Shown here: piece by piece, positions 1 through 64,000 of the stretch
How the letters are laid out: the number at the start of each line of letters is the position of its first letter
Numbering within the stretch: the stretch's first letter is position 1
Virus record (IMG/VR): IMGVR_UViG_3300043466_002831
Coordinates: 57,364 to 121,363 of that record
Length of the DNA stretch: 64,000 bases
Strand: one strand, 5' to 3'
From: a virus
Taxonomy: Duplodnaviria > Heunggongvirae > Uroviricota > Caudoviricetes
Notes under the pieces: generated by a model
Told to the model about the DNA's origin: nothing
The model's database searches: none
What the model saw: the letters and a program-made list of their open reading frames with translations, nothing else
Position numbers and translations under genes: made by a program

Positions 1-227
1 TGTGTGTTCTCATCCATTTCTTTCCATCCATCTTCACCATCCATATAAGTGAAGGCTAATGTTACGATACAACTCCTTAAACCATCCAACTCTCTTTGGA
101 TATAGTCAGCATCAATAGTGATTTGTGAGTCACTACCTGAATCAGTAATTTTACTATTTAATTTTTCTGTGAGGGAGTTGTAGTTCCTTAACAACTGTCT
201 CCTCAATCCGTCCATACTTACTGTCAT
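1..227 (-). CDS. hypothetical protein, partial (continues beyond window start)
   Basis: Minus-strand open frame from ATG at 225-227 to the window edge (MTVSMDGLRRQLLRNYNSLTEKL...), abutting the stop of the next minus gene. Confidence 0.4.
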   Translation of the reverse strand, partial: MTVSMDGLRRQLLRNYNSLTEKLNSKITDSGSDSQITIDADYIQRELDGLRSCIVTLAFTYMDGEDGWKEMDENT

Positions 228-231
228 AATT

Positions 232-906
232 TTAATCTAAAGAGTTGGGGTAATATAATAAAGTTGGGTTCTTCTTTTGAATATCAGGAACATCTCCGCC
301 TAAAAAAGTTTTCTTGAATTCCATAACATCAAATCGTTCAGTGATTACATGGTAACCACTTTTGGTTGGAATAACCTCAATAACTTTTGGAACATAGTCA
401 TAAGTAATCTCAACAGTTCCATCCGACCGATGAAAGTGGTTTTCTGATTTTGTAACAAATGGACGACAAAACTTATTAATGATGGTAATTATTTTCATTA
501 ATACATCTTCATCTTTAATATCCACATCAACAATCCATCTTTTCTCTGAGGTTTTGATTTGACCAACAACTGAATCGAATAAACCTTTTTGGTTAGTTTG
601 ACCACTCTGTATTCTTTGAGCCAATTCAACCATCATATTCAAAGAAACATCTTTATGGTTTTGTTTCTGAACATGGATATATGCACGAGCCTTAAACATC
701 TCACAAAGTTGTTTAATCTCATCATACCTACGTTCAAGGTGGTCAATACTTTCAATACAATAAGTTTTAATGGTCCTTACCGATTGGTGGTTATCTCTTT
801 CACCTTCAGGTTGGTCTTTCTTTCTCTTAAACACATAGAGCATGTAGAAGTCACCTTCATCATCGAAGTTCAAAAGTGGTTTGATTATTTCTAAATTGTC
901 AATCAT
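232..906 (-). CDS. hypothetical protein
   Basis: 224-aa ORF with balanced composition; the overlapping plus ORF 589-894 looks spurious. Confidence 0.6.
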   Translation of the reverse strand: MIDNLEIIKPLLNFDDEGDFYMLYVFKRKKDQPEGERDNHQSVRTIKTYCIESIDHLERRYDEIKQLCEMFKARAYIHVQKQNHKDVSLNMMVELAQRIQSGQTNQKGLFDSVVGQIKTSEKRWIVDVDIKDEDVLMKIITIINKFCRPFVTKSENHFHRSDGTVEITYDYVPKVIEVIPTKSGYHVITERFDVMEFKKTFLGGDVPDIQKKNPTLLYYPNSLD

Positions 907-954
907 TTTACAAATATACTCAAAATCTTTACACTACCAAAGTATTTATAGGGA

Positions 955-2250
955 ATGAGAATAATAATCACAGAAGAGCAATTCAACCGATTTAATTTAC
1001 AGTTGTCTGAGCAAGGTATGGGCACAATGTTCACACCTCAATATCATGCAATGGAAATGTCTAAAATTGTTAAAATGCCAACTCATGAATTAAATGCTAT
1101 TTTAGGATTGGCAACCGCCTTTATACCTGTTATAGGACCTTTTATTAGTGCTGGAATTGGAGCGTTAGATGCTCTCCAATATTATCAAGAAGGTGATAAT
1201 AAAAGCGCAGCTATTGCCACAGGATTTTCATTACTCCCATTTATAGGTCCTGTAGTATCTAAAATACCAGGAGTTAAGCAATTAGGTGCGAAGGGTATGG
1301 CTGCGTTGGCATCAAAAGTTGGAAAAACCTCCAAATTTACACAAACTGAAGCACAAGTTTTAAAATCAATCAACGCCAATAAATCACTTGTGACGAATGA
1401 ATTAAAGGCGACTAGTAGTATATTAAATAGTTTAAAAGGTAGTGTTAGTCAATTTAAACCAAGCTATGTTCAAAGATTTGGTAAAAGTGCTTATGATGAT
1501 TTATTAAAGAAATTGGTATCAAAAAAAATAACTAAAGAACAGTTTATTGGTACTTTGAAAAAGGGTAAAGTTGCGTCCCCCAAGTTATCTAATTTTGCTA
1601 CAAAATTTGGAGTGAAATTTTCACAAGAAGAGTTACAGAGTATTAAAGCCATGACAAATGGAATTAAAACAGGTAAAACAACCCAAATTGTGTCAATTAA
1701 TACCAAGAATGGTGTAAAACAAGTTAAAATAAATGTTTTTGACCCAAATATGTATGCCAAAACTAGACCTGAATTAAAAAATATTGATGCGTTTGCTAAA
1801 GGTGATGGTATTTTTGTAAATAAAAACATTGTTGGGAAAGCCGATTTAGATGAATTAATAGGACATGAGTTGGCTCATATTAAAGACCCATCAATGGTTA
1901 GTAGTAAATTAAATAAAACATATAATACCAGTAGTGTTAAAAACTATAACTTACACCCATATGAGATAAATGCGGTTACATCGGCAGCACTTCAAACTTT
2001 AACTAACACAACTAAAAGTTGGATGAAGTATTTACCTAAAGAGCAATTAATGGGTTATTTAGATGATATTCTTAGATATACAAAAGGTGAAAAAGTTTTT
2101 GATGCGAATAGCTTAAAAATGATTGGTAAAGATGGATTAGACCAATTAATATTATATTATAAAAATGATAAAAAAACTTACCGTAATGTTTTAACCAAGA
2201 TAGCTAAACAAGCTAACTATCTAAAATCACAAGTTAACATTGCAATGTAA
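955..2250 (+). CDS. N-terminal-motif (NTM) family protein with HExxH motif (putative Zn-metallopeptidase) and a hydrophobic segment
   Basis: N-terminus MRIIITEEQFNRFN matches the recurring family motif. Contains LIGHELAHIKD (HExxH) and a hydrophobic stretch LGLATAFIPVIGPFISAGIGAL. Confidence 0.65.
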   Translation: MRIIITEEQFNRFNLQLSEQGMGTMFTPQYHAMEMSKIVKMPTHELNAILGLATAFIPVIGPFISAGIGALDALQYYQEGDNKSAAIATGFSLLPFIGPVVSKIPGVKQLGAKGMAALASKVGKTSKFTQTEAQVLKSINANKSLVTNELKATSSILNSLKGSVSQFKPSYVQRFGKSAYDDLLKKLVSKKITKEQFIGTLKKGKVASPKLSNFATKFGVKFSQEELQSIKAMTNGIKTGKTTQIVSINTKNGVKQVKINVFDPNMYAKTRPELKNIDAFAKGDGIFVNKNIVGKADLDELIGHELAHIKDPSMVSSKLNKTYNTSSVKNYNLHPYEINAVTSAALQTLTNTTKSWMKYLPKEQLMGYLDDILRYTKGEKVFDANSLKMIGKDGLDQLILYYKNDKKTYRNVLTKIAKQANYLKSQVNIAM

Positions 2251-2263
2251 TAAGTAATTAATA

Positions 2264-2836
2264 ATGAAGATAATAATCACAGAAGAACAATTCAATCGAT
2301 TCAATAGAAGTAGCGGTGCGTTACAGAATGGGATTATTAAATATTTGAATCTTTTATTCTCAGAGGGTGAAAGGACTTTTAGTACTAAAAACAACAATCT
2401 TGGTAGTCTTTCAGAAAATTGGTGTATAGATGGTAAAAATCATTTCATGATAAATTATTATTTTGAAGATGGTAAGTTTAATGTTGGTAAGTTAATTGTG
2501 TCTATGACGATTGTTGACCAAATTAGAAATATATTCAGTATCAAAAAATCATATGCTCTCCATGTTATTGAAGAGTGGTATGAAGACGTAATGGTTCCAA
2601 AATTTGAGGAGTTGGTTGATGAAAAAGGATTAAGTATCGATGAAATTATGATTAGTACAAATATAGATAGTCCTTGTAAACCTAAATTTGTCAGACCTGA
2701 TGATTTAACGGATGATGAAATGATTGATTATATTGTGGCACACACTTTATTTAAAAGACAGGATGTTATACGACAACTTGAAGGTGGTAGAGACCTTGAT
2801 GTGATGTACGCAGATATTCTTTATAGAGACAAATAG
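2264..2836 (+). CDS. NTM family protein
   Basis: N-terminus MKIIITEEQFNRFN is nearly identical to the preceding gene's N-terminus. Confidence 0.7.
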   Translation: MKIIITEEQFNRFNRSSGALQNGIIKYLNLLFSEGERTFSTKNNNLGSLSENWCIDGKNHFMINYYFEDGKFNVGKLIVSMTIVDQIRNIFSIKKSYALHVIEEWYEDVMVPKFEELVDEKGLSIDEIMISTNIDSPCKPKFVRPDDLTDDEMIDYIVAHTLFKRQDVIRQLEGGRDLDVMYADILYRDK

Positions 2837-2839
2837 TAT

Positions 2840-3151
2840 ATGAAATACATTATAACAGAAGAACAATTACGAAATACGATTAAAAAATTCAATAGAGAAC
2901 ATATTGAACGAGATAAATTAAGTGTCATTATGGAAGAACTTGTTTTACGTTTTTTTGAAAACAAAATTCCTATTTGTGATGTAGTTGCCACAAAAACATC
3001 TGACTATATTGTTTTAGTATTAACTCCCAAATATATTGGTAATAGTATCGAAACTAGAATCGCCAAATATATTGAAGATTATATTGGTATTAGACCAATG
3101 GTTTTAGTTAATACGTCTCAAGATTGTATGGAAGAAGATACTATAGAATAA
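2840..3151 (+). CDS. NTM family protein (small)
   Basis: N-terminus MKYIITEEQLRNTIKKFN. Confidence 0.7.
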   Translation: MKYIITEEQLRNTIKKFNREHIERDKLSVIMEELVLRFFENKIPICDVVATKTSDYIVLVLTPKYIGNSIETRIAKYIEDYIGIRPMVLVNTSQDCMEEDTIE

Positions 3152-3152
3152 A

Positions 3153-3341
3153 ATGGAAGACAATAATAGAATTGACGGAATATATGTCCCATTAAAGATT
3201 GGGGACACAATCTATACAGGTAGATTTAAAAACAAAAAAACAACCGTTAAGAGTATTGGTAAGGATGAATACGGAATGCCAACTGTTAATGGTAAGAGAG
3301 TTCTTGCTTTTAGAATCATTCCCAAAGGAAAAAAATCTTAA
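3153..3341 (+). CDS. hypothetical small protein
   Basis: 62-aa ORF tightly packed after the previous gene. Confidence 0.4.
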   Translation: MEDNNRIDGIYVPLKIGDTIYTGRFKNKKTTVKSIGKDEYGMPTVNGKRVLAFRIIPKGKKS

Positions 3342-3368
3342 TTTATTGTTTCTTGTTATTTAATTTTC

Positions 3369-3376
3369 TACATTTG
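3369..3376 (+). promoter_or_regulatory. -7 promoter box TACATTTG, 4 nt upstream of ATG 3381
   Basis: TAnnTTTG-N4-ATG. Confidence 0.5.
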
Positions 3377-3380
3377 TATT

Positions 3381-4529
3381 ATGGAGAAAATTGTCAACAC
3401 ATTAATCGACGAGGCAGTACAGAAAGTCGATACATATACTAATAATGGTTCAACTTGGCTCATTTTTACAGATGATAAAAGATGGGTTATTGAACTTACC
3501 AAAGATGGTACGTTATGGTATAACTACAATTTCTTTAATAGTTTATTTGCATATACCTCAATGGATGTAATTGAAAACCAACATTATATTACAAAGTGGG
3601 TTGAGAACAATGTCATCAATAAGAAAAAACCTGTCAAAAATGAGGTGAAAGACACTGAAGTGCGGAAGCGTCATTTGGTCCAACAGGTTGAAGACACCAT
3701 TCAAAATGGGGTGAAGCATACCTCTGGGGGTAGAAATTATGGTCCGTATAGAGTTGAAGACACCATACATAATGGGGTGAAGGAAACTATTGACCTTGAG
3801 ATGGATGACGAAGATGTTATTGAATACATGATTGAAACAGGTGTTAAAGAAACCATTGAATTGGTTAACTCTCAACTTGAGGAAGTTGAAGATACCATTC
3901 AAAATGGGGTGAAGAACACCCAACTTTGGTTAAATACCAGAGATACAGTAGTTGAAAGCGCTATTCAAAATGGGGTGAAAAATACCTACTCAGATAAAAT
4001 TCCTCATGAATATGATTGGACTGACCAATTTGATGTTAAAGAAGTTATTGAGACTGGTGTGAAACACACCGAAAAATCACTACAAATTGATGGTTCTTGT
4101 GTTATTGAAGATGTTATAAAGGAAGGAGTGAAACATACTGAGTATGGTGATTGGGAGGATGGTGATGAGAGATTGGATGATATCATTAAGAATGGGGTTA
4201 AACAAACCTGTGCTCAGATTCCCTCAATAGATGCTGTAGTAGAAAGAGTGGTTGAGGAAGGGATAAAAGAAACTAACATGGAAGAACATCATCGATTACG
4301 AGAAGTAGTTCAAACGGTTAAGAATGGTGTCAAAGAAACTCATGATGATGTTTATCCTCATACTGCCCGAATTGAAGGTGTGATTAAAAATGGAATTAAA
4401 GAAGTTCAACCATTACCAGCACAAGATGGCAACAGAGATTGGGGGATTTATTATTATAGAAAAGAAGATATAACCAAACCTCATACTCAATATGTGAATG
4501 ATGTAATTGAAAACGGAGAAAAATTTTAA
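3381..4529 (+). CDS. repeat protein with about 12 copies of an (I/V)xNGVKxT motif
   Basis: Peptide repeats such as EDTIQNGVKHT, IHNGVKET, IETGVKET, IQNGVKNT, IKEGVKHT, IKNGVKQT, VKNGVKET. The nucleotide repeat AATGGGGTGAA recurs. TACATTTG-N4-ATG promoter box directly upstream. Confidence 0.7.
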   Translation: MEKIVNTLIDEAVQKVDTYTNNGSTWLIFTDDKRWVIELTKDGTLWYNYNFFNSLFAYTSMDVIENQHYITKWVENNVINKKKPVKNEVKDTEVRKRHLVQQVEDTIQNGVKHTSGGRNYGPYRVEDTIHNGVKETIDLEMDDEDVIEYMIETGVKETIELVNSQLEEVEDTIQNGVKNTQLWLNTRDTVVESAIQNGVKNTYSDKIPHEYDWTDQFDVKEVIETGVKHTEKSLQIDGSCVIEDVIKEGVKHTEYGDWEDGDERLDDIIKNGVKQTCAQIPSIDAVVERVVEEGIKETNMEEHHRLREVVQTVKNGVKETHDDVYPHTARIEGVIKNGIKEVQPLPAQDGNRDWGIYYYRKEDITKPHTQYVNDVIENGEKF

Positions 4530-4531
4530 AT

Positions 4532-4927
4532 ATGAAAATAGGAATAACTGCAAGTGCATTTGATTTATTACATGCGGGACACGTTTTAATGTTAAAAGAG
4601 GCAAAATCGGTGTGTGACCACCTGATTGTCGCTTTACAAGTAAATCCAACATTAGATAGACCTGATAAGAATAAACCAATTCAATCTTTTTATGAGAGAT
4701 GGACTCAATTATCTGCGGTGAAATATGTGGATGAAATTATACCATATGAATCGGAAAAAGAACTTATGACAATCCTTCAAAATAATAATATTGATATTCG
4801 AATATTAGGTGATGAATATCGAAACAAAGTTTTCACGGGTTGCAACTTAGAAATGGAATACTACTTCAATAAAAGAACCCACAAATATAGTTCAACAGAA
4901 TTAAGAAAACGTCTCGGTGGTATTTAA
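4532..4927 (+). CDS. cytidylyltransferase (TagD/glycerol-3-phosphate cytidylyltransferase-like nucleotidyltransferase)
   Basis: HxGH motif FDLLHAGH near the N-terminus, and overall similarity in pattern to TagD-family enzymes (MKIGITASAFDLLHAGHVLMLKEAK...YVDEIIP). Confidence 0.65.
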   Translation: MKIGITASAFDLLHAGHVLMLKEAKSVCDHLIVALQVNPTLDRPDKNKPIQSFYERWTQLSAVKYVDEIIPYESEKELMTILQNNNIDIRILGDEYRNKVFTGCNLEMEYYFNKRTHKYSSTELRKRLGGI

Positions 4928-5108
4928 TTACATGAGAGATGCATTTATAATTAAAGGTAAAGAGATAAACTACATGGACACAAATTGGGTCATAACTGAA
5001 TTATATTACGTGCCAAACAATCCAAATTTATATGTTGAATTGTATGATGGTAAGTCAAGGATGAATGTGATATTGGACTCAATAAAGGATTTAATTATAA
5101 GAGAGTAA
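4917..5108 (+). CDS. hypothetical small protein
   Basis: 63-aa ORF between two enzyme genes. Confidence 0.35.
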   Translation: MVFNYMRDAFIIKGKEINYMDTNWVITELYYVPNNPNLYVELYDGKSRMNVILDSIKDLIIRE

Positions 5109-5109
5109 T

Positions 5110-5832
5110 ATGAAATTAAATGATTTATTAACTATTGTAATCCCTTGTAAAAACGAGAAGGATATTATATCTAAAACATTAGATTTATTAAATCATCAAA
5201 CAAATATTAAAGGGGTTAAAGTTATTGTTTGTGATTCATCTGATGATTTATATACCAAATTAGTTTTATTTAATAAATCAGAATATAACTCAAATGAGTA
5301 TGATTTTAAATTAGAAGTAATTGAAGGTGGTTTACCTGCTAAAGCAAGAAACAATGGATTTAACTTAGTTACTACACCATATGTTTTATTTATGGACGCT
5401 GATATATTCCTGTTGGACAGTAATCTTTTGGTTAATACTGTTTCAAAAATAAAAGACGAAGATTTAGATTTAGTCAGTGTTAGGTTTAGAACTGACAACG
5501 GAGACTACAATTACGTTTATAAAGTTTTTGATATTCTACAAAAACTATCAATGTTAATTTCACCATTCTGTTTGGGTGGATTCATGTTAACCAAATCATC
5601 GAAGTTTAAAGAGATTGGTGGATTTGATGAAGAAGTTAAAGTTGCTGAGGATTATGTTTATTCCAAACAAATAAAAAGTAATATGTTTAAAATACATAAT
5701 GCTTTTGTATATACACCGCCACGAAGATTCCACAATAAAGGTTTGTGGTATATGACCAAATTAATGATTGGGTCAGTCCTAAATAAAAACAATAAAGAAT
5801 ATTTTAAAGATAGTAAGAGTTATTGGTCATGA
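5110..5832 (+). CDS. family 2 glycosyltransferase
   Basis: LTIVIPCKNE...VIVCDSSDD...FMDADI pattern typical of GT-A/GT2 enzymes. Confidence 0.65.
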   Translation: MKLNDLLTIVIPCKNEKDIISKTLDLLNHQTNIKGVKVIVCDSSDDLYTKLVLFNKSEYNSNEYDFKLEVIEGGLPAKARNNGFNLVTTPYVLFMDADIFLLDSNLLVNTVSKIKDEDLDLVSVRFRTDNGDYNYVYKVFDILQKLSMLISPFCLGGFMLTKSSKFKEIGGFDEEVKVAEDYVYSKQIKSNMFKIHNAFVYTPPRRFHNKGLWYMTKLMIGSVLNKNNKEYFKDSKSYWS

Positions 5833-6545
5833 ACACATGGAGAACAATAATAATGAGTGATTTGCATCTTGGTGCACGACAATCACAAACAGATAAGATT
5901 ATCAAATTCTTGGAAGAAAATGAATCTGAGACATTAATTTTAAATGGTGACATCATTGACGGATGGGCACTTAAAAGTGGAGGAAAATGGAAAAAAGAAT
6001 GTTCCAAGATATTCCGAAGATTTATGAAAAGGAGTGAAATGGGTACAAAGGTGGTTTACCTCAGAGGTAATCACGATGACTTTTTAAAACCATTTGTTCC
6101 GTTCTTCATGAATAACATTCAAATTGTAAGAAAATATACACACATCGGAGCTGATGGTAGAAAGTACTACTGTTTCCATGGAGACGTTCTTGACTTTGTG
6201 ATTATGAAAGTAAGATGGTTAGCGGTACTTGGCGGTATATCTTATGACTTTGTAATCAAATTGAATACGATGTATAATTTCATCAGGAGGAAGTTTAATC
6301 TACCTTATCATTCTTTGGCGAATGATATTAAGCAAAGTGTTAAGGGTGCGATTAATTTTGTTTCTGACTTTGAAGAAAATGCTAAAGGATTAACAAAAAG
6401 TAAGGGCTGTGATGTTGCGGTTTGCGGTCACATACACCAACCAAAGTTAACTGAAGATTATATGAATTCAGGTGATTTCTGTGAGAACTCAACTTGTTTG
6501 GTTGAGGATTTTGAAGGTAAATGGTCGATAATTAATATGGGTTAA
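5829..6545 (+). CDS. LpxH-family calcineurin-like metallophosphoesterase
   Basis: SDLHLG...ILNGDIIDGW...LRGNHDDF...FHGDVLD...CGHIHQP matches metallophosphoesterase motifs in LpxH-like order. The track start 5823 is TTG; the ATG at 5829 overlaps the upstream stop (ATGA). Confidence 0.6.
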   Translation: MNTWRTIIMSDLHLGARQSQTDKIIKFLEENESETLILNGDIIDGWALKSGGKWKKECSKIFRRFMKRSEMGTKVVYLRGNHDDFLKPFVPFFMNNIQIVRKYTHIGADGRKYYCFHGDVLDFVIMKVRWLAVLGGISYDFVIKLNTMYNFIRRKFNLPYHSLANDIKQSVKGAINFVSDFEENAKGLTKSKGCDVAVCGHIHQPKLTEDYMNSGDFCENSTCLVEDFEGKWSIINMG

Positions 6546-6868
6546 TGATTGTACCCATATTCTGAGCTAAAAACAAATCCTTGACCATCACCACAATCAA
6601 AGAAAGAAGATACTTTAGGTTCTTTATTGTACATTTGTTTGTCAGGTGACAACATTTTAAACAAAGTTTTAACCTCGGAATCTATCTCCATTTGTTTTTT
6701 TGTTGATAAACATTCTGATGTGTAAAAATCAACAACATAACTATAACCTAAAAATAGTTCCATATTTTCATCGGCAAATAAATCTCGAACCTCAAATTCA
6801 GTTAATTCAGGGTATTGAGGTATGATTAATTTTTTAATTACAGTTTCTATTTGTGGAATAAGACTCAT
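6542..6868 (-). CDS. hypothetical protein
   Basis: 108-aa minus ORF. Confidence 0.5.
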   Translation of the reverse strand: MSLIPQIETVIKKLIIPQYPELTEFEVRDLFADENMELFLGYSYVVDFYTSECLSTKKQMEIDSEVKTLFKMLSPDKQMYNKEPKVSSFFDCGDGQGFVFSSEYGYNH

Positions 6869-6890
6869 ATCAGTTATAAATACTACTCAA

Positions 6891-7154
6891 TTATACAATT
6901 TCTTGGATTTTAAGGTTATACGCTTTACTGAACCACGCATTAATTACTGTAATCATAATTTTATCAATAAATTCTTTACCAAACTTTTTGTTAAGAGTTG
7001 ACTTAACCTCATCACTAACATACATGGTCGATGTTTTTATATCAAACAGGAAGAACTCATTCGCCCACGTCTGTTCTACTTTATCATAATAAAGATAAGG
7101 GAAACTAAACTTATCTTCAATGAACTTCACTATGTGTTTTTCAATTGTTGTCAT
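6891..7154 (-). CDS. hypothetical protein
   Basis: 87-aa minus ORF. Confidence 0.5.
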   Translation of the reverse strand: MTTIEKHIVKFIEDKFSFPYLYYDKVEQTWANEFFLFDIKTSTMYVSDEVKSTLNKKFGKEFIDKIMITVINAWFSKAYNLKIQEIV

Positions 7155-7209
7155 AACTTTAAAGATAATAAAGATTCATTATTAAACAAATATCTATATA
7201 TTTATTATC

Positions 7210-8421
7210 ATGAGATTAGATGAAAACATACTTAGAATAAAGGAAGTTATGGGATTGATTACCGAGGCGGAAGTAAATCCTCAAGGTGTTGAAATTAATC
7301 TTGGTAACTTATTTAAATCAGGTAAATATATTATAACACCTGAAATTGGTACTAAAATTAATTCTGCTATTAATCAAATCAAAGCATTTATTACTAAAAA
7401 TCCAGGTAAACCTGTTGTAGTTACAATAGAATCATCGGAATCAAAAGTACCTAATTATGACAGAGAAAAATTCCCATCAACTGGGAATAATGAGGTTGAT
7501 TTTACTAAAGAGAAAAAAATGGTGGTTGGAGCACTATCAAAAATTAGGGCAAATAATTTATCAACATATTTAAAACCTAAATTACCTAAAAGTGCTCAAA
7601 TAGTTATCAATGACAAGGGTGCTCAAGGACCTACTTGGGATGGCGTGAATGCGGATGCTGAAAAATATACTCAAAAACAATATGTTAAATTATTTGCAAA
7701 ACTTAACACTACCCAACCAACAACAAGTACGCCTAAAACAGACCCTAAATTTTGTACACAAGAAATAGAAAGTTCTGGTGGAAAGGGAAACCCAAGTAAT
7801 GGTTTTATCTCCGAGGTAAAAACTATTGAACTAGGTGAAGGTGAAAATACATTTAAATTCTTTATTGATTCTATAAGTGTACCTGATATTATGATTGTTG
7901 AATATAATGGGGTTACACAAACTACGGGATTTGTTGGTAGTGATACTGAATTATACCAAACTTTATTAGGGACTATAATTTATAACCGTTACGATAATTG
8001 GGGTAACCCAAGACCGTGGTGGTTCAAAAACCTTAAATTAGTTGGAGTACAACCATATCACGCTGACCAAGTTTTAAAAAAATATTCAGGTGATTGGACA
8101 CCTGATGATTTATCACACATCTATCCAAAGGCTCCTAAATTAAGTACTACTTTTTTTCAAACAATGACTAAAAATCCTGACGAATATGTTGGGAATTTTA
8201 AAGTATATAAATTAGGCTACGATTCAATTAGAACGATGGCGGCGGGAGTTGATGCTTGGAACGGTCCATCAAGTATAACTATTAATAAAGTTGCTGGTGT
8301 GAATACTGCCAAAGTTACTATCATTGGATTGATAGGTCAAACAAAATGGAAATTATATGTTAAGTGTGGTAACATTGCACCAATGTTAACAACTGCGGGT
8401 GGTTCAGGTGGGGATGCTTAA
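7210..8421 (+). CDS. hypothetical protein with variant NTM-like N-terminus
   Basis: MRLDENILRIKEVMGLITE resembles the MNLREDIERIQEVMGIE variant of the family motif. Confidence 0.55.
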   Translation: MRLDENILRIKEVMGLITEAEVNPQGVEINLGNLFKSGKYIITPEIGTKINSAINQIKAFITKNPGKPVVVTIESSESKVPNYDREKFPSTGNNEVDFTKEKKMVVGALSKIRANNLSTYLKPKLPKSAQIVINDKGAQGPTWDGVNADAEKYTQKQYVKLFAKLNTTQPTTSTPKTDPKFCTQEIESSGGKGNPSNGFISEVKTIELGEGENTFKFFIDSISVPDIMIVEYNGVTQTTGFVGSDTELYQTLLGTIIYNRYDNWGNPRPWWFKNLKLVGVQPYHADQVLKKYSGDWTPDDLSHIYPKAPKLSTTFFQTMTKNPDEYVGNFKVYKLGYDSIRTMAAGVDAWNGPSSITINKVAGVNTAKVTIIGLIGQTKWKLYVKCGNIAPMLTTAGGSGGDA

Positions 8422-8532
8422 CTTATTCGGTGAAAACTGTTGAATACTAAAAATATTATTAGTATTATTCATTGACCACACCAAAATGGTGTTTTTACGT
8501 CTATCGTGTAATTTACAAAACTACTTATCATT

Positions 8533-10752
8533 ATGAGATTATTAACTATTTTATTTTTGACCCTATTAACGTCAATAGGGTATACACAGTATTGCCCTGC
8601 ATTAGGTCCTGACCAATTACTTCCATGTGGTGTTGGTACAACAACATTAACCGCTGACCTATCCCAATGTGGTGGAGGTGGGGCAAACCCAAATCAAACA
8701 ACAAACTACGGTGTAACTAATATACCTTACGTTGCTCAAACAAACACAGGAACAAATTTGTTTATGACGGATGACTCCCAACAAGGGCCGTTCAGTATTG
8801 GATTTAACTTCTGTTTCTTTGGTACGACATACACTCAATTCTATGTTGGCTCTAACGGGTGGATTTCATTCGGAGCGGGACAACCAACAACCTTTACGTC
8901 TCAACCAATCCCAACAGGTAATGGTTTGGTACCTAAAAATTGTATCATGGGTCCTTGGCAAGATTGGCATCCTGGTCTTGGAGGTCAAATAAAATACCAA
9001 GTTCAAGGAGTTGCACCATGTAGAAAACTTGTAGTTAGTTGGATTAACATGCCGATGTTTTCATGTACAGGTAATCAAGGTACATTCCATATTGTAATAT
9101 ATGAATCGTCTAACTATATTGAGAATTATATTCAAAATAAACCTGCGTGTTTGCAGTGGCAAGGTGGGACTGCGACACAAGGAATTCATAATTCATTAGG
9201 TACTATTGGTATTGCGGTTGCTGGTAGAAACTCAACTGCGTGGACAGCAACAAACGATGCGTACAGATGGACACCAAGTGGTCCTGTAGTTACACCAACA
9301 TTAACTTGGTATCAGGTAGGTAATCCAACTCCAATAGGAACGGGACCAACAATTACGGTGACACCACCTGCGGCAGGAGCACAATATACTTGTAAATTTG
9401 TTTATCCTATTTGTAACGCGGGATGGTCAAATTGTAATTTAAGTACAGGTAACTTAGGACCCGATACGGTCTTTGTTGTGCCAGGTCCACCAAACTTACC
9501 ACCACCAATTGTTACGACATTCAACCCAAATTGTGAGGGTAGTTGTGATGGTGCAATCAATGTGGTTTCAAATGGAGGAACAGGTGTAAGTACCATTTCT
9601 TGGAATGGACAACCACCATTATTTACATTAACCAACTTATGTTCGGGAATTTATTCATTTACTATTGTGGATGCGGCAGGTTGTAATGTTTCAGGTACGG
9701 CAACTTTAGTTAATCCACCACCTGTAATCGCAAATCCAATCATTGCGTCAGATACGGTATGTTATCAGTCAAACAATATGGTATATACTACAACTGATTT
9801 AGGTGTGGGATATACATATCAATGGTCATCTGTTGGTAATATTGTGTCAGGTCAAGGGAATGATACGGTTGTTGTTGATTGGTCAGTATTACCTGCGGGG
9901 TTTATACCAAATGCTGTTGACATGATTGCCGTCAGTCCAAATGGATGTTTAAGTTTCCCCGTATCGTTTGACATCACAATATTCAATGTACTTCCTGTGA
10001 TAACACCTGTTGGACCATTCTGTTCTAACGATGAGTTCACTACGTTAAATGCAACACCAATAGGCGGAGTATTCAGTGGAACAGGGGTAATGGGTAATGA
10101 CTTTTATCCGTCTAATGCGGACACATTAAACAATATTATCACCTACACCTATACTCAAAGTGGATGTATCTTTGATACCACTACGGACATCATAGTATAT
10201 GAGCAACCAATCTTATCTCAAATCACTCCATACAACGAGTTCTTTGAAGTTTGTGACGGTGATTCAATACCAAGTATATATAGTGTAACTTCAACCGTTC
10301 TTGGTGGATATAATGAATGGACATTATTGGGTAACACAACTGAGTCGGATAACTTTAACATTGCTTGGGATGCATTTGGAACATTTGTATTATCAGTTGT
10401 AAGTTATGTTAATGGATGTGCATCACCACAACAACAAACAACAATCACAATTGCTCAATGTCCTCAAGAATTATTATACATTCCAAATTCATTTACACCT
10501 GATGGTAATGAGTTTAATAATACATGGAGACCCATAATTACTTCAGGGTTTGATAACACAGAATACCGAATGACGTTATATAATAGATGGGGTGAAATTA
10601 TATGGGAATCTCAAGACATCAACGAAGGATGGGATGGAACTTATAATAATAGTATAGTTCCTGTTGGTTCATATGTTTGGACGGTACAACTCAAGGCGTT
10701 AAAGACCGATTATAGACAGATATTGTCAGGTAGTTTGAATGTTTTAAAATAA
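8533..10752 (+). CDS. large secreted surface protein with T9SS type-B (gliding-motility-associated) C-terminal sorting domain
   Basis: Signal peptide MRLLTILFLTLLTSIGYTQ. C-terminus YIPNSFTPDGNEFNNTWRPI...YRMTLYNRWGEIIWESQDINEGWDG...GSYVWTV fits the T9SS type-B C-terminal domain pattern. Terminator follows. Confidence 0.7.
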   Translation: MRLLTILFLTLLTSIGYTQYCPALGPDQLLPCGVGTTTLTADLSQCGGGGANPNQTTNYGVTNIPYVAQTNTGTNLFMTDDSQQGPFSIGFNFCFFGTTYTQFYVGSNGWISFGAGQPTTFTSQPIPTGNGLVPKNCIMGPWQDWHPGLGGQIKYQVQGVAPCRKLVVSWINMPMFSCTGNQGTFHIVIYESSNYIENYIQNKPACLQWQGGTATQGIHNSLGTIGIAVAGRNSTAWTATNDAYRWTPSGPVVTPTLTWYQVGNPTPIGTGPTITVTPPAAGAQYTCKFVYPICNAGWSNCNLSTGNLGPDTVFVVPGPPNLPPPIVTTFNPNCEGSCDGAINVVSNGGTGVSTISWNGQPPLFTLTNLCSGIYSFTIVDAAGCNVSGTATLVNPPPVIANPIIASDTVCYQSNNMVYTTTDLGVGYTYQWSSVGNIVSGQGNDTVVVDWSVLPAGFIPNAVDMIAVSPNGCLSFPVSFDITIFNVLPVITPVGPFCSNDEFTTLNATPIGGVFSGTGVMGNDFYPSNADTLNNIITYTYTQSGCIFDTTTDIIVYEQPILSQITPYNEFFEVCDGDSIPSIYSVTSTVLGGYNEWTLLGNTTESDNFNIAWDAFGTFVLSVVSYVNGCASPQQQTTITIAQCPQELLYIPNSFTPDGNEFNNTWRPIITSGFDNTEYRMTLYNRWGEIIWESQDINEGWDGTYNNSIVPVGSYVWTVQLKALKTDYRQILSGSLNVLK

Positions 10753-10758
10753 TCTTAA

Positions 10759-10787
10759 CCCTCACAGAAATGTGGGGGTTTTTATTT
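10759..10787 (+). terminator. rho-independent terminator
   Basis: CCCTCACA-GAAA-TGTGGGGG followed by TTTTT. Confidence 0.75.
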
Positions 10788-10793
10788 AGTAAA

Positions 10794-10805
10794 GTATTTA
10801 TTAAT
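10794..10805 (+). promoter_or_regulatory. conserved upstream motif GTATTTATTAAT abutting ATG
   Basis: Identical 17-mer AAGTATTTATTAATATG also occurs at 18119-18135 and 34354-34370, each directly after a terminator. Confidence 0.5.
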
Positions 10806-11120
10806 ATGAACTTACGAGAAGACATAGAAAGAATTCAAGAGGTAATGGGTATTGAGGTATCAAATCTATTCAAACGAAAAATGCATATTGTTGACCGACT
10901 AATATATACTTTGATTGAAGATTCAATGTATCCATGTGATTATGATAATGAGGAAGAGTTTTATGAGGGAGTTATTTATGAACTCAGTTGGTTAGTTAAA
11001 AACAAGGACTTTGGTTTAGATGATGTTGAATGGTTAGATATCTATGATTACATAACAAATTTCAAAGAAGAAGAACTCAAAGGTTATTATAAAGAACGTT
11101 GTGGTGACAAAGATGTTTAA
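10806..11120 (+). CDS. NTM family protein (MNLxE variant)
   Basis: Real start is the ATG at 10806 (MNLREDIERIQEVMG). The track start 10770 lies inside the upstream terminator hairpin. Conserved GTATTTATTAAT motif immediately upstream. Confidence 0.65.
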   Translation: MNLREDIERIQEVMGIEVSNLFKRKMHIVDRLIYTLIEDSMYPCDYDNEEEFYEGVIYELSWLVKNKDFGLDDVEWLDIYDYITNFKEEELKGYYKERCGDKDV

Positions 11121-11176
11121 GAACGAAAATATCGACCTTAAAAAATGTTTGTTGTTTATCAAAATTATACTTAACT

Positions 11177-11431
11177 TTGTACACTATGGGAAAGATAATA
11201 TTAGAATTTGATTCATTTGAAGAAAAAGTTGAGGCAAACGATGCACTCAACGGTACTAAGTGGAGACTCGCAATGTGGGACTTAGACCAAGTATTACGTT
11301 CTGTGGTAAGGAACGATGTCAGTATGTTTGGTAATTACGAAGCATCTGAAGAGGAATACAAAATTGCCGAAAAAATCAGGGAAGAGATGAGAAAGATTTT
11401 GAATCAGGCTAATCTTGATTTAGAAGATTAA
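11177..11431 (+). CDS. hypothetical protein
   Basis: 84-aa ORF. Confidence 0.5.
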   Translation: MYTMGKIILEFDSFEEKVEANDALNGTKWRLAMWDLDQVLRSVVRNDVSMFGNYEASEEEYKIAEKIREEMRKILNQANLDLED

Positions 11432-11444
11432 AGTATTTAATACT

Positions 11445-13205
11445 ATGAAGATTATTGTCACCAAGGAACAGCATAATATTATTAAGGAGGCGTTAGGTGT
11501 TCCTGATTCAATTTTAGATGCTGCGGAAGAACTATATGATGTATTTGCGGATAACTTAAAGAGCATTACAGATAAAGAATCATCTTATGAATTTAGAGAT
11601 GATATTGATGTGGTATTGGGTGACAAGAAGAAGATTACAATTGATGGATATACTTTAGAGGTTGAAATTGAAGAAGTTGATGATTTCCACGAAAGAGTTA
11701 CTCCTGATAGAAACGTAACAATATCTTCAATGGGTATGTCACAACAATTTAGATTTAACCGTGACACCATGATGAAAGAAATACAACCATCAACAAGTGC
11801 TGGATTCAATATTGTTTATTATGCTTCACCTGAATGGGAACCTCAAGATTTGTATGATGAATTCATTAGAGAGAAAAGTAAAAGTATTGGTTCTTTAGCC
11901 CATGAATTAAAACACAAATACGATAAACAAGCCAAACGAATTGATTTAATTGGTAAAGACGCTGAATATAGTGCGGTAGATAAACTACCATCGTTTCACG
12001 TCCCTGAGGTTGATGACCAATTTGTTCGTTATTTGTATTTTACAGATGGAACTGAGGATTTAGTTAGAACAACAGAGGTTGCTTCCAACATGAGAAGTGA
12101 AGGTATTAGTAAATCTCAATTTAGAGAATTCTTACAAAACAATAAAACCTTTAAAACTTTGGTCGATATTAAAAACTTTACCTTTGAAAAATTAATCAAA
12201 GGGATTTACAATAATCTTGACACAGTTGATAAAATCTTTGATGCTATTGATGTGGATACTGATGGAATGTCTGATAAAGATAAGGTGGAAAAGTTCTTGA
12301 AAATAATTTATGTCAATCTTTCCAATATGAAATTGCGTACATTTGAAGATTATGTTGGTAGTAGTGAAAATATGTTCGCACAATTTCTTAGAGCGATGGG
12401 ACAACTAGGTATTGCCGATGATGAAGAAGAGATTAAACTTAACAAGATTAAAACAAAATTTCAAAATCACGTTTTAAAATATAGAGATAATCCAATACAA
12501 TTCTTTAAGAGTGAAATAGACCGATTCCATAGAGTTTCAGACCAAGCAATGAAAAGAATAAGTAAACTATATGCGATGGCAAAAGACGATACAGAAATGA
12601 CAGAATCGATTATTGATTGGGAACTTCACAGACAACTGATGGAGAAGAAACACGGGAAACGACCAATAGAAACTAATTTTAAATTTATTAGTGAAGATAG
12701 AGAATCCAAAATTGAAAACATCAGACAATTAATAAAAGACCCTAACCAATTTGAAACAATGGTTAAAGTAATGGGTATTGAAAATATAATTAAAATTGCT
12801 TATGATGGCGACATAATTAAGTTCAGTGAAGACACAACTACTCCACTTGCTTATATGTCTACAGACAGAATGAATTTATATATACATAAGGCGTTAGTTG
12901 ATGAACTTGGACTAAAAGACATAGGGTGGGCTGGTCGTAATGAAAAAGAATTAGGTAAATTCGCATATGGTTCCAAGAATGGTCTGAGATACGCATTCAA
13001 CGCTACATTAGCTCCAACAAGACTTCCAAGACTTCATAACCAAAACTATTATAGAGTTGTTGGAACAAGTGGTGATTCAGGATTTGGTTATAGTTTTATT
13101 AATAAAAAAAACATATTAGGTGTAAGATATAGGCAACAAATCTTCAAACAGATAATTGACAAATACGATTTATCAAAATACATGAATGTGAAAACTTTTT
13201 ATTAA
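11445..13205 (+). CDS. NTM family protein, large (586 aa)
   Basis: N-terminus MKIIVTKEQHNIIKEALG. Terminator follows. Confidence 0.65.
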   Translation: MKIIVTKEQHNIIKEALGVPDSILDAAEELYDVFADNLKSITDKESSYEFRDDIDVVLGDKKKITIDGYTLEVEIEEVDDFHERVTPDRNVTISSMGMSQQFRFNRDTMMKEIQPSTSAGFNIVYYASPEWEPQDLYDEFIREKSKSIGSLAHELKHKYDKQAKRIDLIGKDAEYSAVDKLPSFHVPEVDDQFVRYLYFTDGTEDLVRTTEVASNMRSEGISKSQFREFLQNNKTFKTLVDIKNFTFEKLIKGIYNNLDTVDKIFDAIDVDTDGMSDKDKVEKFLKIIYVNLSNMKLRTFEDYVGSSENMFAQFLRAMGQLGIADDEEEIKLNKIKTKFQNHVLKYRDNPIQFFKSEIDRFHRVSDQAMKRISKLYAMAKDDTEMTESIIDWELHRQLMEKKHGKRPIETNFKFISEDRESKIENIRQLIKDPNQFETMVKVMGIENIIKIAYDGDIIKFSEDTTTPLAYMSTDRMNLYIHKALVDELGLKDIGWAGRNEKELGKFAYGSKNGLRYAFNATLAPTRLPRLHNQNYYRVVGTSGDSGFGYSFINKKNILGVRYRQQIFKQIIDKYDLSKYMNVKTFY

Positions 13206-13210
13206 CCAAA

Positions 13211-13237
13211 CCCTCACATAAAGTGGGGGTTTTTTTG
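13211..13237 (+). terminator. rho-independent terminator
   Basis: CCCTCAC-ATAAA-GTGGGGG followed by TTTTTTT. Confidence 0.75.
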
Positions 13238-13245
13238 TATATTTG
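13238..13245 (+). promoter_or_regulatory. Bacteroidota-type -7 promoter box TATATTTG, 4 nt upstream of ATG
   Basis: Matches the TAnnTTTG consensus; its spacing to the ATG implies a leaderless transcript. Confidence 0.55.
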
Positions 13246-13249
13246 TAGT

Positions 13250-13528
13250 ATGAAGAAACTACTTAAACACATAATCATACTTGCAATCGTTAGAAATGAG
13301 AGAAAGGCTCAGATGATTATCGATATCCTATACGACCAAACAACAACAATAACCAAAGACAATAAGGTTGTTGTGATGAAAGGTGAGACTAAAAATGTTA
13401 TGACACCACCGAACAACAAAAGACAAGAAGTTTTGGACGCCATTCAGTTCCTCAAGAATAAAGAAACAAAGACCAAAGCTGACCGAGAAAAGATTCAAAT
13501 GTTGGAAGTGGTTCTTAAAACCGTATAA
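13250..13528 (+). CDS. hypothetical small protein
   Basis: ATG at 13250 is preceded by TATATTTG-N4. The track start lies within the upstream terminator T-run. Confidence 0.5.
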   Translation: MKKLLKHIIILAIVRNERKAQMIIDILYDQTTTITKDNKVVVMKGETKNVMTPPNNKRQEVLDAIQFLKNKETKTKADREKIQMLEVVLKTV

Positions 13529-13537
13529 TGGTTTTTA

Positions 13538-14038
13538 CTAAGATAACTCGTTGTGATATGGAAATGCATATTGAAAAGATTCTGTATAATCTTCATTATT
13601 TGCCATTCTCTGAACCATATCAAAATCAGACATAGCTCTGTTGTAGAAATCTTTACCTCGTGATACAATCTCAGACCTCAAGTCACCCCAACTATCATCA
13701 CCAACATTATAAATGTCATCACCCCATTTTTTCTCAAGAGCTTCTATTTTTGAATAGAAGCATGTTTTAAGTGCGAGAAGTACATCTGAATCTATACCAC
13801 AATAACGATTTAGATTCAAGAATATATTTCTTATCCTTTGATAATCATTATCTGATGGATAGTCCACAAAATCAATAACTTGCCAAAAGAATTTGTCCAT
13901 ATGAACTGCGTACCATTTTTCGTCTCTAATTTTAACATTATCATCAGGTAGTTTGAAATCCTTAAACAACGGAAGACAGGTAATAAAGTCTTCGGTCTCT
14001 TCTTTTAATACTTTTCTGATGGATTCTTTTAGGTTCAT
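13538..14038 (-). CDS. NTM family protein (MNLKESIR variant)
   Basis: N-terminus MNLKESIRKVLKEE on the minus strand. Confidence 0.65.
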   Translation of the reverse strand: MNLKESIRKVLKEETEDFITCLPLFKDFKLPDDNVKIRDEKWYAVHMDKFFWQVIDFVDYPSDNDYQRIRNIFLNLNRYCGIDSDVLLALKTCFYSKIEALEKKWGDDIYNVGDDSWGDLRSEIVSRGKDFYNRAMSDFDMVQRMANNEDYTESFQYAFPYHNELS

Positions 14039-14107
14039 ATATGATAAATACTATAATAAATAAAAAAGGGGGTTGGGGGATTTGATGCCAGCCACACAAC
14101 GACAGAT

Positions 14108-14638
14108 TTACTGTTCTTCCTCAACAGGTTCGGTATACTTAACACGAACAGGTGCGACAAATGACATATCGAAGTTCTCCAACTCCAATTTCATTTCTTC
14201 TATTTCTTCTTTAGAATAGAATGGTGCGAAGTACGGTCGTTGGTTAAACGGAACATTATCACGGTTATCCCAAACCCTCCAAGCTTCCTCATATTCGGGT
14301 ATTGTTCTTACCAAACGATTGTGAGACAACCATTTTTCATGGTCCTCAACGGTGGGAACATACATAACATCACCATAGTTATCAATGTCGCCCAAATTAG
14401 GATTGTTAGAAACCACATCGACAATCCCTTCATCACCATTGTATTGGTAACACAAATCCTGAAGAGTGTAGGTATTGTAGATATAATTCTCTTTCCAATT
14501 ACGACCATAAGAGCGAACATTACAGAGATAGAAATACCCATCCTTATAATTGTGAATGCGACAATCAATTTCGTCTCGCATTTTAACAAGTTCCTTTATT
14601 GTAAATTCCTCCTTCGTCATAATAAAGCAAAGATACAA
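14108..14638 (-). CDS. hypothetical protein
   Basis: 176-aa minus ORF with protein-like composition. Overlapping plus and minus ORFs 14240-14662 and 14308-14589 are low-complexity. Confidence 0.55.
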   Translation of the reverse strand: MYLCFIMTKEEFTIKELVKMRDEIDCRIHNYKDGYFYLCNVRSYGRNWKENYIYNTYTLQDLCYQYNGDEGIVDVVSNNPNLGDIDNYGDVMYVPTVEDHEKWLSHNRLVRTIPEYEEAWRVWDNRDNVPFNQRPYFAPFYSKEEIEEMKLELENFDMSFVAPVRVKYTEPVEEEQ

Positions 14639-14658
14639 AAATATCTTAATACTACAAT

Positions 14659-15036
14659 TTAATTTATGGGAATTGTTAAGTTGTCAAAAATGGTAACGGA
14701 ATCAATGTCGGGGTAGAATAAGAATTTAATTCTACTTTCATCAGCATCAGGAATAATAGATTTAATCATGGATGAGGTTTCCCTCAGCATATAACTATTC
14801 ATTTTAACATCAACTCTATTGTCCATGAGTTCACAGAAATGTGATGGGGAAACATATATGGAAATACGTAACTCAAGATTAAAATCCCTATCTTTAGAAT
14901 ACCTACGAACTCTAACAGGTTCAACCTCCGATACGTTAATAATAAATGGGAACATCTTCCTCATATATTTGTCCAACATTTTAGTTTCGGTTTCCATATG
15001 GATAATGATAATGATAAAATATATAACATCCAACAT
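14659..15036 (-). CDS. hypothetical protein
   Basis: Minus ORF; the true start may be the internal METETK. Confidence 0.45.
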   Translation of the reverse strand: MLDVIYFIIIIIHMETETKMLDKYMRKMFPFIINVSEVEPVRVRRYSKDRDFNLELRISIYVSPSHFCELMDNRVDVKMNSYMLRETSSMIKSIIPDADESRIKFLFYPDIDSVTIFDNLTIPIN

Positions 15037-15076
15037 CCTATTGATTTTACGGTAAATAAGTTTTAAGTTTGTAGGA

Positions 15077-15469
15077 ATGGAACATCAGTCATCAAATCAA
15101 TCACGGTCAAGAAACGGAAACGATTTCGAGAAGGTATTCACCGAAAGGACGGGGATTACCAAGATGAAGAAGAAGGACAAACCAAGTTTCATTAACTCTC
15201 ACGGAATACACCAATTAATTGATTTTGACTTCGCCACAGAGATTAACGGTACCAAAGTATATATAGATGTCACAACAACATATAGAAGTGACAGACAGAA
15301 ACAAAAAGCATACAACGCATTAATGATGAAGAATGAAGTGAATGTGAACTGTAAGTTCTACATGGTAATCAAATCATTAGTGGAGAACGGTAAACCAAAG
15401 ACCGTAAACTTATTAGAGGGAATGGATGGGGTGATGGAGATAAATGATTTTATTAGCTTAATTAAATAG
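15077..15469 (+). CDS. hypothetical protein
   Basis: 130-aa ORF. Confidence 0.5.
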   Translation: MEHQSSNQSRSRNGNDFEKVFTERTGITKMKKKDKPSFINSHGIHQLIDFDFATEINGTKVYIDVTTTYRSDRQKQKAYNALMMKNEVNVNCKFYMVIKSLVENGKPKTVNLLEGMDGVMEINDFISLIK

Positions 15470-15751
15470 ATGGAACCAATATATAGAGTTGTTAGACATA
15501 AATTATATGAAAAGTGTAATTTGAAATATGAGTATTTTACCATACAAAAACAGGTAAATGTTTTGTGGTTTAAATGGTGGAGAACTATTAGTGGAACAGA
15601 TTCTCATCATGAATATTCCAGTACATATAACATAACATTTGATAATGAATCGGATGCTATATCAGCAATAAAGAAATTACAAAACGGAAACATACCTGAA
15701 GGGTGGGTATCGGAAGTATCAACAATATTAGATTTTAACAAGAAAACATAA
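15470..15751 (+). CDS. hypothetical protein
   Basis: 93-aa ORF. Confidence 0.45.
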   Translation: MEPIYRVVRHKLYEKCNLKYEYFTIQKQVNVLWFKWWRTISGTDSHHEYSSTYNITFDNESDAISAIKKLQNGNIPEGWVSEVSTILDFNKKT

Positions 15752-16389
15752 TGGCATTTTTAAACGCAAACTTACCAATAATAAACTGTTTAATAAGGAA
15801 CGAATTTTTATTTAACCATAAAAAAGGAATTGGTGAGTTCACACCATGTGATGTTCATTCGGTGGCATCAATTCAAGGTAGGACACCTTTATTTGAGGCG
15901 TTCTTGGAAAACGGAGTTAATTGGACAAGAAGACCAATACATGCATTTGTATGGAAAGAAGATGCTGAAGTATTAGATTTAACTGAATACATCTATTGGG
16001 ATTGTTTTAGTCCTTACATTGACGTAAAAGTTAGGGAGAGACTATCGGGGTTAAGAGCAGATTTAATATCCATCACAGGGGTTAAAAGACAGGGGACATA
16101 TCTATTCACGCTTGATTGGTCTCACGAAAATAGAAACAATCTTGATTTGGGGTTTTCTGAAACACCTGAACACAAATGTGGGCACGTATTTAAAATGGAT
16201 AATGGGAATTATTTTATATATCCTAACAACAGGATAATTTGGTTTGATAGAGCTTGGACATTTAATAGGATAGATAAGAATCCTGGATACGAAATAGATT
16301 TGAATATTTATTCGGTGGAGAATAAAACATATCACTCAACTGATTATTCATATATGACAGAATTTACAAAAGAACAAGATAATGATTAG
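15751..16389 (+). CDS. hypothetical protein
   Basis: 212-aa ORF. Confidence 0.5.
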   Translation: MAFLNANLPIINCLIRNEFLFNHKKGIGEFTPCDVHSVASIQGRTPLFEAFLENGVNWTRRPIHAFVWKEDAEVLDLTEYIYWDCFSPYIDVKVRERLSGLRADLISITGVKRQGTYLFTLDWSHENRNNLDLGFSETPEHKCGHVFKMDNGNYFIYPNNRIIWFDRAWTFNRIDKNPGYEIDLNIYSVENKTYHSTDYSYMTEFTKEQDND

Positions 16390-16699
16390 TTTAGAAACAT
16401 ATAAGGAGTTAGAAGAGAACGGTGTGTATATTCATTACATTCCTGAACATTATAATGATGGTACCAATCTAAACTTTTCAATAGAGTTTCGTAAATACAA
16501 AACTCAAACAGGATGGTATAATGACAACCACGAGTTTGGGGATGTATTAGATACAATGACTTCATCCATATTATTAGCCAAGTGGTATTTGGAAAATCCG
16601 AGAAGAATAGAACTAATCAATGGTAGTATTACTGACCCTGAGCATTATCAGTACGGTGAAGACCTTATGGAGTTTTTAAATCCTATTTTTAAGGTTTGA
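16382..16699 (+). CDS. hypothetical protein
   Basis: 105-aa ORF. Confidence 0.45.
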   Translation: MISLETYKELEENGVYIHYIPEHYNDGTNLNFSIEFRKYKTQTGWYNDNHEFGDVLDTMTSSILLAKWYLENPRRIELINGSITDPEHYQYGEDLMEFLNPIFKV

Positions 16700-16731
16700 G
16701 AAAACTCGGTTAGGAAGGAGAGAAAGACCTT

Positions 16732-18087
16732 ATGGATAAACGTCATTACAATAGATGGTCTGATGAAGACTTAAAAAAAGAAGCGTTAAAGTATTCAACA
16801 TTATCGGATTTCAAAAATAACGCTAGTTCACAGTATAGGCAATCTTTAAAAAGGGGTAAAGAATTTTTTGATAACATAACATCTCACATAACAAGAAAAT
16901 GTGCGAATCTTTCTAAAAATGAATTAAAACAAATTGCTTTGAGATATGAATATAAAGGAGAATTTCAAAAATATGATAAAGCGGCATATCTTTCGGCGTT
17001 AAGAAGAGGACGTGAATTTTTTAACGACATTACTTCTCACATGAAAAATAAGTTAAATTATTGGACTGATGAGATTTTAAGAAATGAAGTACTTAAATAC
17101 CAAACGAAACTTGAATTCAAAAAAAACAATTTTAAAGCGTATCAGGCTGCAATGTCTAAAGGTAAAAATTTTTGGTATGATGTAACATCTCATATGGATA
17201 ATAGTCATTTTACAAGATGGACCAAAGAATTATTAACACAAGAAGCTTTGAAACATAATACTTTAACTGATTTTAAGCAAAAAAGTAAAGGTGCTCATAG
17301 TGCTGCAAAAAAAATAGGTATCGATTTCTTTAATTTAATAACTTCACATATGCCACAACCTAAAAGGTGGACCTACGAAGAATTAAAAAATGAAGCCTTG
17401 AAATATACCACAAAGTCAGACTTCCGAAAAAACAATAGGAATGCATATCAAGTTTCAAAAGAAAGAAAGATATTAAATGATATTTGTACACACATGGAAA
17501 AAATAGGTAGCAAATACTCAAGAATTATTTATACGTATGAATTTTCCGATAATAGTGTTTACGTAGGATTGACCTACAAACCATCTCAAAGACATAGTGA
17601 CCACATGAGCAAAAAAAATTCTGCGGTTTTCCTTTATATGGAAAAAACAGGGTTAGTACCTATAAAAAAAATAATGACCGATTTTTTAAATAAAGATGAT
17701 GCATCTGAGATGGAAACTGAAATACTGAACAAATACCGTAATGAAGGATGGAAAATTTTAAATCGTACTAAAACTGGAGGGTTGGGTGGATTTACAAGAC
17801 GTTGGACACCCGAAAACATAGAAAAAGAAGCACTTAAGTATGATACACTAACTGAATTTTATAAAAATTCACGCGCAGTAACTGTCGCCGCCAAAAAAAT
17901 AGGTGAAGACTTTTATAAAAAAATTATTTCTCATATGAAACGAACTACAGTTTGGACCGAAGAACTTTTAAGAGAAGAATCCCAAAATTATAAAACTAGA
18001 ACTCATTTTGCAAGGGGAAGTACGAGCGCATATTATACTTCTAAAAAGAGAGGATTATTAGATAAGTTTTTTCCGAGAAAGAAATGA
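16732..18087 (+). CDS. GIY-YIG homing-endonuclease-like protein embedded in seven ~48-aa tandem repeat modules
   Basis: GIY-YIG core IYTYEFSDNSVYVGLTYKPSQRHSDH...N. Seven repeats of the pattern W(T/S)xEEL(K/R)xEALKYxT(K/L)xxFxKNxxxAYxxxxK(R/K)GxxFFxxITSHM, five before and two after the nuclease core. Confidence 0.7.
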   Translation: MDKRHYNRWSDEDLKKEALKYSTLSDFKNNASSQYRQSLKRGKEFFDNITSHITRKCANLSKNELKQIALRYEYKGEFQKYDKAAYLSALRRGREFFNDITSHMKNKLNYWTDEILRNEVLKYQTKLEFKKNNFKAYQAAMSKGKNFWYDVTSHMDNSHFTRWTKELLTQEALKHNTLTDFKQKSKGAHSAAKKIGIDFFNLITSHMPQPKRWTYEELKNEALKYTTKSDFRKNNRNAYQVSKERKILNDICTHMEKIGSKYSRIIYTYEFSDNSVYVGLTYKPSQRHSDHMSKKNSAVFLYMEKTGLVPIKKIMTDFLNKDDASEMETEILNKYRNEGWKILNRTKTGGLGGFTRRWTPENIEKEALKYDTLTEFYKNSRAVTVAAKKIGEDFYKKIISHMKRTTVWTEELLREESQNYKTRTHFARGSTSAYYTSKKRGLLDKFFPRKK

Positions 18088-18116
18088 CCATCACTATAAT
18101 GGTGGGGGTTTTTCAT
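18088..18116 (+). terminator. terminator-like hairpin (degenerate copy)
   Basis: CCATCACTATAATGGTGGGGG followed by TTTTT. Confidence 0.5.
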
Positions 18117-18135
18117 TATTAAAGTATTTATTAAT

Positions 18136-18447
18136 ATGAATCTAAAAGAATCCATAAGAAGAATAATAAGAGAAGAATTTAAATCGAAATTCTTTATTAG
18201 AAGAGTTGATTTAGATTTAGCTAAAGACATGCTTCCAATTAATGCAGAACAAGTATACCATGAAACTGAAAGTTATGAGCAATTCAAATATGAATTAACT
18301 TTAAGGGTTGTGGAAGCAATTATGTGGAATAAGTATGAACTTGGTTGGGAAGATTTACCTGAACAAGAAGAAATAGAATACGTGACTAAACTTTCGGATG
18401 CATTCGAGAAAACAATTAAACGGTTATATCATATTTATCATAATTAA
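18136..18447 (+). CDS. NTM family protein (MNLKESIR variant)
   Basis: MNLKESIRRIIREEFKSK; the AAGTATTTATTAATATG cassette lies upstream. Confidence 0.65.
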   Translation: MNLKESIRRIIREEFKSKFFIRRVDLDLAKDMLPINAEQVYHETESYEQFKYELTLRVVEAIMWNKYELGWEDLPEQEEIEYVTKLSDAFEKTIKRLYHIYHN

Positions 18448-18451
18448 TAAT

Positions 18452-18530
18452 ACAATTCATTCACTCACTACAAAGGGAGACTCCATTCGGGTCTCCTTTT
18501 TCGTTCACTCATGTATTGTATTATTTATCG
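18452..18530 (+). repeat. ~75-bp direct repeat copy A (contains terminator-like hairpin GGAGAC...GTCTCC + TTTTT)
   Basis: CATTCACTCACTACAAAGGGAGACTCCATTCGGGTCTCCTTTTTCGTTCACTCATGTATTGTATTATTT is nearly identical to the copy at 20808-20880. Confidence 0.8.
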
Positions 18531-18639
18531 TAACGGCCATTACGGTAATCCACATTACGATAATAATGCGTCATAAAAGGAACAAAACATATATACTTTG
18601 TCCCTTATAAGACACATTAAGTTAAATGAGGGGTGGGGA

Positions 18640-19077
18640 TTAATAAGGGTATGAAACAGTACGAGCATTCGTATTGAATACTCCATTAATAATATTCAAT
18701 AAAGGTTTACTCCAAATATTGATATCACCGAATAAACTTTCAAGTCTTTCATACATTTCCTCAGATAATACGATGAGGTCAAACTCCTCGTCACTTACGT
18801 CAGGACTATTTTGGCAAGGTTCAGGTAACTCATCTTTAAGTTCCTGAGGATAATCACCATTATCATCGTAATACTGTCTATTAACCAATTTAAATAGGTA
18901 GTCATCGTATTCCCTATCAGGTAGAACAAACCCTATGGCATAAGGGTCACAACATACACCCATACCACAATTAAAATCAGCCCAATTATAATAACAATTA
19001 TCAAATCCCTCAAAAGAAATATCAATGTAGTTGTGAATAACTTTAGTAAGTTTAGATTCTGAGATAGTTACTTTCAT
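18640..19077 (-). CDS. NTM-like family protein
   Basis: MKVTISESKLTKVIHNYIDISF on the minus strand. Confidence 0.55.
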   Translation of the reverse strand: MKVTISESKLTKVIHNYIDISFEGFDNCYYNWADFNCGMGVCCDPYAIGFVLPDREYDDYLFKLVNRQYYDDNGDYPQELKDELPEPCQNSPDVSDEEFDLIVLSEEMYERLESLFGDINIWSKPLLNIINGVFNTNARTVSYPY

Positions 19078-19386
19078 ATAAAATAAATATAGGTCAACAA
19101 CCTTATATTCCCTTACGGTAATATTCTTTCAGATTACAGTTATACTTTCAGGTATAATACCGTTCGGTATAATACAATTACATCTCTATAAAGGATATGT
19201 GGTAATAATTAGGACATATCCTAAACAGTAATGTATAATTGTTTTACATGATACGGTTCTCATGTATAGAAAGTTTACATACGGTAAATTTAAATGATTT
19301 TACCGTTTACTCTAAATCTGACGGTAAAATATTTGAAGATATAAAAAATATTAATATATTTGTATCATTAACTAACAATAAGAACA

Positions 19387-19614
19387 ATGAGTATAGAGAT
19401 TACTTTACCACCATTTGATGAATCAAGTGCATTCCACAAAGCGGATACGATTGATGGTCAATGGTTATCATTGGTCAAAACTGAAAGGGAATGGCAAAAA
19501 CAAAAACTGATTGAGATATTCGGACATGAAAACGCAGGACCAAGATGGCAATACATGAACGGATTGATTGATATGGCATTACGATATATTGAATTAACTA
19601 AAGAGGAAGAATAA
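19387..19614 (+). CDS. hypothetical small protein
   Basis: 75-aa ORF. Confidence 0.45.
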   Translation: MSIEITLPPFDESSAFHKADTIDGQWLSLVKTEREWQKQKLIEIFGHENAGPRWQYMNGLIDMALRYIELTKEEE

Positions 19615-19653
19615 TATTAAAATAAGAATGTTTTGTCTTAACAATATTTATAC

Positions 19654-19661
19654 TATATTTG
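19654..19661 (+). promoter_or_regulatory. -7 promoter box TATATTTG, 4 nt upstream of ATG 19666
   Basis: TAnnTTTG-N4-ATG. Confidence 0.5.
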
Positions 19662-19665
19662 TACT

Positions 19666-19842
19666 ATGATGACTACAATACACTCCATGACAGAAGAACA
19701 GGCGATTAAGAACAAGGAACGTTTTAATTCCAAACGAGAACAGATTAAAGAATCCGACATAGCACTATGGAATTATTTGTGCGGGGATGGAGATACCCAA
19801 CACCTGTTTGACTATTACGAACTTTTAGAACAAGGTAAGTAA
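19666..19842 (+). CDS. hypothetical small protein (58 aa, below ORF-track cutoff)
   Basis: ATG preceded by TATATTTG-N4; a perfect terminator hairpin follows. Confidence 0.4.
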   Translation: MMTTIHSMTEEQAIKNKERFNSKREQIKESDIALWNYLCGDGDTQHLFDYYELLEQGK

Positions 19843-19856
19843 AAAAATATTTAAAA

Positions 19857-19882
19857 CCTCACTGTAATGGTGAGGTTTTTTT
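19857..19882 (+). terminator. rho-independent terminator
   Basis: CCTCAC-TGTAATG-GTGAGG perfect stem followed by TTTTTTT. Confidence 0.8.
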
Positions 19883-19883
19883 G

Positions 19884-19891
19884 TATATTTG
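19884..19891 (+). promoter_or_regulatory. -7 promoter box TATATTTG, 4 nt upstream of HNH ATG
   Basis: TAnnTTTG-N4-ATG. Confidence 0.55.
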
Positions 19892-19895
19892 TATT

Positions 19896-20804
19896 ATGTT
19901 AGTTCGCGAGTGTCCATCATGTAATAGTAATATCACATATTCTAATAAGGATAATTTTAATAGTGCCAATAAAAAAGGTAGTTTGTGTAAAAAGTGTGCC
20001 GAGGCAGAGAAACACGGTAGAAAAACTATTACGGACATAAATACATTTTTTAGACTCTATAGCGAAGAACGTAGAAGTGTGGAGGATATTGCAAAACACT
20101 TTGAAGTGTTACCTAGCACTGTTAAAAATTATGCCAACCATAATAAAATAAACAGACGAGATTACGATATTATTATGGAAAAAGAAGGTAAAAAAAGGTG
20201 TCATGGATGTAAATCTTTTTATGTCTTTGATGACTTTCATAAAAACAATAACACTAGAGATGGATTGGTAACCAAGTGTAAAAAATGTATGTGTGAGAAA
20301 TCAAATGATTATAAAGATAAAAATCTTGAACGAGTGTTAAAATCTACAAAGGAATATTCAAAACGAATGAAAGAAGAAAATCCTGAGACCTTTAAAAAGT
20401 GGAGAAAAACCGCTAAAAAAAATTACTTAAACAGTGAGATTGGTAAGTGGGATAGTAAATGTCGTTCTATATTAAAAAGAGCTTTATCTAAAATGGGTTT
20501 AACTAAAAATGATACCACTAACAAATTATTAGGGTATTCACCTAAACAACTTCTTGATTATTTAAAAACTTTTGATTTATATTATGAGGGTGGATATGAA
20601 GTTGACCACAAAGTACCTATTAGTTATTTTAAATTAGGAACTCACCCAAGTATCATTAATTCATTATGTAATTTACAATTAACCACCATTAAATATAATC
20701 AAAATAAAAGTAATAAGTTTGCCGACCCAATTACTATTGATTATTATGATAATATTAAACTACATATTAAAGAAGAATGTCTTAATAAACTTATTGTGAA
20801 ATAA
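19896..20804 (+). CDS. HNH homing endonuclease with two N-terminal Cys4 zinc-finger-like modules
   Basis: CPSCNS...CKKC and CHGCKS...CKKCMC; C-terminal HNH signature YEVDHKVPISYF...N. ATG at 19896 preceded by TATATTTG-N4. Flanked by a 75-bp direct repeat. Confidence 0.7.
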   Translation: MLVRECPSCNSNITYSNKDNFNSANKKGSLCKKCAEAEKHGRKTITDINTFFRLYSEERRSVEDIAKHFEVLPSTVKNYANHNKINRRDYDIIMEKEGKKRCHGCKSFYVFDDFHKNNNTRDGLVTKCKKCMCEKSNDYKDKNLERVLKSTKEYSKRMKEENPETFKKWRKTAKKNYLNSEIGKWDSKCRSILKRALSKMGLTKNDTTNKLLGYSPKQLLDYLKTFDLYYEGGYEVDHKVPISYFKLGTHPSIINSLCNLQLTTIKYNQNKSNKFADPITIDYYDNIKLHIKEECLNKLIVK

Positions 20805-20807
20805 TAC

Positions 20808-20880
20808 ATTCCATTCACTCACTACAAAGGGAGACTCCATTCGGGTCTCCTTTTTCGTTCACTCATGTATTGTATTATTT
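20808..20880 (+). repeat. ~75-bp direct repeat copy B
   Basis: Same sequence as 18452-18530, immediately downstream of the HNH endonuclease gene. Confidence 0.8.
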
Positions 20881-21490
20881 CCCCCGCCTAATAGTCGGGT
20901 CCCCACCTAAACGAATAGACAGGTGAGATGTGATGTAGTGGATTATATGAGATTACATATAAGATAAGACCTTCGGTAAGAATTATATGTAATAAGATAT
21001 AATCCATAGAGTGTGGGTCAGGGATGGACTCGTAAGATAAGACCTACGGTCTATAATTAGAGAGTCCATTATTCTCCCACTTTCCTCCACTACGAGTTGT
21101 CTCCACTACGAAGGGACATAGATTGTCCACCTAACGAGGGGGTTTAATAACAAGTCGGTTCCCTCGTTGAAGGGGGATAAAATCCCTCTGAAACACTCCC
21201 TACGGTCGTTTCCCCGCCCTCTACACTTAGTGTTCCTTTTTTATCTGGAAATCGTATATAGTAAAAAAATGGTCCTCCTGATAGTGTCAGGGGGAAAAAA
21301 GTGGTCTTAATACTATCGTAATAAAGGAAATGGTGGTAGAAAGTGGGGGGAATTAGTACATAGGTGGGGAACCAAAAACCCGTCAAGGGATTATCCCCAA
21401 TGCAACGAGTCCCCTGACATTTTGACATTTCCAAATTTTTACCCCTAAAGTTATCAACAATCGACATTTATTTTCCCCCCTGACATAGTG
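20881..21490 (+). ncRNA. GC-enriched structured non-coding element (candidate structured RNA, intron-like or ribozyme-like; or replication-origin structure)
   Basis: Nested perfect hairpins: 20941-21004 (GATTATAT / TTACATATAA arms with a UUCG loop) and 21024-21069 (ATGGACTC / GAGTCCAT enclosing AGACC-UACG-GGTCT). Further helices AACGAGGG / CCCTCGTT and GGGGAT / ATCCC. No convincing ORF. Confidence 0.4.
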
Positions 21491-21554
21491 TCATGTGGAT
21501 AACTTAATTGTTAATAACTTTATTTTTATATGTTCCCCAACTATAATTAACGTC

Positions 21555-21797
21555 ATGAAGTATGTACTGACAGAAATAGATGACAGGATTAGAGTGACCA
21601 TCTCTAATGACGATAAAGAAATAGGTCTCCTTTATTTCGAGAAGGCTAAACTCAACTTTACAAATAAACCATTAAGCATGGGGTCATGGGCATGTGTCGA
21701 TGCCAAGATAGAAGATGATAGTATATTCCATGAAGGGTTCACCCCCAAACAAATGGTGGGGGAATGTCAGGACCTGATTAAAGCGGCGGGGTATTAA
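21555..21797 (+). CDS. hypothetical small protein (uncertain)
   Basis: ORF downstream of the structured non-coding region; MKYVLTEIDD is the more likely start than the track start 21495. Confidence 0.3.
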   Translation: MKYVLTEIDDRIRVTISNDDKEIGLLYFEKAKLNFTNKPLSMGSWACVDAKIEDDSIFHEGFTPKQMVGECQDLIKAAGY

Positions 21798-22262
21798 TTG
21801 TCCTTCTTAAAGAACATATTATATATCCCCACGACTAACCATCCCATGAATAGGTAAAACAAAATCTTTCTCATTAGAGTCTCTCTTTAATAAGTTTCTT
21901 AATATCATCCAAAGTGGTGACCTCTTTGTCCCCCAACATATCCTTAATAGAATTGTAAGCCCAAAGAACTGCGTAACCGATAACAACTGCTTTAATGAAT
22001 TTTTTCATGGTATATATATTTTCAACAAATATATGGAATAGTTGACACTATTCCAAATAAATTCAAACAATATTTCAATCCACCAAAGGGGCGGGGAAAA
22101 AAGATTAACCTCCTATAAAAAAATATAGGACGAGCTGCCTCTGATTAAGCTCCAAGGTATGTTCCACCTAGCCCTTCCTACTCCATCTTTCAGACAATAC
22201 AAAGGTACGGATTATATTTGACAACCCCAAACCTAAACACGAATATTTATTAATATATTTAA

Positions 22263-22700
22263 ATGACCATGACAGAAGAAGAACTATATGACAACTATGA
22301 ATTTAAGGTGACCAAGAGAGCCCTGATGAGAGAGTTTCCATTCATTAAGAATGTGTATGTGAAAGACCCCGCCACTATTGACCAATACAAGTCCTTCATC
22401 TTCTTAGATGCCGATATTAATCCCTATGAGTTCTCACATATGTATGGACTTAAGGTGGACAGGATAACAGACAAATACCTAAGACGAGGTGAACCTTATT
22501 GGGGACCATACCTTTCCCTGTTCATTACAGGTGGGGTTGATGATACATGGCCCATTAAGAAAGCCATTGGTGATTTGATTGATGGTATTCATAAGTCACC
22601 TGCCATACCACAAGAACTAAAGTTGGATAGGGAACTTGAGATATCATCTTACCATGCCAATCCTGATACTCTACCACGTGACATCATGTCATACAAATAA
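22263..22700 (+). CDS. hypothetical protein
   Basis: 145-aa ORF within the non-coding-rich hub. Confidence 0.5.
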   Translation: MTMTEEELYDNYEFKVTKRALMREFPFIKNVYVKDPATIDQYKSFIFLDADINPYEFSHMYGLKVDRITDKYLRRGEPYWGPYLSLFITGGVDDTWPIKKAIGDLIDGIHKSPAIPQELKLDRELEISSYHANPDTLPRDIMSYK

Positions 22701-22856
22701 AAGTTATTAACAATGGGAGGGGAGGGATAAAAGTTATTAACATGTCCCCCCTTTGGCATGGGGGCATACCCCCCTATGGGTACCCCCTCCCCCCCGTATC
22801 CCCCCTTACATACTGTCATATTGTCAGTTTAGGGGGGATAATCCCCTGTATAACGG

Positions 22857-22901
22857 GAAATAAAATTTTGGGAAAAAAATGTTCCTTTTTTGACTATTTA
22901 T
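22857..22901 (+). repeat. 45-bp direct repeat copy 1 (promoter-region repeat)
   Basis: GAAATAAAATTTTGGGAAAAAAATGTTCCTTTTTTGACTATTTAT is 43/45 identical to the copy at 23079-23123. Confidence 0.75.
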
Positions 22902-23007
22902 CTTATAGTAAAACTTATATATATGAAAAAGAATATCTGTTTATTGATTAAAAAAATTACTTTCGGGAAAGTTTGTCTCGGATGGTGTAAAATTTAATTA
23001 ACTTTAA

Positions 23008-23032
23008 CCCCTCCCACAAAGAGGGGTTTTTT
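23008..23032 (+). terminator. rho-independent terminator
   Basis: CCCCTC-CCACAAA-GAGGGG followed by TTTTTT. Confidence 0.7.
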
Positions 23033-23078
23033 ATTTCCTATAAACACGACCCCCTGTTTCGATTTAGTCCTATATACT

Positions 23079-23123
23079 GAAATAAAATTTTGGGAAAAAA
23101 ATGTCCCTTTTTTGACTATTTAT
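23079..23123 (+). repeat. 45-bp direct repeat copy 2
   Basis: GAAATAAAATTTTGGGAAAAAAATGTCCCTTTTTTGACTATTTAT, immediately upstream of the gene starting at 23129. Confidence 0.75.
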
Positions 23124-23128
23124 ATATT

Positions 23129-23428
23129 ATGGAAAAAGCGTTTGAGAAACTTCTTAGGAAATTGTTGTTAGAAAAGTATCCGATTTATTTGGATGTCCAT
23201 GTTTCCGAATCGGGAAAGTATACCCCTAATAAAAGAATTTGTTATGAGGTATTTCTTATTATTTTTGATGAATATTATGGAACATCTTGGAGTACAAAAC
23301 AAATTGATGAGGTTAAAGAATATGTTAATACTCTTGCAAAATATATGGATATAAATATTTGTGGGATTTATCATGAAGTTGTTAATGAGCAAGAATGGGA
23401 AGAAATGAAATTACCTATTAAAAATTAA
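23129..23428 (+). CDS. hypothetical protein
   Basis: ATG at 23129 (MEKAFEKLL...). The track start lies in the upstream 45-bp repeat. Terminator follows. Confidence 0.5.
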   Translation: MEKAFEKLLRKLLLEKYPIYLDVHVSESGKYTPNKRICYEVFLIIFDEYYGTSWSTKQIDEVKEYVNTLAKYMDINICGIYHEVVNEQEWEEMKLPIKN

Positions 23429-23430
23429 AC

Positions 23431-23455
23431 CCCCTCCCAACAGAGGGGTTTTTTT
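23431..23455 (+). terminator. rho-independent terminator
   Basis: CCCCTC-CCAACA-GAGGGG followed by TTTTTTT. Confidence 0.75.
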
Positions 23456-23505
23456 ATAATCCTCCAAATGTATGTTATAAAGGTGGGATTTGGAGGATTA
23501 TAACT
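23453..23505 (+). other. 13-bp perfect inverted repeat hairpin
   Basis: TAATCCTCCAAAT ...22 nt... ATTTGGAGGATTA, directly after a terminator. Confidence 0.6.
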
Positions 23506-23795
23506 TTTGTATTATATTTGTGGGATGGAAATATAGGGGTACATTTGGGGTTTCCAAAACACGACCCCCCTTTTGAAAAAGGTCCTAATATGTCAAAAAA
23601 AATTTTTGGGATTTTTTCTGTAAAATGGAACTCTACTAATTTGTAAAGTAAAACCCTTATAATATGTAAAGTGTGGGATTTTCCCCAACGGTAATATCCT
23701 GATAAATTAGGGGTGTATTATATTAAAGATTACCGAACGGGAATATCATTAACGGAGGGGTTTTTTATTTCAATTAATTTTATTATCTTTGTCTT

Positions 23796-24014
23796 ATGGA
23801 ACCTGATGAAAATGGATTAACCCATGTTACCTTACCTGAATTTATAAATACCATTTATGATATGAATGGGGAATTCAAATTAGATTGTTTGGATTTGGAT
23901 GGTATAGGTTTAGATACGAATATAGTATTGGTAAAATTAAAGGAGGTTGCACAAAGAAGTAAGATGGGGGGTAATAAAGGAATACATTTAACTTATGAAA
24001 AAGAAGGGGTATAG
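23796..24014 (+). CDS. hypothetical small protein
   Basis: 72-aa ORF. Confidence 0.4.
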   Translation: MEPDENGLTHVTLPEFINTIYDMNGEFKLDCLDLDGIGLDTNIVLVKLKEVAQRSKMGGNKGIHLTYEKEGV

Positions 24015-24160
24015 TTATTTGGACTATTATGGTCTTAGTCAGTATCGTGATGTAATTGAGGATGCCAAGGAAAAACTCAGGGAACAAATTAGACTTCAAA
24101 AGATTGAGGAGAGTAGAAGATTACTCGGAGGTAAAGAAGGTATACACTTAAAAGATAAAG

Positions 24161-24508
24161 ATGGATAAAGAAAAATTATTGGTTGGGGTTTTGTTTGGAG
24201 TTATTGCACAGACAATGACATTCTTTCAACTTCAAGGTCAATTAAAATATGAGTGGTTTAAGAATCATTATTGGTTGGTTGTTTTAATGGGGATTCCAAT
24301 CTCCATGTTATTCATGTTCTCTGTAAAGAATATGATTCTTGCTTATGGTGGGGAAATGTGGCCTTCAAGGTTAATTGGGTTTTCGATTGGGGCAATTGTC
24401 TTCACATATTTTAGTTGGTCGTTGTTTGGTGAACCCCTAACTTTGAAAACCATTATATGTTTGATGTTGGCTGTTTCCATATTGATGGTACAATTAATTA
24501 TGAGGTGA
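24161..24508 (+). CDS. small multi-pass membrane protein (SMR/DMT-like)
   Basis: Four hydrophobic helices in 115 aa. Confidence 0.5.
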   Translation: MDKEKLLVGVLFGVIAQTMTFFQLQGQLKYEWFKNHYWLVVLMGIPISMLFMFSVKNMILAYGGEMWPSRLIGFSIGAIVFTYFSWSLFGEPLTLKTIICLMLAVSILMVQLIMR

Positions 24509-24627
24509 TGGAAGAGGAAGATGACCAATGGTGTTATTATAGTGGCATGCCATCACCGATGGCTTATGCGAAATGTGATAAGTGTGGGGAGTTGTTGGAT
24601 GAATGTGAATGTGAAGAAAAAATATAA
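24508..24627 (+). CDS. tiny Cys-rich peptide (39 aa)
   Basis: TGATG overlap with the upstream gene; CDKCGELLDECEC. Terminator follows. Confidence 0.3.
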   Translation: MEEEDDQWCYYSGMPSPMAYAKCDKCGELLDECECEEKI

Positions 24628-24639
24628 AAATTAAAATAC

Positions 24640-24666
24640 CCCCATCTTTTTTAGGTGGGGTTTTTT
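24640..24666 (+). terminator. rho-independent terminator
   Basis: CCCCATCT-TTTTT-AGGTGGGG followed by TTTTTT. Confidence 0.7.
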
Positions 24667-24669
24667 GTT

Positions 24670-24677
24670 TATCTTTG
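24670..24677 (+). promoter_or_regulatory. -7 promoter box TATCTTTG, 4 nt upstream of ATG 24682
   Basis: TAnnTTTG-N4-ATG, immediately after a terminator. Confidence 0.5.
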
Positions 24678-24681
24678 ATGT

Positions 24682-25014
24682 ATGATAGAAGATATAAAAG
24701 TAATTCACCTCAAAAGTAATGCTCAACAACTTGAAACATGGATTGCCATGTTGAATGGGGAAATTGTGGGACACATCTATATGGAACGTGAAGAAAAGGA
24801 AAAGATTAAGTTTTTGGATGCTTGGGTTCATGAGGAACATAGATTGAAAGGTGTATTTAGAAAGTTGTGGGACACAAGATGGGAGTATGTTAAAAACCGT
24901 TATGCTGGTTATACTGTATATGCTTGGTGTAAACCAGGTTCATTGCCATTACTTTTGGAAAAAGGGTTTAGTGAAGGTGAAACATGTACGTATGTTGAAA
25001 AAATTGTAGAGTAA
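24682..25014 (+). CDS. GNAT-family N-acetyltransferase-like protein
   Basis: HRLKGVFRKL resembles GNAT motif A. TATCTTTG-N4-ATG upstream. Confidence 0.45.
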   Translation: MIEDIKVIHLKSNAQQLETWIAMLNGEIVGHIYMEREEKEKIKFLDAWVHEEHRLKGVFRKLWDTRWEYVKNRYAGYTVYAWCKPGSLPLLLEKGFSEGETCTYVEKIVE

Positions 25015-25018
25015 GATT

Positions 25019-25282
25019 ATGGAAGAAATTAAATATCAGGTGGGTGTTGACCTAACCATTAGAGATGGAAGATACTATTTTAAAATCTTGGCACAAGAAG
25101 GTCTTGATGTTGAAAATATACGTTCCGTCTTGGCTGGTGGATTATCTCTAACAATCCTATCAGAAAAAACTCCTGAGAAACAGGGTCAGGCTCTTCGTGG
25201 TGTTATTAAGTATTTGGAGAGTGAGTTGGTTAATATTGATTCGTTCACTGATATTGGTGGACCAGTTGTACCAAACGAATAG
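25019..25282 (+). CDS. hypothetical protein
   Basis: 87-aa ORF. Confidence 0.45.
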   Translation: MEEIKYQVGVDLTIRDGRYYFKILAQEGLDVENIRSVLAGGLSLTILSEKTPEKQGQALRGVIKYLESELVNIDSFTDIGGPVVPNE

Positions 25283-25299
25283 TCAGTATATTTATTGAC

Positions 25300-25617
25300 A
25301 TGAAGTACCTCATCACCGAATCCAGGTTGGAAAACTTAATATACAAGTATCTTGAATCGAAAAGTCTTTATTTGTTAAGCACGGTTAATTCACGTCATTT
25401 TTTTCCTTCCCGTAAATCTATTGATGATGGTGAGTACCCGATTATATCCTACGATAATAAGAACAAAGATTGTTTTGTTAGTTCCACTTTTGTTGAGGAT
25501 GTATGTTCTTTGTTTTCCATTGACCCCGAATATTCTTTGAAGGTTATATCTGAATGGGTTGGAAATAAATTGGATGTTGAAATTGAATCATATAATTCCG
25601 ACTTTGGTGCCGACTAA
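25300..25617 (+). CDS. NTM family protein (array member 1)
   Basis: MKYLITESRLENLIYKYLES. Confidence 0.7.
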   Translation: MKYLITESRLENLIYKYLESKSLYLLSTVNSRHFFPSRKSIDDGEYPIISYDNKNKDCFVSSTFVEDVCSLFSIDPEYSLKVISEWVGNKLDVEIESYNSDFGAD

Positions 25618-25632
25618 CAAATATTTATTGAC

Positions 25633-25872
25633 ATGAAATATATTATTACCGAATCACAACATCAAAACATTATTCATGATTATTTGGAAAAGTATATTGA
25701 TTCGGATTGCGTTAGAATTAAAAAAACCCCTAACTATATTAGTGTTGATGTTGAAAGTCCAAGTTATTTTGAAGAACAGGGATTTGATAAATCTGATGTT
25801 GTCAGAATAAAAAACTTTCTGAAAAAGAACTCTTTTCAGTATGCGTTTGGAGAATACATTAAAAAAATATGA
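25633..25872 (+). CDS. NTM family protein (array member 2)
   Basis: MKYIITESQHQNIIHDYLEKY. Confidence 0.7.
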   Translation: MKYIITESQHQNIIHDYLEKYIDSDCVRIKKTPNYISVDVESPSYFEEQGFDKSDVVRIKNFLKKNSFQYAFGEYIKKI

Positions 25873-26534
25873 AGTATATCATCACCGAATCTCAGCGTCA
25901 AACATTATTGATGGAAACCGTATCTCCTCCGATTCGTAGAAGGTTGAGTTTTGAGAATATGAAAGATGAGATGGATTCCATTATTGAACATACTTTGAAT
26001 CCCTGTGATTTTGATAATGCTGGAACTTTTATTGAGGATGCCTGTGATATGTTTGTTTATATCTATCTTGAAGATTTGCAAGCATCATCTAAAGATAAGG
26101 ATTCTCTTTATTATTATGCCGTTGACGTATTTGGAAAATATCTTGTGGAAGTTTATAATGAGAGATGTGGTGGCAAAGATGGTTTAAACGAATCGGTAGG
26201 TGATTTAAGTAGGAAGGCCAAAATTTTAAAAAGATATACAGAAGATATGTTATCTGAGAAACCATGGTTTAATGGTTTGGATATTACCATATCTAACTAT
26301 CAAACATCACATAAAGACGAAAATGGTCGTCGTTATTTAACCACAATCCCCATCTTTACATTTAAGATTAATACAAGTGGTATTCCTAAAAGTATTTCAT
26401 ATAATGATGTTATTAAACTTGAAAATGAGGTTTCGGACATTGTTGTTCCGTTATTTACTTCTTTGTTCCCTTATGAAGATGAAGATGACAACTTGGATGC
26501 GGTTTGGGATACAAAATTTGATTTTCACTTATGA
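25869..26534 (+). CDS. NTM family protein (array member 3)
   Basis: MKYIITESQRQTLLMETVS; ATGA overlap with the upstream gene. Confidence 0.7.
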   Translation: MKYIITESQRQTLLMETVSPPIRRRLSFENMKDEMDSIIEHTLNPCDFDNAGTFIEDACDMFVYIYLEDLQASSKDKDSLYYYAVDVFGKYLVEVYNERCGGKDGLNESVGDLSRKAKILKRYTEDMLSEKPWFNGLDITISNYQTSHKDENGRRYLTTIPIFTFKINTSGIPKSISYNDVIKLENEVSDIVVPLFTSLFPYEDEDDNLDAVWDTKFDFHL

Positions 26535-26860
26535 AATATATAATTACAGAATCAAAATTGGACATGCTCATGACAAACTACATGGACAATTTTCTTGCCA
26601 GTAAAAAAGTATCCGATGGAGGTGATGTCCTTATTATCTATGATAATTTGGGTGAAGATTATGAATATGAGGAAGAAGTTTCTATTGATTATACGTATGA
26701 TGATTCTGAGATGTCCATTAGAATGGACTTAATTAACATGTTTACGTCTATGTTTTCTCGTGATATAGAACAAGCTAAAGAATTCATTAAGAATTGGTTT
26801 GAAAATAAATTTAACCTTGAGGTCGGGTATGTGGATACTTTCAAATCACCTAATTTTTAG
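26531..26860 (+). CDS. NTM family protein (array member 4)
   Basis: MKYIITESKLDMLMTNYMDNF; ATGA overlap. Confidence 0.7.
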   Translation: MKYIITESKLDMLMTNYMDNFLASKKVSDGGDVLIIYDNLGEDYEYEEEVSIDYTYDDSEMSIRMDLINMFTSMFSRDIEQAKEFIKNWFENKFNLEVGYVDTFKSPNF

Positions 26861-26868
26861 TAAAAACT

Positions 26869-27288
26869 ATGAAATATATTATAACAGAATCTAAATTGAA
26901 TTCCGCCATCTATGAATTTATAGACCAAGCGTTTGCATCAAAAGATGGGAATACGGAAATTAATACATTACCCGCATTAGATGAAAACGGTGAGGAGATT
27001 AATAATGCTTATGATTTTGTGAATGATGACTATTATAGTGACTCTGGTTCTGATTATCTTTTTGCTTGGACTGGAGAAAAGTATTACGAATCACTAACCC
27101 CTAGTTATATAACAGGAAGTGAATTCGAAAGACTTGCATCACAATCACCCCTTGTTGAAATTTATGACAAAGATATCTTGAATAAACTTAATGGTTATTT
27201 CGGAGATGCGTGGAAGCCAGTATTTAAACAATGGTTTAAAGATAAAACGGGAATGGATTATAAAACAATATATGAAGTACCTAATTAG
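26869..27288 (+). CDS. NTM family protein (array member 5)
   Basis: MKYIITESKLNSAIYEFIDQAF; C-terminal GYFGDAWKPVFKQWFKDKTG. Confidence 0.7.
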   Translation: MKYIITESKLNSAIYEFIDQAFASKDGNTEINTLPALDENGEEINNAYDFVNDDYYSDSGSDYLFAWTGEKYYESLTPSYITGSEFERLASQSPLVEIYDKDILNKLNGYFGDAWKPVFKQWFKDKTGMDYKTIYEVPN

Positions 27289-27577
27289 TGAATCAAAAAT
27301 AGAATCTGTTATCCGAAAATATTTGGATGATAATTATTATCCTGACTATGGTTGGTTAGAACCTGAACAGTATAAAGAAGAATATGAAAAATGGGATGAA
27401 GTTTATTTTGACATTGATGACCATATTCGATATAAGTATGTTTCAGGAAAATTAACTGTTGGTGAATCCCCTGACCTTGATGGGTATTTTGGTGATGTGT
27501 GGAGACCTGTATTTCTTTCATGGTTTGAAGACCATACGGGATTAAAAGTTTATGAATATAAAGTACTTGACGAATGA
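27272..27577 (+). CDS. NTM family protein (array member 6)
   Basis: MKYLISESKIESVIRKYLDD from the internal ATG at 27272; C-terminal GYFGDVWRPVFLSWFEDHTG is paralogous to member 5. Confidence 0.65.
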   Translation: MKYLISESKIESVIRKYLDDNYYPDYGWLEPEQYKEEYEKWDEVYFDIDDHIRYKYVSGKLTVGESPDLDGYFGDVWRPVFLSWFEDHTGLKVYEYKVLDE

Positions 27578-27867
27578 AATATCTAATTAAAGAATCACAA
27601 ATTAAAAGGTTTATATGGGATTATTTTAATTCAGAGGATTATGATATTTCCGAAGATGATAATGATATTTTTCTTCTTGATGATTATGGTAATTTTGATT
27701 GGAATTATACTTTTGATAATAGACGATTGTTGGTTGCAAATGACATAATTGTTTCAGTTGAAAGTATGTTTAGTATTTCATATGACGATGCATTGGAATA
27801 TGCTGGTCAGTGGTTTGAAGAAAAGTATGGTTATATTGTTGAGGAAATTCTTAATTGGGATTTGTAA
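27574..27867 (+). CDS. NTM family protein (array member 7)
   Basis: MKYLIKESQIKRFIWDYFNSEDY; ATGA overlap. Confidence 0.7.
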   Translation: MKYLIKESQIKRFIWDYFNSEDYDISEDDNDIFLLDDYGNFDWNYTFDNRRLLVANDIIVSVESMFSISYDDALEYAGQWFEEKYGYIVEEILNWDL

Positions 27868-28869
27868 TTAAAAAAACTCTATTGTATTTTTAACGTCCAC
27901 ACAATATTCTTCGAACAAAAATCCATTTTCATTATATACCTCCATTTTTTTTATGTTGTTTGGATAACCGTATAAATTCCATATTCCGTAACCATCAAAA
28001 CTTTGGAATAGTTCCGTTTTTGTTTCATCATTAAATGTTATTATGATTTGTCTTGTTGTTGGTTCAGATTTTGTATTATAACTATAGATGAAAATTTCGT
28101 CAGGATTTTTTTGATTTAAATAAAATTTGGTATAACACCCTTTATATTTTTGGTCGTAATAAACTCTGGTGTGTTTTGAATTCCATAATGTGTCTGAAAA
28201 TTCTTGTACAAAATTATGGTGAACAATTATTTCATTTTGGTTAACTTTTTTTAAGTTCTCACACATAAATTCTTCCATAAGAAGAAAATTCCGATTGTTA
28301 TAGTTTGTTTGAAGAAAGTCAATATAGTCCTGTTCGCATGTTATGTTCCAGAAGTTATCTAAAAAATAATCTATTTCACACAAAAAATAATGTACGTTCA
28401 TAAAGGTTGGTTCGTTCATAAAGAAAACCCCTTTCTTTCCGTTTGATATACAGTCCTGATTTAATTCCTTGATTTTATTTGTTGTGTGATTTCCGAGAAT
28501 TGCGTCATATTCCATTTTATAAAAATGTGTATAACCTAAATCTTTTGCAATTTTCACAGAACGAAATAAACTAATTAATACCGATAGACCGTGTGGTTGA
28601 GTATGTGGAAATATATTTGATACTCTAAAAAATTCGTAAAGGTTATAATATGAAACATCTTGGTAATTGTCATACTTTTCTTTAAATAATTGATTCCTTT
28701 TATCGTAGAAAAAATAGTTAACCTTATCTTGAATTGTTTTTGATATGTTGGTATTTGACATTAATAATATGTCATCGCCAATATTTCTTGATGAATCTAT
28801 AAAATTACTTAAACGTGTTTCATCTGCCTCATCATTTATAAATGCATCTAGGATTAGTATTGTTTTCAT
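27868..28869 (-). CDS. hypothetical protein (possible nucleotide-sugar transferase-like fold; not established)
   Basis: 333-aa minus ORF, the only minus gene in a long plus block. N-terminus MKTILILDAFIND... Confidence 0.5.
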   Translation of the reverse strand: MKTILILDAFINDEADETRLSNFIDSSRNIGDDILLMSNTNISKTIQDKVNYFFYDKRNQLFKEKYDNYQDVSYYNLYEFFRVSNIFPHTQPHGLSVLISLFRSVKIAKDLGYTHFYKMEYDAILGNHTTNKIKELNQDCISNGKKGVFFMNEPTFMNVHYFLCEIDYFLDNFWNITCEQDYIDFLQTNYNNRNFLLMEEFMCENLKKVNQNEIIVHHNFVQEFSDTLWNSKHTRVYYDQKYKGCYTKFYLNQKNPDEIFIYSYNTKSEPTTRQIIITFNDETKTELFQSFDGYGIWNLYGYPNNIKKMEVYNENGFLFEEYCVDVKNTIEFF

Positions 28870-28944
28870 GATTAAATAATAGACAACCTTTTATATTTTT
28901 AAATGTTGAAGTATGAATTTATTCATCTTTTTAACCAGAACGCG

Positions 28945-29022
28945 CCGACGAAAACCGACTTCGTCGGATATTTTCCCTCATTTTTTCTCGTTTTTGGACC
29001 GCCGTTTCCGACCTTCGGTCGG
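28945..29022 (+). other. pair of GC-rich hairpins in a divergent intergenic region
   Basis: CCGACGA-AAACCGACT-TCGTCGG and CCGACC-TTCG-GGTCGG (UUCG-type loop) between minus gene 27868-28869 and plus gene 29097. Confidence 0.5.
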
Positions 29023-29096
29023 TTCGAAATCCTTTGTTATATGGTCATCTCGTTGGTGTCATCTAAACAAATGGTCGGGTCATTATATTTATTATT

Positions 29097-30020
29097 ATGA
29101 AGTACATTATCACTGAATCACAGTATAAGAATTTAATTGAATCTGATGACCGCTTAACCAAAATGGTTAATAGGTATTTGGACATGACATTCGGAAACAT
29201 GGTTCGAGTTGATACAAAGTTTGGTTCAGGTTATAAGTTTGACGGAGATGACCAATATCAACTTAATGTTTTCAAAAATGATTCAGGTAAATTGCAATTG
29301 GCAATTTCATCATCATTTATTAAACACCTTACCTCAATGTTTGATGTTTATAAATCTGAGGCGAGTGAACTTATTGCAGAATATTGTGAAGATGTTTTGG
29401 GTATGGAATTTGATTTTATACGAATTTGGCCAATTAAAATAACTGAATCAGATTTAACTCGAATAATTGAGAGAATCATACAAGAACAAGTTGCAACTGA
29501 ACCAATTAATTTTGATAAAGTATATAAATCCACTTATCCTAGTATGTTTAGACAAGTTTGTATGAAATATGCAAACGGAGATTATGACTTGGCATCTGAA
29601 TATTGCCAACTTGGATATTTGAGAGTTAACGATAAACTCCACACATTTAAGGGTGAAGGTAGTTTGGAGGGTTGGATTCGTCGTGTGATTACAACAACAA
29701 TCATCAATGAGTTCAGAGCTAAGAAAAGAAAAATCGACACAACAAGTGATTTTGATTTTGAAAGAAACGATGTTTCAGATGAACCTGAAGAAAAATATGA
29801 AGATATTGAGTTTATGGGTAAGTATACCGTGGCAGATATTAAAAACGCCATTGATTCTCTCCCTAAAGGTTATCAATTTGTTTTCTACCAATATTTCTAT
29901 AAAGACAAATCTCATAAGGAAATTGCTGACGCTTTGGGAATTGACGAAGGTACATCAAGGTCCCAATTGTCAAAAGCTAAAAAGAAGATTAAGGATTACT
30001 TGGAAAGTTTAAAAAGATAA
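29097..30020 (+). CDS. ECF-type sigma-70 family factor fused to an NTM-family N-terminal region
   Basis: N-terminus MKYIITESQYKNLIESDD. The C-terminal half has a region-2-like segment (LEGWIRRVITTTIINEFRAKKRK) and a region-4 helix-turn-helix (LPKGYQFVFYQYFYKDKSHKEIADALGIDEGTSRSQLSKAKKKIKDYL). Confidence 0.7.
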   Translation: MKYIITESQYKNLIESDDRLTKMVNRYLDMTFGNMVRVDTKFGSGYKFDGDDQYQLNVFKNDSGKLQLAISSSFIKHLTSMFDVYKSEASELIAEYCEDVLGMEFDFIRIWPIKITESDLTRIIERIIQEQVATEPINFDKVYKSTYPSMFRQVCMKYANGDYDLASEYCQLGYLRVNDKLHTFKGEGSLEGWIRRVITTTIINEFRAKKRKIDTTSDFDFERNDVSDEPEEKYEDIEFMGKYTVADIKNAIDSLPKGYQFVFYQYFYKDKSHKEIADALGIDEGTSRSQLSKAKKKIKDYLESLKR

Positions 30021-30030
30021 AATAATTTAA

Positions 30031-30055
30031 CCTATCTCACAAGGATGGGTTTTTT
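30031..30055 (+). terminator. rho-independent terminator
   Basis: CCTATC-TCACAAG-GATGGG followed by TTTTTT. Confidence 0.7.
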
Positions 30056-30084
30056 ATTTGATTTTATTTTCTTATGATTATTGT

Positions 30085-30498
30085 ATGAGTGATTTTAAAA
30101 TTTCTGACATTCCCCCTACAATTACAACAAATAATAGTGCCAGGTACGAAGTATTTGATAATTCCATGTTGGTAATGCCAAAAGTTCTTGATGTGTTAAT
30201 TAAAAAAACACATCCTGAGATTATTAGTGTGAGTATTAAAGATGTGGATTCTTCCTTAACGTATAATCCAATGGATTTTAGTGCTATTGAGAGATTTCGA
30301 CTACATATTTCGGTGTCATTTAAACAAGGTATTCAACCTAAAGGAGTGATGGAATATTATTCAGAATCAATCCAAGACTTGTTTAAATATACTTACCCCG
30401 AACATGACTTCGTTAAATTTAATGTGATTGAAATGAATATCCCAAACCCACCATCAAATCGAGAACTTTTTGGTAGATTGTTCTTACCTGAACAATAA
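30085..30498 (+). CDS. hypothetical protein
   Basis: In-frame ATG at 30085; the track start is TTG inside the terminator T-run. Confidence 0.45.
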   Translation: MSDFKISDIPPTITTNNSARYEVFDNSMLVMPKVLDVLIKKTHPEIISVSIKDVDSSLTYNPMDFSAIERFRLHISVSFKQGIQPKGVMEYYSESIQDLFKYTYPEHDFVKFNVIEMNIPNPPSNRELFGRLFLPEQ

Positions 30499-30518
30499 TT
30501 TTATTATATTTGTAAAAT

Positions 30519-30719
30519 ATGGAACCTGAATATTGGAGTTATTCTGTTGTTGATAATCGTACATACGATTATGTGAGTTATAACTACGTGGACATATCTG
30601 ACAAAGATTTATTCTACTATGAATACAATAACAGTTATTCCGATGATATGACATGGAAATATAAAAATACGGTAAAACGTATGAAGTTAACCAATAAAGA
30701 CGCTCACCCAATCGATTAA
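30519..30719 (+). CDS. hypothetical small protein
   Basis: TATATTTG-N6-ATG; ends KDAHPID. Confidence 0.4.
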   Translation: MEPEYWSYSVVDNRTYDYVSYNYVDISDKDLFYYEYNNSYSDDMTWKYKNTVKRMKLTNKDAHPID

Positions 30720-30721
30720 TT

Positions 30722-30886
30722 ATGAATGATAATCCATTATACGAAATGTTTTCCATGTCAGGAGGTAGTTTACATACTGAAGAATGGAATTGGGAGGAAC
30801 TCAAAAAAGCTCAAAAAATAATGGAGGTTGATATATTCCGAGCAGTAAATAATTTACACCCTAAAGATGTACACCCAATAGATTAA
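30722..30886 (+). CDS. hypothetical small protein (54 aa)
   Basis: Ends KDVHPID, so it shares a C-terminal motif with the preceding small ORF. Confidence 0.35.
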   Translation: MNDNPLYEMFSMSGGSLHTEEWNWEELKKAQKIMEVDIFRAVNNLHPKDVHPID

Positions 30887-30888
30887 AA

Positions 30889-31281
30889 ATGACAATACAA
30901 GAAGTAAGAGTAGGAAATTTGGTTCATCATCCAATCTTTGGTGATTATACGGTTATTCGTGCAACCGCATTTAATGGGTTTTATATTGGAACTCCTCAAG
31001 GTAATCCGATTCATGTTGATGACTTTACACCCGTAAAAATTACCGATGTATTGTTGGAACAAATGGGATTCAAGTATATGGAAGACCATGCACCTGGTAT
31101 TGGTAATTATGGTTGGTGGGAGAACGATGAGATATCATTAACACATTTTCACGAGGGTTTATATGGTATTGAGGGGATGAGCATAATGAAACCTATAAAA
31201 TATGTTCATCAATTACAAAATGCGTATTTTGTTATTACAGGGATGGAATTATCTACAAAAGATGTTGAAAGGATTTGGTAG
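30889..31281 (+). CDS. hypothetical protein
   Basis: 130-aa ORF. Confidence 0.5.
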   Translation: MTIQEVRVGNLVHHPIFGDYTVIRATAFNGFYIGTPQGNPIHVDDFTPVKITDVLLEQMGFKYMEDHAPGIGNYGWWENDEISLTHFHEGLYGIEGMSIMKPIKYVHQLQNAYFVITGMELSTKDVERIW

Positions 31282-31321
31282 ATTCAAAAAAACCTATTAT
31301 CTTTGTATCAAATTAGAAGAT

Positions 31322-31546
31322 ATGTTAAAGAAATTTATTTTTAGTGGTTGGGGATTATTCTGTCTCACATTTATCTACTTACACGTGTTATCGATATACT
31401 TTGAGTATGTTGTGAATCGAGAAGTAGCAAAAGAATTACAGCTTGTATTGACGTTGGGAGTTTTGGTCAGTACAGCTTTTTTATTAAAACTCATAGTTAA
31501 TTTCATTCAAAACAATTTAAAACAAAACGAAAAACAAAATGATTAG
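31322..31546 (+). CDS. small membrane protein
   Basis: Two hydrophobic helices (GWGLFCLTFIYLHVLSIYF; LVLTLGVLVSTAFLLKLIV), from the internal ATG. Confidence 0.45.
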   Translation: MLKKFIFSGWGLFCLTFIYLHVLSIYFEYVVNREVAKELQLVLTLGVLVSTAFLLKLIVNFIQNNLKQNEKQND

Positions 31547-32483
31547 TACTTTAATTTTTTTAGGATTTTTAATCGCCGCAGCTCTTGTTGCAATTAAAAC
31601 AAAAGACAAAATGTTCGTTACCACTCAAACACGATATGGTGACGAAAATGATTTTCAACCTATGTGGTTAGTAAAACCTATCGGGTTATTTTTAGCAGGT
31701 ATTATCCTTGCATCAGTTCAACCATACTCAATTGAGAAAATCGATGCGGGTCACAAAGGTTTGAAAATCAATTTGATTGGTGACCAACGTGGTGTGTCAA
31801 GTTACCAATACAAAACAGGTTGGGTAGTTTATAATACATGGACAGAACAAGTATTGGAGTTTCCAACATACCAACAACACATCGAGTATGAGAATCAGGG
31901 TGTAATCCTTAAAGGTGGATTCTCTGCAAGTATCAAACCAACATTTAACTATTCTTTGAAAGAAGATGCGATTGGTGAGATGTTCGTTAACTTACGTAAA
32001 GACATTCGTGAGGTAGAACAAAACTGGTTGAAAAACGCAATCATCGGAGCGGTTAATGACGTGGCGAATACATGGGAGGTAGATAGTATCTTTAATCACC
32101 GTCAACAATTCGAATCTTCAATTGTTATTGAGTGTAATAAACGACTATCAAAATGGTTTAATGTGAGTCAGTTGAGAACTAACATCGTTCCACCTGAATC
32201 TCTACAAGAAGCAATTATCGCTAAAACCAAAGCAATTCAACAAGCGGAAGCTGCCGAACAACAAGCACTTACAGCATTTGCTGACGGTAAACGTAAGGTT
32301 GCTGTGGCACGAGCTGACTCCGCAGAAACAATCATCAAGGCGAACGCATCGGCAATGTCCATGAAGATTAAACAACGAGAACTTACTCCACTATACGTTG
32401 AGTTCTTAAAGGCTCAGGCTTGGGATGGAAAACTCCCGACAACTGTGGCGGGAAGTTCAGGAACATTTTTGAATATAAAATAA
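31539..32483 (+). CDS. SPFH/band-7 (prohibitin/stomatin-like) domain protein with N-terminal membrane anchor
   Basis: N-terminal TM segment ISTLIFLGFLIAAALVAI. C-terminal Ala/Gln-rich helix AIQQAEAAEQQALTAF...KVAVARADSAE typical of the SPFH family. Confidence 0.6.
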   Translation: MISTLIFLGFLIAAALVAIKTKDKMFVTTQTRYGDENDFQPMWLVKPIGLFLAGIILASVQPYSIEKIDAGHKGLKINLIGDQRGVSSYQYKTGWVVYNTWTEQVLEFPTYQQHIEYENQGVILKGGFSASIKPTFNYSLKEDAIGEMFVNLRKDIREVEQNWLKNAIIGAVNDVANTWEVDSIFNHRQQFESSIVIECNKRLSKWFNVSQLRTNIVPPESLQEAIIAKTKAIQQAEAAEQQALTAFADGKRKVAVARADSAETIIKANASAMSMKIKQRELTPLYVEFLKAQAWDGKLPTTVAGSSGTFLNIK

Positions 32484-32490
32484 CCTTAAA

Positions 32491-32516
32491 CCCCACTCAC
32501 AATGTGGGGTTTTTTA
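32491..32516 (+). terminator. rho-independent terminator
   Basis: CCCCAC-TCACAAT-GTGGGG followed by TTTTTT. Confidence 0.8.
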
Positions 32517-32549
32517 ATTTCAATATATTTATAATAAACGAAATTAAAA

Positions 32550-33296
32550 ATGAAAAAAATTATAAGATTAACTGAAGCCGATTTAACACGCATCGTTAAA
32601 CGAGTGATTAGTGAACAAAATACTGGCAAATTTGACCCTCAAGTATCGAAATTTACTAAAGATATTGCGGCTAAATTGATTGGTAAACAAATTTGTGCCG
32701 AAGATGGTGATGACTCATCAAATTACGAATGTTATTTTTTAGATACCCTTAAAGAAGAACCCATATATATGTCTTATGATACTAACGCTAAAAGTACGAA
32801 GGATATTAAATTTATTAATATGAGTTTCAGGGGAAGATTTTATCCAAGTAAAGCTGGAAGTAATATCATGAAAATGTCATTAGATATTGGTATTAATTTA
32901 GAAAATGGAGTTCCAGTATCGGTAAGTAGAACATTTGTTTTCCCTGAGAAAGGTGAGTTGATTAGATTAAATGATGAAGAAGTAACAAAAAAAACAATAC
33001 CGTTAATTAAAAATATTCGTGTTGCTGAACCACCAAAAGTAGCAAATCCTTGTTTTAAAGGATATAAATGGGGTAAAGTAAACTATATGAGAATCCCTAA
33101 ACATTTTGAGGGTCAGGTATTTACTAAAGAGAATAGTGACGGGTCTGAAACATACTTATTCAAGACAGGGAGTGATTGGTCAAGAGGTAGTGGTGTCATC
33201 GATAAGGGTGAAGTTAAAAATAGTATACAACAAATTAATTGGGTTTGTTCATCGGGTAAATTAACAATTACTAATAAAATTCCCACACGAGATTAA
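32550..33296 (+). CDS. NTM family protein (RLTE variant)
   Basis: MKKIIRLTEADLTRIVKRVISEQ. Confidence 0.65.
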   Translation: MKKIIRLTEADLTRIVKRVISEQNTGKFDPQVSKFTKDIAAKLIGKQICAEDGDDSSNYECYFLDTLKEEPIYMSYDTNAKSTKDIKFINMSFRGRFYPSKAGSNIMKMSLDIGINLENGVPVSVSRTFVFPEKGELIRLNDEEVTKKTIPLIKNIRVAEPPKVANPCFKGYKWGKVNYMRIPKHFEGQVFTKENSDGSETYLFKTGSDWSRGSGVIDKGEVKNSIQQINWVCSSGKLTITNKIPTRD

Positions 33297-33317
33297 TAAT
33301 AACTTATAAAATTTTAA

Positions 33318-33344
33318 ACCCCATCTTTAACAGGTGGGGTTTTT
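33318..33344 (+). terminator. rho-independent terminator
   Basis: CCCCATC-TTTAACA-GGTGGGG followed by TTTTTT. Confidence 0.75.
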
Positions 33345-33533
33345 TGTTTCATATTATATTTGTATATTTGTAAAAACTTTGTATTATGGAAATCGGAAAA
33401 ATGACAATTAGTGAAGCATATCCACACTTAAAACCAATCGCTCTTGCTTATGGATTGAAACTAAATCGAGCCAAAGATTTTAGATTTGCGAGAATTATTT
33501 TGGCGAACTTGTATAACCGAGAATTATCGTAAA

Positions 33534-33809
33534 ATGAAGGAGATGGATGAGTATTTCCAAGAGAGCGAAATACAAAGATTGGAAGGTGAGATTTTTGAAC
33601 TTCAGTTCAAACTTAAAGAATGTCATGACAAAGAATTGGCATACAAACAACTTTTGTCTGAAATTAGAAACTCCATTGACGAAATAATTGAACTTGAAAT
33701 GGAAAACGAAAGATTTAGATTGGATGCTGAAATCGATTATAAATCATGCATCACTAACCTTAAGAACTATTTACAGGAATATAAACGAGTTTATAAATTA
33801 CGATTTTAA
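33534..33809 (+). CDS. coiled-coil small protein
   Basis: MKEMDEYFQESEIQRLEGEIFELQFKLKE... Confidence 0.4.
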   Translation: MKEMDEYFQESEIQRLEGEIFELQFKLKECHDKELAYKQLLSEIRNSIDEIIELEMENERFRLDAEIDYKSCITNLKNYLQEYKRVYKLRF

Positions 33810-33810
33810 T

Positions 33811-34059
33811 ATGAAAACACCTGCAGAGATTATATACGAACAATTTAATTTGTTGTCTGACCGAGATTTTAAAACTTGGATGTTGAATAACTATGAGGAA
33901 TTAACCCCAAGTACTTATGTCTTGGTTAGAAAAGATTCTTTGGAAGAGTTGAAAGATTTTGATATTTGGAAAATGTGGAAACATGGTGAATATCAGTTGG
34001 ACGACAATTGGGATGAAGACCACGCTTTGGACCAAGCATTAAATAAAATGGTTGAATAA
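33811..34059 (+). CDS. hypothetical small protein
   Basis: MKTPAEIIYEQFNLLSDRDF...; terminator follows. Confidence 0.4.
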   Translation: MKTPAEIIYEQFNLLSDRDFKTWMLNNYEELTPSTYVLVRKDSLEELKDFDIWKMWKHGEYQLDDNWDEDHALDQALNKMVE

Positions 34060-34067
34060 GATAAAAA

Positions 34068-34092
34068 CCCATCTTTTTTTAGGTGGGTTTTT
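34068..34092 (+). terminator. rho-independent terminator
   Basis: CCCATC-TTTTTTTA-GGTGGG followed by TTTTTT. Confidence 0.65.
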
Positions 34093-34324
34093 TGTTTATT
34101 ATAAAATTATTCGTACATTTGTTTAAACAATTAAAAACTTATACAAATGACACAAGCGATTTATGAGAAGGTAGAGGAGTACGTAAGAAAGAAGTATTTC
34201 TTGATGTTTAAAAAAGAGGATAACTTGATTATCCACGAACACGAGAATTTTTTCACGGTCAAAAAACATGAGACCGCATCCCCATTAATCTTGGGGAAAG
34301 AGATTCTCTCCTAATATAAATAAA

Positions 34325-34349
34325 CCCCATCTAATCGGTGGGGTTTTTT
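34325..34349 (+). terminator. rho-independent terminator
   Basis: CCCCATC-TAATC-GGTGGGG followed by TTTTTT. Confidence 0.75.
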
Positions 34350-34370
34350 GTTTGTTAAGTATTTATTAAT

Positions 34371-35408
34371 ATGAAGTATATTATCACAGAATCACAATAT
34401 AAAATATTGATTGGGGAGGATGACCATGTGGAACCATCAAAAACTGCAATAAAAAATATCTGTGATAGTAAAAAGTTTTGTAGTGCTCAAGGTAAAATTA
34501 CTTTTGGACAACTAAAAGAATTGGTTAAAGCAGCTTCCAAAACTCGTTTGTATAAACATATGGGTGAAGGTGGATTTAAAGCAACAATTAGATTAATTCC
34601 ATTCTTTTTACCGCAATTGATGATTCCTGGTATTGTTGCAGGAGCTGCAAGAGCAATCAATAAGATATTAAAACCAGGTCTTACTGAGACCGAAAGTTAT
34701 AAAACATTTTGGGGTAAATCCATATTAAGAGCGTTTAAAATTGCTGAAGGCGATATTGACCTTGAAGACCCATTATCCAAAATATTTTTTATTTCAGATG
34801 GTTTGATGACCATGATGGATGATAAATATAAAGTTAAATTCGCTCGTTATGTTGCAGATTTGGCGGATGAGAAACCCGATGATGAGGAGGTTCCTGAATA
34901 TTTTGTTGAGAATGAATTAAGAAAATGGATTAATGATAAATTTTTATTGGACCCACCAATTCCATCAAAAACATTTAATAGAAAGTTATTACCAAAAGAT
35001 ATTGATAATACTGACGAAACACTAACTGAACAAAAGTTGAGTAAAAAAGAACTATTCCAAGACATGGTAAATGAAAAGTTGGAATATATTAAAAAACGTT
35101 GTGTCGATGCTGATGATGTAACTTTCCCAAATGACATTTCATTTAGTACTTGTGACACTGTTGATTTGGTTGATAGTATAACCGTTGCCGAACTTAATGT
35201 TATGTCAAGTGCAAGAACTGATATGTCAGGAGAATTATATAATGTAACACCTAGTATTTACATTAAACTAATTATTAATTTTTCATCTGCAAAAAAAATA
35301 TTTGATTTTGATGATTTGGTTTATGATATAAAACATATGTTAAGAAAATCAACAGGCGGATTAATGGTTGTATTTGATTATGATATTAACAACACATTTA
35401 ACGATTAA
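34371..35408 (+). CDS. NTM family protein
   Basis: MKYIITESQYKILIGEDD; the AAGTATTTATTAATATG cassette lies upstream. Confidence 0.7.
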   Translation: MKYIITESQYKILIGEDDHVEPSKTAIKNICDSKKFCSAQGKITFGQLKELVKAASKTRLYKHMGEGGFKATIRLIPFFLPQLMIPGIVAGAARAINKILKPGLTETESYKTFWGKSILRAFKIAEGDIDLEDPLSKIFFISDGLMTMMDDKYKVKFARYVADLADEKPDDEEVPEYFVENELRKWINDKFLLDPPIPSKTFNRKLLPKDIDNTDETLTEQKLSKKELFQDMVNEKLEYIKKRCVDADDVTFPNDISFSTCDTVDLVDSITVAELNVMSSARTDMSGELYNVTPSIYIKLIINFSSAKKIFDFDDLVYDIKHMLRKSTGGLMVVFDYDINNTFND

Positions 35409-35432
35409 CTTATATTTATATTAAAAGAAATT

Positions 35433-35786
35433 ATGAAACATATATTAAACGATTTATCAAACGAAGAAAAAAATAGTATTCGTGAACAACATACTGGAGG
35501 AATGAAGGTTATGACCGAAAGTTTCTCAAGATTGTTAAACGCCAAACTTGGTGATGCAAAACCATTAGTTAATGAAGCTGAGGAAGATGATGACTCAGGT
35601 GTGGTTGTTGATTCAACCAAAATTGAATCTGAAGACATGAAGTGTTTTGTTGACATTAGTGCTGAAGAAGCAAAAAAAGTTGGTTTGAATCATGGTGGAA
35701 AATACAAAGTAAAGAAAAAAGGTTGTCGTACCAAAGTTAAATACAAAGGTCCAAAACAAAAATATTACAATAACAATGGATTTTAA
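35433..35786 (+). CDS. hypothetical protein
   Basis: 117-aa ORF with a Lys-rich C-terminus. Confidence 0.45.
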   Translation: MKHILNDLSNEEKNSIREQHTGGMKVMTESFSRLLNAKLGDAKPLVNEAEEDDDSGVVVDSTKIESEDMKCFVDISAEEAKKVGLNHGGKYKVKKKGCRTKVKYKGPKQKYYNNNGF

Positions 35787-35803
35787 ATAAAACAAAATAA
35801 AAT

Positions 35804-36754
35804 ATGAAAAAATTAGTAAGATTAACTGAATCAGATTTAGTTAGAATCATTGAAAAAGTAATTTCCGAACAAGATACTGTTGGAGGTAATTTCCAACAAG
35901 GCGTACAATCGGGTCAACAAGCGGGTCAACAAGCAAGACAGGCGGTTAATAAAGTTGCTGGAGATGTTGCTCAAGGGGCTAAAAAAGTTGGGACTGCGGC
36001 GGTACAAGCTGGAGTTGCAACATTACAAGGAGCAAAACAAGTTGCAATCACTATTGGTAAAGTTACATTTTATGCGGTTATAACTGCAGGTGTTGTGGTG
36101 TTTTTGATTGGTAAAGGAATTTATAAAGTTGGTGCTGCCGTTGGTAATGCAATTATTAAATTTTTAGCTGCGACAGGTAAGGCAACCGTATCAGCAGCAA
36201 CCGCAGTTGGTCAAAAAGCCCTTGGAGGTTTACAGGCGGCAGGGATTGCAATTGGTAAAGGAGCTCAATTTGTGGCACAACAATTAGGTCAAATGAAAGA
36301 CTCTACAGTTTCTTTTGTTAAATGGATGATTAACCAATTTAAACAATTTGGTACTGCTGCTTGGGCAAAGATTTTGGTTGCTGCAAGTCAAGTTAAAGAA
36401 TGGGGTTCTGCTCTTGCAGGATTTCTAAAACAAAGTTGGAATACCATTGCAAGTAAAGTTGGTGTTGCTTGGGACCAAGCGGCCAATTGGGCATCAGGTA
36501 AATTAAATCAAATCAAACAGGGTGTACAAACCGCAGCATCAGCAGTTAAATCAGGTGTGAAAAATGCGGCATCCGCAGTTAAGTCAGGAGTTCAAAACGT
36601 CGCAAACAGTGCGGCAAATGCAGCTGGAAATGTTTGGGGTGGCGTTAAAGGATTCTTTACTGAAATGTTTGAAAGATACCTTTCATTTGAAGGAACAAAT
36701 ATATTAGAAATAATCTCTGAAGCGGCAGCTTATAACGGTAAATCAATTTTATAA
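35804..36754 (+). CDS. NTM family protein (RLTE variant) with Ala/Gly/Gln-rich helical repeats and one TM segment
   Basis: MKKLVRLTESDLVRIIEKVISEQ; repeated AAVKSGVKNAASAVKSGVQNV; hydrophobic VTFYAVITAGVVVFLIG. Confidence 0.65.
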   Translation: MKKLVRLTESDLVRIIEKVISEQDTVGGNFQQGVQSGQQAGQQARQAVNKVAGDVAQGAKKVGTAAVQAGVATLQGAKQVAITIGKVTFYAVITAGVVVFLIGKGIYKVGAAVGNAIIKFLAATGKATVSAATAVGQKALGGLQAAGIAIGKGAQFVAQQLGQMKDSTVSFVKWMINQFKQFGTAAWAKILVAASQVKEWGSALAGFLKQSWNTIASKVGVAWDQAANWASGKLNQIKQGVQTAASAVKSGVKNAASAVKSGVQNVANSAANAAGNVWGGVKGFFTEMFERYLSFEGTNILEIISEAAAYNGKSIL

Positions 36755-36755
36755 T

Positions 36756-37193
36756 ATGAAACGAGTGGTAAAATTAAATGAGAGTGATATCGCTCGAATT
36801 GTAAATAAAGTTATTAGCGAACAAGAAGATAGAACAGGTGATTTATACGCATCAATCAATAGTTTAATTGATGATGAGTATAATGATGTTAATTATGAAG
36901 ATGTTGCAAATGTTCTTGAAAATATTTTAAGAGGTATTAAGGCACAAGCTCACAGAAACAAAAAAGGTATGAAACCAATTTCAAAAGATGATATTTTGAA
37001 AAACTGGGGTTTAAATGAACAGGAAGAGGAATCAAGACCTTTCCTTAAAAGAATTATTGCGAAGTTAAAGGGCGTATCAGAAAAACAAATTAGATATAAT
37101 ATGGAACATGATTTACCTTGGGATTGGAATGGTTCAAAAGAAGGTTACTATGAAAAAATGGAACCAAGAAAAAGACACACAGGTTCAAACTAA
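36756..37193 (+). CDS. NTM family protein (RLTE variant)
   Basis: MKRVVKLNESDIARIVNKVISEQ. Confidence 0.65.
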   Translation: MKRVVKLNESDIARIVNKVISEQEDRTGDLYASINSLIDDEYNDVNYEDVANVLENILRGIKAQAHRNKKGMKPISKDDILKNWGLNEQEEESRPFLKRIIAKLKGVSEKQIRYNMEHDLPWDWNGSKEGYYEKMEPRKRHTGSN

Positions 37194-37200
37194 TATTATA

Positions 37201-37226
37201 ACCCATCTCACAAGGATGGGTTTTTT
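37201..37226 (+). terminator. rho-independent terminator
   Basis: CCCATC-TCACAAG-GATGGG followed by TTTTTTT. Confidence 0.75.
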
Positions 37227-37357
37227 TATTTCTTTTCTTGAGATTCTTTGATTCTGATTGCTTCTTCAATCATTCTACCTTCATCTCCACCGTATTTGCA
37301 AGAACAGGTACTTCTTCCATTCTCAGCCAAAATTTGTTTTGCTTCTTGTATTGTCAT
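37226..37357 (-). CDS. hypothetical small protein (about 43 aa)
   Basis: Minus-strand MTIQEAKQILAENGRSTCSCKYGGDEGRM... preceded, on the minus strand, by the conserved TATTTATTAATATG motif. Confidence 0.4.
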   Translation of the reverse strand: MTIQEAKQILAENGRSTCSCKYGGDEGRMIEEAIRIKESQEKK

Positions 37358-37430
37358 ATTAATAAATATTATTGGAAATTTTTTTATAAACATTTGGAAA
37401 AAATAAATCTTATAACTATTTTTAGGTAAT

Positions 37431-37652
37431 ATGAAAATAGAAATTACAAAAAACTGCACATGTGAACACTACCTTCACGAAATCATGAACTATCCAAGGC
37501 CAGGTTTGGGTAAACTTAAAAAAGATTTTAAGGTTGGAGAACAATATGAAGTGGACACTAAATGGAGTAATTTCTATGGGGAATATTATAGAGTAAAAGG
37601 AGACGGATTTTATCATGATGTCTCTGTAAGTAATTGTAAACTTTTAAATTAA
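37431..37652 (+). CDS. hypothetical small protein
   Basis: 73-aa ORF. Confidence 0.45.
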   Translation: MKIEITKNCTCEHYLHEIMNYPRPGLGKLKKDFKVGEQYEVDTKWSNFYGEYYRVKGDGFYHDVSVSNCKLLN

Positions 37653-37896
37653 ATAAAATGGATAACTACCCTAAATGGATTAATAACCTAATCTACTTTT
37701 TAGCAGGTATTGGTTTTTATGGAACCCTAATAACCTTTTTGTAATGAAAATATTATTAGGAATTTTATTAACCCCAGCTATACTATGGGGATGGATTGTC
37801 ACAGTAACTTACCTGTATCATCGATTTAAATCGAAAGGATAGACCCTGAACATAAAGTTTGGGGTTTTTTTATTTTTAAGGTATTTATTGATAACA

Positions 37897-38730
37897 ATGG
37901 TAAGGAATTATAATACTATATTAAACGAAGAATTGGATTTATCTGGATACTCTGACGAGGACTTCATTGAAGTTTTTGTTGAATACTTTAGACCATGGAT
38001 TAGAAAAACTCATGGTGATGAGATTGGTAAGTATCCTATGTCATTATTGGTTAAAAAATACCTTGAAGAGTTTAATCAAGATTATGGTGTCGATAGTTAC
38101 TTAGGATATGGTAATATGTTAGGTAAAATGGCTAAGGTTGGTTTTGCCTTGGCACAAAAAGGCGTTAAAGAACTTCCATCACTTAACAAAGGGTTTTTAT
38201 TCACTGAGAAATTTAAAAAAATTATTGACCATTTCTTTTCTCAGTATAATTTTCCTGATTTTGTGAAAATGCATTTTGAGGAAAATTCACCATTTAACGT
38301 GTATGGGTATTTGGTGGTTGAATTTGAACCAGCAATGAAATATGAAGGTAATTTGAATGAGATTAGTAAATTTGGAACAGAGTTTGTAAAATTTATTGAA
38401 AATTATTTAGGTTTTGAACGTGGAAGTACCGCTCATGGTAAATTAAATATTAACATGGGAACCCCAAGATTTGTTGGGCAAGAAGAATGGATTAATAAGT
38501 TTTTTAATAAAACATTTAAAAAAGAAATTAAAAAACTTCCATATACTCAATCATATTTACACTCAGTCAAATTAGAAATTCAAGCATATCATGGTGTATA
38601 TAGTAAAATACTTTTAACATTTAAAAGGAGTGCCAGTTGGACTGCCGAAAATAGAATTAGTGAGGAAATTAAAGGTTATCTACAAGGTTTAGGATATAAC
38701 ACCAATAACTTACGAGTTGAAAAAAAATAA
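37897..38730 (+). CDS. hypothetical protein
   Basis: ATG at 37897 (MVRNYNTIL...); the track start is TTG. Confidence 0.5.
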   Translation: MVRNYNTILNEELDLSGYSDEDFIEVFVEYFRPWIRKTHGDEIGKYPMSLLVKKYLEEFNQDYGVDSYLGYGNMLGKMAKVGFALAQKGVKELPSLNKGFLFTEKFKKIIDHFFSQYNFPDFVKMHFEENSPFNVYGYLVVEFEPAMKYEGNLNEISKFGTEFVKFIENYLGFERGSTAHGKLNINMGTPRFVGQEEWINKFFNKTFKKEIKKLPYTQSYLHSVKLEIQAYHGVYSKILLTFKRSASWTAENRISEEIKGYLQGLGYNTNNLRVEKK

Positions 38731-38735
38731 GACTT

Positions 38736-38873
38736 ATGGAAGAGTGGGATGTAAATGAATATCAAGGTCGAAGACGAGACCAAGTTGAAAAATCTTACAA
38801 AATAACCTTTGCGTCTTTGGGTTTGTTTCTATCAGGAGTAATTGCAATATTATTGTATTTATATATAAAATAA
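38736..38873 (+). CDS. tiny membrane peptide (45 aa)
   Basis: MEEWDVNEYQGRRRDQVEKSYKITFASLGLFLSGVIAILLYLYIK. Confidence 0.25.
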   Translation: MEEWDVNEYQGRRRDQVEKSYKITFASLGLFLSGVIAILLYLYIK

Positions 38874-38876
38874 ATC

Positions 38877-38996
38877 ATGGCAAAAGCACGAAAAGAAGGT
38901 AAAAAGAAAAGGAATCGAGGTAATTTGACTAAAAACCTTAAAAGAATCCAAAAAGTTAATGAATTATTGAATAAATTAAAGAAACCCCTTAAATAA
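38877..38996 (+). CDS. tiny basic peptide (39 aa)
   Basis: MAKARKEGKKKRNRGNLTKNLKRIQK...; the stop is embedded in the terminator hairpin. Confidence 0.25.
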   Translation: MAKARKEGKKKRNRGNLTKNLKRIQKVNELLNKLKKPLK

Positions 38997-39006
38997 GGGG
39001 TTTTTT
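38985..39006 (+). terminator. rho-independent terminator
   Basis: CCCCTT-AAAT-AAGGGG followed by TTTTTT. Confidence 0.75.
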
Positions 39007-39047
39007 ATTTGATAAAAAATCACTATATTTTAAAAAAGTACTAAAAT

Positions 39048-39494
39048 ATGAGTGAAAATATCGTTACATGGGATTTTATGGGTTGGCAAGAAACCACCGC
39101 ACCTGATGTTGGTGTTCAATTGAACTGGAATAAGACATTATTGGAGAAATTTACCCAAATTTCTGCTCAAATTAACCGAAATTCACGAAGAGGTGGTGTG
39201 GATACTATCACAATGTACCCAGCTCTTGAGGGATTACTCCATCCAGATTACTATGACAACCATAGAAAGGTGTTAATGGGCAGTATTAATGTCATTTTGG
39301 ACGAAAATGTTGACAAATACGCCATAAAACTCGAAAATTTAACAATTTTAGAGAATTTAAAGACAATTCCCGACACAAGTATACCTGGTGAAATTACTTT
39401 TAAACCATTAAATGAATGTTCAGAAGAACAAGTCGTTAACTACATTGAGGGATTAATTGGATTTGTGATTATTGAAAATTTAACCGTAAATTAA
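39048..39494 (+). CDS. hypothetical protein
   Basis: 148-aa ORF. Confidence 0.5.
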   Translation: MSENIVTWDFMGWQETTAPDVGVQLNWNKTLLEKFTQISAQINRNSRRGGVDTITMYPALEGLLHPDYYDNHRKVLMGSINVILDENVDKYAIKLENLTILENLKTIPDTSIPGEITFKPLNECSEEQVVNYIEGLIGFVIIENLTVN

Positions 39495-39500
39495 AGAATT

Positions 39501-39686
39501 ATGACAAAAACCATCACAATAGAGGGTGAGGACTATACTATTACTGACGAACAAACAATTCATTCGGGTGAATTGTTAGTTTTTGAGATTAGAAATTATC
39601 GAGACGAAAAATCTGAATTTGTTATTGGTAACTTTGACGACTTACTTGGTTCTCCAATCAAGAAAGTTTGGAAAATATTACAATAA
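39501..39686 (+). CDS. hypothetical small protein
   Basis: 61-aa ORF. Confidence 0.35.
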   Translation: MTKTITIEGEDYTITDEQTIHSGELLVFEIRNYRDEKSEFVIGNFDDLLGSPIKKVWKILQ

Positions 39687-39719
39687 GAATGATATTTATT
39701 ATAGAATTAAATTTCTATA

Positions 39720-39971
39720 ATGAAAAGAACAATTAAATTACGTGAATCCGAAATGGTGTCTCTTATTAAACAAGTGTTGAGTGAGGAGTATAACCCTGAA
39801 AAACTTTACAGTCGTAATTATGTTGTTTTTAAATTAAAACAAGGTCCAAGGGAACTAAAAAGATTCATTAAAGATTTACCACATATTGATTGTGTTGATG
39901 GTAGTGGTAATCCACATACTTGCACAAAAGTACCTGAAGTAGTTCACGTTTTTTTACAAGGGAGGTACTAA
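39720..39971 (+). CDS. NTM family protein (RLTE variant, small)
   Basis: MKRTIKLRESEMVSLIKQVLSEE. Confidence 0.6.
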   Translation: MKRTIKLRESEMVSLIKQVLSEEYNPEKLYSRNYVVFKLKQGPRELKRFIKDLPHIDCVDGSGNPHTCTKVPEVVHVFLQGRY

Positions 39972-39972
39972 A

Positions 39973-40290
39973 ATGAAAGAAAAATTAATTAAAGGATTTG
40001 AAAAATTAATTAATTCGGATGTTATTAAAAATATATATCCGATGATTGACCATATTGATATTGATAGTGTCGATGAACATCCTTTGTATGTAGGATATAT
40101 AATGTTCATTAAAATTTATTTAAATGACCCATCAATTAATGAGGACAATATGTATGAATTAAATTTTGACCCACATTATTTGGCGGAACACCATATCAAA
40201 CAATTTTCAAAATATCTTGGATTAGACTTACCTACTGTTAACTTTGCGGTATATGGTCCTGATAAGAATTTAATCACATATTGGGGTTAA
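39973..40290 (+). CDS. hypothetical protein
   Basis: 105-aa ORF. Confidence 0.45.
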   Translation: MKEKLIKGFEKLINSDVIKNIYPMIDHIDIDSVDEHPLYVGYIMFIKIYLNDPSINEDNMYELNFDPHYLAEHHIKQFSKYLGLDLPTVNFAVYGPDKNLITYWG

Positions 40291-40351
40291 TTTTTTTTTA
40301 CATTTCCAAGACACACTTTCCAACTTTTCTTGTCTATATTTGTATTCGTAA

Positions 40352-40747
40352 ATGAAAAAAATATTACTACTAACCTTATTACTCCCAATACAACTGTTAT
40401 CACAGTATGTAAAAACACCAACTCACTTTGATAGTGAGGGAACATCCAAAAACATTATCAAGGGACATGTTAAAATGTTTTTAAAAGACACTGTTGTATA
40501 TACTGTTGAGAAAAAAAATGAAAGGTTTGTAACCAGTTGGTTACCACCATCTCAAGTAGAAAATAAATTGAACAAAGTTTTCGATTTAGGTAAGTTAGAA
40601 TACGTTAGTCGAACTAACGGGGGTTACATTTTTTCTATTGCGGTCATTAACAAAACTGATGATACAAAGGTAATCAACTATTGTAAGTTCCATGTTGATA
40701 GGATAACACAAAAGATTGAAGAGATAGAGATTTTAATTGGTGAATAA
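40352..40747 (+). CDS. secreted protein or lipoprotein
   Basis: Signal peptide MKKILLLTLLLPIQLLSQ. Confidence 0.5.
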   Translation: MKKILLLTLLLPIQLLSQYVKTPTHFDSEGTSKNIIKGHVKMFLKDTVVYTVEKKNERFVTSWLPPSQVENKLNKVFDLGKLEYVSRTNGGYIFSIAVINKTDDTKVINYCKFHVDRITQKIEEIEILIGE

Positions 40748-40750
40748 TAC

Positions 40751-41866
40751 ATGAAAAAAATAATAATGCTGTTAATGCTTTTGGTCTCCTTAGCAACGGC
40801 GAATGCAAAATGTGATTGGAGCTCACTAAAACTCCAACAATGGAACAATCGTAATGTTTATAAATGGTACGTAAGTGGTCAAGCACTTGACGACACTTGT
40901 GTTGATTGGATGTTTATGGTTTACGATTTTCAAACCAAGAAAACAGATACTGTGTATGATAACAAAGGCATTTGTGAGGTTCAATTTAATGTTAAAGGTA
41001 AATACAAAATGTATTTGAAGGTATGGAACAAATGTGAAAAATGCGACACTACCCTTTACCGTGAAGTAAACATTATTCAATTTCCAGGTGCTAAAGTAAC
41101 TAGTACCCCATCAACTTTAAATTGTAAAAAATATAAGTTTGAGTTGAGTTACATTAAAGGTTTTTCAGTTAAAGACACTTGTATGGATTACTATTTAGTG
41201 TTTTATTCAGGACCTTGGATGGCTAAGATGACTCAAAGTGAGTGGGATAATTTAACTGATTACCAAATCGGAATGGAGTATGATTTTCCAGATGCTGACT
41301 TTATAGATTATACTGAAACACGAATTGTAGATTATACTTTTAAAAACTCAGGTCGTGTGTTGATGATTGCTCAGTGGTATAATAAATGTATTGGTCAGGA
41401 TACATTCATGTTTAGGAAGTTAGATGTTTGTGGAACAACTACAAAGCCTAAATGTGATTGGTCTAAAGTGAAATTAGCCTATAATAACAAATGTAATACT
41501 TATGTTTTTGAATTAGGTTCACTTGATACTTGTATTAGTTATACAACTTATATTTACAATTTCAAAACTCAAAAATGGACCGATACATTTAAAACAAGAA
41601 TTTTTACTAAAACATTTGCCGATACTGGTAAGTATAAATTATATGTTGTAGGCAGAAATAAATGTGGTGGATGTGATACTGCTTATTCTAATTTTGTAAC
41701 CGTAACTTGTCAACCAACATCAAGTGTTAATGAAGTTATTAAAGGTGAACCTAAATTGATTGGAATGTATGATATGATGGGTCGTCCTGTCCATAATGTT
41801 CGTAAAGAAGATATTATAATTTATCTTTACGATAACGGTACAACCAAAAAAGTATTGATACCCTAA
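40751..41866 (+). CDS. secreted protein with duplicated Cys-containing ~90-aa domain and T9SS type-A C-terminal sorting tail
   Basis: Signal peptide MKKIIMLLMLLVSLATANA. Internal duplication KCDWS...KWY...KGKYKMYLKVWNKCEKCDT versus KCDWS...GKYKLYVVGRNKCGGCDT. C-terminus KLIGMYDMMGRPVHNVRKEDIIIYLYDNGTTKKVLIP resembles a Por secretion tail. Confidence 0.6.
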   Translation: MKKIIMLLMLLVSLATANAKCDWSSLKLQQWNNRNVYKWYVSGQALDDTCVDWMFMVYDFQTKKTDTVYDNKGICEVQFNVKGKYKMYLKVWNKCEKCDTTLYREVNIIQFPGAKVTSTPSTLNCKKYKFELSYIKGFSVKDTCMDYYLVFYSGPWMAKMTQSEWDNLTDYQIGMEYDFPDADFIDYTETRIVDYTFKNSGRVLMIAQWYNKCIGQDTFMFRKLDVCGTTTKPKCDWSKVKLAYNNKCNTYVFELGSLDTCISYTTYIYNFKTQKWTDTFKTRIFTKTFADTGKYKLYVVGRNKCGGCDTAYSNFVTVTCQPTSSVNEVIKGEPKLIGMYDMMGRPVHNVRKEDIIIYLYDNGTTKKVLIP

Positions 41867-41900
41867 TCTTTTTTACCTATCATTATCAAAAATACGAGAT

Positions 41901-42332
41901 ATGAGTAAAGTAAAAATTTCTACAAGTAAAGGTGATATGATTGCCGAGTTGTATGACAACGAAACACCAATCACCACAGACAACTTTAAAAGTTTGATTA
42001 GTAAAAAATTCTATGACGGATTGAACTTCCACAGAGTTATTCCAAACTTCGTGGTTCAAGGTGGATGTCCAAATGGAATGGGTAATGGTGGACCAGGATA
42101 CAACATCCCATGTGAAGTAACCGCACCAAAACAATTTCACGAAAAAGGTGTGTTGTCAATGGCTCACGCTGGACGTAATACAGGTGGTTCTCAGTTCTTC
42201 ATCTGTCATAACAGACAAGGAACACAACACCTTGACGGAAACCACACATGTTTTGGTAAAGTTATGGAAGGTCTTGACATCATCGACCAAATCCAACAAG
42301 GAGATAAAATCAATTCAATCGAAATGATTTAA
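41901..42332 (+). CDS. ppiB: cyclophilin-type peptidyl-prolyl cis-trans isomerase
   Basis: FHRVIPNFVVQGG...GPGY...KGVLSMAHAGRNTGGSQFFI...HTCFGKV cyclophilin signature blocks. Confidence 0.8.
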   Translation: MSKVKISTSKGDMIAELYDNETPITTDNFKSLISKKFYDGLNFHRVIPNFVVQGGCPNGMGNGGPGYNIPCEVTAPKQFHEKGVLSMAHAGRNTGGSQFFICHNRQGTQHLDGNHTCFGKVMEGLDIIDQIQQGDKINSIEMI

Positions 42333-42339
42333 TAACTAA

Positions 42340-42364
42340 CCCCACTCAAAAGGTGGGGTTTTTT
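42340..42364 (+). terminator. rho-independent terminator
   Basis: CCCCAC-TCAAAAG-GTGGGG followed by TTTTTT. Confidence 0.8.
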
Positions 42365-42387
42365 GTTTATTAATGTATTTATAGAAT

Positions 42388-43065
42388 ATGGCAAGAGTAG
42401 TAAGACTTACGGAACAAGAATTAACTGGATTACTTCAGAACATTATAAATATGGCTTTTAATCCAAGTAAGTCGTCATCAACAAGTAGTACAAGCTCTAC
42501 GGATTCAGGTGACGATATTGAGGGTACTCCAAAAGACACTTCAATAGGTAAGGTATCTGCCAAAGGACAAGCGTTATTAAATAATCCAATTTTTAAGAAA
42601 AAATTAAAAGAAATATCAAACGCAATTCATATTGATGAAAACTCAATCATTAAATTAATGAAACATGAATCAGGTCTTAATCCTGAAATTAAAAATAGTA
42701 TTGGGTGTGTTGGGTTGATTCAGTTTTGTCCTGGTGGAGGAATGCCAAAAACAATTAATGGTAAGTCATACACTTTGGATGAATTAAGATACGACTTGGA
42801 AGCTCAGATGGATGCGATTAAAGAATTTTGGACTAAAGGATATAACAATGGTAAAATAAAACAACCTGCAGACTTGTATCTTTATAATTTCTTCCCTGTT
42901 GCTGCAGGAAAACCTGATGATTTTGTATTACAAGCTAAAGGGTTATCGGCATCAACTGTGGCTAAGGCTAATCCAGGATTTAATAAAAAATTGGGTAAAC
43001 CTGCTTCATCACCATTAACTGTTGGTGATATGAAACAATATTACCGACAAACAGGGATGGCATAA
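42388..43065 (+). CDS. lytic transglycosylase (SLT domain) with NTM-family N-terminus
   Basis: MARVVRLTEQELTGLLQNIINMA, then an STSSTSSTDS linker, then HESGLNPEIKNSIGCVGLIQF (SLT catalytic-region pattern ES...N...S..GA.GLMQ). Confidence 0.6.
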   Translation: MARVVRLTEQELTGLLQNIINMAFNPSKSSSTSSTSSTDSGDDIEGTPKDTSIGKVSAKGQALLNNPIFKKKLKEISNAIHIDENSIIKLMKHESGLNPEIKNSIGCVGLIQFCPGGGMPKTINGKSYTLDELRYDLEAQMDAIKEFWTKGYNNGKIKQPADLYLYNFFPVAAGKPDDFVLQAKGLSASTVAKANPGFNKKLGKPASSPLTVGDMKQYYRQTGMA

Positions 43066-43067
43066 TC

Positions 43068-43265
43068 ATGTCATTTTTTCAATATTCGATAAGATGGATT
43101 GGTTCTAATATGGCGATGCCATTTTGGATTGTTGGTCACATTCACCTAACAATGAATATCTATGAGGACATTTATGAAGTTATCGCATCGGTTGGGATGA
43201 ATATTATTGTTGGTCTTGCATTTTGGATGGAGTGGAATGACCACAGAAAAAATAAAATCTCTTGA
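43068..43265 (+). CDS. small membrane protein
   Basis: Hydrophobic 65-aa ORF directly after the transglycosylase. Confidence 0.4.
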   Translation: MSFFQYSIRWIGSNMAMPFWIVGHIHLTMNIYEDIYEVIASVGMNIIVGLAFWMEWNDHRKNKIS

Positions 43266-43305
43266 TATACTTTAAATAAGAATTATAATATAAAAAAAAC
43301 ATACA

Positions 43306-43503
43306 ATGGGAGCACAACATTTAACACAACAAGAAAAGGCAAGACTGTACGATGATATGATTATGAGGTATCAAAGACTTGAAGAACAAGTTAGACAAAT
43401 TAAGGCTAAAAACTTCGAAGTTTCTGATGAAGACCAAAGACAAATCAATATCATTGAATCATCAATGAAAAAACTTTTCAACGATAGTCAAAAATTGTTT
43501 TAA
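43306..43503 (+). CDS. small coiled-coil protein
   Basis: 65-aa charged helical ORF. Confidence 0.4.
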   Translation: MGAQHLTQQEKARLYDDMIMRYQRLEEQVRQIKAKNFEVSDEDQRQINIIESSMKKLFNDSQKLF

Positions 43504-43555
43504 TCTAATTTAGGTTTATTTGAATCTAATAAACAAAAACAACATATTTATTAAT

Positions 43556-44056
43556 ATGGGAAAAAGATTTCAACTTACAGAATCAGATAAAGACCAAATT
43601 AAAAAACTTTATCTTATAGAACAGTCCGAAACAAAAGAAGATGACCGTAAATTCTGCCATGGCGGAAACGTAAAGTCTCTTGAAGAAATTGTTGGGGGTG
43701 ACGAAGCCGAAGATTATATTGAAGGTGTTCAGATTAGACCAAATGGTGTTAACGGTTTGGTGGATAAACTTGAGTTATTAAAAACTCTTAGATTACACCC
43801 AAAAGTTTCTGATGGAGGTGAACACTTGGCAAGTGAGATTATGAATCACTTAAAAGGTTTTAAACCTTACAACTATTTTGATGAAACAAAAAAAGAGTGT
43901 GGTTCTGCAATGGATAAGATTATCGAACTTTACAAAGAAAACGAACACGGAGAAGAACTTGTTAAAGACATCGAAAAAGTATATTCAATGAATCACGTGT
44001 CAGCAAGAGCTAAAGAATTTTTAAAACACGGAATGGGAATGATTAAAGGTCATTAA
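43556..44056 (+). CDS. NTM-like family protein
   Basis: MGKRFQLTESDKDQIKKLYLIEQSE from the ATG at 43556, with ATATTTATTAAT upstream. A terminator that overlaps the next track start follows. Confidence 0.55.
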   Translation: MGKRFQLTESDKDQIKKLYLIEQSETKEDDRKFCHGGNVKSLEEIVGGDEAEDYIEGVQIRPNGVNGLVDKLELLKTLRLHPKVSDGGEHLASEIMNHLKGFKPYNYFDETKKECGSAMDKIIELYKENEHGEELVKDIEKVYSMNHVSARAKEFLKHGMGMIKGH

Positions 44057-44088
44057 TTTGATTTTTAAATAAAAAATATCTATATTAA

Positions 44089-44117
44089 TGTCTCACACTT
44101 GTGGGACATTTTTTTTT
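44089..44117 (+). terminator. rho-independent terminator
   Basis: TGTCTCAC-ACTT-GTGGGACA followed by TTTTTTTTT. Confidence 0.65.
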
Positions 44118-44498
44118 ATGGATACTAAGAAACCTGATAACGTTGCGGACAACCCTGGATTATTACCATACGGTACTAATGTCAGTGCACCGTCCATTAA
44201 ACCGACCGATTTAACGACGTTTAAGAAAAACGGTCTCGACAAAGTCACCAAAGTTTTTGACCGACGATACAAAGAAATTGTAGAACAAGCAGAAACCCTC
44301 CAAAAAACGTTTTTAATAACTCAGACGGTATATGAGTCCAAATATAAATTTGAACCGATTATAGGTGAAATATATCACTTATATGAGGATTCAGATGGTG
44401 GGTATTCATTATCAATAATTTCACCGTCAGAGTGGAACAAGAAACATGTTTATTCTGTGGTATTAAATTCAGATATGACATGGACGAAAATCGATTAA
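44118..44498 (+). CDS. hypothetical protein
   Basis: MDTKKPDNV...; the track start 44088 lies inside the terminator hairpin. Confidence 0.45.
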   Translation: MDTKKPDNVADNPGLLPYGTNVSAPSIKPTDLTTFKKNGLDKVTKVFDRRYKEIVEQAETLQKTFLITQTVYESKYKFEPIIGEIYHLYEDSDGGYSLSIISPSEWNKKHVYSVVLNSDMTWTKID

Positions 44499-44503
44499 GA
44501 AAA

Positions 44504-44731
44504 ATGTACCAAAGATTGTTGGACGATTCATATAACAATAGAATGGTCATAACTGAGTTCAGAACATTACCTACAAGTGTATATGATAATGAAAAAGGTG
44601 AATGGGTTCCTGACTCGTATTCTATTTGTGTGACATTAAGAGATAAAAATCCTGAATCGATGAGAGAGTTGGGTATTTGTAACTTATTAGAAAGTACATT
44701 TGGTTTTGAATGTATACTCGATTTTGCCTAG
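44504..44731 (+). CDS. hypothetical small protein
   Basis: MYQRLLDDSYNN... from the internal ATG; the track start is GTG overlapping the upstream gene. Confidence 0.35.
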   Translation: MYQRLLDDSYNNRMVITEFRTLPTSVYDNEKGEWVPDSYSICVTLRDKNPESMRELGICNLLESTFGFECILDFA

Positions 44732-44794
44732 AACTAGTACTAGACTAGTATTTTCATTTTTTATAATATTTTAAGATTTTTATATATTATATTA

Positions 44795-44817
44795 TTATTC
44801 TATAAGAATAATAATTA
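44795..44817. other. perfect 10-bp-arm palindrome TTATTATTCT-ATA-AGAATAATAA in an AT-rich spacer
   Basis: Read directly from the sequence. The nearby ACTAGTACTAGACTAGT is also a near-palindrome. Confidence 0.6.
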
Positions 44818-44898
44818 TTTCGTCACCGACCAAAAGACAAAAAACTTTTTTAACGACACTTTTTATTTGTTAGTCATATTTATTATAAAAACTAAAAT

Positions 44899-45210
44899 AT
44901 GGAGAGTCAATCATCACTTTGGGCAGTAATCGTTACACTTATTACAGTATTAGGAAGCACGGCAGCTTGGAGATTTTATGAAAAGAGAGCCATGCAGAGA
45001 GATAAAGACGAAGATTTCATTCGTCATGACTGCAGAGATAGAATATCGAAATTAGAAGCCCTATTGATTGCAAGTTCTCAGGAAAAAGATAATATGAGAC
45101 AAACAATTTTAGAATTAACAGAAAAAGTTGCCCAACTTACGGTTAAAGTTGAATATCTACAAAAAGAAAACGTTGAGTTGATGAACTCAATTATTAAGAA
45201 AAACTCTTAA
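44899..45210 (+). CDS. membrane-anchored coiled-coil protein
   Basis: N-terminal TM WAVIVTLITVLGSTAAW followed by a coiled coil. Confidence 0.45.
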   Translation: MESQSSLWAVIVTLITVLGSTAAWRFYEKRAMQRDKDEDFIRHDCRDRISKLEALLIASSQEKDNMRQTILELTEKVAQLTVKVEYLQKENVELMNSIIKKNS

Positions 45211-45491
45211 ACGTCCCATCTAATTAAAGTTTTGATTTTTTTCTCAGGAAAGAAATAAACAAGAGCTTCTTGAATTAGGATTTCCGCCAAAGACGAATCC
45301 AAAGTATCTTCATTTATAGTATCACCCAAAACAACGACAAGTTCAATCAATACACTATTATCGGAAACTCCGAAAGTTACGGTGTGAACTTTAATCCTCG
45401 ACCTATTACCATAGATAGATTCAACCATCTCACCCTTAAATTCATTTAGGTATACTTCGATTAGGCGATAGATTCTTCTCTTATTATCCAT
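45207..45491 (-). CDS. hypothetical protein
   Basis: 94-aa minus ORF. Confidence 0.45.
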   Translation of the reverse strand: MDNKRRIYRLIEVYLNEFKGEMVESIYGNRSRIKVHTVTFGVSDNSVLIELVVVLGDTINEDTLDSSLAEILIQEALVYFFPEKKIKTLIRWDV

Positions 45492-45534
45492 GATGATAAT
45501 AATATAATCAAAATCACAAAAAAATGTAGTTTAA

Positions 45535-45687
45535 TTAACCTTGTCCTCGACTAATCTTCTTGTAGTTCTTAGAGCTTTTTAACTTCGAAGTTTTACATTT
45601 AGAATGAATTCCAGGTCTTGAAACTTTTCTTTTATCTTTCTTTACCGAAGTTGTAGATGAACCTTTAGATTTTGTTGCTTTTGCCAT
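45535..45687 (-). CDS. small Lys/Ser-rich basic protein (50 aa)
   Basis: MAKATKSKGSSTTSVKKDKRKVSRPGIHSKCKTSKLKSSKNYKKISRGQG on the minus strand. Confidence 0.35.
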   Translation of the reverse strand: MAKATKSKGSSTTSVKKDKRKVSRPGIHSKCKTSKLKSSKNYKKISRGQG

Positions 45688-45731
45688 AACTTTAATTTTA
45701 TTTACTATTAAATATTCATATATTTATTATT

Positions 45732-46025
45732 ATGAGAATCACAGAAGCTGAGAAAAAAGAAATCATGTCCAAGTACGATGGGAATACTTCTGATGAATTA
45801 TTGACTCATTTAAAAAGACATTTTCCCGTTATTGAAATTAAATTAGATTGGATGGAAAAACCACTCAAACAAATTTCAATTGATTACAAGACATATATGT
45901 TGGAACACAACAAAAAATACTTGGTCGGAAAATTGTTTAATTATCTTGAAAGTGATTGGGTTCATTTAGGAGAACCAACATTAAGAAGAACAATTAAGAA
46001 ATATTTGGACGGGATTACATTATAA
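45732..46025 (+). CDS. hypothetical protein
   Basis: 97-aa ORF; terminator follows. Confidence 0.5.
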   Translation: MRITEAEKKEIMSKYDGNTSDELLTHLKRHFPVIEIKLDWMEKPLKQISIDYKTYMLEHNKKYLVGKLFNYLESDWVHLGEPTLRRTIKKYLDGITL

Positions 46026-46029
46026 AAAA

Positions 46030-46055
46030 AGAGGGGTAGCGAATCCCTCTTTTTC
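46030..46055 (+). terminator. rho-independent terminator
   Basis: AGAGGG-GTAGCGAAT-CCCTCT followed by TTTT. Confidence 0.65.
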
Positions 46056-46143
46056 GTGTTACCATAACAGTAACGGTCCTAAAAGTCCCAACTTAGTTGG
46101 GGGGCTTGTTTTAACATAAATATTTGATTACATTTGAAACATT

Positions 46144-46746
46144 ATGGCGAAGTATAAATTAAATTGTTATGGATGGTCGTTGGAAGCGATTGGTAAATCA
46201 CTTACAGATGAACAAGTTAAAAAAATTGAAGACTTAATGAAAAAGGCTGGTTATGAAGAACTTTGGGAAGTTCGTCATGACTTAGATGAATTGTTGGACA
46301 TCGAAATTTGGGATGGTGATTTATTCCATGTTTCAAAAGCTTTCGATAATGGAACCATGTATTTCACCGTTGAAGATGATATGGAAAAAGAAGTTTTGGC
46401 TTTTGACATTGACGAAACTGGTGAGTTGGATGAAAACTATTATGAAGAAAACAATTACGTTGGATATGATGCGTTTCCAAAAGAAGATGAACCAAGAAAC
46501 GTTTACTTAAGTGTTGATGAAAACAAAGGTGGTTTGTACTACATGGAATTTGAAACTGATGAAGTCCCAAGTCCCAATGACTTTACTTATACCACAGGGA
46601 GTATTGAAACACCTAATGGAGATTGGGATTTTATTGATAAAGTTTTCTACAAAGGAGAAGAACTTGAAATTGTTGATTGGTTAGACAACAGTGGTAAATC
46701 ATCCACTTTGGAGATTTTTACTCACGACGATAGAATACTTAAATAA
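46144..46746 (+). CDS. acidic hypothetical protein
   Basis: 200-aa Asp/Glu-rich ORF; terminator follows. Confidence 0.5.
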   Translation: MAKYKLNCYGWSLEAIGKSLTDEQVKKIEDLMKKAGYEELWEVRHDLDELLDIEIWDGDLFHVSKAFDNGTMYFTVEDDMEKEVLAFDIDETGELDENYYEENNYVGYDAFPKEDEPRNVYLSVDENKGGLYYMEFETDEVPSPNDFTYTTGSIETPNGDWDFIDKVFYKGEELEIVDWLDNSGKSSTLEIFTHDDRILK

Positions 46747-46748
46747 AA

Positions 46749-46776
46749 GGAGGGGGATTTAGTCCCCCTTTTTTTG
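46749..46776 (+). terminator. rho-independent terminator
   Basis: AGGAGGGGG-ATTTAGT-CCCCCTT followed by TTTTTT. Confidence 0.7.
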
Positions 46777-46810
46777 TTTCTATATATTTATAGATAATTA
46801 AGAAAATACC

Positions 46811-49516
46811 ATGTCCATTATTCAACAATTATTTGCATACAATACAGGTTCCACTATTTCAGGGACAATTCAAGTTGGCTTAGTTGCCATAATTGAAGAT
46901 ATAACAAATTATAGTCCTAATTTGGGTGATTTACGATGGTGGGCAGGTCCAGATGAATCTTTGGGATATGTTATTGTATATCCTGTTCCCGCTGGAGACC
47001 ATCCAACACCTGTTCCTGGTGAAACAGCATTTATTGGTTTTTTAGGTACCAAAAACATGGCAAACCCATTTAACGAATCAACATTTGTTGAATTGGTTAA
47101 TAATTCATTTAATCAAAATTTTACAAATGGTAATGATGCATCAACATGGTTAACAACTAATGGTTATTGGAATTCATGGGTATCCATAACCCCAACGCCA
47201 ACGGCAACTCTTGGAGTAACTCAAACTCCAACTGTGACTTCAACACAAACACCAACAGTAACACCTGAAACCACACTGACACCAACACCTACTGAAACAG
47301 AAACTCCAACACCAACGCCTGAATCAACAACAACTCCAACTCCTACTGAAACAGAAACTCCAACTCCTACTGAAACTCCAACTAATACACCAACACCAGA
47401 ACCTACAACTACACCAACTAATACCGAAACTCCGACCGAAACCCCTACAGAAACTCCAACACCAGAACCTACAACTACACCAACTAATACCGAAACTCCG
47501 ACCGAAACCCCTACAGAAACTCCAACACCAGAACCTACAACTACGACAACTAATACCGAAACTCCTACTGAAACACCAACTAATACTCCAACACCTTCTG
47601 TAACACCAATACCTGTTACAGGATATGGATTTAATTTAGTGGCAACACCTTACAATACACCAACAATATCAGGAACAAGTATTATAAATAATGTTGCACC
47701 AATAAATAGTGGTGACACTAATCCTAACGTATTCGCAAATGGAGTACCAAATCCTCAAGGATTCTACTTTAACCCAATTGACAATACAGGTGTTGATAGA
47801 ACTAATTATTTCTCAGGATTTACAGGACAAAGTATTACAATAACATTTAATCAAACAGGAAGTACATCTATCTATTCGGGTGATACTAACTCATTACAAA
47901 CTTGGTCGTCATCAGGAGTTACTGGATTTGTATTTGGTGAAGGTATTACCACTGGACCATCAGGATTAACAGGTAACGCAATTTTAATTCAATCAGCAAC
48001 AACTCAATGGACAATTGGCATTCCTGTGTATGTTAGTGTTGAAATTAATAACCCAATAACCCCAACTCCTACTAATACTAACACCCAAACACCGACTGAA
48101 ACACCAACAGAAACTCCTACACCAGAACCTACAACAACTCCAACAAATACCGAGACTCCGACTGAAACACCAACAGTTACACCAACATTAACACAAACAC
48201 CAACTTCAACTGATTTAAGTACGATTACCACTTACACCATCTCAGGATGTAGTAGTTCAAATGTTATTGTCGCTGATTTAGGACCAGGAGCATTTTTCCC
48301 TGGTGATACATTCTATTTGGACTTTACAGGAGCGACTGCAACTGAATGTTACACAATTATCAATAAAATCAACGCAACACCTACAGATGGTGGTAACCCA
48401 ATATCTTCCTATCCTAATTGTGCCGATTGTATTGACGGAACAACCACAACTTACACAATTTCAGGATGTACTACTTTGAATGTATTAGTCGCTGATTTAG
48501 GACCAGGAGCATTCGGTGCTGGTGATATATTCAACATGACATTTACAGGAGCAACTCCAAGTGGATGTTACAGAATTGTCAATAAGATTGTTGCTACCCC
48601 AACAGATACAGGAGCACCACTAACTTTCTATTTAAATTGTGATGATTGTGAGGCTTCATTGGTAACACCAACACCTACGGCAACACCAACAAATACTGAA
48701 ACACCAACTGAGACTCCTACACCTACGGTAACAGAAACTCCGACAGGAACTCCATCGGTGACAGAAACTCCAACTGAGACTCCTACACCGACAGTGACGG
48801 AAACACCAACTAATACTCCAACAGAGACGGAAACACCAACACCAACTCCGACAGGAACAATTGGAGCGACACCTACTGAAACGGAAACTCCTACTCCAAC
48901 ACCAACTGAGACTCCAACAGGAACTCCTGAGGTAACACAAACAAATACTCCAACAGAGACGGAAACACCAACACCTACTCCGACAGGAACACCAGCGGTA
49001 ACACCAACAAATACGGAAACACCAACTGAGACTCCTACACCTACAGTAACGGAGACACCAACAAACACTCCAACAAATACGGAAACACCAACTGAGACTC
49101 CAACACCAACACCAACATCAGGGGCAACACCAGTTGGTACTTGGTTCTTCTATTCACCTGATAATGAACCTGCACCAGCACCAGTAAACAACGGTAATGC
49201 GTTATTTACTTATGGAACCGCACCTGCAATAGGTACGTATAATCCAAACTATACGGGTGGAACATTTAACATATATTTTAACAATAATAGTAGTGAACCA
49301 ATAAGTTACTTATCACAATTCTCAGGATTGAATACGACAGGTGGAACAATAACCATAAGTCAAGGAGGTAGTACCGCAATATACTCAGGAACTTCTGAAA
49401 ATTATAATCCAGGTTCGAGTTGGATAAACCTTAATGTAACTGGGTCAACACAAATGATTCAATCGGCATCAACATCGTTTGTCTTTGGAATTCCAATCAA
49501 TGTTGTGGTAAGTTAA
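46811..49516 (+). CDS. large Thr/Pro-repeat protein with duplicated Cys-containing domain (putative virion surface/fibre or adhesin-like protein)
   Basis: Long [13 protein letters not shown]-type linkers. Duplicated domain [20 protein letters not shown]...FTGAT...CY.I.NKI.ATPTD. 66-nt tandem repeats at the DNA level. Confidence 0.65.
47389..47586 (+). repeat. 66-bp tandem repeat (about 2.8 copies) inside the Thr/Pro-repeat gene
   Basis: Unit CCAACACCAGAACCTACAACTACACCAACTAATACCGAAACTCCGACCGAAACCCCTACAGAAACT, encoding [22 protein letters not shown]. Confidence 0.75.
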
Positions 49517-49619
49517 CAACTTTAGTGATATTTATCAGTATAAACCCAACGTTTAATTGTGGAGGACTTGCAATATTGGCTGGTGATAAAATTGATATTA
49601 TTATTGACTAATTTATTAT

Positions 49620-49898
49620 ATGAAAAATAAATGGTTTTTTGGTTGGACAAACATTAAATGGTTAATTAAGGAATTAATTAATTTATATAGTAATACAAGC
49701 TCTTATTTCTCTAAAAAAAGAATTGAGTCGGGAATTGCATTTCTTGTTGGTCAATGGGGTATGATTTACTTTTTAGTTATCAATATTGATAAATTGACAA
49801 CATCTGACATAGCTCTTTGGGCTGGTGTTGAGTTTGCAATTGCAGGATATATTGTAAATCAAATTCAAAAAGAGAAAAAAACTGAAGATACTCTATAA
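49620..49898 (+). CDS. small membrane protein
   Basis: Two hydrophobic helices in 92 aa. Confidence 0.45.
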   Translation: MKNKWFFGWTNIKWLIKELINLYSNTSSYFSKKRIESGIAFLVGQWGMIYFLVINIDKLTTSDIALWAGVEFAIAGYIVNQIQKEKKTEDTL

Positions 49899-49916
49899 TT
49901 GGGGTATTTAATATAT

Positions 49917-51113
49917 ATGAGGGATTTAATCAGACGAATTCTTAAGGAACAAGAAGAAAATTACGACACACTTGAAATGATTAGAGATTATTCAGGTAGT
50001 AATGACTTTCTTAATGATTTAAGGAGGAAATTAAAAATTAAGGGTAGTTTAACGGATAAACAAATTCAAGCGGCAATTAAAACTTTCAAGAGAGAACATT
50101 GGTCAGGTACAATAGCCTCTAAAATTGGGTTATATGAGTACAAACATCTAAAAAGTTTAGTAATAAAATTAGGTATTGAAACTTACAATAGAATGATTAG
50201 AAGTGAAAAGAAATTTTTTTTCACGCAAACTATTGATAGTGAAGATAAAACTGTTGTAGGTAAACCAAGTTCAGAATGGATTGATAGAAATGAGAACGAT
50301 TTAGATTTTTTTAAAACTCATATTGTTGATTCAGGTAAAAGATTCAAATTTCCTGATAGAGAAAAGTCAGTTACTATAACTGATGAAATTTATTACTTAT
50401 TTTATTTATTGGAAATAAATGATTTTTCAGGGTTTATTGAAAAGGGTGAATGGTCAATATTAAATAGACTTGGAAGTAACTGGTCAAATTGGGCAAAAAT
50501 GATTGGAATTAGAGAAAGGGATGGATATTTGGGATATGGTGACGACACATCAAAAATTGAAAAGTATTTTGAACAACAACCGATTACTGATATAATTGAC
50601 ACGAATAATTTATCAAGTAGAACTATTAATAGATTCCCAACAATGAGTTTTGCCGAATTTGATTTGGCTGAAGCTTTTCACGAAGTTGATGAAAATTTAA
50701 AAAGTACTCAATTAGAAAAAATTAAAAACAGAATTAGGTCCACAACTGAAAGTGGTGAATCGGTTGAAAGAGAATTTATTTCTTGGTTAGAAGAAAACGG
50801 AGTCACTGAAATTAGAAATTTTTCATCATTTGGTAATGTTGTTGATATTACATTTTCTGTTGATTTGATGGCGAAATTAAATAATAAATGGGTGCCAATT
50901 CAAGTAAAAAGTACTGAAAGTTCTGCTGCAACTTCTCAAATACATAAATTTGATATTGGTGGTATTGCGGTATATCCCGCTCCGAAAAAAATGCAGTGTG
51001 GTAATTGGATTTATATTAAATCGAATAGAGGTTTAAAAAATCAAGGTTCATTTGACGAAGACTTTTTAAATTTTCAATGTGAAAGAAACGACTACGAAGA
51101 CATTGAAGATTAA
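49917..51113 (+). CDS. NTM-like (MRDLIRRILKEQ) protein; C-terminal region possibly nuclease-like (speculative)
   Basis: ATG at 49917 preceded by GGTATTTAATATAT. N-terminus resembles the MNLKESIRRIIREE variant. Confidence 0.5.
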   Translation: MRDLIRRILKEQEENYDTLEMIRDYSGSNDFLNDLRRKLKIKGSLTDKQIQAAIKTFKREHWSGTIASKIGLYEYKHLKSLVIKLGIETYNRMIRSEKKFFFTQTIDSEDKTVVGKPSSEWIDRNENDLDFFKTHIVDSGKRFKFPDREKSVTITDEIYYLFYLLEINDFSGFIEKGEWSILNRLGSNWSNWAKMIGIRERDGYLGYGDDTSKIEKYFEQQPITDIIDTNNLSSRTINRFPTMSFAEFDLAEAFHEVDENLKSTQLEKIKNRIRSTTESGESVEREFISWLEENGVTEIRNFSSFGNVVDITFSVDLMAKLNNKWVPIQVKSTESSAATSQIHKFDIGGIAVYPAPKKMQCGNWIYIKSNRGLKNQGSFDEDFLNFQCERNDYEDIED

Positions 51114-51124
51114 AAATATTTTAA

Positions 51125-51132
51125 TATCTTTG
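51125..51132 (+). promoter_or_regulatory. -7 promoter box TATCTTTG, 4 nt upstream of ATG 51137
   Basis: TAnnTTTG-N4-ATG. Confidence 0.5.
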
Positions 51133-51136
51133 TATT

Positions 51137-51361
51137 ATGTCACAAAAACCAGAAAAAGTAACTAAATTCGAAAGAGTATATGAGGACGAGTATTGTACCT
51201 CTATTTGGAAATATGATTATTCCAAAACTACGTCAGGTCCTGTGTCTGTAGAGCACAAATGGAAAAAGGGGTTTGATGCACCCAATACAAAAAAGAAAAC
51301 TTTGGGTGATTTGGTTAGTGAATCTAATCCAAAAAAGAAATCAAAGGGACCTAAGTCTTGA
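51137..51361 (+). CDS. hypothetical small basic protein
   Basis: TATCTTTG-N4-ATG upstream. Confidence 0.45.
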   Translation: MSQKPEKVTKFERVYEDEYCTSIWKYDYSKTTSGPVSVEHKWKKGFDAPNTKKKTLGDLVSESNPKKKSKGPKS

Positions 51362-51979
51362 ATCAATAATTGATTTTAATTTTAATAATGTTTGTCTGTC
51401 TAAAGACGAAACAACTTCACTTGTATTTTCAATAACCAATCTATCTAATAAAGATTCCTTAAGAGATGATTCACTAACAGGTTGAACATTGTCAAAATTA
51501 TAATCTGATTCTTCAAAATTATCGTATGTCGTGTCTCTTAAATTGTTTCCATTGTATAAATCCCAATTACCATCATTTCTTTGTTGTTCGGCAGAATCTT
51601 GAACCCAATCCATATCATAAGAATCAAATTTTTGGCTCATATAATCATCATAAGTACAATGTCCCCAAACACTATAAGTTAATTCATATGTTTGTGCAAC
51701 AGGAATTATAAGTTTGTCATATAAAGTTTTGTCTCCTGTCTCAAATATGTTAGCAAGAACGTCATCATTCATCTCAAGAAATTTTGAGAAGAACTCAACA
51801 TCTTCATGAACTACCGAAATACTAAAATATTTGCCAATATTTTCTAACTTATTATAAGAATTAGAAAAATCATAACTACCGTAAGGATTTCCTTGTGGAA
51901 AATCCTCATCAACTAATTTTTCTGCAATTAGTACTAATTGTTTTTTTGGTAATTTTGAAAATTGACTTTGTTCTGCCAT
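51341..51979 (-). CDS. acidic hypothetical protein
   Basis: 212-aa minus ORF. Confidence 0.55.
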   Translation of the reverse strand: MAEQSQFSKLPKKQLVLIAEKLVDEDFPQGNPYGSYDFSNSYNKLENIGKYFSISVVHEDVEFFSKFLEMNDDVLANIFETGDKTLYDKLIIPVAQTYELTYSVWGHCTYDDYMSQKFDSYDMDWVQDSAEQQRNDGNWDLYNGNNLRDTTYDNFEESDYNFDNVQPVSESSLKESLLDRLVIENTSEVVSSLDRQTLLKLKSIIDSRLRSL

Positions 51980-51989
51980 AACAATAAAT

Positions 51990-52020
51990 ATAAAAAAAGG
52001 TGATAATTTCTTATCACCTT
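51990..52020 (-). terminator. rho-independent terminator (minus strand)
   Basis: Perfect 11-bp inverted repeat AAAGGTGATAA / TTATCACCTTT. The minus-strand reading is followed by TTTTTTT, downstream of minus gene 52025-52345. Confidence 0.65.
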
Positions 52021-52024
52021 TAAT

Positions 52025-52345
52025 TTATTCTTCTTCAGAATCCCAACCGTCCTCTTCGTACCAATATTCGGCACAAGGATATTCTCTTCCTTGTTCATCA
52101 ATATGACACCAATGAGTTTTACTTTCATCCAACCATTTCCAATCTTTTCCCTCATCACCTTCAGGTAAATCGGGGTGTTCTAATGGTGGATGGTATGAAT
52201 TGACATCAACGTATCTGTAATTGCAATCGCATCCACGAGGAACACAATCATCACAAAAGTTTGGATTATCCCCGCCTGAAAACCCAGGACCATAACTCCA
52301 AATTGCAACTTTTCCGCAATCACACAAATCTTTAGACATACTCAA
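52025..52345 (-). CDS. Cys-rich small protein
   Basis: CDCGK...CDDC...CDCNY; hairpin terminator downstream on the minus strand. Confidence 0.5.
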   Translation of the reverse strand: MSMSKDLCDCGKVAIWSYGPGFSGGDNPNFCDDCVPRGCDCNYRYVDVNSYHPPLEHPDLPEGDEGKDWKWLDESKTHWCHIDEQGREYPCAEYWYEEDGWDSEEE

Positions 52346-53006
52346 TTTCTTTTGTTTCAGGATTATACTCCATCACAATTGGTTTGTTTTGGTACTGATA
52401 TCTTTCATTTAGAACACTGGCATTTAAGAACTCAACACCATGAAATGACTTCTGACCATACGCCCAATGGATATGACCACAAACATGGATTTTTGGTTGA
52501 ACTTCCATTATTCTATCGAACAAATCTTCACACCCAACATTTAGACCTTGAATTGTGTGGTCGACCATTTTATGTGCTGGACCATGAGTAACCAAGATAT
52601 CAAGACCCTCAGGGATTTTTGACCACTTCTCAGCGAGTTTTTCTCCTCTTGGTAGGTTGAATGCCCAATCGTAGAATTCAGGTTGCCACGGACTTCCGTA
52701 GATTTTAACTCCATCGACTTCAACCATACTATCAAAAAGGTAGTGAACACCCTTTTCTTTGTATTCAGGTGCAATGTCGTGGTTTTTCACAAATCCCCAA
52801 TCATGGTTACCTGCAATGAATACCTTATGAGTAAACGGTGTGTTAGAAAACCAATCCAAAAACTCTTTAACTTCGTGAGTTTTTCCTACGTTGGTACAAT
52901 CTCCCGCATGGACAAGGATATCTCCCTCACCCAAGATGTTGTTATATGCCTTGGTTGTTAAAACTTCATGTTTTCCGTGTGTGTCGCTGATGAATACTAT
53001 TTTCAT
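52332..53006 (-). CDS. calcineurin-like metallophosphoesterase
   Basis: MKIVFISDTHGKH...VHAGDCTNVG...FIAGNHD...VTHGP...CGHIH motif series. Confidence 0.7.
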   Translation of the reverse strand: MKIVFISDTHGKHEVLTTKAYNNILGEGDILVHAGDCTNVGKTHEVKEFLDWFSNTPFTHKVFIAGNHDWGFVKNHDIAPEYKEKGVHYLFDSMVEVDGVKIYGSPWQPEFYDWAFNLPRGEKLAEKWSKIPEGLDILVTHGPAHKMVDHTIQGLNVGCEDLFDRIMEVQPKIHVCGHIHWAYGQKSFHGVEFLNASVLNERYQYQNKPIVMEYNPETKEIEYV

Positions 53007-53043
53007 GACTTAAAATATTAGAATACAAATATACAACTTTTTA

Positions 53044-53667
53044 TCAATCCCACCAACCTTTTATTCCAGAACCATCAAACCAATTATCCCAAGCACTTCC
53101 TTTATCTTCAGATTTGTCAAGAAACATTTGATATTCGGTAGGACTTTGACCTTTCAAGATTTCAAATAATTCTTTCCATTCTTTTTCTTCAATCTCACGA
53201 GCTCGGTCAAATACTTTACGGTTGTGGATTTTTTCTTCCTCAGTATCTCTATCGATTATTCTTGAATATTCAGGTTTATCAGGAACAGGTTCAAATTCCC
53301 ATTCATGAAGAGCTAACGGACCCAATTCAGACTCCGCCATTTCGATGTATTTGTCCTCATTATAGTTTTTAATTAGTTCAATTGCTCTACGCATTTTGGC
53401 AACTTTCTTTAAACGCGGACCATCAACTTCGTTACCATATTTTTCAACGGTATCTGAAATATTGGTTAAACCTGTTTCAAGAAACATTAAAGTTCCGTGA
53501 TGGTCAAACCAATAATGGTTCCATAATGCCTTTCTAAATGTCCAAACATTTTTGAAAAATCGAGGTAGGTCGTGACGAAACAAGGAGTATGTTTGATACC
53601 ACCAAGTTTGATGACGTATTAGTGTTCTTAGACTATCTGTAAAAGTGTCTGCAAATTGTATCTTCAT
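53044..53667 (-). CDS. hypothetical protein
   Basis: 207-aa minus ORF. Confidence 0.5.
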   Translation of the reverse strand: MKIQFADTFTDSLRTLIRHQTWWYQTYSLFRHDLPRFFKNVWTFRKALWNHYWFDHHGTLMFLETGLTNISDTVEKYGNEVDGPRLKKVAKMRRAIELIKNYNEDKYIEMAESELGPLALHEWEFEPVPDKPEYSRIIDRDTEEEKIHNRKVFDRAREIEEKEWKELFEILKGQSPTEYQMFLDKSEDKGSAWDNWFDGSGIKGWWD

Positions 53668-53903
53668 GATAATTGATTTTTTAAAAGTTCGTCACGTTTG
53701 TCATCTAATTGTAATTTCAATGGTCGGATAACATCGTAAAAGTAATTTGGCCAATAATCAGCAGGATATTTACTAATTAATGTATCCTCGAAATTCCTTA
53801 ATAGTTTATCGGCAGTTCTTGTTTGTTGTCTTGTTTCGCAAGATTCAATAACTTTTTCAATCCAAGTTGAAATATCCCCGTAATGATTACTTTGTGCTCC
53901 CAT
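53664..53903 (-). CDS. hypothetical small protein
   Basis: 79-aa minus ORF. Confidence 0.4.
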   Translation of the reverse strand: MGAQSNHYGDISTWIEKVIESCETRQQTRTADKLLRNFEDTLISKYPADYWPNYFYDVIRPLKLQLDDKRDELLKNQLS

Positions 53904-53937
53904 AGTTTTTATATTTCTACAAATGTAATAAAAAAAT

Positions 53938-53970
53938 AAGACCCGTCAAAATAAATTCACGGGTCTTTTG
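53938..53970. terminator. bidirectional terminator-like hairpin
   Basis: GACCCGT...ACGGGTC stem flanked by an A-run on one side and a T-run on the other; downstream of minus gene 54056-54496. Confidence 0.55.
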
Positions 53971-54055
53971 GAAAAGGTATATATGAGAACACTCCCTATG
54001 GAGCGATGTAATAAATAAATATAGTCAATTTTTAAAAAAAACCTACTTATTGGTA

Positions 54056-54496
54056 TTAAGAAAAGTAATTTTTTACTCTTTCTAATAAATTTTCGTTAAA
54101 CTTGATACCGTGACGAGTTTTAAAATATTTTAATAATTGTTTGAGGGATTCGTTTTTATCTGATTGTTTTAATAAAATATATGCACCTAAATCGGCATCT
54201 ATCTCATCATCCTCATTTCTTGGACCATCATGACCCATGATAATATGAGATACTTCATGAGCTTCAATGAACTTTAAAACATCGAAATTTTCGACTTGTT
54301 CGCCATCAATAACAATAAGATTTTTACCAGGAACCATAAATCCATAACCATACTCATCAAAAAGTGGTTTTAAATCTTGGTATTGTTGATTGTCTTCAGA
54401 CACCACGGCAATTTGGACATTTGGTAAAAATTCACTCTCGTAAAATAATGGTTCAGATTCTTCCATATTATTGTTTATCATAAATACTATAAACAA
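54056..54496 (-). CDS. HExxH-motif protein (possible ImmA/IrrE-like metallopeptidase)
   Basis: FIEAHEVSHIIMGHD; terminator hairpin downstream on the minus strand. Confidence 0.4.
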   Translation of the reverse strand: MFIVFMINNNMEESEPLFYESEFLPNVQIAVVSEDNQQYQDLKPLFDEYGYGFMVPGKNLIVIDGEQVENFDVLKFIEAHEVSHIIMGHDGPRNEDDEIDADLGAYILLKQSDKNESLKQLLKYFKTRHGIKFNENLLERVKNYFS

Positions 54497-54532
54497 GTAT
54501 AATCGAAGTATTTATAATAAAATACCTATAAT

Positions 54533-55156
54533 ATGAATTTAAAAAAATTAATCAGAGAATCTTTAGAACGACACCTTGACCAAACTTTAATATTAAAAGA
54601 GAATGTTGAAATTTCAGAAGCTCTACAATATCACATTGATAATGATTTATCATTAACTGATAATGTATTCAGAGTTTATTCTGAAAGTTATTTTGATTTA
54701 GTTAATGAGGTTAGAGGATTATATAACGAAGGTGTGATTGACTTAAATGAAGAAGACAAACTCATGGTTGAGTCTGATTTAGGTAAAAGGGTTAAGATTG
54801 GTAATGAAATTGTATATCTTGATGCCCCTTATATCTATGAGACGGAAACTGAAGAAGATATTTTAGCCGAAGCCAAACACAGAGGAAAAAATGTGAATAT
54901 CGGAAAACCATTTAGAACACCAGGTGGACCCAAAAAATTTGCAGTATATGTTAAAAGTAAAAATGGTGGTGTTAAAAAAGTTACTTTTGGTGACCCAGGT
55001 TTACGAGTTAAAAATGCAAATAAAAAAGCTGCAAAATCTTTTAGAGCAAGACATAATTGTAAAGATAAAAAAGATAGAACAACCGCAGGATATTGGTCTT
55101 GTAATGTTGGTCGTTATGCAAAACAATTAGGTTTATCATCTTCAAATTCTTGGTAA
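54533..55156 (+). CDS. NTM-like (MNLKKLIRESLERHL) protein with basic C-terminus
   Basis: N-terminus resembles the MNLKESIR variant. Confidence 0.5.
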   Translation: MNLKKLIRESLERHLDQTLILKENVEISEALQYHIDNDLSLTDNVFRVYSESYFDLVNEVRGLYNEGVIDLNEEDKLMVESDLGKRVKIGNEIVYLDAPYIYETETEEDILAEAKHRGKNVNIGKPFRTPGGPKKFAVYVKSKNGGVKKVTFGDPGLRVKNANKKAAKSFRARHNCKDKKDRTTAGYWSCNVGRYAKQLGLSSSNSW

Positions 55157-55449
55157 TGGATATCGATAAGATTGAAAAATATTTACAGACTTATTTGGAT
55201 GAAGTAATCTCACCTGAAATTAATAGTGAGTTGGTTGGTGAAGACGATGAACCAATTAAACTTACGATATATAAAATAACTTTTGGTGATGCAAATCCTA
55301 ATAGGATGAATTTCTTTTTAGATATGGACCCTGATTATTCAAAAGGGAGTATCACCAATAGAATAAATCTTGAGTTATCAAGATTTGCTAATATGTTAGG
55401 TATAGAAAAAAATCTACACGTTTATTGGAATAAAAGACCTTTACATTAA
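55150..55449 (+). CDS. hypothetical protein
   Basis: 99-aa ORF. Confidence 0.45.
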   Translation: MVMDIDKIEKYLQTYLDEVISPEINSELVGEDDEPIKLTIYKITFGDANPNRMNFFLDMDPDYSKGSITNRINLELSRFANMLGIEKNLHVYWNKRPLH

Positions 55450-55450
55450 T

Positions 55451-55720
55451 ATGGATTTCCCATTTGAACAAATAGAAAAAGAAGGTAAGTTAGTTAGAAC
55501 ATTCAGTCCTGATGTGGATGAGGACGAACTTCAATGGCATCAAGATTTAAAAGACCGAGAAGTTACCGTAGTTGAAGGTAATGGATGGTTATTTCAAATG
55601 GAAAATGAATTGCCAATCAAATTAGAAGATGCCAAACAAATATTCATTCCGAAACTTGCTTGGCATCGTGTTCTAAAAGGTTCGGGTAACTTAATAGTCG
55701 AGATTAAAGAATTTGATTAA
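55451..55720 (+). CDS. hypothetical protein
   Basis: 89-aa ORF. Confidence 0.45.
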   Translation: MDFPFEQIEKEGKLVRTFSPDVDEDELQWHQDLKDREVTVVEGNGWLFQMENELPIKLEDAKQIFIPKLAWHRVLKGSGNLIVEIKEFD

Positions 55721-56832
55721 CCTGCTTGGTCGGGATAATCGTAACCAACAACTTCCTCATCTTGACTTTCCACATCAACCAATCTATGAAGTTCATTAAT
55801 AAATTCACGATTAAGTTCGTGGTTCATAATTTCAGTTAATTCCTCCTCAGCTGTAAGTCCTTGTTCGATATCACGAGCTCTCATAGGTATTAATCTTCTA
55901 ATATTTCGTAATCTAGGTCTCACTTCCACTTCGTCAGTTGGAATTGCTTCCTCAGAATATTTGTTTTTTCGACCCTCCAATTCTATAAGTTGTCGGTTTC
56001 TTTCTTCATCAGATAATAATTCAAAGTTAGCTTTAACTTGTTCTTTAAATTCTTTTCTAATTACATCCATTACAACAATAGGTAATCCACTGTCCATTGA
56101 ATCGATTCTTTGGTCTACAATATCCCAAAATGATGTCTCTTTTTCATGTTGGTCAAGGCTTTTAAATGCCCCAACTTTATCACCCGTAATTTTGTTAATA
56201 CAATAAATCAAAATACCTCTTCTCGAATATCTCAAGTAATAATCGGGATTTTCTTTTGAGGCGGTACACCATTTGGTGCTTGCACCATATTTTAAAGATG
56301 CTTGGTATGACATAGGTTTAATAACCAACCACTCATTATCTTCATATAACTTATGAGTTTGTTTAGATAATTCTTTATCCATATTCTTAAGTTCTGACAA
56401 AGAAATTTGTAATTCGATATCCCTAAAAGTTTTGTATTTGGTTACGTCATTTTGAGTAATTAAGTTTCGTTCATTTAAATCTATAAACTCTTTAAACATT
56501 CTGTAATTATTATACCCAATAAAATGACCCATGAATAATGTTAGTTTCATTAATTCTGCGGTATCCATATTTTTGAGTACCTCTTCATCATAACCAAATT
56601 CTCTCAACTCATATACATAATCGTTTCGACGATTATCATTATCGTGTTCTTTCATTCGGTCATTTTTAATTAAATTAACCAACATCTCTGTGTATTTACT
56701 TTTACCCACAAAATCGTTGATGATTTCAATACCATCGATGGTTAAGAACGGGTTTTGTTTTTTAAGTTCATTAATTCGTGACATATTTTCTTTTGTTTTT
56801 TTAATTATAGTAAAATAAAAATTTAAGTTCAA
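55717..56832 (-). CDS. hypothetical protein
   Basis: 371-aa minus ORF. Confidence 0.55.
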   Translation of the reverse strand: MNLNFYFTIIKKTKENMSRINELKKQNPFLTIDGIEIINDFVGKSKYTEMLVNLIKNDRMKEHDNDNRRNDYVYELREFGYDEEVLKNMDTAELMKLTLFMGHFIGYNNYRMFKEFIDLNERNLITQNDVTKYKTFRDIELQISLSELKNMDKELSKQTHKLYEDNEWLVIKPMSYQASLKYGASTKWCTASKENPDYYLRYSRRGILIYCINKITGDKVGAFKSLDQHEKETSFWDIVDQRIDSMDSGLPIVVMDVIRKEFKEQVKANFELLSDEERNRQLIELEGRKNKYSEEAIPTDEVEVRPRLRNIRRLIPMRARDIEQGLTAEEELTEIMNHELNREFINELHRLVDVESQDEEVVGYDYPDQAG

Positions 56833-56842
56833 ACTTTTTTTG

Positions 56843-56850
56843 TATCTTTG
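56843..56850 (+). promoter_or_regulatory. -7 promoter box TATCTTTG, 4 nt upstream of ATG 56855
   Basis: TAnnTTTG-N4-ATG; supports the revised start of the signal-peptide gene. Confidence 0.5.
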
Positions 56851-56854
56851 TTAT

Positions 56855-57292
56855 ATGAAAACGATACTCACAACAATATTACTTCTTTTATCATTGACTG
56901 TCAAGTCCCAACAGTGTGATGTTTTATATGTCCCAAGTCAAAAAAGTTTGGTTGCTTCATACAATTATAAACAAATTGGTTTATATGTTGGAGGGTATTA
57001 TGTGACGACTTTTCCACAACCATTTATCTACACAACACCTTTGTCTATTGTAAACCGTGTTGGATTAACGTTTGTAAATAAAAACAATACGTTTAGTGTT
57101 ATGGGTGGTGCATATCTTAAAACTTACTTTGACCGTGTAGAGATGACACCTGATATTTGGGTTAAAATTTACCCGATTAGAATGTTGACTGGAGATAAAT
57201 CCAATCTTGATTTTGCTGTAGGCGTAAATTATATGAACGGATTTAGACTAGGAATTGGATTATCTATTCCATATTGGAGTATTTATAAGTAA
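56855..57292 (+). CDS. small secreted, possibly outer-membrane beta-barrel-like protein
   Basis: Signal peptide MKTILTTILLLLSLTVKSQQ from the ATG at 56855 (TATCTTTG-N4 upstream); alternating-hydrophobic, aromatic-rich body. Confidence 0.45.
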   Translation: MKTILTTILLLLSLTVKSQQCDVLYVPSQKSLVASYNYKQIGLYVGGYYVTTFPQPFIYTTPLSIVNRVGLTFVNKNNTFSVMGGAYLKTYFDRVEMTPDIWVKIYPIRMLTGDKSNLDFAVGVNYMNGFRLGIGLSIPYWSIYK

Positions 57293-58296
57293 TGAACATA
57301 ATTGATTTCCCTATAGAACGTCTTAATGAATTTTTAAGTAACCATTCATTTGTGGTTACAAAGCCGTTGGGCGAAAACATAGAAATTGGAGGTAACGTAA
57401 CAGTCAAGGTTAAATTAACGGGAATTAAACCAATGATTTCAGTTGGTGATTGGAAAGATTTTATTGAATATACAATAATAATAGAGGATATTGATGATTC
57501 TTATCTTAAAGGAATTTTTGGTCATTTATTTGCCGCAGTTAAAACACAAGATTATGCTATTGCGAATACCGATACAACATTTTACCTGATTACATCACAA
57601 GTTAATGGATTATTACGTAATTTTCTAAGATATTTTAACATCGACAACTATGTGACTTGTACTAGAATTATTGACAAAGCAACAAACATTGACCCAAAAT
57701 ATATGACCGAAAGTATAATCACTGAAGATAAATATGATAATGCCATTAGACAAGTGGTTAGGGATATTATGTCAGTTTTTAAATATCAAAAAGAAGGTGA
57801 TTATCAATTACCTGAGGATATTTCAACTGATGAAAATGACATGGTTTATGATTTTCCTGAATTAGGTTCTAGTTTTACCGTTAATTTAATAATGAGTTTA
57901 AATGATGACATAGACACTATAGACGTTGATGCTGAATACTATGGAGACGATGATTCAATAGACGTTAGAATAGAGTCAAATCCAAATTTAGACCGAGAAA
58001 CTTTGCAAGAACTTTATTATGAATTAAATGAATTAGTTGCTCATGAATTACAACATTTAGTTCAAAATGATGAAGGATATAAGTTTCCAAAAAGAGAAAC
58101 AAAAAAATCTTTGAAGTATTATACTCAACCTCATGAAATAGAAGCTCAAATTACTGGTTTTAAACGAAGAGCAAAAAAAGAACAAAAACCTTATGAGGAT
58201 GTAGTTAGAAGTTGGTTTAAACGAAATCAGTTAAAACACAATTTAAATCCAAAACAAACTGAAATTGTGATAAATAAATTACTTGGGTCTGAATAA
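57292..58296 (+). CDS. HExxH-motif protein (putative metallopeptidase)
   Basis: VAHELQHLVQNDEGY. Confidence 0.45.
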   Translation: MNIIDFPIERLNEFLSNHSFVVTKPLGENIEIGGNVTVKVKLTGIKPMISVGDWKDFIEYTIIIEDIDDSYLKGIFGHLFAAVKTQDYAIANTDTTFYLITSQVNGLLRNFLRYFNIDNYVTCTRIIDKATNIDPKYMTESIITEDKYDNAIRQVVRDIMSVFKYQKEGDYQLPEDISTDENDMVYDFPELGSSFTVNLIMSLNDDIDTIDVDAEYYGDDDSIDVRIESNPNLDRETLQELYYELNELVAHELQHLVQNDEGYKFPKRETKKSLKYYTQPHEIEAQITGFKRRAKKEQKPYEDVVRSWFKRNQLKHNLNPKQTEIVINKLLGSE

Positions 58297-59036
58297 TGTT
58301 TGTTACTGCTAAAGTTGCCAAAAAATTTTTAATGCATGAACCATTCTTTGTTGAGGGTTTTGAATATCAATTTATATCGGTAGAACCCCATGAAGATTGG
58401 GCGATAGATATTGTGGTTAATGTTGTTTTACCAAAAAAAGGTCAATCATTTGTCACAGAAAAATTTAGTTATGATATCCACTACATTATTAAAAGGTTTG
58501 GAGATTACTTTGGTTCTGGAATATCGTATAATGAAAAAATATTAGTTGATGGTAAACCAGTACCTGAAAAAGGTGTTTATATTAATGAAGAAGACCAAGA
58601 TGAAATAATAAATTCATTGAATGGTAACATGTCAAATTTCTCAATTATGAATATGAACACCAATTATGACACTTATAGAGTTAGAGGTAGTTTAACTTGG
58701 GAAAAACCAAACAAAAGATTTTATCAAGTTAATGAAGAGATTGATTTCTATTTTTATTATAACGTATCCGATGTTGTTGTGAATAATGGTGAATTAAATG
58801 TTAACCCAACTAAAATTAATGAATTCGCATCGACACTTAATGATAGATTACAAGATAATGACCAATTTAGGGACAAAATAGTCGATAATATCTATATGGT
58901 TTTAGAACCTAGTACTAAGATAGAAAATCTTGAAGTTTATTTTAATGCGAATTATTTCCTTAAAAGAATTAATGGTGAAGAGTACAATCCTACATCTCCT
59001 GAAATGGGATTTAAATGGAATATGTTTATCGAGTAA
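58296..59036 (+). CDS. hypothetical protein
   Basis: 246-aa ORF with ATGA-type coupling to the upstream gene. Confidence 0.5.
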   Translation: MFVTAKVAKKFLMHEPFFVEGFEYQFISVEPHEDWAIDIVVNVVLPKKGQSFVTEKFSYDIHYIIKRFGDYFGSGISYNEKILVDGKPVPEKGVYINEEDQDEIINSLNGNMSNFSIMNMNTNYDTYRVRGSLTWEKPNKRFYQVNEEIDFYFYYNVSDVVVNNGELNVNPTKINEFASTLNDRLQDNDQFRDKIVDNIYMVLEPSTKIENLEVYFNANYFLKRINGEEYNPTSPEMGFKWNMFIE

Positions 59037-59649
59037 ATTTCTTGACTAATTTCTTGATTGTGTCAGTTAAAACTGCCTGACTAACAATTACAACACCTGA
59101 AGCGATTAATCTTTTTGCAATTGTTTTTGCAATTGTTGTGGCGTCACCACCATTCATTACACCATTTAAAATATCCGTAATAATTGGAATTAAAAATGAG
59201 TATGCAACCAAATCCAAACTTGAACTTATTGTTACGTTAGCTGAAGATAAGAATTTTGAAAATGAATTTTTTAAATTTTTAGATTTGATTAGAACTTCTT
59301 TAAACGTGTCTTCAAGACCCTGTTCTTTAATTTTTTTATAAATTAGTTTTAATGCTCTTGAATTATCATAAAAAACTGAACATGCAATTCCAACCAATAT
59401 TAATGTTTGTTCTGTCTCATTTAATTCAAATCTACCTGTCCTAATGAATTTGTCTAATGGTAATACAAAACCACCAACTGACGCACCCCAAGTCAAAAGT
59501 AATTTAAGGTTTAACCCATAAATTGACTTAGCTCTATCAACAAGATTAGAAGTATATGAATACATCTCTTTCATGTAATCACTCATCTTAGATTGGTCTT
59601 GTTCCTGAAGTATTAATCTCAATTGAGATTCGTTAATTAAAAAATCCAT
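59026..59649 (-). CDS. NTM-like membrane protein
   Basis: MDFLINESQLRLILQEQDQ on the minus strand; several hydrophobic segments. Confidence 0.5.
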   Translation of the reverse strand: MDFLINESQLRLILQEQDQSKMSDYMKEMYSYTSNLVDRAKSIYGLNLKLLLTWGASVGGFVLPLDKFIRTGRFELNETEQTLILVGIACSVFYDNSRALKLIYKKIKEQGLEDTFKEVLIKSKNLKNSFSKFLSSANVTISSSLDLVAYSFLIPIITDILNGVMNGGDATTIAKTIAKRLIASGVVIVSQAVLTDTIKKLVKKFTR

Positions 59650-59682
59650 ATACTTATAAATATATCAAAGATATTTAATGTT

Positions 59683-60294
59683 ATGAGTAAACCAAGAAGA
59701 GAATTAAATCCGAAAGTAACAAATGGTGATAGAGTTATGTGTTTACACATGGATGGTGAGATATCCATACCCCCAATGACATTAGGAACCGTTAGAAATG
59801 TTGTTAGAGACCCTTTTGAGGACGATGCAGAGATTATTAATGTTACGTGGGATAATGGTAGTTCTTTAAGTTTATTATCACTTACAGATAGTTGGGTTAA
59901 AGAGCCCAAAGAACAAATTGAAGAACAGACAGGTTCAAGAGAATATGATTTCTTTTCGAAAAACCCTGAAATATTTGAAAACTTTGATTATAAGTTTTTA
60001 GTGAAATATTTGTATAAACTTAGAAAGTCTGGGGTTATTAATATGTTTCAATCTGCGGCATTTTTATATTCAGGTAGAGAGTGGATTGACAGATATTATG
60101 GTGAAAATGAGGAAGACAATGAATCATTTCAAGAACTTTTAGACATGGCTGAAGAATGTAGAAATAAAATGATTCAAGGTCTCATGAAATATATGGAATC
60201 CAAAAATATGGAGTTAGACGATATGAGTAGAGTTAATTCACTATTGAAAAGACTTGCCGACAAAATCGTCCAACTATATATAGCATTCGCTTAA
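59683..60294 (+). CDS. hypothetical protein
   Basis: 203-aa ORF. Confidence 0.5.
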   Translation: MSKPRRELNPKVTNGDRVMCLHMDGEISIPPMTLGTVRNVVRDPFEDDAEIINVTWDNGSSLSLLSLTDSWVKEPKEQIEEQTGSREYDFFSKNPEIFENFDYKFLVKYLYKLRKSGVINMFQSAAFLYSGREWIDRYYGENEEDNESFQELLDMAEECRNKMIQGLMKYMESKNMELDDMSRVNSLLKRLADKIVQLYIAFA

Positions 60295-61388
60295 TTGGAT
60301 AAAGGAGCTTTAATTGACTGATGGGATTGATAATCCTTTAAAGTAAAATCACCAACAACGTACGATTCAAAACCTGGTCTTGTTCCTGAATAAGTTGGGA
60401 ATTGATTTAAAGTCGGTAACTCAAATGGTTCTCTTGTAATCTGTTCTTTTGCTTGTTCAATGTGGTTAAGGTAAAGGTGTGTATCTCCCAAGTTTCCAAT
60501 TAACTGGTCAGGAACCATATTAACTTCTTTCGCTAAAATTGTTAATAAAAGTCCGTATGATGCAATGTTGAATGGTAAACCTAAAAACGTATCTACTGAA
60601 CGTTGATTCCACATTAAAGAGATTGCTCGTTTAGGAACATTATTCTCATTCATTTCTTGTTCAATGTGGTCATGATGCATGTGAGAACCTATTTTGTTTC
60701 CATACCAATTAAATCTTTCACTTTCGCTCAACTCTCTTGTATAAACTTGAAAGCCATAATGACAAGGAGGAAGTACCATTTGGTCTAATTCACCTACATT
60801 CCAAGCATTAACCATTAATCGTCTTGAGTCTGGATTTGTCTTAAGGTCGTTGATTAGGTTTGTGATTTGGTCTATTTTTTTTGTAAAAGTAAGGTATCTT
60901 CGGTTTTCATCAATATACCACTTTTCCCAACTTCTCCATTGTTTACCATAAATTGACCCTAATTCACCCCATTTCTTAGCAAACTCATCATCGGTTTTGA
61001 TTTTGTCAATGAATTCTTCTATTGTAAATGGTTCAGTTAATGTTCTATTTTTCTTAGAATTCTCTAATAATTTGGTTTTACCAACATATTCACCTTTATT
61101 ATATCTTTTAATATAGGCTTGGTAGGCATCACCATCCCAAATATGACATCTATTATCAACCAAATACTTGATGTTTGTATCACCACGTAGGAACCACAGT
61201 AATTCAGTTACCATAGTTTTCCAAGCCATCTTCTTGGTTGTAAGTAATGGAAACCCCTCTGACATATTATGACGGATTGTATAACCAAAGATTGATTTGG
61301 TTCCTGTTCCTGTACGGTCTTGTTTTTCAACTCCATAATCTAAAATTGACTGAAGTAAATCTTGATATTGTTTGTCTAATTTATTCAT
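60291..61388 (-). CDS. thyA: thymidylate synthase (ThyA family) with an insertion of about 50 aa
   Basis: DRTGTGTKSIFG, LLWFLRGDTN, YGKQWRSW, DSRRLMVNAWNVGELDQMVLPPCH (catalytic Cys; AWN fits dUMP specificity), FLGLPFNIASYGLL. The insertion lies between the GDAYQ and YGKQWR blocks. Confidence 0.8.
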   Translation of the reverse strand: MNKLDKQYQDLLQSILDYGVEKQDRTGTGTKSIFGYTIRHNMSEGFPLLTTKKMAWKTMVTELLWFLRGDTNIKYLVDNRCHIWDGDAYQAYIKRYNKGEYVGKTKLLENSKKNRTLTEPFTIEEFIDKIKTDDEFAKKWGELGSIYGKQWRSWEKWYIDENRRYLTFTKKIDQITNLINDLKTNPDSRRLMVNAWNVGELDQMVLPPCHYGFQVYTRELSESERFNWYGNKIGSHMHHDHIEQEMNENNVPKRAISLMWNQRSVDTFLGLPFNIASYGLLLTILAKEVNMVPDQLIGNLGDTHLYLNHIEQAKEQITREPFELPTLNQFPTYSGTRPGFESYVVGDFTLKDYQSHQSIKAPLSN

Positions 61389-61391
61389 TTG

Positions 61392-61604
61392 TTAATCTTG
61401 TTTTGTTCCTAAAGCCCAAACCGAGTTTGGGAATAACTCTTTTCTTAATTTTAATATAGTATCTCTATGTTCTTGGAATTTATCTCCCATAACAGATTTG
61501 TGTCCATTTAAAACTGCTTTGGTTATTTCATAATCTAATTTTGATATTAGAGCTGATTTTTCAATGTCAGTCATATTATTCAAATATTTGTATTTTGGCA
61601 TCAA
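61392..61604 (-). CDS. hypothetical small protein
   Basis: 70-aa minus ORF. Confidence 0.4.
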   Translation of the reverse strand: MMPKYKYLNNMTDIEKSALISKLDYEITKAVLNGHKSVMGDKFQEHRDTILKLRKELFPNSVWALGTKQD

Positions 61605-62202
61605 CCTCTTTAAGTTCAGACCATGTACCCAAATAAGTTACTGCTCTAACTTTTCGGTTATCAATCCAAACATATTCTTGATTATCTTTTATTCTTGGTT
61701 TGTCCATAACAAGTCCATGGTATTTGAACCCATTATTTTTTAACCAAGTTTCAGTAACTTCTTTGTCCTTACTTTCACGTGCGGTGAAGAATGTGATAAC
61801 ATGACCCTCATCGTACCACTTGTTGATTATCTCTAACGCTGAAAGGTACAATTGAGCTGTTGAGTACAAATGACTATCTTCATTCTTAATGTCGTCACAG
61901 ATTGTCCCATCAATGTCAATCATGAATACTTTGGTGAATTGTTTATCGTCCACCAATATTCTTGCAACTGCAGAATGACTAACAATGTTTTTATCTGTTA
62001 CATAACAATCAGGTTCAATTTCAAATTCAACCTCATCACCATCTTTTAGGTTATATTTCCCACTATTAATTTTTTTGACAGATGATTCAGATACTCTATA
62101 TGAGTAATCCGAATGAATAAACCAACCTTCAACCGAGTTGATGAAGGTTGGGTCAGATTCAGAATATGTTAATTTACCCTTCATGGTTTGTTTTAAATTC
62201 AT
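61576..62202 (-). CDS. HAD-superfamily phosphatase (nucleotidase or polynucleotide 3'-phosphatase-like)
   Basis: HAD motif I FMIDIDGTI; downstream FFTARE and K...D motifs. There is no P-loop kinase domain. Confidence 0.6.
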   Translation of the reverse strand: MNLKQTMKGKLTYSESDPTFINSVEGWFIHSDYSYRVSESSVKKINSGKYNLKDGDEVEFEIEPDCYVTDKNIVSHSAVARILVDDKQFTKVFMIDIDGTICDDIKNEDSHLYSTAQLYLSALEIINKWYDEGHVITFFTARESKDKEVTETWLKNNGFKYHGLVMDKPRIKDNQEYVWIDNRKVRAVTYLGTWSELKEVDAKIQIFE

Positions 62203-62596
62203 TTATTAATCTTTCAATTCGAACTCTTCCCTTTTCACCAATCGGAATTGGGTTTCCTTCTTCATCAATTCTAACAAATCTTATGTTAGTTTTCAAGACC
62301 ACAACCTGATTTCCAGTATAAACATTGTGAGCTCTTGCTTCCATGTATAATGTAATTGAGGTATTACCTAATTTGCTTGGATGTCCATAAATTTTTAACA
62401 ATTGACCTTCTCTTGCTGGTTTCTCAAAATAACATTTATCTATAGATACGGTAACCATTCTTGGGTTATCGCATAATTGCATTGAGTATCCTGCAGCTGC
62501 AGCGTCAATCCATGCCAATAATTTTCCACCAAATAAGTTTCCGTGAAATCCTAAATCAGATTTCTTAATTGGGTGCGTGTTCAGTAATTCCATCAT
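62174..62596 (-). CDS. hotdog-fold acyl-CoA thioesterase (YciA-like)
   Basis: LGFHGNLFGGKLLAWIDAAAAGY...VTVSIDKCYF pattern typical of hotdog-fold thioesterases. Confidence 0.55.
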   Translation of the reverse strand: MMELLNTHPIKKSDLGFHGNLFGGKLLAWIDAAAAGYSMQLCDNPRMVTVSIDKCYFEKPAREGQLLKIYGHPSKLGNTSITLYMEARAHNVYTGNQVVVLKTNIRFVRIDEEGNPIPIGEKGRVRIERLINEFKTNHEG

Positions 62597-62771
62597 TCGT
62601 TTCTTTTAACCATTCTTGTTTATATTCTTCGCAAACCTCTTCATACACTTTGTAGTGGTCTGCCTTTGGGTTTATTTTAAAGATATCTTTCACTCTTTCC
62701 ATAACCTTATAGTAATATCCTCTTTCATGTGCGTGAATCAATCGTTCTTCGATTCTTTCTTCATTTGTCAT
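62565..62771 (-). CDS. hypothetical small protein
   Basis: 68-aa minus ORF. Confidence 0.4.
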   Translation of the reverse strand: MTNEERIEERLIHAHERGYYYKVMERVKDIFKINPKADHYKVYEEVCEEYKQEWLKETNDGITEHAPN

Positions 62772-62782
62772 AGTAAGTTGTT

Positions 62783-63838
62783 TTAAAGTTTTTTAAATTC
62801 AGGTTTAAGTATATTCCATATTAATTTATCGTATGGTTTTTCGTCCCACATTGCAAACATAACAGAACGATATGGTGGATGTGAATTTGTCATCACATGC
62901 TCCGCAAATTCTTTTTTAGTTGGTTCAGTTTCACGGTCACCGTATTTTCCATAACGGAAGTAATCGTGAGCTTTACCGCAGTGTTCAGAAACTTGGTAAA
63001 AACCATACTTTAATGTATCGGCATAGTCCTTAACTTTTTTGTAAAATTCGTCAGGAACATCTTTCAAAAATTCGTTAACATCACCACCATTAGATATGAA
63101 ATCCCATATACCAGTAGTTGATACGTTGGTCATTATCTTATGAAGTCGTAGGTATTCTTCACCTTTGATTTTCATTCGGTCTCCATTTGAAAACTTCACA
63201 ACAAATCCTTCGGCATTGCTCTCAACCATACCTTTCAAAGTGGTGTAATCTTTTATACCGTCATATCTTTTAACAACAGGGATACCTGACACGCTGTGCA
63301 TATTAACAACCGCCTCATAATCCAACTCTTTACCTGATACACGACTGGTCATACCTAACACAACCAATTTTTCCTCATCACCATAATCAACTACGATACG
63401 GTTCTCAGGATATATGATTTCAAATAAAGTGGCATAACCTTTTGGTATTGACTCCAAGTTGTATTTGGTATCCAACATCTCTCTTGCTTTAACGGCTTGA
63501 GTTGAAGTGAATGAACCTCTTGTAGCAACAACCCATTTACCCTCATAGAAAAACAAGATACCCAAAGAACCATCCATCTTTTCGTAAACCTCAAATTTTT
63601 CAGTTGGGGTGTGTCGGTTTTCCTCTATGTTGAAGAATTTCTTGAATGGGTATGCAACTATATTACCTTCGTTGTCAGTTACCAAACCACGACATTGTAA
63701 AGTTACTTCATCCCATTTTTGATTGTATTGAACGTCAGGAGAATAATTCCATATAGACAATGGCAAAGTTCGGTGGGTCTGTTTAAACAGGTGACCAGTT
63801 CTACTGTATTGCTCCAAAGTGTATAAGAATTCGTTCAT
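62783..63838 (-). CDS. rnlA: ATP-dependent RNA ligase (T4 RnlA-like)
   Basis: CRGLV...KFFNIEEN...EKMDGSLGI (nucleotidyltransferase motif I, KxDG); the pattern parallels T4 RNA ligase 1 (CRGIMF...KFFNLNEN...TKEDGSL). Confidence 0.7.
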   Translation of the reverse strand: MNEFLYTLEQYSRTGHLFKQTHRTLPLSIWNYSPDVQYNQKWDEVTLQCRGLVTDNEGNIVAYPFKKFFNIEENRHTPTEKFEVYEKMDGSLGILFFYEGKWVVATRGSFTSTQAVKAREMLDTKYNLESIPKGYATLFEIIYPENRIVVDYGDEEKLVVLGMTSRVSGKELDYEAVVNMHSVSGIPVVKRYDGIKDYTTLKGMVESNAEGFVVKFSNGDRMKIKGEEYLRLHKIMTNVSTTGIWDFISNGGDVNEFLKDVPDEFYKKVKDYADTLKYGFYQVSEHCGKAHDYFRYGKYGDRETEPTKKEFAEHVMTNSHPPYRSVMFAMWDEKPYDKLIWNILKPEFKKL

Positions 63839-63916
63839 GGGACAAAGATACGAATTTTTTGCATAAAAAAAATCCCCACCTGTAAAAAAGATGGGGAATT
63901 CAGTAATTAAATTTGA

Positions 63917-64000
63917 TTATTTTTCGATAATCATGTTTGTGGTTGGGATTCCAAGTCTCATCACAGGAATTGCCGAATTGGTATCCATGTCCTGTTTTTG
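63917..64000 (-). CDS. hypothetical protein, partial (C-terminal end only)
   Basis: Minus-strand open frame running to the window end, with a stop near 63917. Confidence 0.25.
   Translation of the reverse strand, partial: QKQDMDTNSAIPVMRLGIPTTNMIIEK

What the first reader, a model, noticed from the sequence alone, without database searches (positions are those of the whole stretch)
29097..30020. Phage ECF-type sigma factor carrying the family N-terminal tag
The C-terminal ~160 aa carry sigma-70 region 2-like and region 4 (HTH) signatures. The N-terminal ~140 aa begin with MKYIITESQYKNLI and have no sigma region 1-like features. A phage-encoded alternative sigma that shares the tag of the expanded family suggests the tag mediates an interaction common to many phage proteins, or marks the sigma factor for packaging and early delivery. 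It may drive a distinct middle/late promoter class.
Basis: partly seen in the sequence, partly recalled or inferred. Interest (0 to 1): 0.7.

Follow-up and report, generated by a model that had tools for sequence, protein, structure and literature searches.

The report
Phage sigma factor carrying portable leader
A large uncultured virus of Bacteroidota bacteria encodes a genuine sigma (transcription-initiation) factor that starts with a short peptide shared by thousands of unrelated virus proteins, followed by a spare domain spliced in through that peptide, which points to an undescribed protein-tagging system.

Summary
ORF 29097-30020 (307 aa) carries an ECF-type sigma factor in residues 140-302 (TIGR02937 95 bits; Pfam region 2 and region 4 above cut-off). 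It starts with MKYIITESQYKNLIE.

The N-terminal 140 aa has three parts. There is a 15-aa leader, then a 100-aa alpha/beta module of a phage-only family, then a second leader copy (ITESDLTRIIERIIQEQ) at the junction with sigma.

Near-identical sigmas exist as 187-aa (leader directly on sigma), 199-aa and 307-aa forms. The module also exists alone (124 aa). DNA alignment places the crossover in 16 nt of leader-coding sequence, so the 307-aa protein is a natural in-frame fusion. It is seen on 29 contigs.

The leader is much wider than reported:
- 20 ORF starts in the window carry it.
- 6,139 protein families match a 30-position leader profile.
- It is virus-only, and no match was found in deposited phage genomes.
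- It is conserved as peptide, not as DNA.
- It occurs only behind a non-host promoter box (TATTTAT-N4-5-ATG, leaderless) and never behind the host-type TAnnTTTG box.

What the leader does is unproven. I favour a portable docking helix. Which promoters this sigma reads is also unresolved.

The parts
28945..28967 (.). Terminator-like GC-rich hairpin (CCGACGAA..TTCGTCGG), readable on both strands, about 130 nt upstream of the sigma start. It probably insulates the gene from read-through. It lies inside a GC-rich stretch at 28925-29070.
   Evidence: Terminator scan found 3 sites in the scanned region 28700-30200 against 0.5 expected. Folding z-score is only -2.05 and there is no Rfam family. A similar stretch lies upstream in relative L125.
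29086..29092 (+). TATTTAT box 4 nt upstream of the ATG. This is the phage-specific promoter-like class ('class A'). It implies a leaderless or near-leaderless mRNA.
   Evidence: TATTTAT-N4-5-ATG occurs 18 times in the window against 1.9 expected, and 0 of 100 shuffles reach 18. The same box lies upstream of sigma in L012, in L125 and in 20 of 38 distinct orthologue N-termini, never TAnnTTTG. That it is a promoter is inferred from position and enrichment only.
29097..30020 (+). Complete ORF, 307 aa: leader - module - leader - ECF sigma.
   Evidence: The exact protein is on record on 29 contigs (longest 137,752 bp). Eight independent loci are 99.6-100% identical to the window.
29097..29141 (+). 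Leader copy 1, residues 1-15, MKYIITESQYKNLIE: a short hydrophobic strand, then an N-capped helix.
   Evidence: Leader profile scores 19.4 bits. AF2 predicts a helix at 7-15 with low confidence, pLDDT 55-60. Codons vary synonymously among the 10 MKY-type leader copies tabulated.
29142..29438 (+). N-module, residues 16-114: a compact alpha/beta domain (helix, 4-stranded meander, 2 helices, strand) of a phage-only small-protein family.
   Evidence: AF2 pLDDT is 81-91 in the full-length model and 81.8 mean (pTM 0.73) alone. No PDB fold match (best E 0.07). About 10 uncharacterised 'uncultured Caudovirales phage' proteins match in BFVD (E 3e-8 to 5e-3, TM 0.56-0.72). It exists alone as P0163/P0164 (124 aa; 95% and 80% identical) and fused to other C-termini in P0035, P0055, P0072, P0078 and P0079. 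hhalign to the tandem small genes at 25300-27867 gives probability 97.5%, E 5e-12.
29439..29489 (+). Leader copy 2, residues 115-131, ITESDLTRIIERIIQEQ, at the module/sigma junction. It is the only internal leader copy in the window.
   Evidence: Leader profile scores 15.9 bits. AF2 predicts a helix at 117-131, pLDDT about 50, flanked by low-confidence linkers. It equals the N-terminus of the 199-aa sigma form, MGRTIRLTESDLTRIIERIIHEQ.
29440..29455 (+). Crossover microhomology TAACTGAATCAGATTT. Upstream of it the window matches the stand-alone module gene. From it onward the window matches the 199-aa sigma gene.
   Evidence: Three-way DNA alignment of the window, L009 and L012; coordinates.
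29547..29729 (+). Sigma region 2 (sigma-2 domain), residues 151-211.
   Evidence: PF04542, 31.4 bits. AF2 helices at 139-207, pLDDT 72-88.
29718..29828 (+). Acidic, disordered sigma-2/sigma-4 linker, residues 208-244. There is no region 3.
   Evidence: AF2 pLDDT is below 50 over residues 223-239. No Sigma70_r3 match.
29838..29990 (+). Sigma region 4 (HTH, sigma-4 domain), residues 248-298.
   Evidence: PF08281, 48.5 bits. AF2 pLDDT 95-98.
30029..30057 (+). Intrinsic-terminator-like hairpin plus T-run directly after the stop codon. This makes the gene a monocistronic unit.

Best explanation
SHOWN. ORF 29097-30020 encodes a real group-4 (ECF-type) sigma factor of a large (at least 137 kb) lytic phage of Bacteroidota known only from metagenomes. 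The protein is a natural in-frame fusion of two leader-initiated genes. One is a ~120-aa small-protein gene, a paralogue of the eight-gene tandem array 1.2 kb upstream. The other is a 199-aa sigma gene. They are joined by recombination inside 16 nt of shared leader-coding sequence. Strains 96-97% identical in this region carry the sigma as 187-, 199- or 307-aa forms, so the module is an optional add-on.

INFERRED. The sigma part binds host core RNA polymerase and redirects it to phage promoters.

SHOWN. The leader (MKYIITESQ.. / MKKvvRLTESDLxRIVKRVIsEQ) is not sigma-specific. It is a peptide under amino-acid-level selection. It is almost always at residue 1, is followed by a polar or Pro-rich linker, and sits on thousands of unrelated virus-only proteins. 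It occurs exclusively on genes behind the non-host TATTTAT box.

INFERRED, about 40-45% likely. The leader is a portable amphipathic docking helix that brings one promoter-defined class of phage proteins, sigma included, to a common partner. Physically it would work like T4 capsid-targeting sequences or microcompartment encapsulation peptides. Because leaders share sequence, they also act as recombination joints that shuffle modules.

INFERRED, about 45% against 35%. This sigma is itself a product of the TATTTAT class and switches on a later promoter class that lies outside this window. The alternative is that it reads TATTTAT itself.
For: Sigma identity.

The fusion is real and recurrent. The exact protein is on 29 contigs and in 53 index blocks. 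Eight loci are 99.6-100% identical to the window. Three further 307-aa variants carry point substitutions.

Architecture variants fall in one 90% cluster: 187, 199 and 307 aa. The module exists alone and with other partners. The crossover is mapped. The module is a paralogue of the neighbouring array.

Leader position: 20 of 21 profile hits are at ORF starts. Synonymous codon variation is shown. Leader positions 1, 2, 5, 7, 9 and 15 are invariant or at least 90% conserved in an alignment of 12 viral sigma orthologues 42-76% identical to the reference P0010. Cellular Bacteroidota ECF homologues lack the leader.

Virus-only distribution: 111 stretches in IMG/VR against 1 in 596 Gb of genomes.

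Breadth: 333 non-redundant leader proteins in about 1 Mb of loci, and 6,139 representative families. In the top hits, 140 of 147 are at the N-terminus and 32 of 150 carry two or more copies. Conservation stops at position 23 and is followed by polar residues and Pro.

Cargo is diverse.

Promoter linkage: in the window, 10 class-A and 0 class-G among leader genes, against 9 and 12 among others (p=0.004). Across loci, 121 of 244 against 0 of 70 (p=4e-18). Both classes place the ATG at +1, so being leaderless does not explain the leader.

AF2 shows both leader helices at low confidence and not packed on the cargo. Hydrophobic moment is 1.5-1.6.
Against: No experiment exists, and no match to the leader was found in 50,697 deposited phage genomes. 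No partner for the leader has been identified.

The cargo list includes homing endonucleases and tail-anchored membrane proteins. These fit a generic 'expression or stability' role at least as well as any single destination.

In the direct-leader sigmas, the leader occupies the position of the first helix of cellular ECF sigma-2. In sigma it might therefore be structural and not free.

Low pLDDT may simply reflect thin alignments.

The promoter role of TATTTAT rests on position and enrichment only. The loci used for the large association test were selected for containing the leader.

That the sigma reads a later class is an argument from the bootstrapping problem, not from data. No late promoter motif was found, because the window holds no recognisable virion genes.
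Confidence: 0.5

Rival explanations
1. The leader is a capsid-targeting sequence of the T4 kind: a short N-terminal peptide that ends in a prohead-protease site (hydrophobic-x-Glu). Leader proteins are loaded into the procapsid. The protease cuts after Glu7 and Glu117, releasing the module and a ~190-aa sigma. The sigma is injected with the DNA and starts transcription from TATTTAT promoters, including its own.
For: Phi-x-E (I-T-E / L-T-E / L-K-E) is the most conserved core of every leader flavour. Glu is nearly invariant. Prohead proteases of T4, phiKZ and SPN3US all cut after Glu, and T4 CTS peptides are 10-20 aa and work on foreign cargo.

Internal and C-terminal leader copies are common (32 of 150). 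In-frame fusions are tolerated, as expected if modules are cut apart.

Cargo includes PG hydrolases (SLT, lysozyme), HExxH proteins and hydrophobic proteins, like known ejection proteins.

The sigma gene has only a TATTTAT box, sits between terminators, and this holds in orthologues. A pre-made sigma would solve the bootstrapping problem.

Contigs with the leader reach 321 kb, i.e. big capsids.
Against: The helix after the Glu is as conserved as the part before it, unlike T4 CTS.

Leader genes make up about a quarter of ORFs in a non-structural region. They include homing endonucleases, 53-aa zinc-ribbon proteins and tail-anchored membrane proteins.

No T4-type prohead protease, capsid or scaffold gene was seen. 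Only a ClpP-family protease lies 9 kb outside the window.

There are no proteomic data. About 23 leader-bearing contigs of at least 100 kb are not among the loci holding this sigma family (weak evidence, because the search was pattern-limited).
Confidence: 0.2
2. The leader is an expression or stability element and not a docking signal. It would be an N-terminal peptide (and 5' coding sequence) that any gene in this promoter class needs to be translated efficiently or to survive. Examples are early-elongation ramp effects, protection from or exposure to a protease such as ClpXP, or timed degradation of the class. On sigma it would set abundance or half-life.
For: Selfish homing endonucleases also carry it, as if it came with the expression cassette. 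It is tightly coupled to one promoter box and to leaderless starts. It begins strictly at Met1-Lys2. A ClpP-family protease is encoded nearby in the same genome. From my own knowledge: an N-terminal extension makes Streptomyces sigma-R' unstable, and ClpX recognises some N-terminal motifs.
Against: Class-G genes are equally leaderless yet lack the leader. Operon-internal genes with overlapping stop/start keep the leader without a promoter. Conservation extends over a 15-23-aa amphipathic helix plus linker, and internal and C-terminal copies exist. Neither fits a purely initiation-linked role. Synonymous sites vary freely.
Confidence: 0.2
3. TATTTAT is the recognition element of this sigma itself. 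Leader genes would then be simply its regulon, and the leader would be co-inherited with the promoter cassette. This is an auto-amplifying loop, as in many ECF sigmas.
For: The box is unlike the host -7 box TAnnTTTG and lacks the G that defines it. It outnumbers host-type boxes 264 to 95 in the loci. The ECF-like sigma of phage phiEco32 reads a single AT-rich 9-mer, TAATGTATA, with no -35 element. Every sigma orthologue examined has the box upstream.
Against: No route to the first sigma molecule is visible. The gene is insulated by terminators and no host-type box was found upstream in any of the 38 orthologues examined. The box has no -35 partner although the protein has a strong sigma-4. There is no CGT-type ECF -10 element. 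Large leader/TATTTAT contigs have no detected sigma relative.
Confidence: 0.35
4. The 307-aa form is an accidental, functionally neutral or slightly harmful fusion, and the N-module does nothing for sigma.
For: Strains 96-97% identical lack the module. Fusion needs only a 16-nt microhomology. Contigs often break exactly at this junction, which indicates population heterogeneity.
Against: The exact fused protein is the most widely recorded member of its cluster: 29 contigs from JGI, NCBI, ENA and Logan. The same module is fused to at least three other C-terminal partners. Other sigma orthologues carry independent insertions between leader and sigma (L163, L168, L175, L182). This suggests N-terminal add-ons are tolerated or useful.
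Confidence: 0.25

Closest known systems
Phage-encoded ECF-like sigma factors (phiEco32 sigma and phage 7-11 sigma)
   Same: A small two-domain sigma encoded by a lytic phage that re-targets host core RNAP. The phiEco32 sigma reads a single AT-rich element, TAATGTATA, similar in style to the TATTTAT box here. It matches the same broad PHROG annotation (phrog_1740).
   Different: Those sigmas have no shared N-terminal leader or fused module. In the general scheme given for such phages, host RNAP starts expression. The host here is Bacteroidota and the promoter specificity is unknown. Direct homology to phiEco32 gp36 was not tested.
Cellular Bacteroidota ECF sigma factors (e.g. Mucilaginibacter and Coprobacter homologues P0108, P0114) and solved ECF sigmas named SigE / SigH (PDB 9m9d, 5zx2)
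   Same: Sigma-2 plus sigma-4 architecture. 34-39% identity to Bacteroidota ECFs. Sequence-level matches to solved ECF sigmas at E 7e-9 to 1e-7.
   Different: Cellular homologues begin with the usual '..LIxGCxxGD..' helix, not the leader. No anti-sigma partner was recognised next to the phage gene. No ECF-type AAC/CGT promoter lies upstream.
T4 capsid-targeting sequence (CTS) of internal proteins and Alt
   Same: A 10-20-aa N-terminal peptide shared by otherwise unrelated, fast-evolving small proteins. It is portable to foreign cargo and ends at a hydrophobic-x-Glu protease site (the T4 sequence MKTYQEFIAE is from my own knowledge).
   Different: Here the conserved part continues for about 14 residues beyond the Glu. 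Thousands of families carry it. Copies occur internally. Packaging, cleavage and a T4-type protease are all undemonstrated.
Bacterial microcompartment encapsulation peptides (e.g. PduP N-terminus MNTSELETLIRTILSEQL; own knowledge)
   Same: A ~18-aa amphipathic helix joined to cargo by a poorly conserved linker, found at N-termini, C-termini or between domains. The hydrophobic pattern is strikingly similar (L..ii..vI.EQ).
   Different: No microcompartment shell genes were found. It is viral, not cellular. The resemblance is physico-chemical only.
Promoter-early stem-loop (PeSL) cassettes of T4-type phages (own knowledge)
   Same: Short conserved sequences at gene boundaries (here terminator hairpin + promoter box + leader codons) that act as recombination joints and shuffle small genes between phages.
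   Different: Here the joint lies inside the coding sequence and produces in-frame protein fusions. Selection acts on the peptide.

Membership tests
ECF (group 4) sigma-70 family sigma factor | Sigma-2 domain (region 2) present | tested here: met
   PF04542, 31.4 bits against cut-off 24, residues 151-211.
ECF (group 4) sigma-70 family sigma factor | Sigma-4 domain (region 4 HTH) present | tested here: met
   PF08281, 48.5 bits against cut-off 25.7, residues 248-298. AF2 pLDDT 95-98.
ECF (group 4) sigma-70 family sigma factor | No region 1.1 and no region 3; the two domains are joined by a short linker | tested here: met
   No r1_1, r1_2 or r3 match at E<=1. A 37-aa disordered acidic linker lies between the domains.
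ECF (group 4) sigma-70 family sigma factor | Passes the curated family model | tested here: met
   TIGR02937 sigma70-ECF, 95 bits against cut-off 42.9, full model length. No equivalog or subfamily model reaches its cut-off, so it belongs to no named ECF subgroup.
ECF (group 4) sigma-70 family sigma factor | Binds core RNAP and confers promoter-specific initiation | not testable with these tools
   Needs biochemistry.
ECF (group 4) sigma-70 family sigma factor | Typical (not universal) features: a co-transcribed anti-sigma factor and an auto-regulated AAC/CGT-type promoter | tested here: not met
   The gene is monocistronic between terminators. No anti-sigma Pfam family was found in the window. 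The upstream box is TATTTAT, with no CGT element.
T4-type capsid-targeting sequence | Short N-terminal peptide shared by unrelated cargo proteins | tested here: met
T4-type capsid-targeting sequence | Peptide ends at a prohead-protease site (hydrophobic/small-x-Glu) | tested here: inconclusive
   I-T-E7 and I-T-E117 are present, and Glu is nearly invariant across leaders. However, conservation continues past the Glu and cleavage cannot be tested.
T4-type capsid-targeting sequence | Cargo is found inside virions, and a cognate prohead protease and core are encoded | not testable with these tools
   No match to the leader was found in deposited phage genomes. No head genes lie in the window. Only a ClpP-family protease was seen, 9 kb outside it.
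Microcompartment encapsulation peptide | Amphipathic ~18-aa helix plus variable linker at termini or between domains | tested here: met
Microcompartment encapsulation peptide | Shell proteins (BMC-H/T/P) encoded with the cargo | tested here: not met
   No BMC family appears among the Pfam hits of 94 window ORFs. This is an analogy only, not membership.
Phage-only small alpha/beta protein family (N-module) | Homology to the neighbouring tandem small genes and to stand-alone metagenomic proteins | tested here: met
   hhalign probability 97.5%, E 5e-12. P0163 is 95% identical over 124 aa. BFVD fold matches reach TM 0.72. No Pfam or PHROG family exists for it.

The most novel reading that the evidence does not exclude
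The leader is a phage-wide protein-sorting code. A 9-23-aa peptide would load an entire promoter-defined class of proteins, including an ECF sigma factor, into the capsid or another phage-built compartment. A Glu-specific protease would then cut multi-leader fusions into their modules. The sigma would be injected with the genome and ignite the TATTTAT promoters, including its own. That would make it the first virion-delivered sigma factor, and the largest capsid-targeting (or encapsulation) system known, with over 6,000 cargo families.
Probability: 0.12. Interest if true: 0.92.

Novelty: new variant of a known kind. Interest (0 to 1): 0.7.

Why it matters
A phage ECF sigma is ordinary. What is attached to it is not.

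The same 9-23-residue N-terminal peptide, nearly invariant at many positions, heads thousands of unrelated proteins of uncultured freshwater phages. It is absent from cellular genomes, and no match was found in deposited phage genomes. It is tied one-to-one to a non-host promoter box that places the start codon at the first transcribed base. I found no description of it in the literature searched.

The sigma locus gives the clearest natural experiment on this leader. Three architectures of one protein co-exist in the population. The recombination joint is mapped to 16 nt. The leader is shown to act as a splice point for domain shuffling.

If the leader is a targeting signal, it would be a ready-made tag for loading foreign proteins into Bacteroidota phages, and a handle on what hundreds of ORFans do. 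If it is an expression or degradation signal, it reveals a new layer of temporal control in phages of a phylum whose transcription and translation signals are atypical.

Tried and rejected
1. A different HTH regulator instead of sigma: rejected. GerE, HTH_10 and antiterminator-Q models score 13-14 bits, far below their cut-offs, while sigma models pass.

2. Assembly chimera: rejected. The exact protein is on 29 contigs, and eight independent loci are 99.6-100% identical.

3. The leader as a DNA-level repeat (promoter or recombination site only): rejected as the sole cause. Codons vary synonymously at every position, and operon-internal genes without a promoter keep the peptide.

4. The leader needed for leaderless translation: rejected. 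TAnnTTTG-N4-ATG genes are equally leaderless and never carry it.

5. Sec or T9SS signal: rejected. The leader is charged and amphipathic. Genuine signal peptides in the window look different (e.g. the 8533 ORF, MRLLTILFLTLL) and T9SS signals are C-terminal.

6. A known fold for the N-module: none in PDB. The afdb50 library was unavailable.

7. Structured RNA in the GC-rich upstream stretch: no Rfam family, and a folding z-score of only -2.05.

8. A -35 partner for TATTTAT: none. Only a T-rich tract was found.

9. Cultured relatives: megablast of 12 kb, tblastn of a 901-aa neighbour and tblastn of the leader against 50,697 phage records all gave nothing. The sigma itself hits only distant (<30% identity) sigmas, mostly in crAss-like and other uncultured gut phage records.

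10. Literature: searches for the motif strings returned no relevant paper; the only hits were chance string matches in two unrelated papers.

11. Walking to the head genes: one step beyond each window end gave ClpP, HNH, GH19 endolysin, LamG and T9SS-tailed proteins, but no recognisable capsid, portal or terminase.

12. Co-occurrence of sigma and leader by contig name: no overlap between the lists. However, both searches were pattern-limited and capped, so this is weak evidence.
Full report
**1. The observation**

- Pfam finds Sigma70_r2 at residues 151-211 and Sigma70_r4_2 at 248-298, both above the curated cut-offs.
- NCBIfam TIGR02937 (sigma70-ECF) scores 95 bits against a cut-off of 42.9 over residues 140-302.
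- PHROG 1740 'RNA polymerase sigma factor' matches at 5e-22.
- Solved ECF sigmas match at E 7e-9 to 1e-7.
- Other HTH families score far below their cut-offs, and no region 1 or region 3 model matches.

The C-terminal 165 aa are therefore a bona fide ECF-type sigma. The protein does begin MKYIITESQYKNLIE.

**2. Setting**

The window is 32.6% G+C. It has no tRNA and no near relative among 50,697 deposited phage genomes.

Pfam hits on its 94 larger ORFs are phage-accessory functions. They include thymidylate synthase, T4-type RNA ligase, cyclophilin, glycosyltransferase, GNAT, a GIY-YIG endonuclease, SLT and Band 7. There are no capsid, portal or terminase genes.

A 739-aa protein carries a type IX secretion CHU_C domain. 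Host-type TAnnTTTG boxes are enriched. Both point to a Bacteroidota host.

The exact sigma protein is recorded on 29 public contigs, the longest 137,752 bp. Eight independent loci are 99.6-100% identical to the window. The gene is real and belongs to a large lytic phage known only from metagenomes.

**3. Anatomy of the N-terminal 140 aa**

AlphaFold2 (mean pLDDT 78) shows five segments:
- residues 1-15: a low-confidence helix;
- residues 17-111: a confident compact alpha/beta domain (pLDDT 81-91);
- residues 117-131: a second low-confidence helix between floppy linkers;
- then sigma-2 (139-207), a disordered acidic linker, and a very confident sigma-4.

The second helix, ITESDLTRIIERIIQEQ, is another copy of the leader. 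The leader profile scores it 15.9 bits. It is the only internal hit among 21 hits of at least 10 bits in the six-frame window. The other 20 sit exactly on ORF starts, and the next score is 4.7 bits.

**4. The protein is a natural fusion**

The closest sigma homologues are 185-187 aa, with the leader joined directly to sigma (MKYIITESQYKLLTE-TINFEEAYK...). Within the same 90%-identity cluster there are 187-, 199- and 307-aa forms. The 199-aa form begins MGRTIRLTESDLTRIIERIIHEQ.

Residues 1-~120 occur elsewhere in two ways:
- as stand-alone 124-aa proteins (P0163 95% identical, P0164 80%), ending ...WPIKITESDLVKVN*;
- as the N-terminus of proteins with unrelated C-termini: P0035 (299 aa), P0055, P0072 and P0078 (~456-466 aa), and P0079 (256 aa).

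A three-way DNA alignment shows the window identical to the stand-alone module gene up to ...AAAATAACTGAATC. It is identical to the 199-aa sigma gene from TTAACTGAATCAGATTT... onward. The crossover therefore lies in TAACTGAATCAGATTT, 29440-29455.

Contigs of the 199-aa form tend to end just upstream of the gene. This is expected at a polymorphic site.

The module has no PDB fold match. It does match about ten uncharacterised proteins of 'uncultured Caudovirales phage' in BFVD. By profile-profile comparison it belongs to the same family as the eight tandem small genes at 25300-27867 (probability 97.5%).

Other sigma orthologues carry different insertions between leader and sigma. N-terminal add-ons recur.

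**5. The leader is far more than a local family tag**

In the window it heads 20 ORFs in two flavours: MKYIITESQ-Phi-xx-Phi-I and M(K/R)x-Phi-Phi-(R/K)LTE(S/A)DLxRI-Phi-xxVIsEQ. A third, shorter flavour is MNLKESIRRIIREE / MNLREDIERIQEVMG.

Among the 10 MKY-type leader copies tabulated, the codons vary freely at synonymous sites: AAA/AAG 5:5, TAT/TAC 6:4, five different codons at position 4, and so on. Selection is therefore on the peptide.

The viral sigma orthologues aligned keep the leader at 42-76% identity to the reference sequence. Cellular Bacteroidota ECF homologues have the usual first helix instead.

An exact back-translated MKYIITESQ occurs in 111 stretches of IMG/VR, on contigs from 5 to 321 kb. 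It occurs once in 596 Gb of bacterial and archaeal genomes. There is no match to the flavour-B leader in deposited phage genomes.

In about 1 Mb of fetched loci I count 333 non-redundant leader proteins, median length 119 aa.

A 30-position profile of the five flavour-B leaders of the window finds 6,139 representative proteins at E<=0.001 among 1.84 billion. In the top 150:
- 140 of 147 matches start at residue 1;
- 32 proteins carry two or more copies;
- the consensus is MKK(I/V)(I/V)RLTESDL(V/T)R(I/L)VKRVI(S/N)EQ;
- conservation collapses after position 23 into polar and proline-rich sequence.

Recognisable cargo domains are few and unrelated: this sigma, an SLT transglycosylase (window 42388), a lysozyme+LysM protein, two HNH/DUF723 homing endonucleases and a WYL-like domain. 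The rest are ORFans. Some have HExxH motifs, leucine-rich repeats, zinc ribbons or C-terminal membrane anchors.

**6. Link to a promoter class**

Two boxes abut start codons:
- TAnnTTTG-N4-ATG: 11 sites against 2.1 expected;
- TATTTAT-N4-5-ATG: 18 sites against 1.9 expected.

In Flavobacterium the sigma-A -7 box TAnnTTTG spans -12 to -5, and only 5.5% of host mRNAs are leaderless (PMC9723704). Both phage classes should therefore give mRNAs that start at the A of the ATG.

The leader goes only with TATTTAT:
- In the window, leader genes are 10 TATTTAT and 0 TAnnTTTG. Other genes are 9 and 12 (p=0.004).
- Across all loci, 121 of 244 ORFs behind TATTTAT carry the leader, against 0 of 70 behind TAnnTTTG (p=4e-18). 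Caveat: the loci were chosen for containing a leader.
- 44 of 76 distinct upstream regions of MKYIITESQ genes carry TATTTAT and none carries TAnnTTTG. The others are mostly operon-internal.

TATTTAT has no conserved -35 partner, only a T-rich tract.

The sigma gene itself has TATTTAT 4 nt before its ATG. A terminator-like hairpin lies upstream (28945-28967) and another follows the stop (30029-30051). The same box precedes the 199-aa form, the L125 orthologue, and 20 of 38 distinct orthologue N-termini. A host-type box was found upstream of none of them.

**7. What it most likely is and does**

Shown: an ECF-type sigma; an in-frame fusion made at the leader; a portable, peptide-level, virus-only leader tied to one promoter class.

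Inferred: the sigma binds host core RNAP. This rests on family membership.

For the leader I favour a docking helix (about 40-45%). It is a short strand plus an N-capped amphipathic helix with a hydrophobic moment of 1.5-1.6. It is followed by a linker, is not packed on its cargo in the models, is independent of cargo type, and also occurs between modules and at C-termini. This is the physical design of T4 capsid-targeting sequences and of microcompartment encapsulation peptides (own knowledge).

- For it: the invariant core of every flavour is hydrophobic-x-Glu, the kind of site cut by T4, phiKZ and SPN3US prohead proteases. Cleavage would explain why multi-leader fusions are tolerated. An injected sigma would solve the puzzle that the sigma gene has only a TATTTAT box.
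- Against it: the helix beyond the Glu is just as conserved. Homing endonucleases and membrane-anchored proteins carry the leader. No head genes or T4-type protease were seen.

An expression or stability role (about 20%) fits the homing endonucleases and the strict Met1 position. It fails to explain why equally leaderless TAnnTTTG genes lack the leader, and why internal copies exist.

**8. Which promoters does the sigma read?**

There are two readings.
- (a) TATTTAT is its own element (about 35%). The box is non-host-like and abundant, and the phiEco32 sigma reads a single AT-rich 9-mer.
- (b) TATTTAT is read by something already present, and this sigma turns on a later class outside the window (about 45%). 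This avoids the bootstrapping problem. It also fits the lack of a -35 partner for a protein with a strong sigma-4. In addition, about 23 large leader-bearing contigs are absent from the 79 sigma-family loci (weak evidence).

No data here decide between them.

**9. Comparison and novelty**

As a sigma, this is a new member of a known kind. It meets the defining domain features of ECF sigmas but matches no named subgroup. It has no recognisable anti-sigma partner and no ECF-type promoter.

The leader system has analogues but no demonstrated membership in any of them. I found no description of it. Overall I rate it a new variant of a known kind. If the leader proves to be a sorting code, it would deserve more.

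Noticed in passing
window-wide; e.g. 904-918(-), 3369-3383, 13238-13252, 19884-19898, 24670-24684, 56843-56857, 63836-63850(-): Host-type Bacteroidota -7 boxes TAnnTTTG sit exactly 4 nt before ATGs (11 sites against 2.1 expected). This implies that many phage mRNAs are leaderless, whereas only 5.5% of Flavobacterium mRNAs are.
   Followed up: partly
10806, 13538(-) [start at 14038], 18136, 7210, 54533, 49917: A third recurrent N-terminal motif, MNLKESIR(R/K)(I/V)(I/L)(R/K)EE / MNLREDIERIQEVMG / MRDLIRRILKEQ, also lies behind TATTTAT boxes and is common in related loci. It looks like a shortened version of the leader helix. The TATTTAT box at 10795 indicates that the ORF listed from 10770 really starts at 10806.
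   Followed up: partly
25300-27867: A tandem array of eight leader-bearing small genes (79-221 aa), several with overlapping stop/start codons. They are paralogues of the module fused to sigma.
   Followed up: yes
42388-43065: A 225-aa protein with a flavour-B leader (MARVVRLTEQELTGLLQNII), a Ser/Thr-rich linker and an SLT lytic transglycosylase domain (PF01464; PHROG baseplate-hub and lytic-tail families). It is the kind of cargo expected of an ejected virion protein.
   Followed up: partly
28925-29070: A ~50% G+C stretch with two hairpins (CCGACGAA..TTCGTCGG; CCGACCTTCGGTCGG followed by a T-loop-like GGTTCGAAATCC) lies in the divergent intergenic region upstream of sigma. A similar sequence occurs in relative L125, where a gene caller translated it as the start of a 333-aa ORF. 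No tRNA and no Rfam hit; fold z-score -2.05.
   Followed up: partly
about 21100-22740 (upstream of 21144(-), 21555, 22742): The near-palindromic motif AAAGTTATTAACAAT occurs three times in intergenic DNA beside G-rich tracts. It is a possible operator or a third regulatory signal.
   Followed up: no
e.g. 13210-13237, 19855-19883, 24640-24669, 32495-32520, 34325-34350, 42340-42365, 62900-62930(-): A recurring cassette: a terminator hairpin CCCCAYC..GGTGGGG plus T-run, followed at once by a promoter box and an ATG. Gene units are flanked by conserved joints, reminiscent of T4 PeSL cassettes.
   Followed up: no
23079-23454: A ~375-nt piece is 98% identical to otherwise unrelated IMG/VR loci (L019, L087, L097). 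The neighbouring DNA is not shared, which suggests a recently exchanged cassette.
   Followed up: no
8533-10752; L209 18094-20007 (outside window, left): Phage-encoded secreted proteins carry Bacteroidota type IX secretion C-terminal domains: CHU_C on a 739-aa PKD-like protein, and Cohesin + Por_Secre_tail on a 637-aa protein. The phage appears to use the host T9SS.
   Followed up: no
L207 861-1541 (about 9 kb beyond the right end of the window): A ClpP-family protease gene (PF00574, 226 aa) with a TAnnTTTG box 22 nt upstream. It could be a prohead protease or a proteolytic partner relevant to the leader.
   Followed up: no
955-2250; L044 2517-3545; L107 454-909: Several leader proteins contain HExxH motifs with weak Peptidase_M48 similarity. 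They may be leader-tagged metallopeptidases.
   Followed up: no
57703-57760 (inside ORF 57292-58296): A weak internal leader-like stretch, TESIITEDKYDNAIRQVV (3.8 bits), occurs in a 334-aa protein that itself has a TATTTAT box. It may be a decayed fusion joint.
   Followed up: no

What the first reader, a model, noticed from the sequence alone, without database searches (positions are those of the whole stretch)
40751..41866. Second T9SS substrate: secreted protein with duplicated Cys-domain and type-A Por secretion tail
An independent gene, preceded by another signal-peptide protein at 40352-40747, ends in KLIGMYDMMGRPVHNVRKEDIIIYLYDNGTTKKVLIP. This resembles the type-A T9SS sorting tail. It contains two ~90-aa repeats, each with a KCDWS...C..CDT cysteine pattern. 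Both T9SS C-terminal domain classes are thus represented on the phage.
Basis: partly seen in the sequence, partly recalled or inferred. Interest (0 to 1): 0.65.

Follow-up and report, generated by a model that had tools for sequence, protein, structure and literature searches.

The report
Phage secreted protein with miniature T9SS tail
A large uncultured phage of Flavobacteriales-type bacteria encodes a secreted protein of three Ig-like domains that ends in a ~47-residue, three-stranded "mini" version of the type IX secretion sorting domain, a tail that curated models miss but that also ends hundreds of unrelated secreted proteins in the likely host lineage.

Summary
ORF 40751-41866 encodes a 371-aa protein with a Sec-type signal peptide, a duplicated Cys-rich beta-sandwich (37% identity, E=5e-14) flanking a diverged third copy, and the quoted C-terminal tail.

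The tail is not a canonical type-A CTD. It gets no hit to PF18962 or TIGR04183 even at E<=10, while 10 canonical CTDs from related bacterial genomes score 34-61 bits. It has 3 strands, not 7.

It is nevertheless a real modular element:
- A tail-only profile finds 430 cluster representatives, matched at the extreme C-terminus of unrelated signal-peptide proteins (FISUMP, LamG, LRR, arylsulfotransferase passengers).
- It gives 548 confirmed hits in reference genomes; the 80 best are almost all Flavobacteriales.
- It aligns colinearly to canonical CTDs as strand 3 / gap / strands 6-7 (hhalign P=5.6e-4; 0 of 250 shuffles).
- Its best PDB fold match is the RemA CTD in the T9SS translocon, though at a weak E-value.
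- It matches, by description, the experimentally validated "short CTDs" of Prevotella intermedia.

The same phage encodes a bona fide type-B CTD protein. In a related phage the two genes are adjacent.

Verdict: a new variant of a known kind, of moderate interest.

The parts
40335..40342 (+). TATATTTG, a match to the Bacteroidota -7 promoter element TAnnTTTG, 17 nt before the ATG of the upstream gene. Possible promoter of a two-gene unit.
   Evidence: Sequence. The motif lies within 60 nt upstream of 9 of 57 genes, against 2.8 +/- 1.7 in random windows. The promoter role is inferred.
40352..40747 (+). Upstream 131-aa ORF with a signal-peptide-like N-terminus. It ends 3 nt before the target gene and is probably co-transcribed. 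Function unknown.
   Evidence: No Pfam, NCBIfam or PHROG match.
40751..41866 (+). Target gene: 371-aa secreted protein (stop codon included).
40751..40807 (+). Sec signal peptide, residues 1-19 (MKKIIMLLMLLVSLATANA); predicted SPase I cleavage after ANA.
   Evidence: Sequence features. AF2 models a low-confidence helix at 2-17. Conserved in homologs.
40808..41080 (+). Cys domain 1 (residues 20-110): Ig/FnIII/PKD-like beta-sandwich with invariant C21, C50, C95, C98.
41081..41434 (+). Middle domain (residues 111-228): a diverged copy of the same sandwich with an insertion. Invariant C125, C144, C213, C227. The most conserved part of the family.
41435..41710 (+). Cys domain 3 (residues 229-320): a repeat of domain 1 (37% identity). 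An optional module, absent from the ~280-aa form of the family. Weak sub-threshold PKD hit.
41711..41752 (+). Flexible linker (residues 321-334), AF2 pLDDT <50 at residues 323-331. It carries the conserved P-T-S-(S/G/N)-(V/I) motif, the candidate counterpart of the 'PT/GI' sortase-cleavage motif of P. intermedia CTDs.
   Evidence: Motif description from PMC11969387. Cleavage is inferred, not shown.
41753..41863 (+). Three-stranded tail (residues 335-371): strands 336-340, 355-360 and 365-369. Invariant D341, G344, R345, Y360, G363, K367. Proposed short T9SS C-terminal sorting domain.
8533..10752 (+). Second cargo gene on the same phage: 739-aa signal-peptide protein with a bona fide type-B T9SS CTD (residues ~650-724).
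   Evidence: PF13585 E=4.5e-13, 49.6 bits (cut-off 27). TIGR04131 47.4 bits (cut-off 35)..

Best explanation
The gene encodes a phage protein that is exported from the infected cell. Steps marked 'shown' rest on results here; the rest are inferred.

1. The Sec signal peptide takes the protein to the periplasm. Shown: the sequence features only.
2. There the three homologous Ig/FnIII-like sandwiches fold, presumably stabilised by disulfides between their invariant cysteines. Inferred.
3. The last ~47 residues form a linker carrying a PTS(S/G)(V/I) motif followed by a single three-stranded sheet. This is a miniature type-A-like T9SS C-terminal domain. It corresponds to strands 3, 6 and 7 of the canonical seven-stranded CTD, and keeps the D..G(R/K) turn, the aromatic of the penultimate strand and the near-C-terminal lysine. 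Shown: topology, colinear remote homology, modularity and taxonomic distribution.
4. By analogy with the short CTDs of Prevotella intermedia, the tail is proposed to dock on PorV/SprA of the host T9SS. That would drive export across the outer membrane, possibly followed by cleavage in the linker and release or surface attachment. Inferred.
5. The passenger has no enzyme fold, so it most likely acts as a binding or adhesion module on the host surface. Possible roles are masking receptors (superinfection exclusion) or altering adhesion. Speculative.

The host is probably a Crocinitomicaceae/Fluviicola-like member of the Flavobacteriales, whose own secreted proteins carry the same tail.
For: Location and modularity:
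- A profile of the tail alone finds 430 cluster representatives at E<=1e-3. The match lies at the extreme C-terminus of proteins 50-635 aa long.
- These proteins start with signal peptides and carry unrelated passengers: FISUMP, LamG, LRR, arylsulfotransferase, PKD, fn3.
- In 80 bacterial loci, 90 of 96 matches end within 4 residues of the stop codon.
- The distance from D..GR to the C-terminus is 30-35 residues in ~250 copies.

Distribution:
- 548 confirmed stretches in species-representative genomes. The best 80 are almost all Flavobacteriales (Crocinitomicaceae, Cryomorphaceae, Salibacteraceae, Vicingaceae), with a few Saprospiraceae and Chitinophagaceae, and are multi-copy per genome.
- The same loci encode canonical type-A CTD proteins that pass TIGR04183.

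Remote homology:
- hhalign of the tail profile against 15 canonical CTDs gives score 21.2, P=5.6e-4, end to end in the order strand 3 / 14-column gap / strands 6-7.
- 0 of 250 column shuffles reach that score. The N-half alone gives P=5.9e-5. The C-half lands on the terminal strands but is not significant alone, P=0.17.

Structure:
- AF2 gives a three-stranded sheet both in the full protein and in isolation, pLDDT ~80.
- The best Foldseek match among 350,542 PDB chains is 8gl6_D, the RemA CTD in the T9SS translocon; rank 6 is 8gl8_D. Only ~11 distinct PDB sequences match a type-A CTD profile.

Precedent:
- P. intermedia short CTDs are 40-55 aa with a single three-stranded sheet equivalent to strands 3, 6 and 7. 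They have a PT/GI cleavage motif, and cleavage and glycosylation were shown by mass spectrometry (PMC11969387).
- Type-A CTDs carry an almost invariant, functionally important Lys close to the C terminus (PMC10994853). K367 is invariant here.

Phage context:
- A bona fide type-B CTD protein lies in the same window.
- In a related 180-kb phage contig, the homolog lies 8 nt downstream of a 1511-aa CHU_C protein.
- In IMG/VR, phages attach the same tail to a second, unrelated 627-796-aa passenger.
- Phage-encoded T9SS cargo has been reported before (PMC7468147).
Against: - No curated T9SS model recognises the tail: PF18962, TIGR04183, TIGR04131, PF13585 and NF033708 give 0 of 49 full-length proteins at E<=0.01. 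Only 1 of 50 isolated tails hits PF18962, at E=0.065.
- The Gly of the canonical GxY motif is replaced by (I/L)-I-Y in the phage and Crocinitomicaceae versions.
- The first hhalign run, with only 10 CTDs, was weak (P=0.014).
- I could not compare the tail directly with P. intermedia short-CTD sequences, because none are held as text. Equivalence to that class rests on length, topology and the motif description.
- No experiment links this tail to the T9SS.
- The passenger's function is unknown, and the host is inferred.
Confidence: 0.65

Rival explanations
1. The tail is a canonical type-A (Por_Secre_tail) T9SS CTD.
For: It contains motifs that look like the type-A D..G and aromatic...K motifs. 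The host lineage uses type-A CTDs.
Against: There is no hit to PF18962 or TIGR04183 at E<=10 for the protein or for the tail. Ten canonical CTDs from related genomes score 34-61 bits in the same tool. The tail is ~47 aa with 3 strands instead of ~75 aa with 7 strands, and it lacks the PNP strand.
Confidence: 0.03
2. The tail is a modular C-terminal sorting or anchoring element of Flavobacteriales that works through some route other than PorV/SprA-dependent type-A export. For example, it might use a different carrier protein, act as an outer-membrane or LPS-binding anchor, or serve as a beta-augmentation handle for a surface complex.
Against: The tail aligns colinearly with canonical type-A CTDs at P=5.6e-4, and 0 of 250 shuffles reach that score. 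The near-C-terminal Lys and the D..G turn are conserved. The topology is the one shown experimentally for T9SS short CTDs in P. intermedia (PMC11969387). The gene is adjacent to a type-B T9SS cargo gene in a related phage.
Confidence: 0.22
3. The tail is a single YD/RHS-repeat-like beta-hairpin, or a chance beta-hairpin, with a structural role and no sorting role.
For: The only PDB sequence hits of the tail profile are Rhs-family YD repeats (YD..GR...Y.YsDG), at E=0.18-1.1 with no stretch passing threshold.
Against: The similarity is not significant and covers only 16-22 residues. YD repeats occur in long arrays inside proteins. This element occurs once, always within 4 residues of the C-terminus, on signal-peptide proteins with many unrelated passengers.
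Confidence: 0.05
4. The protein is an Ig-like virion decoration or adhesin, like Hoc or other phage Ig-domain proteins, and is not exported.
For: The passenger is three tandem Ig/FnIII-like domains, a fold common on phage particles (own knowledge). The passenger family is seen only on contigs of <=187 kb among the homologs listed.
Against: It has a typical cleavable Sec signal peptide and 8 invariant cysteines in the two domains shared by all forms, which suggests an oxidising compartment. The tail is shared with chromosomal secreted proteins of bacteria. There is no PHROG match. It lies next to secreted-protein genes, not structural genes.
Confidence: 0.05

Closest known systems
Short T9SS CTDs of Prevotella intermedia (Ye et al. 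2025, Open Biol, PMC11969387)
   Same: Length is ~40-55 aa from the cleavage motif to the C-terminus. The fold is a single three-stranded sheet equivalent to strands 3, 6 and 7 of long CTDs. A flexible linker carries a P-T/G-I-like motif. There is a Y..G+basic turn motif and an invariant basic residue near the C-terminus. The tail sits on signal-peptide proteins with LRR, fn3 or adhesin-type passengers.
   Different: The lineage differs: environmental Flavobacteriales and their phages, not oral Bacteroidales. The GxY-I motif is (I/L)-I-Y-x-Y without the Gly. The paper states that P. intermedia was the only species seen with short CTDs. Cleavage and glycosylation are untested.
Canonical type-A T9SS CTD (TIGR04183 / PF18962 Por_Secre_tail)
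   Same: It is an extreme C-terminal sorting domain on Sec-exported proteins of Bacteroidota. The D..G(K/R) strand and the terminal aromatic...K strands align colinearly. The top fold match is the RemA CTD.
   Different: It has three strands instead of seven, ~47 aa instead of ~75, and no PNP strand. It scores nothing against either curated model.
Phage-encoded T9SS cargo in 'Cryophage' (Bellas et al. 2020, Nat Commun, PMC7468147)
   Same: A phage carries genes for proteins with T9SS sorting domains, presumed to hijack the host secretion system. The genes are flexible, island-like accessory genes.
   Different: Cryophage cargo have recognised type-A sorting domains on enzymes (endoglucanase, GH39) and on a PA14-domain protein. 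Here the signal is an unrecognised short variant on an Ig-like, non-enzymatic passenger, alongside a type-B cargo.
Type-B T9SS CTD (TIGR04131 / PF13585 CHU_C)
   Same: It is present on the same phage (ORF 8533-10752) and is adjacent to the homolog in a related phage. It belongs to the same secretion system.
   Different: It is a different domain family. The target's tail shows no similarity to it.

Membership tests
Type-A T9SS CTD (TIGR04183 / PF18962) | Scores above the curated cut-off of the family HMMs | tested here: not met
   No hit at E<=10 for the whole protein or for the 53-aa tail. 0 of 49 other tail-bearing proteins hit at E<=0.01. Positive control: 10 of 10 canonical CTDs from the same bacterial loci score 33.8-60.8 bits against a cut-off of 23.
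Type-A T9SS CTD (TIGR04183 / PF18962) | Seven-stranded beta-sandwich of ~70-100 residues (PMC4804311 title; PMC10994853) | tested here: not met
   AF2 gives three strands in ~37 residues after a disordered linker, both in the full protein and in isolation.
Type-A T9SS CTD (TIGR04183 / PF18962) | Extreme C-terminal position on a protein with an N-terminal Sec signal peptide | tested here: met
   The signal peptide is judged from sequence features only.
Type-A T9SS CTD (TIGR04183 / PF18962) | Almost invariant, functionally important Lys close to the C terminus (PMC10994853) | tested here: met
   K367 is invariant in 119 homologs. K is 93-100% conserved at the equivalent position in all three sets of tails.
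Type-A T9SS CTD (TIGR04183 / PF18962) | Secretion depends on the T9SS (SprA/PorV) | not testable with these tools
   Needs genetics and secretion assays.
Short (three-stranded) T9SS CTD, as in P. intermedia (PMC11969387) | 40-55 residues from the cleavage site to the C-terminus | tested here: met
   P322 to P371 is 50 residues. The distance from D..GR to the end is 30-35 residues in ~250 copies, with the upstream motif ~16-19 residues before the D.
Short (three-stranded) T9SS CTD, as in P. intermedia (PMC11969387) | Single three-stranded sheet equivalent to strands 3, 6 and 7 of long CTDs | tested here: met
   AF2 gives three strands. hhalign maps them onto the D..G strand and the last two strands of canonical CTDs, with a 14-column gap.
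Short (three-stranded) T9SS CTD, as in P. intermedia (PMC11969387) | Motifs: PT/GI cleavage motif in a flexible linker; Y..G + basic residue; GxY-I (or GxN); invariant K/R | tested here: inconclusive
   PTS(S/G/N)(V/I) lies in a linker with pLDDT <50, and Y-D-x-x-G-R and K367 are present. The GxY Gly is absent: the tail has (I/L)-I-Y-L-Y instead. The comparison is with the paper's description only, because its sequences are not held.
Short (three-stranded) T9SS CTD, as in P. intermedia (PMC11969387) | CTD cleaved and the new C-terminus glycosylated (mass spectrometry) | not testable with these tools
   Needs proteomics of infected cells or of Crocinitomicaceae.
RHS / YD repeat | Tandem arrays of YD repeats forming a shell; significant match to YD-repeat profiles | tested here: not met
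   There is a single copy, at the C-terminus only. The PDB Rhs hits have E=0.18-1.1 with no stretch passing. There is no Pfam RHS/YD hit.
PKD domain (PF00801 / PF18911) | Score above the gathering threshold | tested here: not met
   PF00801 scores 15.4 bits against a cut-off of 23.5, E=0.02, at residues 264-307. The fold search shows only a generic FnIII/Ig-like sandwich.

The most novel reading that the evidence does not exclude
Environmental Flavobacteriales (Crocinitomicaceae, Cryomorphaceae and relatives) use a large class of miniature (~47 aa, three-stranded) T9SS sorting signals that Pfam and NCBIfam do not annotate, so part of their secretome is invisible to current annotation. Their large phages have captured this signal, placed it on at least two phage-specific passengers and clustered them with type-B cargo. 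This lets the phage route its own Ig-like proteins through the host T9SS to remodel the surface of the infected cell.
Probability: 0.5. Interest if true: 0.65.

Novelty: new variant of a known kind. Interest (0 to 1): 0.55.

Why it matters
Short three-stranded T9SS signals have so far been reported only in Prevotella intermedia. If this tail is one, they are widespread in environmental Bacteroidota: 430 clusters at 50% identity, and 548 genomic hits from one narrow pattern. Current T9SS cargo predictions based on TIGR04183 or PF18962 would then miss hundreds of secreted proteins in Crocinitomicaceae and their relatives.

It would also define a ~47-residue minimal export tag, which could be useful for engineering secretion. 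It would show that large freshwater phages carry small sets of T9SS cargo genes (a type-B CTD protein plus a short-CTD protein). That extends the single earlier report of phage-encoded T9SS cargo. The tail also gives a marker for predicting the phage's host.

Tried and rejected
- Pfam, NCBIfam and PHROGs on the protein, on the tail and on the upstream ORF found no informative family, apart from a sub-threshold PKD hit.
- Megablast and tblastn against INPHARED phages found nothing for the region, the protein or the 901-aa neighbour.
- tblastn of two tail variants against PLSDB plasmids found nothing.
The tighter A6 alignment worked.
- The search for homologous proteins with five Bacteroidales-like tails returned a single hit, because the word index is unsuitable for 48-aa queries. 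This search was wasted.
- The first hhalign run against only 10 canonical CTDs was weak (P=0.014; 5 of 300 shuffles reached it). It became convincing only with 15 CTDs.
- A plain HMM of canonical CTDs does not detect the tail.
- The YD-repeat resemblance was considered and rejected.
- The P. intermedia paper holds no short-CTD sequences or supplements as text, so a direct comparison was not possible.
- A link between the downstream cyclophilin and the translocon PPI subunit could not be established.
- The second phage passenger (627-796 aa) has no Pfam family.
Full report
**Observation**

ORF 40751-41866 (+) encodes a 371-aa protein that ends exactly in the quoted tail. Its N-terminus, MKKIIMLLMLLVSLATANA|KC, has the charged, hydrophobic and AxA regions of a Sec signal peptide. 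This is judged from the sequence; AF2 also models a low-confidence helix at 2-17.

The duplicated Cys domain is real. Residues 19-110 and 231-320 are 37% identical over 91 aa, E=5e-14. The middle domain (111-228) is a third, diverged copy, E=0.002. AF2 with a 119-sequence alignment (mean pLDDT 76.6) gives three beta-sandwiches, a disordered linker (323-331), and three short strands at 336-340, 355-360 and 365-369. Foldseek against the PDB returns only tandem FnIII/Ig-like ectodomains such as cytokine receptors and fibronectin, and no enzyme.

The upstream ORF 40352-40747 exists, looks signal-peptide-bearing, and ends 3 nt before the target's ATG.

**The gene family**

There are 604 homologs in metagenomes. 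They come in a ~371-376-aa form and a ~280-aa form that lacks domain 3. Both keep the linker and tail. Eight cysteines and the tail residues D341, G344, R345, Y360, G363 and K367 are invariant over 119 sequences.

Among the listed homologs, the longest contigs are 124-187 kb, with phage-like gene content. The window itself is phage-like. It has a T4-type RNA ligase/tail-fibre attachment catalyst, a thymidylate synthase and several PHROG-only families, but no relative in INPHARED.

Between related phages the target is 77-79% identical. That is more conserved than the shared RNA ligase (51-68%) or the Band_7 protein (37%), while gene order is shuffled.

The suggested HMM test is negative. Neither the protein nor the isolated 53-aa tail matches PF18962 or TIGR04183 at E<=10. 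The test is able to detect such domains: ten canonical CTDs taken from the bacterial loci found later score 33.8-60.8 bits on TIGR04183, against a cut-off of 23. With three strands in ~47 residues and no PNP strand, the tail is not a member of the canonical type-A family.

The claim that the phage also carries the other CTD class is verified. ORF 8533-10752 (739 aa, signal peptide) passes PF13585 (49.6 bits, cut-off 27) and TIGR04131 (47.4 bits, cut-off 35).

**What the tail is**

A profile of the tail alone (30 phage-family tails, 54 positions) was searched exhaustively against 1.84 billion cluster representatives. It finds 430 proteins at E<=1e-3 and 39 at E<=1e-10. The match sits at the very C-terminus of proteins 50-635 aa long.

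Twenty-nine of the 149 listed representatives checked carry the Cys-domain passenger. The rest are unrelated signal-peptide proteins, or fragments, ending in ..K-x-L-I-x-I-x-D-x-(L/M)-G-R-E......N-x-x-L-I-Y-x-Y-S-D-G-(S/T)-x-E-K-V-F-x-x-E. Their passengers are typical extracellular modules: FISUMP, LamG, LRR, arylsulfotransferase, PKD, fn3 and BNR. None of 49 is recognised by any curated T9SS CTD model of type A, B or C, and only 1 of 50 isolated tails touches PF18962, at E=0.065.

Some of these proteins lie on 1.5-2.6-Mb contigs, so they are on bacterial chromosomes. A scan of one genome per species with a single narrow tail pattern gave 548 confirmed stretches. The best 80 are almost all Flavobacteriales (Crocinitomicaceae including Fluviicola, Crocinitomix, Brumimicrobium and Lishizhenia; Cryomorphaceae; Salibacteraceae; Vicingaceae), with a few Saprospiraceae and Chitinophagaceae. 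They are multi-copy, with at least 7 loci in one MAG.

In those loci 90 of 96 matches end within 4 residues of the stop codon. The geometry is fixed: D..GR to the C-terminus is 30-35 residues in ~250 copies, and a conserved G-I-x-E-L (bacteria) or P-T-S-(G/N)-V (phage) motif lies ~16-19 residues upstream. The tail is therefore a modular, host-type, strictly C-terminal element. This is the best-supported conclusion (confidence about 0.85).

**Relation to T9SS CTDs**

The same bacterial loci encode canonical type-A CTDs. hhalign of the tail profile against 10 of them was weak (P=0.014; 5 of 300 column shuffles reached it). It nevertheless aligned the tail in a specific order: strand 1 onto the 'i.i.D..Gk.v' strand, a 14-column gap, then strands 2-3 onto 'G.Y....K..'.

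With 15 canonical CTDs the same end-to-end alignment scores 21.2, P=5.6e-4, with the two C-termini coinciding. None of 250 shuffles reaches that score (null 9.3 +/- 2.1). The N-half alone gives P=5.9e-5. The C-half is not significant alone (P=0.17) but lands on template columns 69-93 of 94.

**Literature**

Ye et al. 2025 (PMC11969387) describe 48 'short CTDs' in Prevotella intermedia. They are 40-55 aa long and form one three-stranded sheet whose strands equal strands 3, 6 and 7 of long CTDs. They carry a PT/GI cleavage motif in a flexible linker, a Y..G+basic motif, GxY-I, and an invariant K/R. Cleavage and C-terminal glycosylation were shown by mass spectrometry for five of them. The paper states that P. 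intermedia was the only species seen with short CTDs.

The tail here reproduces the length, the topology (independently derived), the linker motif, the Y-D-x-x-G-R turn and the lysine. It lacks the Gly of GxY.

Lauber et al. 2024 (PMC10994853) report that an almost invariant, functionally important Lys close to the C terminus is the only conserved residue of type-A CTDs that contacts the translocon. K367 is invariant here. Bellas et al. 2020 (PMC7468147) reported phage-encoded type-A cargo, so that concept has a precedent.

**Phage context**

In a related 180-kb contig (L083) the homolog lies 8 nt downstream of a 1511-aa signal-peptide protein with PKD and CHU_C (type-B CTD) domains, and is followed by a GDSL lipase. 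IMG/VR holds 42 loci with the tail on contigs up to 252 kb. Thirty-two carry the Cys passenger and 10 carry an unrelated 627-796-aa signal-peptide protein without a Pfam family. So phages use the tail modularly too.

TAnnTTTG, the Bacteroidota -7 promoter element (own knowledge), lies within 60 nt upstream of 9 of 57 genes, against 2.8 +/- 1.7 expected. One copy is at 40335-40342, ahead of the two-gene unit.

**Mechanism proposed**

- Shown: the architecture, the modular C-terminal tail, its distribution, its remote colinear homology to type-A CTDs, and its three-stranded topology.
- Inferred: Sec export; folding of disulfide-stabilised Ig-like domains in the periplasm; docking of the short CTD on PorV/SprA; export across the outer membrane; and possibly cleavage in the PTS|S linker, followed by release or surface attachment.
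- Speculative: the passenger acts as a binding module at the host surface, in superinfection exclusion or adhesion.

**Rivals**

| Rival | Confidence | Comment |
|---|---|---|
| Canonical type-A CTD | 0.03 | Refuted for family membership. |
| Modular sorting or anchor element using another route | 0.22 | Fits the distribution data, but not the homology or the precedent. |
| YD-repeat-like or chance hairpin | 0.05 |; not significant, and the wrong architecture. |
| Virion decoration | 0.05 | Argued against by the signal peptide, the invariant cysteines and the host-type tail. |

**Verdict**

The tail is not a member of the type-A family as defined by its models and fold. It most likely works like one, as a miniature three-stranded variant. 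This variant is unannotated and widespread in environmental Flavobacteriales, and large phages have co-opted it. Novelty: new variant of a known kind. Interest: 0.55.

Noticed in passing
window 955, 2264, 11445, 25869, 26869, 29097, 34371 (motif a); 32550, 35804, 36756, 39720, 42388, 7210 (motif b): Many otherwise unrelated ORFs start with one of two recurring ~20-aa N-terminal motifs: 'MK(Y/I)IITE(S/E)Q(Y/F)..' or 'M..(I/V)(V/I)RLTE(S/A)DL.RIV.(K/R)VISEQ'. This may be a shared N-terminal module (targeting, packaging or assembly signal) on a dozen phage proteins.
   Followed up: no
window 8533-10752: A 739-aa signal-peptide protein with a bona fide type-B T9SS CTD: PF13585 49.6 bits and TIGR04131 47.4 bits, both above cut-off. 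It also has a weak PKD_6 hit. Its CTD-containing relative (1511 aa) is adjacent to the target's homolog in phage contig L083.
   Followed up: partly
window 41901-42332: A cyclophilin-type PPIase (PF00160, E=1.7e-42) without a signal peptide lies directly downstream of the cargo gene. The T9SS translocon contains a PPI subunit of unknown function (PMC10994853). No link could be established: that subunit is not among the 60 best PDB matches listed.
   Followed up: partly
window 56840-57292: A 150-aa ORF with a signal peptide (MKTILTTILLLLSLTVKSQQ) and an aromatic-rich C-terminus (...GLSIPYWSIYK) reminiscent of an outer-membrane beta-signal. It has no family match.
   Followed up: no
L019 (CP034120.1, 265668-271796): A record labelled Glaciecola amylolytica (Gammaproteobacteria) encodes a tail-bearing protein 62% identical over 385 aa to one from Brumimicrobium oceani (L025). 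The record may be mislabelled or contaminated, or this may be a horizontal transfer.
   Followed up: partly
L116-L125 (IMG/VR contigs), e.g. L121:1934-4144: A second phage-borne passenger family (627-796 aa, signal peptide, no Pfam family) carries the same short tail, preceded by a conserved 'YDYC.G.W.GP.P.R' motif.
   Followed up: partly
window 42388-43065 and 31539-32483: An SLT-type lytic transglycosylase-like protein that carries N-terminal motif b, and an SPFH/Band_7 protein conserved among the related phages (37% identity to its L083 counterpart).
   Followed up: no
L083:9196-9876: A GDSL-family lipase with an N-terminal membrane or signal anchor lies immediately after the type-B cargo and short-tail cargo gene pair in the related 180-kb phage. 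Together they suggest a small secreted-protein island.
   Followed up: no
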